Of a stretch of 64,000 nt of DNA, positions 1-64,000 are shown piece after piece. The stretch is from assembly GCA_964016885.1 (NCBI GenBank), contig OZ024747.1, positions 15,686,001-15,750,000 of the forward strand, given 5' to 3'. Source of the DNA: Eledone cirrhosa (Eukaryota). Both the position numbers and the translations under genes were made by a program. Position 1 is the stretch's first letter. Each line of letters opens with the position of its first letter. The notes beneath the pieces were generated by a model. The model did no database searches. It was not told where the DNA came from and worked only from the letters and a program-made list of their open reading frames with translations.

Positions 1-477
1 TCAAAACGGCAGTTGTAAATTTTGCGATATCAGATCTGGATTGTGCATTCTTATTTCAAATCCTCATTCCTCTTGTCGGGATTTCAAACTGGCACAGAGT
101 AACGCTAATAGAAAAACCAATGTAATCAGAGCTACATCAAATGATCGGCTACTGTACTACGAACTATTTCAGCAAAGTCATAAAAAAAACGACAAGAGCA
201 AGTTTGCATGATGCCTTGAACTAATAGAAATAACAGTCAAATCTTCCTCATGTCACATTCAACCGTCATCTGAAGGAAAAAGCAAATTAAACGAGGACGT
301 CCTAGACATACAAAATAATCGAGACGGCCACGAAATGAAAGTCTTTTAAACGGCTAAAATCATTAGCAATAGCCACTATAAACACCTTAAACAGTTCAAC
401 TTCCTCTCTCTTCTACAAAAATCATCGGGCGTTGTAAACTGATCAAAAGTCTAGTATGCGATTCATATTATATCAAC

Positions 478-606
478 TAGGCGGACAATTGATGGATAGA
501 TTGTTTTGAGAAATTTGGTTCGGCGTTCTGCGTTCTGATTTCATAACTGGTCGCGGTCAGTTTTATCTTTCGTCCTTTCTCGGTCCATAAATAAAGTAGT
601 GGGGAC
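478..606 (+). mobile_element. Highly decayed S1-related SINE
   Basis: GGCGGACAATTG head and CTTTCGTCCTTTCTCGGTCCATAAATAAAGTA resemble the S1 head and central domain. Confidence 0.4.
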
Positions 607-1015
607 GATACTTCCATTGTCTCCTCTTTATTTTCTCTGTAAGAGATCAGCTGTGTTAAAACCTATAGTGAGATCATGTACACACTAAGTATATCATGAC
701 GCTGGCCATAGAAATTCATCAGTGTCCATGGATTATAGTGGCATAATTTTAATAATCGCATTACTCCTTATTCTAAATATATTTGAACTTTTGGCGTGTC
801 GAAGAAAAAGAATATATAACAGATTCACTATAACAGATTCACTAGAGCTGCAAATAAATACTCTAGATTGATAATAGAAATCAATACATGTGTAGGCTTT
901 TGAACGTGTAACGAAATCCCTTGAAAAAGGTACAAGAGAAACTTTGAAGATCACTTTTTTTTTAGAAAATCATTATATATTGACACGTGTCCAATAAAAA
1001 TATTGAAAAATAACG

Positions 1016-1075
<60 letters not shown>

Positions 1076-1280
1076 GTCAGTGTGCGTGTTTGTGTCTATG
1101 TGTGCGTGTGTGTGTTAGGAAAAAGGAAGTTTCGTTTACAGAAATTTAGGCCTTTATTGTATTGTATATCGACTTATTATGCGCGTTTTGCAGAGGACCG
1201 CCTCAAGGTCACCCATAGAAACTATGGACCCAGCACCAGTGTCGATCTACTCTGCAGACAATTGATTAGACAAAACCACA

Positions 1281-1320
<40 letters not shown>

Positions 1321-1324
<4 letters not shown>

Positions 1325-1778
1325 GAAATTAACAAATGGAAACTATATTTATAAAACCATATTTATTTCATTATACATGTTTCAAGGACACCAAGTTAAA
1401 TTATGGTGTGCTTTCATCAGACAAAATATAATATAGATCAGTTTTATAAATAAATATTGACATACCCTTAAAAAATGCAACCATTACTGTTGGAAGCTCC
1501 CGGATAACTATCCGGGAGCTTCCAACAGTAATGGTTGCTTTTTTTAAGGGTATGTCAATATTTATTTATAAAACTGATCTATATTATATTTTGTCTGATG
1601 AAAGCACACCATAATTTAACTTGGTGTCCTTGAAATATGTATAATGAAATAAATATTGTTTTATAAATATAGTTTCCATTTGTTAATATCGTATGTTTAC
1701 TCCAAATACTTGTTGAGTGCTTTATATCAGTTATAAAAATATTTGCTTGTTGTATCCCAACAATTTAAATAGAAATTT

Positions 1779-1781
<3 letters not shown>
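1321..1781 (+). mobile_element. Fold-back hammerhead element, family A copy 1
   Basis: Arms 1321-1506 and 1509-1694 are near-perfect reverse complements with centre CCGGATA-AC-TATCCGG. Unpaired tail 1695-1781; (TA)n on both sides. Confidence 0.9.
1587..1651 (+). ncRNA. Minimal type I hammerhead ribozyme (mirror copy 1364-1428 on the minus strand)
   Basis: Stem I UAUUUUGU/AUGAAAUA, CUGAUGA, stem II ACACCA/UGGUGU, GAAA, short quasi-palindromic stem III and AUA cleavage triplet. Confidence 0.8.
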
Positions 1782-1847
<66 letters not shown>

Positions 1848-2250
1848 TGTATATATAAACTTAGCGGTCTTTCTAGCACTGACGGAGACCATCACTAAAT
1901 ATTAATATCAATGTAGTATTTTATATTGATATTGCCTGGGCATCCACTGATGAGTTATAAGGGCCCACTTGTGTGTATATCTATGGATTATATACAAGCT
2001 TCTACATAACTTGGACATTATTTTTTTCCACCTTGTAGAAATCTTATAACGAAACGATCGCAGGGAAAGAAAGAGAGATTTATTTAATTATGTCTCATAT
2101 AAAATAATACAACCAAATATCCACGAAATACAGTATAGTTAACACCCCAAACACATAATTGGGATTATACTCAGGTATATCCTAATGTTTGTTGAGTGAG
2201 ATGCAGTTGGTTAGAGTATCGCTAACAAAATTTTCTGTTAATGTATTAAA
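1848..2250 (+). mobile_element. PLE terminal-repeat-like insert in (TA)n with a long-stem-II hammerhead
   Basis: CUGAUGA-GUUAUAAG...CUUAUAAC-GAAA-CGAUCG at about 1948-2062; the cleavage triplet and stem I are degenerate. Confidence 0.6.
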
Positions 2251-2357
2251 TATATATATATATATATATATTGTAAAAATTAAGAAGAGCAGAACAAACA
2301 TTAAACAATTCTTTAAAAAAATTAAAAAAATTATTTAAATATTTACCCATTCATAAT

Positions 2358-2437
2358 GCTATTACCGGAGGTTTCGCTTTACAGAGGGTTAAAGATTCGG
2401 CGAATTTCTAACGGAAAAGTAAAGTTCATCATATAGC
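2358..2437 (-). ncRNA. Type I hammerhead, core mutated (AUGAUGA)
   Basis: Stem I GCUAU/AUAGC, stem II CUUUAC/GUAAAG, GAAA-CC-UCC-GG-UA, GUA triplet. Confidence 0.7.
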
Positions 2438-3155
2438 TATTTCCATACAGTAGGAAACTAGTCCTACAGTCTGCCAATAAATTGCCAACTACCAGCTAGT
2501 GTGAGTAAGGCCGTTAGAATGACCCACACATGAACTGGCCACTAGAAAAAGCGGGAAATATTACAGATGCGTTAATGGCTATTCTGCTAAAAAAAATAGC
2601 AGTAAGCAGCAACGAATTTTTTTCTCAACATAGATAGGAGAATTCATAAAATCAGGTAAATATATCTCAGAGTACTAAGTGCCAATAGGGATATATAGTG
2701 TGTCTATAATATAATTCGTGTTCAATGGTACTAATTCGAGATACCAGAACTATAAAAATTAAGAAGAGCAGAACAAACAAACATTAAACAACCTCATTTT
2801 ATATATATTGTATTAATATATAAAGGAACAAAGAATCAGTGTTACATCATATAAATATTACATATGTTTCACTGTCGATCAGCTCGAGGAACGATATATT
2901 AGTGATCGAACCTGCAGTTGAAACAATAACAAATAAGGAACAAAACAAAATATCCCATTAATCTTTGGTACGTAGAATATCCGAAACCTTGATGACAGTA
3001 TAAATTCTTTAAAAAGAAAACGCTCTTGTGCCCAAAACACAGACATAGTAACATTAAGTAAAACTCGACTTCCTAATTATTGACAGCTTACGGAGAAGAT
3101 ACGAGGTTATATATACATGCATACATACAAGTCCAGCAGGTGCAAGCTTGGCGGG

Positions 3156-3199
3156 ACCGTCCTGATTAAGACCAGTAAAGTCTGAAATGCATAGACGGT
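3156..3199 (+). ncRNA. Minimal type I hammerhead, core variant CUGAUUA
   Basis: Stem I ACCGUC/GACGGU, stem II AGAC/GUCU, GAAA, palindromic stem III AUGCAU and AUA triplet. Confidence 0.72.
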
Positions 3200-3312
3200 T
3201 GTACCCCTGCTTCTGCTTGACACCACCAGAGGTCGTTAGCCCCGGTGCTTGCATTGCTACGTTTCTTAAATACCGTGTTTCTTTAGAAATGCGAAATTTT
3301 TGTACATATCTG

Positions 3313-3380
3313 TATACAGCTATGCTTGAAGCTAAATCCTATATATATATATAGGATTTAGCTTCAAGCATAGCTGTATA
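3313..3380. repeat. Perfect inverted repeat centred on (TA)n
   Basis: TATACAGCTATGCTTGAAGCTAAATCC-(TA)n-GGATTTAGCTTCAAGCATAGCTGTATA. Confidence 0.9.
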
Positions 3381-3409
3381 TATATATATACACATATATA
3401 TATACATAG

Positions 3410-3728
<319 letters not shown>

Positions 3729-3783
3729 ATATATATATATATATATATATAAGGGATAACAAGTTATCGTTATAGGTAATCCA

Positions 3784-3892
3784 GTTATCTGATGGTTTGG
3801 TTATGCATACATCGTATTTAAAATTGAATGACACACCTTCAAGTGATTAGCAATTTTAAGACAACTTAATCAATGAAACAATTGTTAATACC
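3784..3892 (+). ncRNA. Degenerate hammerhead in a (TA)n-embedded insert (3751-3943)
   Basis: CUGAUGG, stem II UUGGUUA/UAAUCAA and GAAACAAUUGUU (same stem III as the PLE at 42779); weak stem I. Confidence 0.5.
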
Positions 3893-4492
3893 GTGAATAA
3901 AACCCTCTTGTACTGTTGACCATGTTATTCTTCACTCTTACACTATATATATATTTATATACTGAGAGAGCGACAGACGGAGATATGTATGGGTTTGCCT
4001 ATGTATGGGCACGTGTCGATATAATTCAAAGACTATGAGGTGTATTAAAACCTCGACGCAGGGTGCTACAAGTTGCTGACTCCACAATGACAACGAAGGA
4101 ACGGAAAATCTGTATTTCGTTCGAGTATCCACCCCAACATTTTCTCCAGTTCACCAGTGGTGTAGTGGGTTGGGGCAATCAATATATATTAATGGAAATA
4201 ATAACACAGTTGCGGAATGTGTATATATATTGTTAATATCAGACAACATCCGTCTATTTCAGTATAGTCAAGTATTGCAAAATAAAATTTAAACCAAAAC
4301 GTTTTATATTGTTGTTTAAATACACCATCCGTATCACATTAAAAAGTCTTAAATTATCTAAATATGAACACTTGCACAAATCCAAATGCACTCACATACA
4401 TACAGCCAGAAACAATTATATATATATATAAATAAAGGCACACACATACACACACGTATATATATATACATGCAAATATATATATATATAAT

Positions 4493-4557
<65 letters not shown>

Positions 4558-4563
4558 AAAGGT

Positions 4564-4644
<81 letters not shown>

Positions 4645-4738
4645 TACATGCGTATACATATTTGAGCACAAACAAATTCCTATATATGTGTGTATGAATG
4701 CACAAATCATAAATATATAATGCTTGTGTTTTGCATGC

Positions 4739-4771
<33 letters not shown>

Positions 4772-5399
4772 TTTCATTTCGTAAATCATAGAACTGCATT
4801 ACAGCTATGTAATTATATCACTTAAGTAAATTACTGCACTAAGCTGCTGCGTGAAAATTACACCACTTAGGCAAATGGTATTTTCTTTGTTTCCTATGTA
4901 TTTTCTTTCTATTTTCATATTACTTATCTATACATTCATTCATTTAAATGCCTTACTTTTTCTACTCAATACTTTCACTTTCCTAAATCTTTCTTCCTCG
5001 TTTTTACCTCTTCATACATTAGTGTCATGGCGAATTTCAGTATTAATTTTCCTAGATTGTTAAGAGAACGCTCTCAATGGATAATATTTCGCTTCGGGTG
5101 TTTCCTTTCACTAGTCAACAACGTTTCACTGAAAGCACAGTGGATTAATTTGCTGTTTATTATTTTATATACCTCCTCTCGGTATTTTATATTTTACATT
5201 CTAAAGTTAAAGGGCCTTAAATGGAGGAGCGGTGAAAATACTACATTTACTTTTATTTTTTTTTGTCTGATTTGTGTTAAAAAAGAATATTTCCATATTA
5301 TTTTAGTTATTCATAATGCAGAAGACAAAACACATCACAATATATGTTGGGCTTGTGTTCTTCTCTATATTAGATATATAATAATGCCTATCAATGATA

Positions 5400-6460
5400 T
5401 AGTTTAAACAAATTGAAAAACGCTATATTGCAAACATATTACCAACGAAAAAATGGATATACATTGCTAAGCTATGTATTTTCCCAATGATAATATAAAT
5501 TCTTGCCAACGAGAAAATGACAATATTTAAGATATCAATAAAGTTATTTTCTTAACACATCGTGTTATAATGCCACAACATGGATGTACGATTTCAATTG
5601 CTTTTAAAAAACAAATATGACCAGCAGACATTATCTTCCAGGCCAGTAACTGAGGTTAACGTAAAATCTGATAGAGAATTCGTCAATTTATCAAATGAAA
5701 ACATTCCGTTTAATCTCCCTCAATATTACAATATGTTATGCCTATCCTTAAAGTATTAAACACATGCATCCGAATGGCTGGAATACCTGCTTCGAACCAC
5801 AACACAATTAAACTTTCAAATATTGCTAGCGTTTTTCAGGACTTAAGTGAGCTTCAAAATGTATTTTTTCACCATATCTGTGAGGTTACAGCTACTACGC
5901 ACTCAAACATTTTATATATCATACGTGAAACGTTTCTTTTCGCAGTGAGACACCAAAATCTGAGCCACATGCATGCAATCTGCTCACTATGCTTTTCAAC
6001 TATTAGTTCGGTTCCTTTTCCTGGTTAATCTCATTCTACCTTCACAAAAACCCATGTATGTGTTTATAATAGGAACTAAAATTAAAAACAAAAAAGCATT
6101 TAAACTCTGGCCATACACTAAATGTGAAATAGTAAAGGCAACGAGGTATATATGGGAAATGACAGAAGTAAACTAGGAATATGCAGAGAAAAATGTTGAT
6201 GCACATTTGAAATTGATAAATCATAATGCAGTGTATGCTAGTCGCAGTAGAAGAGAGATCGGAAAAAAATATTTTGTTAGGCAGAACATGTTGAATATTT
6301 TGTGTCGCTAAACCCACAAAAATCTCTGTTTTATCTGCTTTATTCAAACAACATATTCAGCCTATTAAAAAGAAGGATTTCTATAAATAAACCCAAATAA
6401 CACCAGCACTATGTGATAGCTAAAGCAGAGACGTTAGTGATAGTTGACCACGCTAACTAT
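5400..6460 (-). mobile_element. Fossil hAT (Charlie/Buster-like) transposase, N-terminal part
   Basis: Frame-hopping translation gives SNVHQHF, HVAQILV..KKRFT, ECVVAV and FS..IDE...PQLL...LFF, in the order seen in hAT transposases; many stops. Confidence 0.4.
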
Positions 6461-7243
6461 TTCTAACATGGCAGCATTTGAAGCAGTCGCACTTAGCGGC
6501 CTGTTGAGAGAAAATGTGTAAATAAAAATAGAGAAAACATACAAAACAATCAGATGAGTAAATTTTAATTCCTTGACTTTATATAGTTCTATAATCCATC
6601 AATATGAACTATAAGAAGAACTGTGTTGTCAAATACAAAATTGAATATCTGTTAGCAATGGAGAGGTATGCAGCGCACTTTATGTATTGAGGAAGAATAT
6701 AATAATGTCTTCTGTGGCATTGTCAGTCTTTCTTTCAGAGAGATTTTCGCCCGAACGTCATCTCATTTTCTAGTAAGTGTTTGTAGTCATATGCAATCTA
6801 TTATACTCATACAAAACTGAAACTTGTAAACATACATACATTAATCCGTGACATCCAAACATATAACAAATCTAAGTGTGCATGTGTGCCTGAGTAAATA
6901 TAAAAATGTATGTATGTATGTATATATGTATGTATTATGTGTTTATGTACGTATAATATATGTTTGTCTATGAATATACCTGCTTATATGCGTTGTATAT
7001 GGGCTTATGGCGCTTTACCTATATGTTTATGTGTTCAAAATACTGTAACGAATCTACACACAAGTATCTTTTGTCTGTTCACAAATAGATAAAATTAATA
7101 GCAACATTCGCCGTACATACATGCACATTTCGACACCACCTTTGGTTTAGTAAACGTACATATATATCTATACACACAGAGGCACACAGACCCCCCCCCC
7201 CAGCATAAATCTATAAATCTATATGTAAAAGTATGTATATACA

Positions 7244-7292
<49 letters not shown>

Positions 7293-7295
<3 letters not shown>

Positions 7296-7715
7296 AATGA
7301 TATTAAATAAATGGAAACTATATATATAAAACCATATTTATTCTATTATATATATTTCAAGGGTACCAAAAATTTGGGTATGCTATCATCAGATAAAATA
7401 CAAAATGTTTTATAAATTTTTGACATGACCAAGGATGATATACCTTAACGGTTCAAGTACTTTCCAGGGATAACTTGAACCGTTAAGGTATATCATCCTT
7501 GGTCATGCCAACAATTTATAAAACATTTTGTATTTTATCTGATGATAGCGTACCAAAAATGTTGGTACCCTTGAAATATATACAATAGAATAAATATGGT
7601 TTTATTTATATAGTTTCCATTTATTTAATATCAATTGAATACTTACTCCCGAAAACCGTCGAGTGCTTTGAATCAGTTGTAAACATCTATATTTTGGATT
7701 TACAAAATCTCTTAT
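7293..7715 (+). mobile_element. Fold-back hammerhead element, family A copy 2 (diverged)
   Basis: Palindrome about 7299-7632 plus tail. Hammerheads at 7531-7592 (+) and 7339-7400 (-) have compensatory stems (UAUUUUAU/AUAGAAUA; GUACCAA/UUGGUAC). Confidence 0.88.
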
Positions 7716-7718
7716 ACA

Positions 7719-7793
<75 letters not shown>

Positions 7794-9577
7794 ATATATA
7801 TGATTATGTATAGATATATATATGAGTGTGTATATATATGAGTGTGTATATACAGGTTTGTGAGTTTGTGTTTCTGTGAGTCTGGCTTCGTAGATGTCTA
7901 TGTTGATTGTAGTTGTGTGTGTGGAATTATATTTATATTTGCAGAACATATATCGAAGGTCCATTGTTCAAAATAGTTTGTTTACTGATGTGATAGCTTC
8001 ATGCACAAATCTATTCTACTTTAAGTTAAATACGTCTATTGAATGCTGTTAAAGAGCGTCTGAAACGATAAATAAATGTGCATAAACCTCACTAGGTAGT
8101 CTCAAATGTAAAGAATAGTGCGAAACACGATCCTTTTAACTTGATTTTCATTGCAGGCTTTTAATTCAAACGATTTCATGCAGCCTTTGGTGTATTTGGT
8201 CACGATATATTAATTGTAATGTTGATGTTAATGCAAATCTTGCTTAGAGGACCGCTTGGTAAGTGTTAGAAACAAAAACATCAAAGTTATATATTTGTGC
8301 TGAAATAATTAAAGCAGAATTTACCAAACAAACCGCTTACGTGATACTATTGAGGTTGAAGGAGTTGATTCAAATGGTATTTTGGAATAAAACCCATCTT
8401 GAAGCAAAGGTCCTTCTATCTAATGATTTAACAAAAAGTGGTAGCTATATGCAACTTATTATACCATGTTATTAAATGGGATTTTTTTTTTTCAGAATTC
8501 CTATACGCCATTCTTTTATGAAAGTACCATACCATTTACAATAATACTATGAAATATAACACAAATATATATATTATAGTTTTAGTAGGAATATCTACTG
8601 ACTGAGATCGCCTGAGGCGAAGTCGAATTAACGTCACTTATCAATAAGTCGGTGTTTCGTGCAGTTTTACTTTTGAGTTTCATTGCATTGTGTTTACAGC
8701 TTACATCTTTCATTCTCAAATTGTCCAGTCTTCTCAGTTGGTGAAAGGCATCGTATAATTGATAGGAATAACATTTTGTAAGTAGTCGTAACATTGTTTC
8801 TATAGAGTATATGATACTGCAGACACATTTCTCTCTAGTCCCATATTAACTATGTTTGAAATTGTAGAATGCAGTGGACATCGTAGCACATGTCATTTGG
8901 ATAGATGAAATGTTTAGCACTGGAACGTCTTTGATAATACACTTTCTCGATCAGATCTATCTTGCGGTTAATCAACATGGAAAAGGTTCTTTACCTTGTT
9001 GTAATGTGGTATGTATATCGCAATATGTTTCACTGTTATTTTCTATATTCATTCTAACACGATGGAATCAGAAATGATTGCCTTACTACCTAACGAATAT
9101 TAAGACGTTCATATGATGAAATCGAGGATAGTCTCAGTTGTTATGATTTCTTTGCTCCTCTTTTTATTGAAAATATTAGACTATTCTTTGCACATAATGT
9201 ATGGAGATCGTTTCTCTTAGGGATTTTTCCTTCTACATTTTGTTGAAGCCTAATCGGCGCATATTGTTTAAAATGCTATTATATCTATGTCAGACTAATA
9301 AGGCTAGCCAAGTTCGTTGAGGGGATATATTTAGATCGAAACATGTCCGTTGCATTCACAAAAATGGATTATGAAGACGTATCCACCCGCACATTATTGA
9401 ATTAAATTATTTAAAAAATATTTTGACCCGCTCAAACTACAATTTTGTTTTACACTTAATTCTGCACATAACAAAGTAATGGAAGTTTCAGACATGAAGC
9501 TGCGGGGATAATCTCAGGTGATTGGCGGAGGTTTTAAGCCACCATATTTAGGGTGGACAATTTTAATATGTATATAT

Positions 9578-9818
9578 ATTTCACAGTATGTTTTGACTAA
9601 AGAAATTTTAGTCTGATAATGGGGTTTAGAACCCTCAGATAAATGGAAAAAGATGAGTATTGACGTACATGTACGTCAATACTCATCTTTTTCCATTTAT
9701 CTGAGGGTTCTAAACTCCATTATCAAACTAAAATTTCTTTAGTAAAAAAATACGGTGAAAGCTATTCTATTTTCTAATTTCAAACCTGCTCACTGTTTCA
9801 AAACATATTTATTTATCA
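9578..9818 (+). repeat. Palindrome + tail insert in (TA)n (family C)
   Basis: Arms of about 90 bp centred on GTACATGTAC (9665-9674) with no spacer; about 60-nt tail. Confidence 0.85.
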
Positions 9819-9835
9819 TATATATATATATATTC

Positions 9836-10068
9836 TTTTTCTTCTTCGCCCACATATTCCTGTGAGAGACGTGAGGGAATAGTGTTCAAACACTGACTCG
9901 ATCCCCAAGTGAGACCAGCCATGTTGATAGATGTTATTCAACCATTTTGTTTGAGTTCTACCCCTGGGTCTCCTGCCGGTTGGTTTTGCCCGTAAAGTCT
10001 GGCCAGCGATTCTTTCTTGAGACATTCTAACCATATGCCCATAGTATCAGAGATGTGGTCTCTCATAC
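9836..10068 (-). mobile_element. RTE-clade LINE 3' fragment
   Basis: YYGHMVRMSQERI...PTGRRPRGRTQTKW. Confidence 0.7.
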
Positions 10069-11468
10069 CCACACGTACAAATACACACACACACCCATGC
10101 ATATAAATATATATATATATATATGTGTGTGTGTGGTTGTGTGTGTGTTTAATTGGTATATATTATTTATCATCTAGAAAATGTAATCGTAAAAAATAAT
10201 CAATATTTGAATGGGTTCTCTTTATTTGTATCATATCAGCTTTCGTAAATCCCGAATGAAAAATTACGCTAGGGACTAACTTGATGCTTTTTGTGAAAAT
10301 ATTGTTTAATTCTATGTAATCTAGTAAGTTCAACTTCCACTGGGATGCAATAAATAATCTAACATTTAAAGAACTAAATCTACGAATATCCAAGAATATA
10401 TTGTAATGAAGAACAATAAAGAAAATTGCAATTTCTCTTCGTTACAGATTTGGAGAGCATATAATATTCTGTTCCTGGAATACTGATACCAAACACAAAA
10501 TATCTAGTAACAGAGTAACGTGACAAATAGTTCCTATTTCAGAGGTGAAAATAAATAATCGAATCCAAATTAATTTTTTTCCAGTGAACATTTTAAGACG
10601 AAAACCCAAATAACTTTCAATTCGATTTTTTAGAATTTTATGAAATAACAAAAAATTCAAAACAACCACCACCACCACCACAACAACAACAACAAAATAA
10701 TAATAATGATAATAACAATAAGGAAAGCAGAGATCAGTAATGTAACTTGTTCTTTAATTAATATATATATACCTCATATATACCCCGTCCTTCACCGTCT
10801 AGTTAACTCAATTTAGTTTATTCATCAAGTTTTAAGAAAAAATATAAATATATTCAGCAAATCAAATTCTTTTAAGATATCAACAATAAAAAATATGTGC
10901 AAACCATTCAATACTCTGAAATATAATTAAATATACATGATATGTGTAGCTATGTGTATAATTTCATACGCTGGTTTATTGTATAGATAGAATTTCATAG
11001 AATTTCATTACCCGCATCGTTATGTACACATTACTGATGTATAACTATGTGAGAGTACGTTTGTTTATTTGCCGGGTGGGAGGAATGAATTATCAAGAAA
11101 AGAATAATGCATATTAAAATATTTTCTTTAAACAAAAGTTACTATTAATTGGCTATCGATCTGTTGATAAACATTAAGAGATTTTTTTTCCTTTAACAAA
11201 ATTATAAAAAAAATTAATTAGAAGGTTATTATATGGCGGTACCGTTTTGCCAATTTCAAGGGAAGGAAATTGTATTGATTCAAATGGAATTTAATTGTTA
11301 AAAGCAGAACAAATACACAAATATAAAGAGTCTAAAACACATCATAAGAAATATTATGTTTAATCCTTATTTCTCTTTTTTATAGGTTTGATTAACTTAC
11401 TTTCTTAATTTCATTCTAAGAAATTTTGTGAGCACATTCATTACATATATATGTATAAGTAAATATAT

Positions 11469-11540
<72 letters not shown>

Positions 11541-12295
11541 GTATAGTAATAATAAATGTGAAGAATAAAATCCGAAGATATATATACATATATGAATTTA
11601 TACATAGACACATGCAGATACATAGATATATACAAACATACGTACATACATAAATACCTACATACTTCCATACATACATATATACATATATCCATCCATA
11701 CATACATACATAGATTATTTTCAGAAACAAAGCATTCATTATTAAAGATTGAAATATATTAATTAAAAATGTTTTCAATCAAAATAATATCACGTTCTTC
11801 TTTTGTATTTTAAATACCCAAGTTACCATATATTTATATATGATTATAAATTAGGACTTCAAACTAGACTTGTTTGTTTCAACTAGATTTGTATGTTTTA
11901 TTCCTAATGATGAAATATGTTGGAATTTATTTATTTAGAAATTACCACAAAATGAGCAGTAGAGAAATATGTATAATTCAGAGAGAAATATCAACTAACG
12001 TATTTTCGACTATAAGTTGGTAATAGGTATTTTTACAACATTTAGGTTATTTTATAATTTAATTTACTAAATTAATTTCTACCATGTTCATGCTTACCCA
12101 GTGAGGCATTACACCACTACCTCAACCCCAGTTGCAAATCTCGAACTGGTTCTCTCACAGACATGAACTAAATAAGGTAATTTGAAACAAAATATGAATA
12201 TGAACGTTTATAGGACAAAAAGAATTTTGACCATACCACGAATGAAATTTGGTACAAAATTTGAAAGCGCCCATCATGGGTACATGTATACACAC

Positions 12296-12346
<51 letters not shown>

Positions 12347-12635
12347 GGGGGGGGGGGGGGGTATGGATATGTATATGTATATATATAATAGTTGGATTCA
12401 CGATGTATATTGGACGGGGTAGACATTTAAAAAAGGTACACATCTGTTTTATTATAGTAATGAATGGTTTCATTCTTACGAAATCATCAGGAGTTTTACG
12501 AATGAACCAGTACTAGTCCCGTAAAATGTATTTCTATGAATATTAATGATAATGAAAATAATAATACATTTCTGTGTGTGTGTGAGGGGGGAGGGCGTGC
12601 GTGTGTGTGTGTGTCTATATATATATATATATAAC

Positions 12636-12902
12636 TAAGAAAGTGTGGTAAGAAACCAGGTGGACCATAACACACCAGGGTACTTGATACTTGGAGTAGT
12701 AGAGTGGGTAATATGAAAAAAGCGAGGACACCGACGGCTAAGCTCCAGCCGTTTTGACAGCTAGATCCGAAGTAAACCAACTGTATTAGGACGGCGGGAA
12801 TATGTTCAGCTAGATTCCAGCCGTTAATACTGCTGGGTTAGTTCGGATCTAACTGCCGAAACGGCCGGATCTCAGCCGTCGGGGACCTGACTCTTTTCCT
12901 AT
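12636..12902 (-). mobile_element. Family B copy 2 (diverged, longer central stem)
   Basis: Tail 12636-12711 and palindrome about 12712-12902, homologous to the copy at 3506. Confidence 0.82.
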
Positions 12903-12940
12903 CTATCTCTGTCTGTCAGTCTGTCTCTCTCTCTCTCTCG

Positions 12941-13370
12941 AAACTATATTTATAAAACCATATTTATTTTATTATATATATTTCAAGGGCCACCAATGCA
13001 AATTACGGTGCGCTTCCATCAGATAAAATACAGATTTGTTTTATAAATAAATATTGACATACCTGGAAAAATAACAACCTTAAAGGTTGGAACTTCCTGG
13101 ATAGGAAGCTCCAACCGTTAAGGTTGTCTTTTTTCCGGGTATGTCAATATTTATTTATAAAACAAATTTGTATTTAATCTGATGAAAGCGCACCATAATT
13201 TTGCCTTGGTGGCCCTTGAAATATATACAATAAAATAAATATGATTTTATAAATATAGTTTCCATTTAATAATATATTGTGTATTTACTCCACCCATTGT
13301 TGAGTGCTTTATATCAGTTATAAAAATGTTTAAGCTTGTGGAATCCCAGCAAATTAAATATAACCTCTGC
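12941..13370 (+). mobile_element. Fold-back hammerhead element, family A copy 3
   Basis: Palindrome about 12941-13261 plus tail; hammerhead core at 13171-13237. Confidence 0.88.
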
Positions 13371-13433
13371 ATATATATATATATATAAATGCGCATAATA
13401 AAATACATGGAACTCTTTTAACCATCTTTTGAT

Positions 13434-13494
<61 letters not shown>

Positions 13495-13879
13495 CAATGT
13501 TTAAACGCTATTCATATATTTACTCTTCAAATTTACTTCATATTCATGCTACATGTATATTAGTAAGTTATTGCAAATTCTAATAACTGTGAACACTTGT
13601 ACGTTTGTGAATATTTTCAAAGATTCCCTTGGAGTTTGTGGTAGCATTTAAAAGTGCAGATATATGTGAATGTCTTCTGATTATATTTTTTAATGTCTGT
13701 GTGTATCTATGGTATTTTTTAATCCGATATGTATATTTGTACAATTTTTCATATACGCGGGTGAATGAGGAAAAGCAGTGTGTATCTATCTATGTATCTA
13801 CATCCAACTTTGCTTTATTTTTCTCTCCCTCAGTATATATAATATTTACATACACATACAAGCATACACGCATATAGAG

Positions 13880-13982
<103 letters not shown>

Positions 13983-14905
13983 TATATATATGTGTGTGTG
14001 TGAGTGTGTGTGGTGCAATTCATATGTATATGAATATCTCGGTGTGTATATCAGATGATAATGTTTGAATCTCTGTCGAAGTTTGGTCATATGTGTTTCT
14101 ATATTATTGCATACAAATCGTAAAAAAATAGATACGGCACATAAAATACGTGTTAAAAAACAAAATTGAAATCCGACAACAAATAAAAATAAATAAGACA
14201 GCTCTCAGTTTTAAAAACTAACTTGGAAGAAAGCAGTCGAACATAAATAAGGCAAAAGTAAAACCTAATAAAACGTTAAATATATTTTTTTGAAAAGCTG
14301 TTTCACACCAGGGAAGCTATTTAGTCTCGTTTCAGATAGTTACATGAAACACAAATAGACCGAAGCTAGCATGCTGAGGTTGACAAGAATGCACGCAAAG
14401 GATGAGAGAAACCAACTGGAAGTGGCGACAGACCGGAACTAGCAAGCATGCTATGGGCTAGCAATGAATGGCTCGACGGGGAACTTTAAAAAATCTCCTA
14501 AAAGCTCATTCACTTGTCTTATTCTTGAGGGTATGCTCCGATTGTAAGGCCAAGAATAGAGTCTAATGAAAAAAAGGATTCCTTTCAAGACATAGAAAAT
14601 ACATTTGGCATCAGAATACTTAGTCAGTATTATATAGTGTAATCCGGTTGCCGGTCTGGCCGTATTAGTTTACCAAGGAGTAGAATATGGTGAAATAAAG
14701 AATGAATGAGAAATTCAGCAATAGTGTGCATGAAAAAATAATACACCACAAAACACAAAATATCAGACATGCACACACATTTTTTGTGTATTTCTATACT
14801 TATATATTTTATGTGTCACCTTGCACATACACATCGCTCTTCTTCTCTCTCTTTCTACCCGTACATATAAATGTACATGTACGTATATATATTTATATAT
14901 ATAAA

Positions 14906-14996
<91 letters not shown>

Positions 14997-15524
14997 GGAT
15001 GGTATTGTTGTTATAATATTGTCAGGATTATATATATATATATAATATATATGTATGTATATCATACATATATGTGTGTGTATATTCATATATACCTGTG
15101 AGTGTGTGAGTGTTTAAATATATATATACATAAACATATGCATATATCGCTACCTCCATAAATCCCACATATACACACATACGTAGCAGATTGTATGCAC
15201 ATTGAATATGTAAAATTCTCTATCATGTTCAAAACATGTTCATTAATGCTTCTACCCTCGACTCACATGTTGACATAAACATATGTATATTACATGTTGA
15301 CATAAACATATATATATCATATAGCAATAACCTCTACAGGACTAGAATTGTTTCGTTCATATGACATCATCACGAGGATTTCACACGAATAAAACAGAGT
15401 GCTGTAGAATTCCTTTCTTATAAGAGGTTTATACACTACCAACATATTACGTATTTTCTTTAAATGTCGTCACCTCCCGATCCCTGTCGGGAATTTTATA
15501 CACACACACATACACACACGCACG

Positions 15525-15622
<98 letters not shown>

Positions 15623-15697
15623 TACATATATGTATATATGTATTTATGTATATATGTATTTTTATATTTATGTATAGAAATATACGTATATATATAT

Positions 15698-15741
<44 letters not shown>

Positions 15742-15758
15742 CACATATATATATATAT

Positions 15759-15887
15759 ACAAATTAAAATGAAGAATTAGAAATAAGAGCCACTGATAAT
15801 GGATAGTCCTGACTTCTATTTCTAATTTTTCATTTAATTTGTATATCACATATGCAACAACACAGCACGCCATTGTTCATTCTTTCC

Positions 15888-15888
<1 letters not shown>
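15759..15888 (+). repeat. Short inverted repeat + tail insert in (TA)n
   Basis: ACAAATTAAAATGAAGAATTAGAAATA pairs with TATTTCTAATTTTTCATTTAATTTGT across a ~25-nt spacer. Confidence 0.65.
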
Positions 15889-15920
<32 letters not shown>

Positions 15921-15921
<1 letters not shown>

Positions 15922-16116
15922 ACGAAGAAAATGTCGTGAGGAACCAGATGGACCATAACGCACCAAAGTACTCAATACTTAGGGTAGTAGAGTGGGTAAT
16001 AGGAACAAGTGTGACCCTGACGGCAGAGCTCCAGCCGTTTCGACGGCTAATTCTGGACTCAGTCCAGAATTAGCCGTCGAAAGGGCTTGAGCTCTGCCGT
16101 CGGGGTCATACTTGTT

Positions 16117-16121
<5 letters not shown>
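15921..16121 (-). mobile_element. Family B copy 3
   Basis: Tail 15921-15998 and palindrome 15999-16121 centred on CTGGAC-TCA-GTCCAG. Confidence 0.88.
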
Positions 16122-16167
<46 letters not shown>

Positions 16168-16169
<2 letters not shown>

Positions 16170-16460
16170 GATATTACTAAATGGAAACTATATTTATAAA
16201 ACCATATTTATTTCGTTATACATATTTCAAGGACACCAAGTTAAATTATGGTGTGCTTTCATCAGATAAAATATAATATAGAGCAGTTTTATAGATAAAT
16301 ATTGAAGTACTCTTAAAGAATGCAACCATTGCAGTTGGAAGCTCCCGGATAGTTTCCATTTGGTAATATATTATTTTTACTCCAAATAATTGTTGAGTGC
16401 CTTATATCAGTATAAAAATATTTGCTTGTTGTATCCCAACAATTTAAATAGAACTTTTAC
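16168..16460 (+). mobile_element. Family A copy 4, right arm missing
   Basis: Left arm to the centre (GCTCCCGGAT) joined directly to AGTTTCCATT and the tail; close to copy 1. Confidence 0.85.
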
Positions 16461-16638
16461 ATATATATATATATATATTTATTAAACAGATTAAAGTTTA
16501 AGCAAAGAATCGCTGCTTTCACCCTTAACGAGATCTTCTGAGTTTCAATAAATATTTGCTCTACGGTTCTTATATATTTGATATATATTTATCCTTATCG
16601 AGCCCTCTTTGGATTTTAGTCTTAAAATTTATTATTAT

Positions 16639-16690
<52 letters not shown>

Positions 16691-17513
16691 AAAAAGATAT
16701 ATATGTATATATATATATATCTTTTTTTTCATATATATGTATATCTTTTTTTTTCATATATATGTATATATGTATATGTGTGTGTCTGTATGCACGTGTG
16801 TATATATATGTATGTATACACCCAATTTGTTGGTATTTAGCATTACGTAACGCATGCAATCGGAATTTAACCCAATGTGGAATATGTAAATGAAAGGCGT
16901 GAAATTGTATTGTGTTGAGTTTCTAGAAAGCTATTTCCCGCCTCCCCAGTCACATCAACACACCTTTCAATTACGACTGTGTCGGAGAAGGAGCTATTCT
17001 ACTGACCTCGCCCTCTAGTGAATAGTGTACTGACTACATTAGAGATACATAGTTGGCTGATGCAGGTTAGTGACTTAGTGACTGGTTGAGGTTTTATCTG
17101 ATGCTGATGCTGGTGATGACCTTAAAAATTCGAGTGACAAGAAAATACAGATAAACTCATGAAATAGTAAGAAGAATATTTTTCAAGGGATACCCTACTG
17201 TCTTAAAGGGGCGACAATTTGAATAAGGTATTTTCTGTGTGTGATGATTGAAAAACTAGTAAAGGTTAGGCCGGTCACAGCAGTAATGTCATTGGGTTTT
17301 TGTCGACTGAATCAAGGGTGACCAGGGGCTTAACGGCATCCCAAATTTTGTAAGAATGTGTTAAAATTCTGAAGAATAGCTGAGTCATTAGCAATAATAC
17401 AAGAGGAGCACCCAAAGTTCAAATTTATGAATAGAATCCATTCAAGATATTGTTACAGCGCTGGGTTATGCAACCGTTTGTTTCTCATATTGTTATGTAT
17501 TATTTATGTTACT

Positions 17514-17698
17514 GAGGGCGGTGAATTGGCAGTATCGGGAGAAGGTTGGACGCCATGCTTTCTAGAATAGTTACGCTCCTTTACGGTCTGAGTTCAAATC
17601 CCGTCGAGGTTAACTTTGCCTTACGGGATCGATACAATAAAGTACCAGTAATGTACTGGATCATTGCTGGCCTTGTGCTAAAAGTAGAAACAATTATT
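17514..17698 (+). mobile_element. SINE family S1 copy
   Basis: Runs from GGGCGGTGAATTGGCAGTATCGG through GAGTTCAAATCCCG to GGCCTTGTGCTAAAAGTAGAAACAATTATT. Confidence 0.85.
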
Positions 17699-18933
17699 TA
17701 AGTTACTGATTTTGCGATTGCTTTCTTTACTTGCAGACAAGCAATATGTTCGTTTTGTTTTTCCTTCGAATTTTCACTATTGTCATAGCTAATTTCTTGC
17801 ACCTGCAACATTTTATGATGCGCATGTAGCACCATATATCGTATTAGAGTTTGTTCTGTAACAATTTGAAATTCCCTGAACGAATTGATCGCGCCTGTAA
17901 AGAGAGTGTTGATATTATATAGACCCAAGTAAAAACTGACACATTTCGATGTATGATCAAATATAGTAATGTTTACGTCGTGTGTTAATTTAGGGGTAGA
18001 GTATCCAATATATCCTTCTATTTTCAAATGGTGGTATGTTACATTATAGAGATTTGGTTGGTAATTCTAGTAGGCTGGGCGTCAATAAAAGGCCACACAT
18101 TTAACTCTTACTAAAAAGATATTGCGTTTTACGTGTCAGACATACGGATGATGTAAAGAATTACGCCTGAAACCTATGTGTTTACAATGCCAGTTGTGCT
18201 TTTATATGATATAATTATGCTAAAGCAAATTCCTTTATAGAAGGAGTCAATGTCCTTGAATAAAATCTCTAACATTTATTATTGTGCTGCTTTTAACTAC
18301 AAGTTATAGCATTCCGTGTATAGCTACATAATGATACTAATTTGTTTACTTTACACTGGTTTACATCACTGCTATACAACATTATTTTCTGAAACCTATA
18401 TTGTGATTGTATTACTCTTCCCTAATATGAGGTGAGAATGTGGAAGTGTTTAAATAATGAGTTGACATGATATGAATATTCTGGAATTTCGAGCTCTTGC
18501 CATTTGTCAGAAAGTGAAGAAGTGAATAAAAGTAGTATAGTTTTCATTGTATGCAAGATAATGCCTTACAGCCTATCTCCCAGGCATACCAAACATTTGA
18601 TCTGAAGCTCCTCGCAGTAATTGCATATATTTTCCGCTTCCACATATACTAAATTTCTTCTTAACTTAAGATAATTCCAGATATATATGGTGTAGAACTA
18701 CTGAGTTAAATGGTATTCATTGGAATCAATCAACGTAAAGGACAACATATCAGTTTGGATGAAGCAGTACATCTGCATTCTCCGGCACCGAGATATGAAC
18801 TCAGATTGCAGAGAGATAGATAAATACTCGAAGCCTCTCTATCCACTATTCTAACTACAATACGCTTTAGTGTACATATGTTTGAATATATGCATATGGA
18901 TACACGATTATACAGAGACACAGACACACACGC

Positions 18934-18974
<41 letters not shown>

Positions 18975-19123
18975 CCGGGAACCTTATAGGCACCCGATTT
19001 ACGTGTGTAATGTTGAGGCAAATAACTATGTGTATACTCTGGTAATGTATCTTACATTGCCCATTGAGTACGCTGGATACAACCGGTACTGGCATTGATA
19101 AATATGCTGAATCCGTCAACCCT

Positions 19124-19180
<57 letters not shown>

Positions 19181-21793
19181 CCGATATTTACAAGGTTTAC
19201 AAATAAACATATATATTCATATAGACATATGTGATTGTGTGTGTGTTTGTTTGTGTGCGTGTGTATGCGCGTGTGTGTGCTCAAATGTGAGTGGGTGTAT
19301 GTGAATTATCTGTCTGTTTGTGTGTCGTTATAGATTATTCATTATAGTTTAGCCTCAGAACATATTTTAGACAACATATTATCAATTTTGTTTTAGTCAT
19401 TACAGCAATTCCTTTCTTGTTGACCCTTTTAAACATATAATTATTTTCATTTAAATTTCTTTTCTAATCATGCTTGATTCTATATAGAAATAGGAAACAC
19501 TCTTGAAAGGAAATAATAAAAACAATATAGCAGACGAAACCAAAACCAAACAAAAACCAACAAATTGTATTATTATACATAGTGAAGACTGAAATAAATG
19601 TTATTAAATAGTCAGAGAAAGCCATTCATTATAATCCATTTAAAGGAATAATTATTGTAAGCTTAATTAATTAAAATCTATTTTTTCTGTCTGTCAAAAT
19701 TATAATATACTAAAGATTTTCATTTCGAGATTATTGAAGGACCTACAATCAATTATTGAAATGAATGGAAACAAAAATTGTTCCAATGAAAGAAAGATAT
19801 AATTTAATTATGGTGGAAACAATAGGAGTTGTTTGTCACATATTTCTTATCAGTTCCTGAAAAATCAGTAAAATATTCGGTAAATAACATTTTAGTATCA
19901 ATTCAATGAGAACAATAGGTTATATTTTGCTGGATTGGGAGTTTGTGACATTCATCCCTTACATGATTCTAGGGAAAATATAAGTGAAAAAATGAGAAAT
20001 AGTTAAAAGTCTGTAGCATTATTTAGAACATTACTATTCCATCAAACTTATGTAAATGTCCAGTTTTTTTTGTGTTATTTTATTTGCACTGCATGAGACA
20101 AATAGCTGATATTGTTGCATATCTGGCATTATCAAGTATACGAAGGATGAATATCGTACTAGATATAACCATTCCATATATAGGGACATAGTTTCGTAAT
20201 CTAAATATCCGAGAGAAAGTAATTTCTATCAATTCGGACTATTCTTGCAATTTGTAAACTATTTGAAGCCCATGCGGATATTGAATAGCAGGTAAACGAA
20301 ATAAAAATAAGATCTATAGTTTGAGCTTGTCAGACATTTAACAACATTCCAAATTCCATGGAAGAGAACTGTCTATTAAATCAATCTTGCCCGATGTAAA
20401 GGAATTCTTAGATCGAATGTTATCTTCTCAGGAACGCATATATATTTAACAATGTGGTTAGACGAGAATGTTCAAATATATACATGCATATAAGAAAAGA
20501 TGAAAAGCGAAATTAAGATGTATACATACATGCTAAGTGTTCATTTATTTGTTTGCCTCTTAGTACATGCACACCTCAAAGGGAGTTCTGTTTTGGAAAT
20601 TGTGATGATAGTCATAGTTTATAAAATTGTAGGTATAAAGTGAGTGAAAAGAGAATATTTACTATTCTAGAATTAACAATGGATTCCTTACTTATTGACA
20701 GAATAATTTTTATCACCAGAACGCCAATATAGTGTTGTTTTATCTACGTTTTCTGTTGGAAATTACAATATAACATTCAATAATTTTTTTCTGATATTAT
20801 TTATTCTCCCATGTTGGATATATTCATTTCTACCTTAATATTTTTCAATGATTTGTCATTTCAGTTTTTATCTCGCCGTCGTTTTTTCTGTCATTTTCGT
20901 ATTATTATGAATTACTTTTTCTATTTTTCAAATATCATATTAGCCAAAGCCGTTATCTAGCTTCGTTCGTATTTTGTATTTCAGATCACAGCAGCCTATC
21001 ATGTTTTAATATTTCCTTTTTTTTTTTACCTCACAAATTTTCAAACATGCATACACGTATGATGTAATCATTTACCACTTTATTTTTTTACCACAATTTT
21101 CAAATTCATAATTCATTTCTTTTTGCTTGCTTTTTTCTTCTCTTTACTTTGGTTCCTTTTATTGTTTCCTTTATTTCCGAGAAGAGTTCATCCAATAGAT
21201 AATCATTTCATGACGCGTTCTCTTACTATTCACCCATTCATTATAATCTTTCACTTTCAACAAATATATTTTTTAAATTTTATATTTCCGTCTCATTTTC
21301 GCATGCATTCATACTACATACATTAATATAACATAACATAAAAAAATAATATAATATACATATGCATTAAAGAAAGACAATAAAAATATCTAGGCATACA
21401 CAGCGTAAACATCTCTGTGAATTCACGTGTCTGTATTAATACATACAAACACTTATTCTCTTCTTATTTTCCATCGAAGTCGGCCTCCATTGAACAATTC
21501 TTTGCAATTTCCGGTTTCACTATCTGCTCTCTGTGCTTGTATTGTCAACGTCGATGCACCATTGACGACTAATTCAGAATCTAGTCGAATACGTTAATAT
21601 GGAAATCGGTTCTTAATTTGCTTTTATTATGGGAAGATGTGAAAAATTATCTCTGCTTGAGTAGACTCTCTTTATCTCCTGTCGACTGAATGACTAGTCA
21701 CCCATAGTGTTATTTTGTGATAACACACATATACATATACACACGCACGCACACACACATACATAGTCACACATACTCACACATACACACAAA

Positions 21794-21848
<55 letters not shown>

Positions 21849-22152
21849 ATAACACAATAACGTATATGAAGCCTATACACTACTGTTCTCTCACAGAAAT
21901 AGGAACAAATATTGGAAGAATAAAAAACTGGGCATTTAGTTCAAACCGCAAACGTGAACACATATTCATATGCAGATGTGCGGAAACTTACATAAATAAA
22001 GTTATACACACCAAAGCACTCGTGAATATATATGCATGTGTTCATATATACACACATATATATATATATACGCATGCGTAAACATATACATATATATATA
22101 TATATATATATATGTATTCATACATACAAAAAAAAAAAATATATATATATAC

Positions 22153-22191
<39 letters not shown>

Positions 22192-22192
22192 C

Positions 22193-22269
<77 letters not shown>

Positions 22270-23353
22270 TTAAAACCCCAAAACAAATACAATAACGAAG
22301 AGTGCAGTACAAACGGTGTTAATATTAGGTTCACGCTTGAGAGTGTGGAGGGGGGGATATATATATATATATAAAACACACACACACACGTATATATATA
22401 TATATATTCGCAGATTAGTTTGTATTTTTATGATGTCCTCTTCACAATCATGATGTTCCGTGTTCAGTCGTTTACATTGCTTGGTATATTCAGTGAGTAA
22501 TGTGAAGGCGCCCAAGAGGTTTAAGCAAAATTGGGTTGACATAAACTGTATGGAATCCTGTCGCATGGGCTATATCTGTAATTCAAAGATGCAAACACGT
22601 GACACGGCGTCACACTGTGGCACGCCGTAAATCATATATCCGGTTGTGGATTATGCAACTATTTTGCTCGCTAGATCAATGCGTAGGCTGTTTAATTGAT
22701 CAAAATCCAGAAACGCTGACGTCGTTCTTAACGTGCAGGCTTTATATATATTGCTTTTAAGCCTTTCCCCTTCTCTCTAGATTGAATATTTCACCACATA
22801 TCTGTAGTTTTGCAATTTGTGAGGCTTATATAACCGATAATGATTTTTGTTTCTCATGTTCACGTCCCTGTATGATTAAATTAACTTGTCTGACAGAAAA
22901 ATGATCTGATATACGTTGAAATAATTCTAGAGACTAAATTCTTAAACCCTTTGGCATTTAAACGGGCTGTACTCGGCCAGATTTATCTCACCTCTTTCTG
23001 TTCAATCGGTATTGTTCTCAAAATAAATAACATCAAAATCTCGTAGATTCGATATTATGTGAGATAATTATGTAAGGTAAAGCATTTACCATGAAAATAT
23101 AATAATAACTATAGATTAATGTAAATGCTAAACGGTTAAAAATGTGCTTGCCATAACTTTGATTAAAGATTAATGAATTATTATTCGAAAATAATACATA
23201 TGTAGCATAACATTGTTGTGGGTATTGGTAACTTCAGTGCCTGACAGTGACTAGTATTTTCACCCATACATAAAAACACGCACACACACAAATGTATACC
23301 TACCTACATACATACACACACACACATACATACACACACACTCTTTCACACAC

Positions 23354-23418
<65 letters not shown>

Positions 23419-23456
23419 CTCTCACACACATACACACACATATATATATATATGTA

Positions 23457-23548
23457 TTGGAAAAGAGTCAGGACCCCGACAGCTTGTCTACGGCCGGTTC
23501 GAGTACTCTGGTGCGTTATGGCACCTGGTTTCTTACCACACTTTCTTT

Positions 23549-23553
<5 letters not shown>
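23457..23553 (+). mobile_element. Family B copy 4, internally deleted
   Basis: Start of the left arm fused at TCGAGTACT to the distal tail. Confidence 0.7.
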
Positions 23554-23588
<35 letters not shown>

Positions 23589-24145
23589 TGTTTATACCCG
23601 TATATGTACGTACATAGATATAGCTATATTCAAACAATATGTTAATTGGTTTAAATTATGTCCACACTTCTCTCGAAAAGATCGAAGTATCGATGCGGGC
23701 GTCATGTATATCATATCGTTATAGATCTCGAGCCAGATAGACAGAATCAACATAAAAACTGACATGTTCACACATATTCACATTACTAATGCACATTTAC
23801 ATAGAACTAGATCGATATATACATGCGGACAAATACACAGCATCAATCTACCTCATCCTAACACATATATCATCAACATTAATAGACCTGAAACTTTAAC
23901 ACAATACTGCATATGCACCCACATTCACTCCTACATGCCCGTCTAAAGCTTTCCTCATACACTGCGACCCTTTTCGGTTATTCCTCTTTCCTATTATTTC
24001 TTTCTTTCAAATTCCCCTTTCTCCTAACTTCTATTTTACCTTGATAAAAGAAGGACTTACGTCTAACACTTCCAGGCATTCCTTTTCTTAATAGTAATAG
24101 TTATAGTAGTGTCAGTATTAGTATAGGTAGTAGAATGTGTTGCTA

Positions 24146-24150
24146 TTATT

Positions 24151-24202
<52 letters not shown>

Positions 24203-24227
24203 CAGCAGCAGCATAAGCAGCAGCAGC

Positions 24228-24280
<53 letters not shown>

Positions 24281-24338
24281 CAGTAGTAGTAGTAGTAGAA
24301 GCAACAGCAGCAGCAACAGTAGTAGTAATAGTAGTAGT
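24146..24338. repeat. (TAG)n/(CAG)n compound microsatellite
   Basis: Direct inspection. Confidence 0.95.
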
Positions 24339-24711
24339 GGAAGGAATGTTGTAAATAAACATGAATAAGAGAAAGAGGTAACATGAAACGCAAGGAAAAG
24401 CAATTATTATAAACACTACAACTTTCATTACCTTCCCCATCATAGCTAGCATTAAATGATAGCTTTTGACTTTTGTTACAAAAGCTTCTCCATTAGTATC
24501 GGTTAGAAAAGACCAAGATCGAAAGCGTTGAATCAACATTCATGACTGATGCAAATATAAATGCAGTCTTGCGAAATTTCCACTTGATTTGAAAAACTCT
24601 TTTCGACGCGGGCAGCAGGTGACGGACACCTTTGCTAGAATATAGCAGTAAAGAAGTACAACAATAGAGCATTGACACAGAGAGAAATCATTATAAACCA
24701 TTATATAATTA

Positions 24712-24736
24712 AATAATAATGATAATATTAATGATG

Positions 24737-24791
<55 letters not shown>

Positions 24792-24983
24792 TAATAATAA
24801 TAATGATTTCTTTATTAACCACAAGGGTTTACATAAAGTAGACATTAAGGACAGTGCAGGACAATACAGTACGGTACAAATGGGCATTTCTGCGTGTAAA
24901 AAAACAAAAAAAAACAGAGAGTGTAACAAAAAATAACAATGAAAAATTCCCCAATAGGGGGGGAGACTTCGGAGGGACATTTG

Positions 24984-25023
<40 letters not shown>
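24712..25023. repeat. (AAT)n microsatellite interrupted by LINE 3' stubs
   Basis: Direct inspection. Confidence 0.9.
24804..24986 (-). mobile_element. 5'-truncated 3' stub of a related Tx1-like LINE
   Basis: Shares the terminal CCCTTGTGG(T/C)(T/C)AATAAA.GAAATC(ATT)n and the AACAATGAAAA.TTCCCCAATA block with the full-length element; bounded by (AAT)n. Confidence 0.75.
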
Positions 25024-25025
<2 letters not shown>

Positions 25026-25150
25026 TTTATTTATTGGCCACAAGGGCTGACATCAAGAAAAACATCACATACGGAACAGGACGGTACGATGTGGGTTTTG
25101 TGCGTGTAAATATTTTTATTATTTATATAAGAAAAGAAAAAAGACAAATA
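25024..25150 (-). mobile_element. Second 3' stub of a related Tx1-like LINE
   Basis: Ends GCCCTTGTGGCCAATAAATAAATC(ATT)n on the minus strand; the internal part resembles the stub at 24804. Confidence 0.7.
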
Positions 25151-25157
25151 ATAAAAA

Positions 25158-25336
25158 TAATTGTTTCTACTTTTGGCACAAGGCCAGCAATTATCCCAGT
25201 GTATTACTGGTACTTTATTTTATAGACCCTGTAAAGATGAAAGGCAAAGTTAACCTCGGCGAGATTTGAACTCAGATCATAAAGGGAGGTAACTATATGC
25301 TTCAAAGCATAGCGTCCGACGCTCTACCGATACTGC
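25158..25336 (-). mobile_element. tRNA-derived SINE (family S1), slightly 5'-truncated
   Basis: B-box-like GAGTTCAAATC, central GCCTTTCATC..GGGTC.ATAAAATAAAGTACCAG (Meta-domain-like by recall) and tail GGCCTTGTGCCAAAAGTAGAAACAATTATT; several copies in the window. Confidence 0.85.
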
Positions 25337-25610
25337 AATAATAATAATAATAATAATGATTTCATTTATTGGCCACAAGGGCCGACATATAGGGGACAAC
25401 ACAATAGACAGGGACAGTGGGGGTTTACATAGAGATCGAGTAAGTATAAATAACAAAAAAACAAAATAACAATAAAAATACAACAATGAAAGTTCCCCAA
25501 TAAGAGGGATCACCACCCAGGGTTGACTCAAGCACCCCACCAGTCCTGAGCCACCCGACGCTCCTAGGGCACCCGGGAAGGGCACCCCTCTCCTTCTCGA
25601 ATTCACCAGC

Positions 25611-28600
25611 CTACAGGCGCATGATCAGAGTAGGCCCACTCACGCGGGCCATTCTCGCCACATTCACCCACCTTTCAGTAAATGTACTGGGGGGCAGCAC
25701 TTCTCTCTCCACCCTCACCTTCCTTTCCAAGTGAAACTTGAAGAAGTTGATGAGGGATTGGCCGAAGAGAAAAGTGTCTGTCTTCAGTCCTTTCAACCTG
25801 GTCCACCATGCAACCTCTTTCGCTACTGCCACCAGGCAGAGGAAAATTGCCTGCCCTTCCTGACCAAAAGAAGGCGGCGGGTCAATCTTCACTATGGACT
25901 CGGACGATAGCCGGATCCGTTCTACACGCGACAATAGCTGTTCGACATAACCCCACAAGTCAGCAATGCACGGACACTGGACGAGTGCGTGCAGAACGGT
26001 TTCGTCGCTCTGCGCGCATCTCGGGCAGGTTCGTCTGACAGCACTTCCGTGCCTGTAGAGTTTATCCCGAACCGGCAGCGCCCCCCGGTAGCACTGCCAA
26101 GCGAGGGATTTCTGGAAGTTATCCATCGTCCCCGGCTCGAAAGTCCTCCGGAACATACTGGTCAGTTCTACTTCGTTGACGCCCAGAGCCTCTCCTAGTA
26201 CGTCATCGCACTTGCCCTCCACTAATCCTCTATAGAAATCTTGAGTGGAAGTTCCACTGACCGCATTGCCCACCTTGCAGAGTGCAGTGAGCGCCTGGCA
26301 ACATTCCAGATGCCAGTCGCCCAGTCTCGGTCTCTTCTTGACCCAGGACTGCAGCTCAGTCAAAGAGATGAGCTGCGGAAAGGCCCGTCTAACAAACGGC
26401 GACCACACCTGTTCACCGTTTAGGCAAAATATCTGGAGATGTCGCAGCCTCAGCGCATGTCTGCGCATCATTAGCCACGGCATGCCCAGCCCTCCACGAA
26501 GAGGGTGCTGGCAGCAGATGGACCGCCTCACCAACGGGACCCGTCCCCTCCACAAAAATTTGAAAAGGAGCCGTTCCAAATTGGCGAGGCGTGGACGGGG
26601 GCAAGGCACGACGGTCAGGCGGTAGTAGATGACGGACGCGATGTACGCGTTCGCCACCTCCGCCCGCCCTTTCAGTGATAGCTTTCTCTCAGCCCATTTC
26701 TGGGTGAGGTTGGCTATCCTGCTCGTCACCTCGTCCCAATTCTTATCCACCTGGAGGTCTGGTCCGAACCAAACCCCGAGCAACTTTACCGGTCCGTCTG
26801 TCCAGCGCCCAACGACGCTGTTGGACGGCATGGACTTGCCTCTCCAGGTGCCGAGCTGCAAGCCCACCGACTTTTCCGGGTTAAGTTTTGCTCCCGTCAA
26901 CCTTTCATATTCCTCCAAATGGGTGCGGATCACCTCGATTTCCGAGGTGTCCGACACCATCACGGTGATGTCGTCCGCATAAGCGGACGCAGCCTTTCTA
27001 CGTCCCGGTTCGAGCGGGATGCCCTGCAACAACTCCAGCTTCCGCAGTAGAGGCTCAAGAGTCAATACGTACAGAAGTGAGGAGAGAGGGCACCCTTGAC
27101 GGACCGATCGAGAGATCTGAAACGGTTCCGAGAGGTGGCCATTAACTTTGACCACCGAGCGGATGCCGCTGTACATTGCAGCGATCCAGCTTCTGAAGAC
27201 GGGGCCGAAGCCAGCCGCCTCGAGGACAGCCTCCAAGTACCGATGGTCGACCCTATCGAATGCTTTCGATTGATCTAAATTGATCAGAGCCCCACCGAAG
27301 CCAGGTTTGCACCCAACCCTCTCTATGATGTATCGCATGAGGTGGAGGTTGTCGTGTATGGACCTGGTCGGGATTGCGCAAGTTTGCGCCTCCCCAACCA
27401 AATCTTTGGCGACAAGCGCCAACCTTTTCGCTAACACCTTGGCCAAAATCTTAAACTCTGTGTTGAGCAGGGTTATGGGCCTGAAATTATCTAGTGTGTC
27501 CCTCTTGTTCTCGTCTTTCCTTATCAGCGTCACTACGCCACGGCTCACAGAACTGGGAATGCTCCCGTTCTGCTGCCAGTTGCAGTAGAGCGCTTCGAGG
27601 AGATCGGAGAACAAGTCTGGCATATTTACGTAAAGCTCGTAGGGCAGACCATCCAAACCGGGTGACTTGCGACTCGAGCAGCCGACAAGGGCGTCCTGAA
27701 TTTCGGCTGATGTTATCGGCTCTTCGCAGCGCTCAGCGTCGGCCGTCGAGAGGCGTGGCAAGCCGTCGAGGTAGGGACTGAAGTCCGCCGCCGTCTCCGA
27801 CTCACCCATCCTCCCGAACAATCGAGCAAAGTGCTGGCGAAAGGCCTCACACATCTGCTTGGAATCGCTCAGTTCGTGTCCATCTCGATCCGTCAAAGAC
27901 CGAATTGTGGTTTTATTTCCACGCTGCGTCTCTGCAAAGCGAGCCCATCGGGCAGCTTTGCTTCCCTCGTTCCTCAGAGCACGCGCCTTAGCTCTGACAA
28001 TGCAACCTTCGTGTTTCGCATTGAAGAAATGGTCTAGTGCCATTCTCGCCGCTAGCACGTCTGTTGCAATGCCACTACAAATAGCCTCGTCTAACTTAGC
28101 TATCAGCCCCTCCTCCTTTCTATTTTTCTCTATTGCTACTTCTTTGCTAAATCCTATCGAGGTTGCTCTAATCTCTCTTTTGAGTGCCCCCCACCACCTG
28201 TTGTTGACAACCCCCCCTGTCAACTTTTGCTTAACTAAGTTGTTGACCCGGTCCCTGTAAGCTTTACGTGCCGGAAACGACATGTTTAGCTTCCAGTAGC
28301 TAGGTCCTAACCTACGTGTCTTATCTAGGTCGACCATACAGATCACAAGCTTGTGATCTGAATAGGCAACCGTTTTAAAATGTGGACATCCTACACTATT
28401 TCTATCTCTTTTCCTAATGAAAATCCTATCTATGTACGATCTAGGTGACCCTATGCGATTGGTCCAGGTCCATACTGGCGCATTAGGGAAATCTAGTCGG
28501 TACCTGTCAGACAGTTGAAACTGGCTGATCAGGTACTTGAGGCTTTTGCACCCCCCGCTCCTATCAGATACTCCCACACAATCCCAGCGTGCTTCTAAGA

Positions 28601-29030
28601 TGCCATTCCAATCCCCTATTAACAGTAAAGGGCGAGACGTAAGCAGAAAGTTTTCCAGGCGCCTAAAGAAGTCCGGCCGACCGGCCCCAGTAGGGGCGTA
28701 GACGGCCACCAGTCTAAAGGCACCACCTTCGCTATTGCTCACGTCCAGGACCACCAACTTTCCGTCAGGATCCCGGAAGATTGACCTTACCTCGAGATCC
28801 AGACATTTCCTAAACAGCACAGCCACTCCACCTCCCATTCCCGGCCGACTAACAGATGCAAAGATCTGATAATCGTCGAAAATCGGCGCCAGTGCGCGTG
28901 TGTCGGAAATTCTGGTCTCGCTGATGGCAATTACATCCATTCCTAGTGACCTGAGGTCGTTGAGCAAGTGACCTTGCTTCCAGGGCGACCCCAGGCCACG
29001 AACATTTAAACTTCCTACTCTTATGGCCAT
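25611..29030 (-). CDS. LINE ORF2: APE endonuclease, reverse transcriptase and C-terminal CCHC zinc finger (1139 aa)
   Basis: Endonuclease motifs SLNVRG, ISET, VYAP, GDWN, IDRIF and SDH; RT motifs KSPGLDG, FRPITLLN, LDQSKAFDRV, VRQGCPLS and AYADD; CPRC...H...C zf-RVT. The frame is uninterrupted. Confidence 0.96.
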   Translation of the reverse strand: MAIRVGSLNVRGLGSPWKQGHLLNDLRSLGMDVIAISETRISDTRALAPIFDDYQIFASVSRPGMGGGVAVLFRKCLDLEVRSIFRDPDGKLVVLDVSNSEGGAFRLVAVYAPTGAGRPDFFRRLENFLLTSRPLLLIGDWNGILEARWDCVGVSDRSGGCKSLKYLISQFQLSDRYRLDFPNAPVWTWTNRIGSPRSYIDRIFIRKRDRNSVGCPHFKTVAYSDHKLVICMVDLDKTRRLGPSYWKLNMSFPARKAYRDRVNNLVKQKLTGGVVNNRWWGALKREIRATSIGFSKEVAIEKNRKEEGLIAKLDEAICSGIATDVLAARMALDHFFNAKHEGCIVRAKARALRNEGSKAARWARFAETQRGNKTTIRSLTDRDGHELSDSKQMCEAFRQHFARLFGRMGESETAADFSPYLDGLPRLSTADAERCEEPITSAEIQDALVGCSSRKSPGLDGLPYELYVNMPDLFSDLLEALYCNWQQNGSIPSSVSRGVVTLIRKDENKRDTLDNFRPITLLNTEFKILAKVLAKRLALVAKDLVGEAQTCAIPTRSIHDNLHLMRYIIERVGCKPGFGGALINLDQSKAFDRVDHRYLEAVLEAAGFGPVFRSWIAAMYSGIRSVVKVNGHLSEPFQISRSVRQGCPLSSLLYVLTLEPLLRKLELLQGIPLEPGRRKAASAYADDITVMVSDTSEIEVIRTHLEEYERLTGAKLNPEKSVGLQLGTWRGKSMPSNSVVGRWTDGPVKLLGVWFGPDLQVDKNWDEVTSRIANLTQKWAERKLSLKGRAEVANAYIASVIYYRLTVVPCPRPRLANLERLLFKFLWRGRVPLVRRSICCQHPLRGGLGMPWLMMRRHALRLRHLQIFCLNGEQVWSPFVRRAFPQLISLTELQSWVKKRPRLGDWHLECCQALTALCKVGNAVSGTSTQDFYRGLVEGKCDDVLGEALGVNEVELTSMFRRTFEPGTMDNFQKSLAWQCYRGALPVRDKLYRHGSAVRRTCPRCAQSDETVLHALVQCPCIADLWGYVEQLLSRVERIRLSSESIVKIDPPPSFGQEGQAIFLCLVAVAKEVAWWTRLKGLKTDTFLFGQSLINFFKFHLERKVRVEREVLPPSTFTERWVNVARMARVSGPTLIMRL

Positions 29031-29059
29031 GCTGGCAGGATGAATGGGAGAGGAAAGGT

Positions 29060-30970
29060 TTACTTACCTTCCGGGGTCTTGTGAAGGTCGGGTGGTTCGA
29101 CCTCCATGGTTTGTGGGGTTTCTTTTGGGAACCCCTTTAATAGTCTTGACGTGGGTTTTACGTTCGGGGTTCCCACATCCCGAGGAAAGCTCTTTCGAAT
29201 TTCTTTGTATGAAGCGAGCGACATTCGCATCAGAAGCAAATTATCTGGTACGCGAAATGTGCTCGCTTCAAATGTTTCCCCGTCTTTTTCGATGTTTGTG
29301 CTTCGTGCTACATGGGCCATCAATTCCTTGTTGGCCCTTCTGGCAAGCACGAAGTTTTTAATGTTTTGTTGCTCGGGTTTTATTTGTTCGTGTGATTGTG
29401 GTGGTGATAGCTTTGTTAGTGTTGTTTCTATTGTGTCTGCGTTTGTTGTGGGTGTGGTGTCTGTAGTTTCTGATGTTTGTGTGTCTATTTGTTCTTGTGT
29501 CTGTTTAGCTTGTTTGCGTTTGGGGGATTTTGGTGGTTGTGTTGGTGATGCTGTGGGGAAAATGTTTGTGTGGGTGGTGTGTGTATTTTTTTTTGTGGGG
29601 GTGTTTGTGCTTTGTGGATTTCTTTTTTTTTTGTGTTTTGTTTTTTGTATTTTGGGGGACTTTGGTTTTCCCTCATCTTCACTGCTGGAGGATGAGGGGT
29701 CTGTGGCTGTGAGCGTGTTTGTGTCTGAGTGAGTGTTTATGTTCTTGTTCGTGTGTGTATTTTGGGGGGGAGGGGGAATGGGAGAGCTTTCCTCGTTTCC
29801 CCCCTGGGTGTGCAATTTTGGTGGTTCCATTGTTGACGGTGTTGCTGGTGGTCCTTGTCCCGGCGTCGCCAGCAGTGGAATCTTTCGACCCCTTGCGCTT
29901 TTCGGCAGTTGAGGGCAGAAGGCTCGCAAGTGTGTCGTTTCCCCACAAAGGAAACAATGCGGCCTTTTGCCCTCAGTCATTATATGCAACACCCTCCCGT
30001 TTTGGAGGCGGATGTGGTCCGGGATTGTTTTTACGTTTTCGGGTCTGATTTGGAGCAGTATCTCCAGATCAACCCCGGACCAGTCGTCCCTGGCAGTTCT
30101 CGTTGCCTCTACCGGGACTGTATCCGTTCCTTCCACGATTACGCAACCCAGGAGCCACCACATATCAAGTCCTGGTGGAATCCTGGGAATGCGCACACGT
30201 GCTATTCGTTTTCCCATGTGGGAGGGGTACATTATGACCTTGCTGGTTTTGCAAGGGGTCATTGAATGCTTCACAGCGAGGGCTTCAGACTTGAACAGCA
30301 CCGAAACGGTGCCGTATTGCCTGCCCCTCTCTATGAAGTCTGTGTCCTCTCTGATGTATTTCAGTGCGGCTTCTATGTCAGCTTGGGCGATTATCGCTGC
30401 CCTCTTTGTCTCTACTGAGATGCATCTGAAATGCACCGTTCTTTTTTCCACTGCCTCAATGGCTTCTGCCGGGACAGTTAAGTTTGCCCAGGTCTGCTCT
30501 TGATTTATGATTTTCCAGGCCTGGGCCAACTTTTCCTCTCTGTTGGTTAAGTCGATGCTGTAGCATGGTCTCCTTTTAGCCGCTGCCACAGCAGCGAAAG
30601 TGTTCTTGTTGGTGTTGTCACTGTTGTTGTTCTTGTTGGTGTTGCTGCTGCTATTGCTGTTGTTGTTCTCCCCTGTGTCGTGGTTACCCTCTGTGCTGTT
30701 GGCCTTGTTGGTGCTGTTGCTGTCGCTACTATTACTCTCTGTGCTGTTCGTTTTGTTGGTGCTCTCGTTATTACCACCTTCTGCGCTGTTCGGCTTGTTG
30801 GTGTTGGTGTTGTCGCTGTTACCACCTTCCGCGCCGCTCGGCCCGTTGGTGCTGGCACTGTCGCTGCTCACATTCGTGCTGGTGGCGCTCCTCGCCTCAC
30901 CTCTCCTCTCAACGCTCAAGTCGCCGTTGCACGACAGCAGACCCGCCTCTAGGGGGCGTGGCTCCGCCAT
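29060..30970 (-). CDS. LINE ORF1 (gag-like, zinc knuckle; 636 aa)
   Basis: Lies directly upstream of ORF2. Contains a [14 protein letters not shown] (CX2CX4HX4C) knuckle, an N/S/T-rich repetitive N-terminus and a K/T/P-rich C-terminus. Confidence 0.9.
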
Positions 30971-31318
30971 GTTTTTTTGAGAAAAAAATTATTTTTTTTT
31001 TTTCAAAATAAAGTTCAAATATTTGGGCCAAAAGGCCCAAATATTATGAGTTATTCCTTCACAGGATACAAATTAATGTCTTATAATGCTTCAGCGGTAC
31101 AAAAAATAAACAATTCTCTACAATTAATCCTCAAAAAATTGCTTACTCACGGAGCTTCAAAAAACGTACATCCACTTTCGTCAATAATAATAATAATAAT
31201 GATAGAGGAGATGATGATTATGATAAATGGCCTTGATAAAAGAATGTATATATATATATATATATACATACACACAGAAACATATGTATATATACGTGTG
31301 TGTTTGTGTGTGTGCGTT

Positions 31319-31389
<71 letters not shown>

Positions 31390-31414
31390 GTGTGTATGTT
31401 TCTGTGTGTATATA

Positions 31415-31479
<65 letters not shown>

Positions 31480-31504
31480 ATATGTATATATATATATATG
31501 TATG

Positions 31505-31549
<45 letters not shown>

Positions 31550-32418
31550 TATTGAAACATTGTTCGGGGTTATTATCAGTAAAATGTAGATATGAGCATT
31601 TATTCTGTAGTGACACAACTTTTGTGAAAGGTGTTGGTAAAATCATCTGCCCAATATATTTGCTGCTCCCTTGATATCAAACTGGAAATGTCTGGTGAGT
31701 AAACAGTTTCAACTGCTTCTGAAGATAAACTCTATGCTTAAGGTCAATAACTTGTAATCAATACAGTGATGAAGCAGCTGTCGCCAGTTAGGAGATGAGT
31801 TGATAGTCTTTCATCGTTTGCGCTTCTTTATTTAAGTGCATGTTTGTTCTCTTGTCCCCGACACTATCTGCAAATAAACGCATTTTATACTTTTGATGTA
31901 TTCAGCAATTGAATTTAAAACAGCGGTGAAAGAGATAATATAGAGAATTTCGCTTGAATAATCTCGATTAAACAATAGATTGCTAATGTCCAAATATAGG
32001 AAGATGATGATGATAACAATAATAATAATAATATTAATAATATTGATAATAATTATTATTAGAATCATAATACTTTTATATATTTAATCAGAAGACCAAT
32101 TACAAAGAATGATTATTCATACATATAATTGCAAGTACAATGTTTCAACACTAGATGATGGGGATGAAGGTATAATAAACGTGTAGAAGACAAAATTATG
32201 TATATAATGATGTTGTTCAAGAAGGTTATTCAAAGAAAAAATATTTCTTAAAGTGTTCAAAAGCTTTTGGATAGTAAATGAATTATTAGGAAGTAAACAC
32301 AATAAATATAAAAGTGCATTCAGAACACTTAAGATTACCCCATATGCCGAAGTGAAAAAACCCAGCTACTTATGTCGATGTCCACCTTCTCACGCCTAGC
32401 ATTATTTGTATTATTTAT

Positions 32419-32677
32419 AGTCTGAGTTCAAATCCCGCCGAGGTTCACTTTACCTTTCATCCTTACGGAGTCGATATGTAAATGTACCAGTAATGTACTG
32501 GGACAATTGCTGGCCTTGCGCCAAAAGTAGAAACAATTATTTGTACTTGAGGTTGGTTACCCGCCGACAACTTTGTCTTTCTTAGTTACGGGGTCGATAA
32601 AGTAAATTACCTGTAATGCACTGGGATAATTGCTGCCTTTGTACCAAAAGTAGAAACAATTATTTGTACCTGAGGTG
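32419..32677 (+). mobile_element. SINE S1, 5'-truncated, with a tandemly duplicated 3' half
   Basis: Two successive body+tail units, each followed by TTGTAC(T/C)TGAGGT. Confidence 0.8.
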
Positions 32678-35408
32678 TGTTACTCCCAAATAAGCCAGGT
32701 CACATCCTTCGTAATGAAACAATGCGTGGTCAATTAACAATTCCTTTGGGATCTACATTACAAAAAAATACACCTTCCCCGCCTTTTACTTTACGAAATC
32801 TAAAAATTGATGGAACAAATGAATCCCACAATTTAGGACACAAATATGAAAACAATAAAAATAATTATATAACGTGTAATTTCATTATTATTATCTTAAA
32901 TATAGATAAATCCGCCAATACCTAAATTTTAGGATTTATTATCTTCTTACACAAAATAGGAAATTGTCTCATTTATCACATGACTTTAATGATCATATCA
33001 ATTAAGGCACATGTTAATATTTCTTATTAAGTTCCTTTAAAATGAACGGATAATTGTTTTCCGACAATCAGTTTAAACCATATAAGAACTGTGGGAATTT
33101 TATTATAATCTACTAACTTAATTTAAGCTATTAATTTATTATAATTACTTTTGCTTGTGTAAAGAAATGTCTTTATAGTGATGGAGATATTCACTTCGTA
33201 CCTAATTCATATAAAATATTCCATATACGGATTTAATTCCCAGATTTAATTTCTATTTAATAATAACTGAATTAGGAATGAACAAAATATATCTGTATAT
33301 TTTCTATCAGCTGAATTGTATGTATGTTAAAGCACATAAAATGAAATTGAGCAAAAAAATTAGTAAATTATGAATATTATCCAGTGGAAATAGTGCCAAA
33401 GATGTGTACCCCTTTTTCGTAAGCCGTGCTGACAATATACACGGCTAAATATATATATTATACTACTCCAATCTGTAAATTGATTCTGATTTGCTTAAAC
33501 TAAGAGAATCACTATAACATTTTAATGAATTATGAAATCTATTGTGGGAAACAATCTTGAGTTATACTTTGCTGGATATTCGATGCGAATACAACTCTAT
33601 TTATGGCCATCTGCCAGGTGTTTGTGGTTTGACAGGGTGATAGAGACGGACTACTACATATGAGCAGGTACCGTACGTTCCACCGGCTTTAGCATTGTTT
33701 TCTTTGCATTTGAATTGGTTTCTGTCAGTGTGAATAAAGATCCGTATACAATTGCAGAGTAAAAGTTTGCAAATATCTGCAGATATATGAAGATAAATGT
33801 ATGGGCTTCACATTCACTCATTGTCAATGTCAACACATTATACAACTACTATTCGAAATCTTGGCACTTCCAGTCGTATGACCATGGATGTGTTACTTCC
33901 TTAACAAAGGTATTCAATTAAGAACGGTGTATAGGATTATCTCACTACTTTAAGTACTTCGGCACTTATTCCATAAACAATGCCAAGTAATGCTCTAGAC
34001 TGCTGTATGAGGTCAACACAATCGATATGATGTAAACAGACACGCTGTATTTCATTGGTAATATATAGAAATCAGCGATGTTGACCAATCATTTGTACAT
34101 CTTCTAGTTTTTGAAAGTTACATAATCAGTTAATTAATTACAGTACGAGGTAATTGTTCATATTTTTCGACTGTATTTCACATCAATTTCAATTTGTTAC
34201 AATTTCGGAGTTCTCTCCCTTAGCAACAGGCAAGATTAACATTAGCTACTGAGTGTATGTGTTTTTCACTGGACTAAAAATATAAATTTCCTGAATTGAA
34301 AATATTTTCCTCGCTACATTAAGTATGTTAGTCCTCGCTCAATTAACCCGATAGTCTGGAAGCAGAGAAATCAATCAAAGAAGGAAATCATCCCTCCCAT
34401 TGCTACATTTAAAATTGCAATAAACATTTTCCATTCAATTCATTATAGCTACATTATTTGCAGTTGTATAGTTAAGAATAATATATATTGACAAACAAGA
34501 AAAACACATCCATTTTGTTTCTTACGCACCTATTCCTATCCCACCATCCGCACTAATATTGTTTTAATTCAGTCTAGTTATCTCTATCGCTTCTCTAACA
34601 ACGAAACAGCAAAATGACTGCAATGAATCAATAAATGCTGTTAGACGTGCATACGACTCAAACATCCCTATAAACAATAGATCAACAGATTAAACCAAGT
34701 GAATGATGTAAGCTAAACAGAAGCGTCGATTTCCGCCATTTTATGTTGTATCTCAATGAATAGCTCAATTTTACAATACTGATCGTTTCCATCGGCCTTT
34801 TTCCAGTCAGAGAATAACATTAAAGAGAAAACAGCTGGCGAAGTGTTTTGTTATCATTAAATGCTGAAGGAATCTAAATTCGTCATGTTTTCACGCGAAA
34901 ACTAGCAATGTGAAGCGGTAATTGAGAATAATATCTAACTCGACACATACAAGCTTCCTACGAATGAGTTCATACTTCAGAATATATCTTACGATGACCT
35001 GTTTGAAGTGAATACTGATTGAAGTGAAGAAAAAAAGAAAAACTACAACACTATAAAATACGGATTAATAAGGAAGAATAGCATTCAGCTCCTAAGTAAG
35101 CGAGGAAATAACTAAAATGAAAATGAAAGTATTTACAAAGAAAATGTAAGAGTTAGGTGGAGGGATATGTCAAGGAAAAATATTAAGGTATCAAACTATT
35201 CATTTAAATATATGAACATAAGCGTTGTGTAAGAGCACATATGTGGATGAGCTTTCGTGTAGGCATGGAGGCAATCAGCAGCTGGTCATCACCATAAAAT
35301 TATGTACACCAAACCTGAGCATCGATGGTTCATATAGTGTCACAGGAGCGTTAGTAAATCTATTACTGAGAGTGTATATGTGTCTATATATACGAATATA
35401 TTCTTGTT

Positions 35409-35489
<81 letters not shown>

Positions 35490-36224
35490 CAATAATTTTC
35501 TGCTGGGGCACCGATTTAAAGAGATTTAGTTTATCATATCGATAAAAATATTGACCGTTTGAGACTAATAATTATGGTATTGGTTTCCTCTAGTAACTCT
35601 ACGAATCTACGGAATATAAACACTCAGTAAACGTAAACACAGCACCATATTTGTTAGTATGATTTGGGTTTTCATAAATCCATAAGCTATAAAATTATCA
35701 CGAGTAAATATTTCACCCATGGCCTGAAATTACTGGGCGTAATCAAAGCTGTGGCGTTAAGGAATTTCTTTAGCAAGCAGGAGATTTTGCATTGAACCCC
35801 ACTGAAAAAGTTTCTTCTGTAGCCTTGTTTTCATCAGGATTTCTCAGTAAAATTCGTAGAAACTCTCCTTGAACCCGTAAACGAATAAAATAATGTGTTG
35901 TTATCGATGTTTTCGGCTATAATAACTGATCTAATAAAGTTGTCTTAAATAGAGGTTGGTATGTTAGAAAAATCATCATAATTTCGTGATTCAATTGCTG
36001 GCTGTGGAGCACGTTGTGTTCTTGGGCATGATGCATGATTTGGCCTTGATAGAAGTTGGGGGACTTTCATTAAAAGACCAAAGAAACCTAGTGAAGCCTA
36101 GTAGGTATGAGCTGTAATTTTCTTTTTCTTCACAAAAAATGACCAATATAAATATTGTACTTTTGACAATTTTTCTACGAGAGAACACGATATAATTGTA
36201 TTTACATTCTGTTATCCAATTAAT

Positions 36225-36290
<66 letters not shown>

Positions 36291-36296
<6 letters not shown>

Positions 36297-38727
36297 ATAC
36301 TTGGGGAGAGTCATATTTGGGTAATATTGCCAGAATTAATAACAGAACACACTCACTGTTTGGTTGGTTTTCGCTTTTCGCTTCTGTGTCTTTTATATCG
36401 GTAATCTAATTTATTCGATTCTCAATGTTGCCATTGACTGACAAACGTTCAAAAATAATAGATACAATATAGACACAAACACATATATATAGTTTATCAA
36501 AGTGCTTTCGTTGCACATCTGCAACATCGTCAGTGGTGCTATTGTTTCCTCCCCTTGCATTGTATTTTCTACGCCATCTTTATTTAGTCTGTTTATATGT
36601 TTATTTATTTATTTATTTGTTTGTTTATTTGTTTGTTTATTTTATTTTGTTTTCTTTGCGCATGCGTTAGCTTGTGTGTATAGTGTTTTGTTTGATGTGT
36701 CTTCGTGATTGGGTCACTGTGTATTGGTTAATGTATTCTATCTTTACTAGTGTGTGTTTATATGTGTTTGTTGTTATTGTGCTTGTGTATGTATTTATTT
36801 ATTTATTTATCTATTTATTTATTTATTTATTTATACTTCTCTTAGGTCAGTGTTGTTTGTTTGGGTGTTGTTGTTATTCCATTCATTCATTCAGTTTAGC
36901 CTTGACCTTCTAAGTTCTATTTCACTGGCCTCTCTGATTTGCCTATCTGCAGGGTCATTTCTATGGTTAGATATTATTCTAATTTCTATGTTGACTATGT
37001 TACCGTCGTGTTGTTGTCTGGCATGTTCGTATAGTACTGAACCGTTTTTTCGTCCTTTTAGTTCCCCCCAGTTTTGGTCTATTATTTCACCTATGCTACG
37101 AGCTGTCTCGCCTATGTATGTTGTTGTCATGTTTCTGCAAATAACCTCTGTACATCTCATGCTATAGATTACGTTTCTAGTTTTACAGTTTATCCGGGGG
37201 TTTACCTTACATATGATACATTTCCTATTAGTACAGTGGGTTTTCTTAAAAGGGTATGTTTTGCTGATCAGCGATTTTATGGTGGTTCTTGGCTTTTCTA
37301 CCACCTTAATCTTTAAGTGTGTCTTTCTCAGGGCCTTTCTACACTGGTTAGCTAATTTCCCTCCAGGGGTAGCGTCCACAAACATGAAACTCTGGTATCT
37401 CTGGTTGTCGTACCATGAGGTGGCTTTCCCTATCGTATGTCTAGCCCTATCTAAGCTATTCCATGATTTGCTCCTCTATAATGGGCAAATTCCTTTCATG
37501 TCCAGTACTATGAGGGTCTTATACTTCTCCATGGCTCCTTCATATATTCTGACTCTGTCTCTTTGGTTGTAGCCAGAAACTGCATGCGGTTGATGAAGTG
37601 TTGGATGTGTCTTTCCATTTCTGTTGGGTGGCAACCAGTGTAGAAAGGCCCTGAGAAAGAGCCACTTAAAGATTAAGGTGGTAGAAAAGCCAGGAACCAC
37701 CATAAAATCCCTGATCAGCAAAACCTACCCTTTTAAGAAAACCCACTGTACTAATAGGAAATGTATCATATGTAAGGTAAACCCCCGGATAAACTGTAAA
37801 ACTAGAAACGTAGTCTATAGCATAAGATGTACAGAGGGTACTTGCAGAAACATGACAACAACATACATAGGTGAGACAGCTCGTAGAATAGGTGAAAGGA
37901 TAGACCAACACTGGAGGGAACTAAAAGGACGAAAAACGGTTCAGTACTATACGAACATGCCAGACAACAACACGACGGTAACATAGACAACATAGAAATT
38001 AGAATAATATCTAACCATAGAAATGACCCAGCAGATAGGCAAATCAGAGAGGCCAGTGAAATAGAACTTAGAAGGTCAAGGCTAAACAGAATGAATGAAT
38101 GGAATAACAACAACACCCAAACAAACAACACTGATCTAACAGAAGTATAAATAAATAAATAGATAAATAAATAAATAAATACATACACAAGCACAATAAC
38201 AACAAACACATATAAACACACACTAGTAAAGATAGAATACATTAACCAATACACAGTGACCCAATCACGACACACATCAAACAAAACACTATACACACAC
38301 ACAAACGTATGCGCAAAGAAGACAAAATAAAATAAACAAACAAACAAACAAACAAATAAATAAATAAATAAATATAAAAACAGACTAAATAAAGATGGCG
38401 TAGAACATACAATGCAACGGGAGGAAACAATAGCACCACTGACGATGTTGCAGATGTGCAACGAAAGCACTTTGATAAACTATATATATGTGTTTGTATT
38501 TATATTGTATCTGTATTATTTTTGACCGTTGGTCAGTCAATGGCAACATTGAGGACCGAATAAATTAGATTACCGATATAAAAGACACAGAAGCGAAAAG
38601 CTAAAACCAACCAAACAGTGAGTGTGTTCTGTAATTAATTCTGGCAATATTACACAAATATGACTCTCCCCAAGTATAACAATACTTGTTTCGACACACG
38701 ATTTCATATCAAAAACCTCGCAAAACT
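36291..38727. mobile_element. Penelope-like element (GIY-YIG 3' part) as a head-to-head inverted pair in (TA)n
   Basis: Left arm 36291-37626 (-) and right arm about 37633-38727 (+) are reverse complements over about 1.05 kb. The translation gives CTNRKCIIC...CKTRNVVYSIRC...YIGETARRIGERIDQH (GIY-YIG). Hammerhead cores lie at 38434-38476 (+) and about 36495-36538 (-). Confidence 0.88.
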
Positions 38728-38738
38728 ATATATATACA

Positions 38739-38853
<115 letters not shown>

Positions 38854-38854
38854 C

Positions 38855-38900
38855 AGGCTGAATGGGTTGGGTTGTATAACCCAACGAAACGTAAGTACCT
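38855..38900 (+). ncRNA. Hammerhead in a solo PLE terminal fragment (38852-38995)
   Basis: AGG/CCU stem I, variant core CUGAAUGG, 8-bp stem II GUUGGGUU/AACCCAAC and GAAAC-GUAA-GUA. Confidence 0.65.
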
Positions 38901-39004
38901 ATAAATATCACTTTTGTAACTTACTATACTTAACATGCTGCATGGTCTGAGTGCTCTTACCCTTGGATATTCCAACTAAGCTTATACTAGATAATATATT
39001 TATA

Positions 39005-39036
<32 letters not shown>

Positions 39037-39037
<1 letters not shown>

Positions 39038-39396
39038 GTAAGGCGGGTAAAATTCCCGAGATCCATGGACGAGTTCTCTCCAGCGGTCTCTGTCCCTCAT
39101 TATCGCTGCCATATCCTGCATCTCCAACAGACCAGTGTCTGTCCTTAGGGCATCAACATATGTTAACCTTGGTCTTCCTCTTCTAGTGTGTCCATGTAGG
39201 GGCTCCCAAAGGAGCACTGAGTGCAATGTCAACTCTGGGTGTCGGTGAGCATGTCCAGCCAACCTCAGTCTCCTCTGTGTCACTTCTGAGCTGACTTTTG
39301 GGATGCTCCCATACAGCTCTGAGTTTTTCATCCTCAGTGTGTACTGATTAATGTTCCGAGCCATCCTCACCATTCTCGTGTAGCACCCATCCACCA

Positions 39397-39400
<4 letters not shown>
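39037..39400 (-). mobile_element. RTE-clade LINE 3' fragment in (TA)n
   Basis: DGCYTRMVR...NSELYG...RRLRLAGHAHRH...LLWEP...RRGRPRLTYVD...DRDRWR. Confidence 0.8.
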
Positions 39401-39468
<68 letters not shown>

Positions 39469-39759
39469 CATACATATATAGATAGGTAAAATATTAGATG
39501 TTATGTTCGAATATTGTTCAATTACGAAAAGTATAGCATAATATTTGTACTGCTATCATTTTCGAATAGCTTTATCAACTAAATTGCGTCTCCTACTCTT
39601 CAAACCATTTCCGATATTTTTCCTTTATTTGTAACATGTTTATATCCTACAAGTGTTTTCGTTTTGTTTTCGTTCTCCCTAATAAGTATCTACATTAATT
39701 ATATGGAAACCATATGCATGCTTGTTACTAAAAAAATCTCAATCTTTCTCGCTTATTCG

Positions 39760-40985
<1,226 letters not shown>

Positions 40986-41153
40986 ACGCTCACTGAGCCA
41001 ACCACTTCACCCACGCATACACTCACGAGCATTCACATACACTTACATACATACGTACCAAGCATCTCACACAACCACTCTTTCATACTTATATACTTTA
41101 CTTACCATTATATTATTCATATTAATATGACGATTGTTATGGTTATTATACTT

Positions 41154-41208
<55 letters not shown>

Positions 41209-41225
41209 TTATTACTACCACCACC

Positions 41226-41284
<59 letters not shown>

Positions 41285-41339
41285 CAATACTACTACTACT
41301 ATTACTACTACTACTACTACTACTACTACTACCTACACG

Positions 41340-41395
<56 letters not shown>

Positions 41396-41402
41396 CTACA
41401 CG

Positions 41403-41439
<37 letters not shown>

Positions 41440-41440
41440 T
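41154..41440. repeat. (CTA)n microsatellite
   Basis: Direct inspection. Confidence 0.95.
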
Positions 41441-42530
41441 AATACTAATTTTAAAATATTTGTGTTGCTATTGATATTAAAGCCGTGGTTTGTTTGTTTA
41501 TAGTCATTATTGATACTATTAGTATATTATTGTTCTTGCTTCGATGATGATGATTGAGGGTAGTGATGACACTGATGTTAATGAAGATGATAAGGATTAT
41601 CTTGACGTTGATGATCGTGATAATCATGGGAAAAAAATGAAAATGCAGGTGAAAGGGGATGTGGGGGTTAGTGATGCTACATCTGCTGATGATGATATTG
41701 CAAAAAAAAAAAAAAAAAAAAAAAAAAAACTAAAACTAATAATAATATTGAAAGCAATAAAAAAAAAAGCAGACTTATATCACATAAATATCATTTGTAC
41801 CATTCTGATAACCATCACGGCCATTGTGTGTAAAAAGCTAAGATGTCTGCTGACCTGAGGTTAGAGAGGCTTTTAATTCAGCTCTTGGACAATAGATGTT
41901 GTTATGCACAGTCCCACATAGAATTTTGACTCTATGTAGTCTGAAATGTAATAGTGGTTCATTATGTGTAAAGAAATATTGTTGATGGACGGACTGGAGA
42001 ATTTCTGAGCAAAAAGGGAGGAAATATAGAATGAAAAGCTATATAAAAAGCGTCGTTAAAGAGCATTATCTCTGACGGCATTTTCTATGAGATTTTTCTA
42101 GTGTCAATGACAAATCCACTGTTCACATCACATTCAGTCGGGTTATAGAGAAATGAAAGCCAAAATGGCATGCGCTGTCTAAATGAATGAAAGAAAGAAT
42201 GAATGAATCTTTTTGTAATGTCCTTTGTGTTTTTTTATTATTTCATATTTTTTACGGTTTTAATTCTTATTGTAGTATATTTATCTACACATACATATAT
42301 GTATAATATGTATACATATAGAGTCTCAGTTGCACACTCATGCACACAGATATAGAAATATAAATATATGCATATATTTATATTTATGTATCCATAATAT
42401 ATATATATATATATGTGTGCGTGTATGTATATATATATATGTATGTGTATATATATAAACTAATATATATATATATATATACGCATATATACGCATATAT
42501 ACACATATATACACATATATACGCATATAT

Positions 42531-42602
<72 letters not shown>

Positions 42603-42727
42603 GCACAGCCATACACCCATAAATATATATATATTTATTTATACATGTATATAATATTACATATATATTCGTATATATAGAAAGAGATATAGACAGATAG
42701 TTGCGTGCGTATGTACGTTTATCTATG

Positions 42728-42782
<55 letters not shown>

Positions 42783-43080
42783 GTAGAACACTGGAAGGTA
42801 ATATCCGTAGTGGTAAAGCACTCAGACCATGGGAGAAGTTAGGTAGAAGTGGTTACACAACAGTTAGTTCACCATACCGAGAACAATTGTTTCACCTTAG
42901 CGGATCCTTCCAGTGTTCTACCATTATATACGTCTCCAGCAACGGTCAGCAGATTCTCTTCACTACGTAGATGTTTGGCTTTTAGCTGATTCTTCACCAC
43001 GTGCGAGTTTGGCTTACTACCCTGATAGCGCTCTCTATATCCTCGTGTCCTACACAATTTTGTGTCTCATCAACATCAGT

Positions 43081-45203
43081 ATGGATTTATACGAACTGGA
43101 TTACTCCCTGAAGAACATTCCCACTCCCCCCAACCCTGTTTACCAAAAGCTTCTCGTACAAAAACGGAAGATGTCGTCAGACGCTTAAGATGGCGAGCCC
43201 TAGCTTTTGACGAAAAAATTGCAGGCACCAATAAAACCTTCAACCTGAAATCGAGAGCCTACCCTCCTAAGGTAATTGTACCCGCTCCTTTCGTCGAGGC
43301 GGACCTTCTTGGCTTAGCCGCTAACATTTCCTTTCGCAAACACCCTAACACCATTCAAGCTAAATTTAGAAAGGATATTAAGAAATTTAGGTCTTCTAAT
43401 AACACTTTCGTCTTTCCGACAAAACTAATAATATTTACGAAGTCGACAACACCACTTTCCGCCACCTGGGTCATAACGCTATTACTTCCAAATATAAAAA
43501 AGCTAACCCTATGGCCTACCACGACATTAATACAGAAGCCAAAGAACTTGCCATCGCCCTTAAGGTGGATTAGAAGCTACAATCTCTAGCTAAGCGGGAG
43601 GCGTTCCTCACCCTGAAAGATTACAAGGTAGACTTAACTTCTAACCTCACATGTAGACTAATAAACCCGGCACGCACAGATATGGGACTAGTCAGTAAGG
43701 CCATATTTAGAAACATAGTTAAGACCATTAGGACCAAGTCCAACCTTCCGCAGTGGGAGAACAGCGACTCCGTAATTAAGTGGTTCAACTCCTTTAAATC
43801 CCAAAAGCGAAGTTCACACAGTTCGACATTGTTGATTTTTACCCGTCGATCTCAGAGAACCTGTTAAACAAAGCGTTGGACTTCGCTACCACTTACACTA
43901 CTGTCGATGGTTTAGACAGGGAAATCATCGTTCATTGCCGGAAAACCATCCTCTTCAACGACGGAGTAGCCTGGGCAAAGCAGTCTACATCTTCAGACCT
44001 GTTCGACGTCTCCATGGGATCGTTGGACAGTGCTGACGTATGCGACTTGGTTGTCCTATTTATTTTAGATATATTACGTGTTAAATTCCCGGACTTCCAC
44101 ACGGGAATATACCGCGACGACGGACTGAACTTATTGATCCATAAAAGTGGTCACGACCTCGACCGGTTTAAAACAGACTTAGCTTCTACCCTCAATGAGT
44201 TAGGACTTAGGATAACGGTAGCTGCCAACCTCTCTACGGTATATTTCTTAGACATTAGTTTAGACCTTCGCACACACACACCTACAGACCCTTCCATAAG
44301 CTAAATGAAAAATTCAATTACATTCACAAGGACTCATGCCACCCCCCCCCCCCCCCCCCCACTGTTTTTAGAAAGTTCGTAAATAATATCAGTACTAGAA
44401 TCTCAAACCTCTCCTCTAATAAGGCTATCTTTGACAGGGCGGCGCCATACTATAACACGGCGTTAGCTAACAGCGGCTTCACGCAACCTATCACTTCCTC
44501 TCCCACTATCAACAACAGCAATAAGAAAAGAAAGCGTAACAATAGACAAACTATCTGGTTCTCTCCTCCCTTCTCACTCAACATTAAAACCAATGTAGGC
44601 AAACAATTTCTAGCTCTCTTAGATAGAAACTTTCCCATAGGTCATAAATACAATTCCATCTTTAACCGACACAAAGTAAAACTAGGATACTCCTGCGCTA
44701 AGAACATGAATGCCCATATCACCAACAGCCCTAAGAGCAACACCCCACCAGGGTGCTCTTGCCGCAAGCCCGAAGCTTGTCCCATTCAACATCAATGCAA
44801 CACCCCCGCTGTAATTTATGAAGCTGTGGTCACTTCCAACCGACCAAATCAACCACAGGAGGTCAAATCCTATGTGGGTATGACGGAAGGCCAATTTAAG
44901 GAACGCTTCCTGAACCACCAGTCGACCTTTAGTTACCCGAACAGACATTCATCCACGAAACTCGCGAGCCACATATGGTCCCTCAAGGACTCAAGTATAG
45001 ACTACTCCATTCAATGGAAAGCCATCACTAAGTCCAAGCCATACGCAAGGGGAAATCCGTCGTGTGGACGATGTATTGATGAACGAATAAATATTCTAAA
45101 GAGATTATGCAATAGTGATTGCCTAAACACGGGATATGAATTATTCACACGTTGTTCAGACGTCTCGAAACACCTCTTACATAACTACCAAGCTCCGGAT
45201 TGA
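43081..45203 (+). pseudogene. PLE RT + GIY-YIG endonuclease pseudo-ORF
   Basis: Track ORFs 43062-43589, 43682-43867, 43876-44304 and 44706-45203 are consecutive pieces of one protein, separated by frameshifts. Confidence 0.85.
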
Positions 45204-45372
45204 ATCACACTAACATCCTAATTTTCTTATCAACTAGAAACTTTTCGGACTTTCGCAGTTATCTCCATTACACCTCTCGCACGCTTTTTAGTATTGCCTG
45301 TGTGAAGTGACGGTTTCTGCGCATGCGCGTTCGTGCGGTTATCCTTCCTGATCCGTATAACCATGTCCATTA

Positions 45373-45409
45373 CGAGCTGAGGTCCGCTAAAGTAAAACAA
45401 TTGTTCTCG
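45373..45409 (+). ncRNA. Hammerhead of the PLE 3' terminal repeat (degenerate)
   Basis: CGAG/CUCG stem I, CUGAGG, (G>A)AAA-CAAUUG-UU; the inverted copy near 42880-42905 retains GAAA. Confidence 0.6.
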
Positions 45410-45437
45410 GTATGGTGAACTAACTCTTGTGTAACCA

Positions 45438-45475
<38 letters not shown>

Positions 45476-45516
45476 AAAGAATAGAGTTGTAACACACGAG
45501 TTGTGATATATTTTAT

Positions 45517-45614
45517 ATAATTTTGAGATAGAGCACCCGTGATGTTTGCTCTAATCTGATGTTTGCTCTAATCAGATTAGAGCAAACATCACGAGCGCTC
45601 TATCTCAAAATTAT
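45517..45614. repeat. Palindrome with an internal tandem duplication
   Basis: ATAATTTTGAGATAGAGC...GCTCTATCTCAAAATTAT; GATGTTTGCTCTAATC occurs twice in the left arm. Confidence 0.8.
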
Positions 45615-46299
45615 TTTTGAAAAGCATTAGAAATGCGCAAACGGTAAAAAGTTAAAACTAAAACTGAATACTAACCAATACTTATTACTAATTTTTACTT
45701 ATTCCTAATTAAACTATTTTTCACTGGGAACAATTTGTCAGCATTTTTTTTCCTTTTACTAATATATATATATATATATATGTATGTATGTGTGTGTGTG
45801 TGTATGTATGTGTGTGTCGTGAGAATTATACAGAGAGTGAACGGAAGACAGTGAGAAAGAGTTGATATTAAAATGAGATATTAACATATCTACTGAGATC
45901 CATACATATATTATTGACAATGCATGCATTTATTATTGAGTGAATCCAACCATTATGACGTCAATTGTAACGACTGCTCCCACTGATGTAGTCGTTAATA
46001 CTGTTTCTTATTTTTTCAGAATTATTTACTATATAAGTCGAATTATCATTGTTCTTGATCTCGGGGTTTTGAATCTGTTGATACTATTGTTGTATAATTG
46101 GGATATGAGAGAAATAGGATCACGAAATTTAGCTCAATATTTGCAGGATTAGAAATGTTGATCGCCCGTCATTTAGATATAATCTAACTCAGAGACTCAG
46201 CTTGATAAATTATGAAGTTAATATATTTGTTTTTTATATCATCAATTTAAATATTATTAAAAGAAAACATTAAGATAAACAAAAGAAAGTCTGAATTGA

Positions 46300-46775
46300 T
46301 GAAATCCAACTTACCTCTGCGTGATCTGTACATAAAGTGCAGCAACTCATATCAGGGCATTTATACACACACTACATTAATTCTTGCTAATTTGCTGTCT
46401 AAACAGAACCTTTTTGTTTTATGGATATAGAGTGGGAGATCGGGGCCCAAATCCAAAGAGCTCTGACTAGCTTGGGGTCACGCAAAACACATCTATCGAA
46501 GCAAAGATTTCACACAAATTTCAGAGTAGCAATAGAGAATAATCTATGTATATATATATATATGTGTGTGTGTGTGGGGGGGGGGGGTCGAACTCTGCTA
46601 AGAGTATTGCAATCACTTGACACATAACAGAAAATGGTGCACTTTTAGGCTACGGCCAGACACAACAACCTGTAACAGATCCCGAACAAGCAATGCCTGT
46701 CCTTTGAAGGTTTTTTAAGTGGGGAAAGGCCTTGAACTCGACCGATCCCACTCTCTGAGAATCGAAAACACTACC
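46300..46775 (+). mobile_element. Decayed RTE-like LINE remnant
   Basis: DIEWEIGAQIQRALTSLG resembles the post-RT EI..RI..A...FG motif; very degenerate. Confidence 0.35.
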
Positions 46776-47509
46776 CGTGTGTGTGTGTATTTATGTGTGC
46801 GTACTTGTGTGTGTTTGTGTATACATATGCGTCTATGTGTGTGTCTCTACGTTTGTGTGCGTGTGTTTGTCTGTGTGTTCTTGCAAACTCGATGTCTATG
46901 TTGGAATATATTCATAAAAATATATCAATTATACACATACATATCTTTCCACTCTAGAATTATTTTTATTATCTATTATAATAACACCACACCAACGTTC
47001 GTTTCTTTCTACGGAGATCAACCTCGGTTGTATCATAATCAACACTTTCTTATAAAAAGCCTATAAAAACAGTCTTTCATATTTCTACTTGCCTAAATAC
47101 AATTTATTACTTTTAATGACATTAATTATCTTCGACGCCAAATATTTTTAATGATAAGAGACAATGTATTATATAGGTAACTTTTGTCCAGATATTTTTG
47201 CTTTTACTATGAATCTTTCTTCTTTTTTGTTAGTTGTCCATAGAAGTGTATTTAATTAGCCGTTTAACGTCGAGTTTGAGGAGTGAGCAGACTTTCTGTT
47301 AAAAGGTATTCTTTCATCAACATATAAAATATATCTGCCATAAGCGAGATTGGTAGTTATAAAGTATCAGTATAGCTTATAAAACGTAATTCGCAAATGC
47401 TATTGGAGTTAAGAGAAAGGCGTGAGTTTTTTGTCATTATTTAGTGAGTAAATGATAAGAGATATAAAAATACATATGCAGTAATAGAAGCACACACACA
47501 TGTATATAT

Positions 47510-48453
47510 GTTCATTATAGTCCTCCAAGCCATAACAGAGGAGTTTAAGACTGGATGCCATGGGAACTTCTCTATGCTGATGATCTGGCTCTTATAGCAG
47601 AATCAGTAGAGGAGCTTGAGAATAATTTCTGGCTATGGAAACAGCAGTTGGTATCAAGAGAACTGAGAGTGAACATAGCTAAGACAAAAGTATTGATAAG
47701 TAGAAGGGAGGACAATACTCCGATTCCATCAGGGAAATGGCCATGTGTGATATGTAGGAAAGGAACTGGCATACATTCCATAAAATGTACACAATGCAGA
47801 TCTTGGGTACACAAGAGATGTAGTAGGATAGCAGGCAAACTAACAGGTAGGGAAAGCTACGTATACAGTAGATGTACAAGGAAAGTTGGCAGTATTAATC
47901 GCAGTAATAGACACATTTTTCCAATGCAGGTGGGTTCTATAGAAGTGGTTGTTAGCTTCCGGCATCTAGGTGATCAGATTAGCATGGGAGCAGGTGTTCC
48001 GAGGCCATAGTATCTAGAATAAGGACGGGTTGGAAGAAGTTTAGGGAGCTGCTTCCTTTGTTGACAAAGAAGGGTTTCTCCCTGCATACAAAAGGACGGT
48101 TATATGATGCCTGTGTGAGATGCGCGATGCTGCATGGTAGTGAGACATGGGCGGCAACTGCAGATGATATGCGACGGCTGGACAGAAATGGAGCAAGTAT
48201 GCTCCGTTGGATGTGAAATGTCAATGTGCGTGAACGACCAAGCATGGACGAGTTGAGAAAGAAACTGGGTATAAGAGGGATAAGTTGTGGTGTGCAGGAG
48301 AGAAGGCTGAGATGGTATGGACATATGATGCGTATGGAGGATGACGGCTGGGTAAAGAAGTGCCAAGAAATCCCAGTAGAAGGAAGACGCAGAAGAGGTA
48401 GACCACGTAAAACATGGGCGTAAAACATGTAAAAGAGGTAGACCACGTAACAT

Positions 48454-48456
<3 letters not shown>
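47510..48456 (+). mobile_element. RTE-clade LINE fragment (RT C-terminal part), 3' end missing
   Basis: PWELLYADDL, VNIAKTKV, Cys-rich insert, YDACVRCAMLHGSETW, RRLRWYGH and RRRGRPRKTW; frameshifted. Confidence 0.85.
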
Positions 48457-48491
<35 letters not shown>

Positions 48492-48494
<3 letters not shown>

Positions 48495-49113
48495 TCACCA
48501 TCAGCATCAGCATCAACATCATCATCATCATCATCATCATTTTACGTCCGCTTTTCCCTGCTTGCAAGGGTTGGACGGGTCCTATTCAGTACATCATTTC
48601 TCCACTTGTCATGGTCCTTCGTCATATCCTCGGTGAGTTTCAGCGATCTGAGGTCTGCTCTCACCACCTCCGCCCATATTTTACGTGGTCTACCTCTTCT
48701 GCGTCTTCCTTCTACTGGGATTTCTTGGCACTTCTTTACCCAGCCGTAATCCTCCATACGCATCATATGTCCATACCATCTCAGCCTTCTCTCTCCTGCA
48801 CACCACAACCTATCCCTCTTATACCCAGTTTCTTTCTCAACTCGTCCATGCTTGGTCGTTCACGCACATTGACACTGCACATCCAACGGAGCATACTTGC
48901 TTCATTTCTGTCCAGCTGTTGCATATCCTCTGCAGTTGCCACCCATGTCTCACTACCATGCAGCATTGCGCATCTCACACAGGCATCATATAACCGTCCT
49001 TTCGTATGCAGGGAGAAACCCTTCTTTGTCAACAAAGGAAGCAGCTCCCTAAACTTCTTCCAATCCGTCCTTATTCTAGATACTATGGCTTCGGAACACC
49101 TCCTCGGAACACC
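48492..49113 (-). mobile_element. RTE-clade LINE 3' fragment with (GAT)n tail, inverted relative to the copy at 47510
   Basis: Reverse complement of about 47993-48420, plus the native 3' end (...RTRPTLASREKRT*) and a (CAT)n/(GAT)n tail. Confidence 0.85.
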
Positions 49114-49197
49114 TCTTATATATATATAAAAGGGATATATATATAAGGGATATATATATATATAAGGGATATATATATATCAAGTAAGAACATGGGT

Positions 49198-49335
49198 GAT
49201 GTGTTGGTGTAATGGTAGCACAGTGGTATGGATAACCAAAGATGTGGGTTCGACTCCGATGTACGTCAAACCCACTCTGCAACTCCGCAAATGTTGAGTA
49301 CTCCCTTAATTAATGGTCATCCCGGGTTAGGCACC
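49198..49335 (+). mobile_element. tRNA-like head (SINE of a second family, or tRNA pseudogene)
   Basis: A-box TGGTGTAATGG and B-box GGTTCGACTCC at tRNA spacing; no clean acceptor stem. Confidence 0.5.
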
Positions 49336-49392
49336 GCATTCTCTCTCTCTCTCTCTCTCAACACACACACACACACCTACACATCCACACAT

Positions 49393-49499
<107 letters not shown>

Positions 49500-51002
49500 G
49501 GAGATTTGTGTATAATTAATAGCAATCTATCAATATTAAATTCTAAGTTGAATAGTAACCATATAGTTCAGGAGAATACCATTTCTACGTATATCATTAG
49601 TAACATTGGATGTCAGTACTAAACATATATTCTTAGTTTAGCAAGCTGAACCTTACAGAATATGACAGCTGAATCTATCCGAAAGTATCTAAATAGATAT
49701 CCCCCTCTCTCTCTCTATCTCTCTCTCTCTATCTCTTCCCCTCTCCCATGCTCACTATTTTCTCTCTATTTCTCTTATTCATTCTATATATATTACTATC
49801 ATTTTGAGTGAATATGTTGTCTGACAACCTGAATTCTTCTAAAACAATCTACAAAGTGTGTTGTAATTTTATGGGATGCCTTTTAAAATAAAATGTTTAT
49901 ATGCGAAGCAAGTAAGAGCGGGATGTGGTTTAAAGTTAGGATTCTATACTCTTTTAAAAGGTTATTAAATACTAAGAATAACAGTTTAAAACTAATGATT
50001 GAGAAGCTATCACCAACGTAATAATTCATACGGCTACTTTGTGAAAGCTGACGGAGTAAATAATGAAGAGGATGAATTCATGCAAAAATAATAAACATCT
50101 GGTGAAAATATTTGAAATGGAATCTAGAAGAAACAAAATAAAACGCTTTAACATTAGCCAGAATCTTAACAAAAACAAACTATACAAATAGAACCTTAGA
50201 GAACTAAACAAAAAATAATAATAGAGATATTAGGAAAAGTGATATGTCTTAAAGAGCAAAAAATATATACATACGTTACAAAATAGGTGACAGGGGAAAA
50301 CAAACAGAGAAACGAAAACAGAGTTTATTCGTGAAACATACATTGACCAATTTAAACTAATGATATTGATAATGGAACACAGAATGTAAAGGTTTTTGCA
50401 AACATTGTGTTTGTACCATGAAAGAGTAAATAAATATAGCTTGATGGATAGATGATATGATCCTCGGTCGTTTAAGACATAAAAAGTCAGGCCTTGTGAA
50501 AATAAATTACAAAGCTAAATGTAGATTCCTAAATCCGTTGATCTAGAATTTAGAAACATTATATCGCCAATTAGAAGGCTTGCTGCCAATAGTTTGTGTC
50601 GAAGGGATATATGTTTTTTTAAATTCATATTTTGTTCCTGAATAAAATAGTTTATAATAATTTGGCCTATTTAAAACGAAAGTCGGTCAATTAGGAAGAT
50701 CTATAAATCGTCGGGTTAAATGTCATCGGATTCTTTCCGACTTTTTTGCTCTGTGAGTTAAAATCCCGCTGAAATCAACCTTGGCATTCATCCTGTTAGG
50801 TATCACATAATTCTTTCTAATTGTTGAGTTGTTAGACCCCTTATGTTGACTGCTACTTCTAATAACGATTTTAGACTTGTCACCAATGTACACATTTTTT
50901 CCCATTTAGTTAATTCTACGCATGCATACAGTATTGTACACCATCGTGGATCAATGGACGTACATAATGTTCAGCAAAAGGTGAATATGTCTGTTTCTTA
51001 TC

Positions 51003-51193
51003 ATTGTTTCTACTTTTAGCACAATGCCAGCAATTATCCCAGTGTATTACTGGTACTTTATTTTATCGACCCCGTAAGGATGAAAGGCAAAGTTAACCTA
51101 GGCGGGATTTGAACTCAGACCATAAAGAGCCGTAACTCTTTGCTGCAAAGCATGGCGTCCGACCCTCCACCGATACTGCCAATCCACTGCCCT
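51003..51193 (-). mobile_element. SINE family S1 copy
   Basis: Reverse complement of the full S1 pattern, from GGGCAGTGGATTGGCAG to AAAAGTAGAAACAATG. Confidence 0.87.
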
Positions 51194-51540
51194 TATAATA
51201 CCATGAGAATCCTCTGAAGATCAGACATGTTTTGGCAGAGTGAACGATCGTGATTAATTAAAATGATCAATACTGTTCTTTTGCTCGTGAAACTGCAATA
51301 AGGGGAAGATTTGTTGAGCAATCTAGCTTTGCTTTGCTTAACGAATAATATACCATTAGGATACGATGCTTCTGAGGATTCTTTATTATAAAGTATTTTC
51401 CTGAGATCTTCCTTTTCGGATAACCTGTGTTTTATTTAAGGTATTTCTATATTTCTATTTATAAAGTTTTCTTAATTAGATTCTAAGCAATTTATATCAC
51501 CAAAATGTAAAGTATGTTACTGACTAATTTTACACACACG

Positions 51541-51602
<62 letters not shown>

Positions 51603-51615
51603 ACATACACACACA

Positions 51616-51712
<97 letters not shown>

Positions 51713-52899
51713 TTATTGGTGGTGAATTTACATATAAAAATATTTTATGGAAATAAAATTGAAATAGCCAGAAACGAGGAAAACTACAAGGTCGTTCATT
51801 TTACGCTGATAGGAAGAAATGGAGATAAGTATAACATTTCGGTCTGTAATCCATCTTAACGAAAAATACAGAGAAGGAAATGCAAAAAATGCTTTTAGCA
51901 TCGACCTCATATTTGTTAATATGCGACTACTAGCTTAGGGACAATATATTTTCATTGACACCTTTTTCTTTTATGAAAGACAACAATCAGAAATGTTTAC
52001 ATTTAATACTTTGTATACCTGATTCTTTTTTTTTTTTTTTTAGAAATATTTGGGATACAATTACAACATTGTGACATTTGTAAGCTCTTAAATTTATTTA
52101 TATTAATATTATTAAAAGTAAATAGAAAGATCTGTGAAGAGTGTAAGGAAGGACATTGGAATGGGCGTTATATCTGTATTAGGTTTTCTAAATTCTAAGT
52201 TCCAGTTGTCTCTTTCGTCATCACATTCTCTCTTTGCATAGACGATATATCATAGCTGCGCCTCACATATCAGATGACATAATCCTTTCCTCAGAGAACA
52301 AATAGCAATATGCAATGTATCTGCCCCTCCACCTAGAGCGGCCTTTTCCACAAATGTGAAACGATCATCCTGATTTGCTAAAGGAAAACTACAGTCCGGG
52401 AACTGAAGACATAAAAAGTCTCAATATCATACAAAAGAGAGTCCGTCAGTCATAGTTCAGTATTTTCTATCAGAATAGGAAAGATGATCATCGTGTATAA
52501 GGAAGTTTTCTGGGTTGGTCTTTATGTCTTCAAAATACAGATAAATGTAAAGGATCCGTATTTAAATAGTATACAAAATAGTTACAGCCAAGACTAAAAT
52601 AATGCACAAAGCAAAATGATCAAATTTCCATTTAAATGGAGTAATACAACATAGGACTACTTGTATGTAACTATGTCTAGTATAATTACAATGCAAATTG
52701 TTATTTAATCCCTACGATATGGTACAAATCTACTCCCACTTCCACAAACATACTCTGGTAACTTTCTATCACTGATTGCCAAGACGATAAATGCAGAACT
52801 TATCAACTGAAATCCGTTTTAAAATTACTTATATCAGGTATTATTCACTCATAACATACCATATTTCCCGACAACCAAAAATTTGGAAAAAGATCATTA

Positions 52900-53180
52900 G
52901 CAACCTTCGGCCTCCAGGAAGTATGGTAGATTTATGAAACTTATTTTGGGAAAAAAGTAGCGTCTTCGACGACAGGAAATACGGCAATTCAATGAATGTC
53001 ACCAATTTTGGACTGTCTTGATCCTCAACAGTTGGTACGGATATTTAATGTGGATCCACAAAACTGTAACCATTGGTTGTTCATATTTATGTAGTATAAT
53101 AATACACTCGATTGAATGACTCATAATCTGGAGCTCCAAACGGACACACTTTCCTTAGAAATTCTTCATTGTGGTTGTGT
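52900..53180 (-). mobile_element. Possible Merlin/ISXO2-type transposase relic
   Basis: Degenerate GA..IMS and FVDP..IRTN.VE motifs on the minus strand. Confidence 0.25.
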
Positions 53181-53362
53181 TATCATCGAAGATGCCTTGC
53201 TTGCTTTATAAAAACGATTCAATTCAGCCATGCAATGAAGACGTGGTGTGTTATCTGCTCATTACACACACAGGATTGTCGAAGGGGTTGATGGATACAT
53301 AAGTTCACTTCAGTAACTCAATTTAGAATATAACTTCAAGAAACTAAAACAAAAACAAAAAC

Positions 53363-53458
53363 GAAGAAGAAGAAGAAGAAGAAGAAGAAGAAGAAGAAGA
53401 AGAAGAAGAAGAAGAAGAAGAAGAAGAAGAAGAAGAAGAAGAAGAAGAAGAAGAAGAA
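53363..53458. repeat. (GAA)n microsatellite
   Basis: Direct inspection. Confidence 0.95.
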
Positions 53459-55053
53459 ACGTATAGACAGGCTCTCTTATGAAAGCAACATGCATACAAA
53501 CAAAATACAAGAAAACAAGGATATTTGGAGAGTTTTGACATTCCGGTGGCCTCATGTTATTGTTTATTGCTAAAACATACCTTTCAGGCAGTTATAGTAG
53601 AAGGGTACATTGAGAACAAGTCGTATAGATGTTCATGTGTGGTCTATGTACGATATTTAACACCTACATGCTGACACACACAGACACACACACACTCACC
53701 AATGATAAATTCATTATATATGTATATATACAATCCTATATCAACATACATGCACACAGACACACATATATACACATTTGTGTGTATAGGGACGTTGTAT
53801 GTGTTTGTGTGTAAAATAAATAGTTAAACAGGAATCTAAAAAAATTAAATATATGAAAGACAAAAGATAAAAGAAACAAGCAAACAGAGGCATATCAAAA
53901 AATAATGTAACGATATAAATAGTAAAGTGTGAATGAGTATTGGTTTGGTTGGGTAGCTGGTTCAGTGAACAAAGAAGTCTACTAGAATTTCATACACCAA
54001 ATTATCAGTCAATAGATGACAGTTGCTTCCCTTTTTATTATTCATTCTTTACATATAGGTTGCCGTCTAATCGTACACAGCTTACAATATCATTACAACA
54101 TTCTTTTCCTGTTCTCACTCTCCCTTCTCATCTAAACTACTAATTCATTGGCCCCCTTTACATGTGAATACAACATATTACTACTATTTGTATCGTCTTT
54201 ATTATTATTCTTTTTCTTTCTATGTCACTATTCTCTGCAGTGTATCTATATATCTGCTCTTTCTCTACAGTCTTTGAATATATGAGCAGCACAGACACAT
54301 TTCGTTGTAAAGAGCGGGGAATGGGTGTCTATTAAGGTGTCATAGTACGAACTCCCCCCATAAAAAAGAAGGCAATTATGTATGTGAGTATTTGATAGTA
54401 TGCAAGTATGTAATTATACATTAATGTATACATTCATACATACCTAAACATATGCATACTTACACACACAAATACGGACGTGTGTTTATGTGTGTGTGTG
54501 TAAGTTTGCTTAAGTGTGCGCCAGTGTATGTGTATATATATATATATATAGAGAGAGAGAGATGTATATATATATATATATATATTATAGTTACTCCAAA
54601 TCGACAAAATAAATAACCCCCAACAACTTACATAAAATGATTGAAAACAAAGAGAAATCAAAACCTCAGAGAGAATAGACCCCACAATCGGGAAAACAGA
54701 ACACCATTCAGAATGAACCACATATGGAAGAAATACAAGGAACAGAGCAGAATATGCTATAAGGAAAAAGACACAATAACTTCAAAAATTAACATATAAT
54801 ATGTTAATAATAGGAAAATACAGTTTTTATACAAAAGCCTAAAGTAAAGAGACATGTGTTTGTCTACAGTCACGTGAAACCTAAAATAATCAACCTATCC
54901 CCCAAAACGTTAAAGATCTTACAGTAAGGAATCACATTTATACCAACTCCCGACAAATTACATATACCAGAAACTAAGGATGATATTTTGGATTCTGATG
55001 AAGATTTAGACAAGCGGAACAGTTCTTTGAAGAAGAAAAGGACAATGACTACT

Positions 55054-55265
55054 TCATCAACATCACCCGGCGGCCTCAGCTGAAACGGACTCAACAATTG
55101 ATCTCCACGTCGGTCTGTCGTTCATTGCCGTTGCCAAGTCCTGGATTTCAATACCTGAATCTCTGGAGATAACATCGGCATAGGAGAGCTTGCGCCCCCT
55201 TTTATTAGTGACTGCTTGTGGTTTCCAAAGGATTAATGGGACATAACCTCATAGGTGGCAAACTG
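55054..55265 (-). mobile_element. RTE-clade LINE 3' fragment
   Basis: The minus strand reads ...RGRKLSYADVISRDSGIEIQDLATAMNDRPTWRSIV*, colinear with the fragment at 39037. Confidence 0.65.
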
Positions 55266-55970
55266 AAAATGAGATATAACTGAACAGAAATATTGATAAA
55301 AAAAAGAAACCGACAATGGCAGGTTTATCGTCATTAAGTACACAACGCACTACAGAAAATTTAATAATTTATGCTACGGGCCAATATATGCGATGAGGAA
55401 AACAAACAGCGTAAAATGAGGAATCATGTCAATGATTTATATACCGCCAACGAAATTGTCTAATTGATAAGTAATTGAGCTATTTAACAAATTTAACATG
55501 TCAGGCAAGTAACATTTTCGGACTATCTAAACTTCGGAAGAATAAAGGAATTAATAAGACATACGACATAGCGAAAGACATTTGTGTCTATACAATTGAC
55601 AAACCACAAGAAACTGTGTTAGCAAAACACGCCTGACGAGTACAAAACAGCACGCTGGCAGCATTAAATTAAAAATCGAAGTCTATATATATATGTATGT
55701 GGGGGGGGGGGGTGAATGGAGAGAGAGAGAAAGACAGAGAGAATGATCGATGAATTTGGTGTACAGGTAGACGGAAAGATAGATAGGCGTTTCGGAATTC
55801 CTTCTGCTTCCTTATATCTGGAATTTTCTAAAAGGTATTACATATTTTTGAAATAAAATTCCAAACGCTGAATCGATACATGTCCGTTTACATTGTAGAC
55901 CCACTAGTATGTTTGATTATAAATTACAGAAATATAAATGAGAATAAGAATAACATGTATGGTTATAAGT

Positions 55971-55976
55971 TTTATT
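55971..55976 (-). terminator. Probable polyadenylation signal (AATAAA) of the peptidase gene
   Basis: AATAAA on the minus strand about 30 nt after the stop codon. Confidence 0.55.
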
Positions 55977-56005
55977 TATGTATGTCGTCCATTATTAGAT
56001 TTCTT

Positions 56006-56161
56006 TTACTTTGTATTCTTTGCAATGAAATCCAGGAAATTGGCTGTGTTGGCGAAGACACCAAATCCTTCATCACAATCAAATCCATAGGAAGTAATAC
56101 CAGCAATAACATATCTGTTATCTGATTTTCTTTTGCAGATAAGGCCACCGCCAGAATCTCC
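56006..56161 (-). CDS. Peptidase exon 7 (catalytic Ser, stop)
   Basis: GDSGGGLICKRKSDNRYVIAGITSYGFDCDEGFGVFANTANFLDFIAKNTK*. Confidence 0.95.
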   Translation of the reverse strand, partial: GDSGGGLICKRKSDNRYVIAGITSYGFDCDEGFGVFANTANFLDFIAKNTK

Positions 56162-59100
56162 CTGCAGAAATAAAGTTTTAAATAATGTTATTATTGAAGT
56201 AAAAATGTATATAGAAATGGCGTGCGTATGTTTCTAGTTAAGGAATTCTGGTTTCAGATTCAACCCAATTGTGTGAAACCAAGTGCAGGATTGACCAATG
56301 CCTTGTGAGTGAAAATTGGTCGACTGAGACACGACATTATATATATATTTATAGAAATATTATGTGTATGTGCCTGGTTATGTTGAAAGCGATAGACTCC
56401 CTCTTCTCTCCGAACGTCACATACCGGAATTCTAATTACACTAAGCAACTGCCTCTTACTCCATTATGGGTATTTTGATTTAGGAAATAGATGACGATTA
56501 TAAATAGAATTTATAAACCGTTAAACAAAATTATTTGTGGTAATTGTTTACGCCTCTACGTTCCAAGTTCAAATCCCGCAGCGATAAAGTTATCCAATTG
56601 TTTGTTTACTACAACTGTATTTTCTCTCTTCTGTTTGTCCTAACACATCCGAGAACAGCGGTTATGTTTATATTTAGAATTACAGTTAATGTAAATTTGA
56701 ATCGTTCTTTTGGAAATTTACTGTAACAAACAACTTCTTTTACCTCTTTTACATTTACCGTATATACTCATACGCAATGCACCCTATAATTGATTTGGTT
56801 GCATTAGTGGTGTATTAATAGGCCTCATGCATAATGTGACCCAGGTATATATTTAGAATATTGTTTTGCTTTTCATATAGAAAGAGTAAGGGTGAATAAA
56901 GTCAACAGTAGTAAATAAGCTTCAATTACTATAAATATTAGCCGATGACACCGTGCGATTATACTCCTACAAAGTAGATTATACTTATTAAAATACATAA
57001 ATGCCAACACCTCAATACAAATGCATGTATGTTGTTCAATTTATTTGTGCGTAATTTTTTTATCATAAAAACTAACACTATAGCCGAATAGATAGCATCA
57101 TTTGTACATGAGTCATCTTAGGCATTAGATGAATGTCTGTTACTTTTCCAAGTGAAAATTATTTTTATTAATTTAATACCTGATTGATGGGCGGAGAATT
57201 GGCAGAGTCATCAGAGCGTCGAACAAATTGTTATCACTATTTGCTTCGGTCTTTTACTTTCAGGGCTCAAATCTCGAAAAATCGACTTTGCTTCTCCTCA
57301 TTTCGGGTCGGGAATTTAAAAATATGTAGGTCAATATGATCGAATTTTCTTTCCCTCCAAAATTGGTGCTTCAATGCCAAAGTTAGAAACTATTATTTTA
57401 TATTTCATTTAATGACGGTGGATTGGCAGTATCGGTAGAGGGTCGGACGCCATGCTTTCCAGCATAGTTACGTCCCTTTATGATCTGAGTTCAAATCACG
57501 CTGACTTTGCCTTTCATCCTTACGGGGTCGATAAAATAAAGTACCAGTAATTGACTGGTAATTGCTGGCCCTGTTCCTAAAGTAGAAACAATTTATTTTA
57601 TATTTCATTTATGCTTTTGCTTTTACCTCATGATTCTAAGAATATCAACTTTCCTATCCTAAAGTTTAAAGAAAATAAAAATATATTATAGTTGAATAAA
57701 ATATTTGTACAAAATCAGCGATATTTTATACAATACTAATCTGCAAATACAAGTAAATATCATCTTACGTTACAAATATTTTCGCCATTTCGTTTGAGGT
57801 CACCAGCGCAAATGTGTTGTTTCACTGTAGCGCCGGGAGAATATGTCTGACACTTATCGTTCGGAATGATATCAATACCTGTTCGTTGCATTTGAGTTGG
57901 CATCATTTGATTCTCTAAATCAGAAAAAAAAAACATTATGAATGAGTAAAATTACAAATAATATTTTAAGCTAAAATTTCATTTAAAAAATAAGATATAC
58001 CTCCTATCTGGCCCCACCCTGCTGTAACACATCTCGGGTAATAAGTATCTCCTTTACGGGGCAAGTATATAGGCTGGACACATTTACTACGAACGACAGG
58101 TCTTTCAAGTTCTAGGACTGCTATGTCATTATCTGGAAAAAGCAATGAAATATAGTAGTGATTATTTATCTGTGCCATATAATATTATTTAAATTAAGAC
58201 TTTACTATTAATATTATTCGACGGAATATTGGAGTCAACCATTTAATATATAAATTTCAGGTAAAAGGTAACTTTTGCTGAGGGAATGTTGATGAAATTT
58301 AAAATTATGCTAATCGCTAAGAGTACCAGATGAATATGCCCTTCTTCACTCTAAACTCTCCATATTAAAAGCGAATGCTTAGAGTAGGCCCAATCACACA
58401 CCTTTTAAAAAATATTGGTAAGTTGTAGCACTTCATTCTCCAACCACACCTTTCTTCTCCGATGGACGTGTAAAGCCCGAAGAGAAATTTTGTGCTTTGA
58501 AAATGACGTACCTGTCCTCCAGTAACACGAAATGCGAGGCATTCCGAGAAAACCATCCACACGTCCAACGAAAGCTCGACGTCATCCCTAGATCGGAGCA
58601 TAAACAGCCACCAGTCTGAAAGCCTCAACATCGCTACCATACACGTTTGCTCGATATATAAAATTATAGTATTTCAAACACGAGTCTCCTGATTTTTAAA
58701 TGAATTTTCTTAGCAATATATATGAGATGGTAATTCAGTTTTGTTCGCTCAATATTTGAATCACAAGGTGGGTAAAATATCAGCTTCTCAATTTCGAGCG
58801 TGCACCTTATCATTGTTATTATAGCACTAGCAGAAAAACCACCCTTCGGCTGGTTTTCTGCTAGCATGTGTGGTGTGTATTATACGCAAGTATATATACA
58901 TGTAGATATGATCCATCAAATAAAATAGTAATTGCCAATATAAACAGAAATTGAACGAAGACGTTGTTACATTGTCTTATGTAATCAGTAACCTAATCCA
59001 TGATACATTAAAAAAAAAAGACGATATAATCTATAAACTGCATTAGGAGAAAATTAGTGACAGAAAATGAGTATGTTTATTTAAGTGATCGACACCGGAA

Positions 59101-62100
59101 GTGTTGACATCACACACTCTCTCTTTCTATATATATATGGTAGTTGATGTGGTCGTGGTGTTGGCAATGATATACCGGAAGTGCAACTTTGAAAAGAAGT
59201 CAATTTTAAATTATTTACTTTTACGAAAATAATTTTGGTTACGAAATTTAGTAGATAAATTATGTAATATTCATTCATTATTTATTCAAAGTAATCCAAC
59301 TTATTTTACTAACGGGATAAAAAAATAAACCGTACGCAGACCTTCCCTTATTATAGTTTAGATTTCCAGAAAAACGATTCGGCATCCTCGTTTTATTTAC
59401 CTTATTGAACAAAATAATTAATAATATCTTACTTGAGGATTAAATAAATGGCTGGCTTACACTATAGGAATTGTGAAATATGACCTGTATGTGTTGCAAT
59501 AGGCAGATGATATCAGCAATCGAAAGGCAAATGGAAATACACTTTTCTTTATTCGATTTGACGAACACCTGTTTTTCTTTTAATTGAATGTAAAAAACGG
59601 TAAATGTCAGACATATGAAATTTGTATCAGCATTTTCAGAATAAGTAATGTCTATATCTATAATTTGTAATGAAAATTCCTATTTGAGGACGGAAGAATT
59701 TAAGAAAATGAACATGACTTACCAATAGTATGTGATTCTTTATAGCCGCTATGTTTTACCCATTTCTTTACAGGGACAACATTTGTGGCGTTGTTCTTGT
59801 TTGTTGATCCAAAATGAGCACTAATAGATTTTACAATGCCTACACTGGATAGGAAAAAACATAGAAATAAGAACCATTATTAGCATTCGTCTCCTCATTT
59901 TCCTTCAACTCATCATCTACTTTGTCCATCTCTTTCACGTCACAAATACCATCACCAATCTCAGTGAGAGAGTAGAAGATGCCACATTAAACTAAGTTTA
60001 TAATGGAATCTATATTTGACACAAATATTAATTTGGGCTTTTAGATACTTGTGGGAAACAGGTGTTACGTTATTTCTCGGTGTCAGCAATATTTAAACAG
60101 TATTTTAAAGTAAAGATAATCTGAGTGAGACTTGGTAGAAAAATCTTGCAGGTCAGATATGAAGAAGTCTTCTACATTTTACAGGATAGAAATACCAAGC
60201 AAACATCCTTTATATCACACACTGCCGATTTGTATAAACAGATATATATATGGGAAATGAACTCTTTATGATACAGAAAAAGGGCTTGAAATTCAATGGA
60301 AAAACCCAAATTGGACATATTTTCCAATTTAAAAAAAATGAAGATACTTACATACAATGAGTTGCTGTCAAAAGATGTCTATCAGAAATCAAAGTTGCAC
60401 CACAGAATGAATCACCATCTGAGAAGGAAATACTAAGGTATGCCATATGTGGGAACTCACAGTAATTACTTTCAACTCCACCCACAATTTGCTCGTTTAC
60501 TTCTTTGTTAGCTGAAAATATGAGAAAACGTTGTTTTCTTTTCATATATTCGATAGTGTAACATAATTGTTTCTACTTTTGGCACAAGGCCAGCAATTAT
60601 ACCAGTGTATTACTGGTACTATTATCGACCCTGTAAGGATGAAAGGTAAAGTTGACCTCGGCGGGATTTGAACTCAGGCCATAAAGGGCCGTAACTCTAT
60701 GCTGCAAAGCATGGCGTCCGACCCTCTACCTATACTGCCAATCCACCGCCCTTGATAGTGCAATATAATGTTAAATATGTTATGGGAGAGCCGAACCAGA
60801 GGCAGATAGTGAGGAAAATGGTTGGATAACATCTATGAGCTCGGCTGTTTCACCTGTAGATCTAACTGGATCAATTGGAGACAGTTACTTCTGAAAGCAA
60901 CTGCTGGAATTTCCTAAACTTTACCCTGTTACATGATCACATAACTAATTTCAAAAAGATCCCAGTTGCCATAGAAACGTTAGGAGTTGAACAGGGGTTA
61001 TGAAATGATGATATTTCTTTATGTGAGCATTTAAGAGGGTAACATTTAGGAAAGTCTTGAAATTTCAATGTAAAATTTGCTTCCTTTTAAGCGCTATGCA
61101 TAACATCCCACACGTGGGTGCTCTGAGAGTCCTCCCATCCCCTAGGCATAATAAGGTTAAGCGCTGCTATTCTGTAGTAGAAACGATATTTTATTTTGCA
61201 TCATCTTTACTTGTGATATTAAATGTATATCTTTAAGAAAATATAAATGAACTCTGTAACGTTTATTAGCCGACGTGTCTCGAAAATACGTTGCAAATCA
61301 AGAGTATTTTATGCTTGTTTGCAACAATGCCATACGTGTGTTTAAAGGTAACCAATCTAATATACGAATTTGAACAATAAGACATTTGAAATACAATTAT
61401 AAATGAATGTATTTAAATGTGATTATATTATATTTTAATATAAATTGGGATTAACTATAGATAGTACGACATTATTCATTAGTCTGTTGATATTTCTGTT
61501 AGGATGTATGAGTATACAATAAATATGTATATTTAGGGTAAATATAAATTTAACTTCTTAATATGTGTCATATACATTCTAGTTTTGTAAACAATTACTC
61601 ATCTAGTTTTCTTCTTATTCTCTCTTTCGCTACATATCTCACCCGTGATCGTAAGTGCCCTTAGTGTAATTAAATCAACCTTTCGATCACTGAAACGTTC
61701 ATAACATTGCTTCACTTTAGAAGATAAACATTCTGGTATTCCAGTGAATTGGGTTTTGTGTGTCACAGCTGAAAATATTATGACAGAAATTAGTTTGGCT
61801 ACTAAGAGATACAATAGAAATTATAAAACATTGATGATGATTCGGTGTATTTTCTTGTAAAGTACAATGTTGTGACTGGTAAATATAATCCCTATCAGTA
61901 GGTTTCTAAGGTATAACATTTCACTTGTTTTAACAATTTCTAACATACAATGTAAGTTTAGAGGAATGGTAGCTAATTTACCAAAACGGAAAAGGTAACA
62001 ACAACTTTTTCCAAGGAAGGGATTGAAATAAAAAGGCAGAATTACGAAATAACTATCACAAATACATTACAGTCACTGCTGCAAAACAAAACATCAATAC

Positions 62101-62231
62101 AGGAAAATAGAAACGAAATATTTATCATAACGATAACAAAACTGAAAGCAAGTAGGGTTAGATAACTTACAGGGTGCTGCATGACAGCAGGCTACCACCG
62201 CTAGGAGAAGCAAACCAAGAGTTTTAGACAT
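56006..62231 (-). CDS. Secreted S1-family (chymotrypsin-fold) serine peptidase, 7 coding exons, ~300 aa
   Basis: Exons 62231-62171, 61768-61643, 60511-60352, 59844-59723, 58132-58001, 57914-57769 and 56161-56006 have GT-AG borders with consistent phases (1,1,2,1,1,0) and total 903 nt. The product has a signal peptide (MSKTLGLLLLAVVACCHA), an IVGG mature start and catalytic motifs LTATHC, DNDIAVL and GDSGG. Confidence 0.93.
56222..56330 (+). mobile_element. Decayed tRNA-derived SINE-like repeat
   Basis: Degenerate A/B-box-like stretch followed by GACCAATGCCTTGTGAGTGAAAATTGGT; weakly similar to 35750-35870. Confidence 0.3.
57188..57397 (+). mobile_element. Older, diverged S1-related SINE in peptidase intron 6
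   Basis: GGCGGAGAATTGGCAGAG head, degenerate B box and GCCAAAGTTAGAAACTATTATT tail. Confidence 0.65.
57412..57595 (+). mobile_element. SINE family S1 copy in peptidase intron 6
   Basis: Full S1 pattern immediately downstream of the older copy. Confidence 0.85.
57769..57914 (-). CDS. Peptidase exon 6
   Basis: ENQMMPTQMQRTGIDIIPNDKCQTYSPGATVKQHICAGDLKRNGENICN; ttag acceptor, gtaag donor. Confidence 0.92.
58001..58132 (-). CDS. Peptidase exon 5 (catalytic Asp)
   Basis: DNDIAVLELERPVVRSKCVQPIYLP...CVTAGWGQIG. Confidence 0.95.
59723..59844 (-). CDS. Peptidase exon 4
   Basis: VGIVKSISAHFGSTNKNNATNVVPVKKWVKHSGYKESHTI; ccag acceptor, gtaag donor, phase 2 to 1. Confidence 0.9.
60352..60511 (-). 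CDS. Peptidase exon 3 (IVGG to catalytic His)
   Basis: ANKEVNEQ-IVGGVESNYCEFPHMAYL...FCGATLISDRHLLTATHC; ttttcag acceptor, gtaag donor. Confidence 0.95.
60564..60753 (-). mobile_element. SINE family S1 copy in peptidase intron 2
   Basis: Full S1 pattern on the minus strand. Confidence 0.87.
61643..61768 (-). CDS. Peptidase exon 2 (pro-region)
   Basis: ttttcag acceptor and gtgag donor; 126 nt, which keeps phase 1; VTHKTQFTGIPECLSSKVKQCYERFSDRKVDLITLRALTIT. Confidence 0.75.
62171..62231 (-). CDS. Peptidase exon 1 (signal peptide)
   Basis: ATG start, MSKTLGLLLLAVVACCHAAP, then a gtaag donor in phase 1. Confidence 0.85.
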
Positions 62232-62267
62232 GATGATGAAATTCTTAGATGTGACACTTTACGTGTC

Positions 62268-62297
62268 ATATATATATATATATACATATATAAAATA
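62268..62297 (-). promoter_or_regulatory. Possible TATA-like element upstream of the peptidase ATG
   Basis: Short TA-rich tract 40-65 nt upstream of the ATG; it could equally be a short microsatellite. Confidence 0.3.
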
Positions 62298-63200
62298 TTT
62301 CTTCCTCACTTTTTTCCTCTCTGTATCTCTCCGTGACATAAAGCAAAAACATGCCTTTATTTCTTTTTCATATAAATAAATTGTTAAGTATAAAGAAGCA
62401 ATATTTCTTTAAATAAAATAGACATTACTATGCTCGTTGTTTTGAAATCAATATTTCTTATTATTTTCATTGGAACAATCAATACGGCCTTTCTTTTCTT
62501 ACTCTTTATTCCAAAAGAAATTTTCTTTTAAAAATGTAGCACTTTTCATACTAAAATGATTGCGTTAACTTTACGCGTTTCTCAGAATAAACTTTTTTTT
62601 ATTGAACAAAAGTGTTTGAATACAAGATGAAAACGTTATATAGTGGCATATTGATAGTGTTTTATTAAGATTATTGTCAATACGTTTTCCTATTGATATT
62701 AAGTAATAAACGTGTTTCAAAAGATATAACATTATTGGGTTAAAACGAAATATGAATAGAATAGAATTATATTTTCACTTATTTTTCTCTCCTTACCTGG
62801 CCAAATTCTAAAACTTGTTGGCTTCCAAACATATTATCATATCTATCGTAGTTGTTATATCACATGTATTCTAAGGTAGCATTGAAGAGGCAAAATCACA
62901 AGCTGAGTAATACTGAATGAATTTACAGAAAAGGAAGCGCTAGCACTTATTTTTTAAGTTTAGAATATATAACACAAGGTGGGGCATTTTGTTTTATTTA
63001 CCAACCTCAAACCCTTTGTATCTATGAGAGCAATGTCCATTTTGAACGAGATAAAACAGTGCTATAAAAATTGCATCATCAATCAGAATCATGTGATGAG
63101 TCTATAATTGATTTAGAGTATCGTTTATAATTTCAGGTAATATTTCATATATACGTTTTATACACAAAAATGTCAAATTTATATATTTATTACTGAAACC

Positions 63201-64000
63201 AGCTGAGAATAGACTTCGCTGATGACGAAAGGATTTCTCCATGCGTTCCTTCGGAAACCATGTTTATTCCCTTTCAGAAACTAATTAGCTGGAGTGAAAT
63301 TTTAGTAAGTAAGTTAATTTTTATAATTTTCTTATTTTACGTCTTTCATATTAATGTTCTGCATCCCCTTGCATTGAACCACAAAATTACTAAGACAAAA
63401 CCTATATATTTGCTAGCATAGGTATGCATCTGTAGATATATGTTGGTAGATATACTAATTCTTTATAATTACCTCCAAATTATTTTGTTGATCAAAAATT
63501 TGCCAAAACTGCTACTATAGTTCATAGTAAAGGTTCGGCTGCTGTCTTCTTAACACACCACTCCTCACTGATTAACCTCGATGTCACGTGATTGATTCTT
63601 TTGAATTTGTCACCGATCAAGTAAGCAGGGATTTTTTCTATGTCTTGGAACTTAGTCCACGCTTTGCTTTTTTCCATCCACTGAATTATTTTTGTATAAG
63701 TTCCCTGTGTCCACGTATTGCCTGGGAACTTAGCTGAGAATAGACGTCCCTGGTGACGAAAGGATTTCTCTATGCGTTCCTTCGGAAACCCTGTTTATTC
63801 CCTTTCAGAAACTAATTAGTTGGAGTGAAATTTTAGTAAGTTAATTTTTATAATTTTCTTATTTTACGTCTTTCATATTAATGTTCTGCATCCCCTTGCA
63901 TTGAACCACAACGTTACTAAGACAAAACCTATATATTTGCTAGCATAGGTATGCATCTGTAGATATATGTTGGTATATATATTAATTCTTTATAATTACC
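63201..64000 (+). repeat. Direct repeat with a period of about 531 bp, running off the window end
   Basis: 63201-63475 is repeated from 63732 to 64000 with few differences. Confidence 0.9.

Follow-up and report, generated by a model that had tools for sequence, protein, structure and literature searches.

A head-to-head, 5′-truncated Penelope-like insertion in a (TA)n tract of Eledone cirrhosa, and a tail motif in neighbouring elements of probable Hydra type

How did two copies of the same ∼1 kb sequence come to lie head-to-head in a dinucleotide tract, and do they belong with the much smaller palindromes found nearby? The window, by which we mean the whole 64,000 nt stretch of Eledone cirrhosa DNA that was analysed (contig OZ024747.1, forward strand, 15,686,001 to 15,750,000), contains both: an inverted pair of 2.4 kb and several mini palindromes. 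The initial annotation read the former as a fragment of a GIY-YIG Penelope element that provides the latter with a coding partner. We find that the 2.4-kb element is a real, ordinary insertion of a Penelope-like element (PLE), and that what it has in common with the minis is a class-wide layout, the machinery being likely different. The features are collected in Table 1.

Table 1. Positions of the principal features, numbered from the first letter of the window
Feature	Position	Strand	Remarks
Left (TA)n tract	36228..36292	.	Likely half of insertion target
Left arm	36293..37349	-	1057 nt; linker and GIY-YIG endonuclease remnant, 3′ UTR, pLTR-like end; tail-less
Hammerhead-like motif, left arm	36500..36533	-	Same string as in right arm
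Extra 5′ coding sequence, left arm	37350..37632	-	283 nt; RT thumb region (tblastn)
Head-to-head junction	37632..37633	.	One shared letter
Right arm	37633..38681	+	1049 nt; same region as left arm
ORF remnant, right arm	37633-38150	+	Frameshift near 37931
Hammerhead-like motif, right arm	38439..38472	+	CUGACGA, extra U, 6-bp helix II, GAAA
Predicted hairpin	38671..38688	+	7 bp, AACA loop; tail-less end at loop's end
One-sided tail, right arm	38682..38726	+	45 nt; family sequence
Right (TA)n tract	38727..38852	.	
Mini palindrome, family A	1324..1781	+	Minimal hammerhead in each arm; 90-nt tail; motif 1699-1723
Mini palindrome, family B	3509..3728	+	89-nt tail; Hydra-type motif 3656-3682
Hydra-clade PLE (by motifs)	42780..45439	+	2660 nt; near full length, frameshifted; TA tracts both sides
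Tail motif	1699, 3656, 7645, 13287, 15993, 23482, 38928, 42839, 49282; L005-L076		
Dispersed repeat copies	17515-17699, 25132-25336, 32414-32683, 51000-51195, 57398-57624, 60560-60768		

The stretch 36293-38726 consists of two truncated arms whose 5′ ends meet centrally, with (TA)n on either side, as first described. Over 1047 aligned sites the arms show 1007 matches and 40 mismatches (3.8%, SE 0.6%), with 12 gap columns in four events, and they form a 1-kb inverted repeat of 96% identity that is far above chance (blastn E=0). The additional 5′ coding stretch on the left arm, put at about 270 nt in the initial annotation, is present and reads as stated there (HFINRMQF / SGYNQRDRVRIY, across a frameshift near 37577), its size being 283 nt. 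The terminal tail of ∼45 nt was likewise found on the right arm only; its length is given as 42-45 nt, rather than a fixed 45, because the next three letters of the left arm blend into the TA tract. Each arm has sequence that the other lacks (283 nt on the left, 45 nt on the right), so that neither simply duplicates its partner. At the junction, comparison with the family's upstream sequence on either side revealed no palindrome and no overlap beyond the one letter, and no TA or host letters lie there. The flanks outside the TA tracts are unrelated and not mirrored and, as both ends sit in (TA)n, a target-site duplication is unreadable. A direct pLTR is absent from this copy. An ATG at 38660 opens a frame of 22 codons that reaches the end of the tail, for which a comparison with 156 relatives gave no convincing match (best score 38, in the wrong position). 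Adjoining the element, and sharing its right TA tract, is a 139-nt PLE end (38853-38990) with a degenerate hammerhead core, a long helix II and the tail motif discussed below.

Both arms are dead, the left through a stop and a frameshift and the right through a frameshift. In frame, the arms differ by 4 synonymous and 11 non-synonymous codons, which matches the expectation without selection, that is, neutral decay.

The longest stop-free frame of the left arm is 194 aa, and its six relatives show 36-38% identity (E 8e-36 to 4e-28), each with an RT YVDD motif upstream. Common to the six and to the left arm are CX4CXXC, YIGE, R, two H, E and N; the motifs given for C-terminal EN+ PLEs in PMC8557442 are a CX4CXXC linker, CCHH, YIG, R, E and N. 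The left-arm residues are C108, C113, H151, H156, YIG 120-122, R126, E182 and N194, and the catalytic H is retained in the right arm only. A profile built from the six relatives matches 10,647 proteins (E up to 0.001), and two of the six match Pfam GIY-YIG, under the curated cut-off. A cluster look-up supplied a name for none of the relatives. Searches with the window fragments themselves returned no match in Pfam, a PDB sequence search 0 matches and a viral contig search 0 loci. The endonuclease with its CCHH residues ends the ORF, downstream of the thumb region, and the RT core lies outside the truncated copy; reads of the same family extend the frame upstream of 37633 into a stretch that matches the relatives. 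By its predicted protein, then, the 2.4-kb element is the 3′ third of a decayed C-terminal GIY-YIG PLE, and the original identification holds.

Which clade of PLE is it nearest to? From CXXC to the next C its linker has 7 residues, and the corresponding spacing is 7-9 residues in 50 of 63 relatives and more than 12 in none. The Nematis-type endonucleases of PMC8557442 Fig. S2 agree with it in having CX4CXXC and then C after 7 residues (Nematis_C4, Nematis_Cr), the CCHH residues, R-x-x-x-E-A and a terminal LN, and the element shows the reduced CX2-5CXXC linker that serves as a criterion of the Nematis clade. Its relatives were compared as proteins; those of full length, with ORFs of about 1000-1080 aa, have G-G-[AP]-I-G as RT motif 4, as against GLAMG in two nematode rows of PMC8557442 Fig. 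S1 that we take as Nematis examples. We therefore call the element Nematis-like by its endonuclease, a placement made by motifs rather than by a tree, and its family is probably uncatalogued. Other labels fit less well. Neptune rows of PMC8557442 Fig. S2 have linkers of at least 20 residues rather than 7; Naiad and Chlamys require an endonuclease N-terminal to the RT, and here it is C-terminal; and a Hydra label is at odds with CCHH and CX4CXXC in place of CxCX5C. Compared with the C-terminal part of the Hydra element at 42780-45439, the 2.4-kb element has no significant similarity (best E 0.66).

To sample the wider family, 37350-38726 was compared with 4 of the 23 runs listed, half of them contig sets and half reduced-representation reads. 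The read sets come from organism A, and 25-46% of sampled words were found in its runs. Matching reads numbered 591,161 and 628,360 in two runs. In the X21 run this is about 4.7% of all reads (591,161 of 12.47 million), a share that reflects the enzyme sites in the family and therefore gives no copy number. Single joints are represented by 100-290 reads, as against about 300,000 reads at 38408-38453, a ratio that suggests, as a rough inference, a thousand or more copies. Family reads continue 5′ of both arms, running beyond 37633 into further coding sequence, which marks each arm as a shortened piece of a longer element; loose ends are also seen at 37633. The tail, 38682-38726, is covered by family reads. 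The stop of the left arm at 37476-37478 is absent from them and the base missing near 37577 is present, so that both defects are private to this copy. Inversions recur in the family, making up 7 of the 15 joints listed (of 217); all 7 are in the orientation of the element itself and were seen in both sets of raw reads. One of them fuses 20 letters of family sequence from further upstream to 38537, which is the same geometry with other break points. Each inverted joint is known from a single start position, and some may be library chimeras. Among the reads and contigs listed, none spans 37632/37633. The raw-read runs are bounded by GCATGC and AATT sites, from which the junction fragment would be 37583-37997, about 415 nt compared with about 230-315 nt for the dominant fragments, and contigs drop rare variants, so that this comparison had no power to reveal the junction.

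The form of the insertion is a familiar one. An adjacent, inverted, 5′-truncated copy with a one-sided tail is described as the typical PLE insertion (PMC8557442 Fig. 2 legend and section 6; PMC3846280), the tail being quoted as 30-40 bp and (TA)n being targeted by the cysteine-linker clades (PMC8557442, PMC3846280, PMC8969392). With the canonical C-terminal EN+ unit as drawn in PMC8557442 and PMC3846280 the 2.4-kb element has in common the 5′ truncation, the head-to-head copy, the tail at one end, the hammerhead-like motif near the 3′ end and the microsatellite target. It differs from the quoted form in the length of its arms, each of about 1 kb and extending into the ORF, in a tail of 42-45 nt rather than 30-40 and in having no direct pLTR.

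Are the two arms the product of one event or of two? The initial annotation proposed to decide this by arm divergence, with a value equal to the family average pointing to two independent insertions. At 3.8% the arms are indeed somewhat closer to each other than family reads are to the right arm, if only modestly; the test is a weak one, because identity to the right arm is 95% or higher in 44% of matching reads and lower in the other 56%. Letters shared by the arms are more informative. We used 39 of the 40 rows listed (of 275), leaving out one that was of low depth and lay beyond the arms. In 17 of these rows the window departs from over 90% of family reads and of contig depth; 10 of these sites fall within the paired arms, and at six of the 10 the left arm agrees with the right against the family (binomial probability 3e-7 at a background of 3.5%, 4e-5 at 8%). 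If organism A is the species of the window, these six family-rare letters favour one insertion event or one source of template, although the pattern would look alike if the reads came from a sister species with a different master copy.

We think it somewhat probable, taking all parts together, that a 5′-truncated and since decayed PLE entered the (TA)n tract, likely as a single insertion, by two probable inward primings followed by joining, and that the A and B minis were likely made in the same manner by a different enzyme, of the Hydra clade. Two reverse transcripts would probably have been primed from the two cut strands of the target, one begun at the tail's far end and the other at the tail-less site, and their unfinished 5′ ends would then probably have been joined. 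Such a course would place the 3′ ends outward and give a one-sided tail, an unequal 5′ reach and a one-letter junction. The priming step is modelled on the in vitro behaviour of a PLE from another clade, Poseidon from Anolis carolinensis (PAc). In the experiments of PMC11167929 both target strands are cut and extended, and the stretch that becomes the tail is bracketed by two RT start sites lying close to an AC-rich stem-loop. These start sites were measured in vitro; those of the 2.4-kb element are predicted. As in PAc (PMC11167929), the ORF of the 2.4-kb element might start inside a terminal repeat.

The most serious competitor, which we nevertheless regard as unlikely, also invokes one event: self-priming by fold-back on an antisense template or nascent cDNA, the endonuclease later trimming one tail. 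Self-priming has been proposed for head-to-head units in PMC3846280, PMC8557442 ascribes the tail to resolution by the endonuclease, the shared rare letters would be accounted for, and both the minis and the Hydra element have central palindromes or short overlaps. In the 2.4-kb element, however, the overlap at the junction is one letter, and the arm that extends farther 5′, and so would have served as template, is the tail-less one, so that fold-back needs an extra trimming step. The tail-bearing arm is the shorter in the 2.4-kb element, in 16169-16461 and in 42780-45439, and the longer in L038 and L060.

It is improbable that two truncated copies entered this (TA)n tract independently, one within the other or adjacent to it. 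The family is abundant, the divergence of the arms is not far below that of the family, and TA tracts here gather several elements, the PLE end at 38853-38990 among them; against this stand the six shared rare letters, a junction free of TA and host letters and the recurrence of inverted junctions in the family. Still less credible is local repair, through a template switch or gene conversion between the arms, that duplicated or homogenised what had been a single insertion: this would likewise yield shared rare letters, but each arm has family sequence missing from the other, and the mismatches are even along the length (3.9%, 3.6%, 3.9%), two of them lying between the shared sites at 38015-38092. 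An assembly artefact from fold-back reads, for which the unspanned junction might be cited, can be given almost no weight in view of 40 differing sites and four indels between the arms, flanks that are not mirrored and a family-derived extra on each arm. Twin-priming of the L1 type leaves two inverted segments that are adjacent, non-overlapping parts of one RNA. It was rejected here, the arms overlapping over 1047 nt and both reaching the 3′ end.

The hammerhead-like string reported for both arms, CUGACGA-(U)GUUGCA/UGCAAC-GAAA, is exact at 38439-38466 (+) and 36533-36506 (-). Its core, the extra base after A9, G10.1-C11.1 and a 6-bp helix II are as PMC4209133 describes; helix III is 2 bp, and helix I has only 2 contiguous pairs (3 of 8). 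Rfam gave no hammerhead family among the 150 of 174 matches listed. Because helix I is weak, self-cleavage by this motif appears doubtful. The predicted AACA-loop hairpin at the tail-less end recalls the AC-rich stem-loop shown for PAc in PMC11167929, and it folds no better than shuffles (z -1.38), as is true of all four tails folded (z -1.38 to 0.38).

We then turn to the minis. The initial annotation saw the same palindrome with a one-sided extension in small families, and this layout is borne out: extensions run to 75-109 nt in the family at 1324 (three copies), to 78-90 nt in that at 3509 (again three copies) and to 56 nt at 9579. (The labels A and B in this text are our own and are not matched to the families A, B and C noted earlier.) The hammerheads of family A are well formed, helix I having 8/8 pairs in four of the seven arms tested. 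The family A copy at 16169-16461 joins a long tail-less arm to a very short tail-bearing one with a 6-nt overlap, a geometry like that of the 2.4-kb element; the palindromes at 9579-9816 and 45517-45614 are without a canonical hammerhead core. Non-autonomous hammerhead elements, short and non-coding, that originate from the ends of PLEs have been described (PMC7229834; bioRxiv 10.64898/2026.07.22.740005). These non-LTR retrozymes resemble the minis in their origin from PLE terminal repeats, and differ from them in being head-to-tail tandem units, as they are presented there, rather than inverted pairs with one tail.

What failed is the proposal that the 2.4-kb element links the minis to a coding partner. 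By blastn there is no nucleotide similarity between them, and in local alignments against shuffles 11 of the 12 minis scored at chance; the twelfth gave an AT-rich match scoring 47, compared with 32.8 +/- 4.6 for shuffles and 178 for a within-family control. The common layout, being the published, class-wide form of PLE insertion, is no evidence that the minis belong with this element. The idea of one integration pathway for all of them survives as a common PLE mechanism and falls as a single enzyme family. In PMC3846280, likewise, cross-mobilisation between PLE types was not found.

A better candidate for the enzyme lies downstream. The element at 42780-45439 has the motifs RWR and DKT, a CSCRKPEAC linker (CxCX5C) and CxxC before the catalytic E. 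The Hydra clade, as characterised in PMC8557442, likewise has RW[RK], DKT, CxCX5C and CxxC before the catalytic E, a length under 3 kb and a (TA)n target. By these motifs, and not by a tree, it would be classed as a Hydra-clade PLE; a Nematis label for it was dropped in view of the text and Figs S1-S2 of PMC8557442. By eye, its N-terminus resembles that of Hydra-1_Obim in the same paper. It carries a minimal hammerhead with a palindromic helix III and, on its 5′ side, an inverted copy of 57-61 nt of its own 3′ end plus tail. The body starts with the last 18-25 letters of its tail, which is what a tail that forms the beginning of a following unit would give.

In this element and in mini families A and B, the tails have a motif in common. 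The window holds 7 copies of GAGTRCTTT where 0.86 would be expected, for a pattern drawn from these same sequences; six of the seven lie in the tails of the A and B minis and of the Hydra element. The seventh, at 22013-22021 (-), is inside a 200-nt piece between microsatellites. Among 80 metagenome loci related to the Hydra element, 72 had enough downstream DNA, and a hammerhead core was found in 52 of these and was absent in 20. The exact GAGTRCT, predicted to follow the hammerhead in such relatives, was found in only 3 of the 52. A wider pattern, RCTY-N8-18-GAGY-RCT, written post hoc after the loci had been viewed, is present in 19 of 46 (six of the 52 being dropped as too short) and in 13 of 27 distinct cores, compared with a mean of 0.135 and a maximum of 2 in shuffles. 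In the window it has 11 matches against 2.0 expected, none of them within 36293-38726. Its stem is mostly GCTC...GAGC in the relatives and ACTC...GAGT in the window, so that pairing is preserved, and this two-sided change may have been one event in the lineage of this genome. In a MAFFT alignment of 20 motif copies the 5′ stem strand was out of register. The inverted copy ends short of the stem by 5 nt (L038, L060), by 7-8 nt (families A and B) or by 7 nt (the Hydra element). Inspection by eye further places the motif in three of the six Hydra consensus sequences in the supplement of PMC8557442 and as a variant in a fourth; the remaining two end short of it.

As the tail motif is common to families A and B, the Hydra element, 19 of 46 of its relatives and published Hydra ends, the two families most likely belong to Hydra-type enzymes. 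They do not derive from the 42780 copy itself, the ends of which match theirs in the motif only. A tentative proposal, which we put forward as a possibility short of an even chance, is that the tail bears a clade-wide Hydra RNA signal (a 4-bp stem RCTY...GAGY followed by RCT, changed here from G-C to A-U on both sides and lying 5-8 nt past the tail-less end). It would be bound by the enzyme and choose the two starts, would assign the minis to Hydra enzymes acting in trans, and was perhaps borrowed by the tRNA-headed element at 49197-49330, the 2.4-kb element using an unrelated hairpin at the corresponding position. At 49197-49269 there is a tRNA-like head (tRNA-Ser by ARAGORN), followed 12 nt on by the tail motif and, after about 30 nt more, by a (CT)n tract. 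The whole, present in one copy in the window, is possibly a tRNA-headed SINE with a Hydra-type tail.

The window holds further repeats. An apparently intact LINE at 25614-30988 (-) has two long open frames (642 and 1150 aa) with endonuclease, RT and zf-RVT matches in Pfam. At 47988-49105 a LINE 3′ fragment, which we take to be RTE-like, forms a tail-to-tail inverted pair (435 nt, 96%) around (TA)n and (ATC)n. A dispersed family of 180-200 nt, not palindromic, has at least six copies at 81-90% identity.

Literature searches found no earlier description of the Hydra tail motif, and there are 0 mentions in the main text of PMC8557442; subscription papers (Arkhipova 2006; Evgen'ev and Arkhipova 2005) and preprint supplements were outside their scope. 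Within the literature searched, the motif is the sole part of this account for which no printed precedent was found. The 2.4-kb element itself adds one further example of a known form of PLE insertion. Its longer-reaching arm is the one without a tail, and a genome-wide count of this geometry could separate the two models for head-to-head units, because plain fold-back cannot give a tail-less longer arm without trimming. The tail motif matters more: it offers a route by which non-coding scraps of PLEs may be assigned to a clade, and a defined RNA element that could be mutated in a reconstituted reaction.
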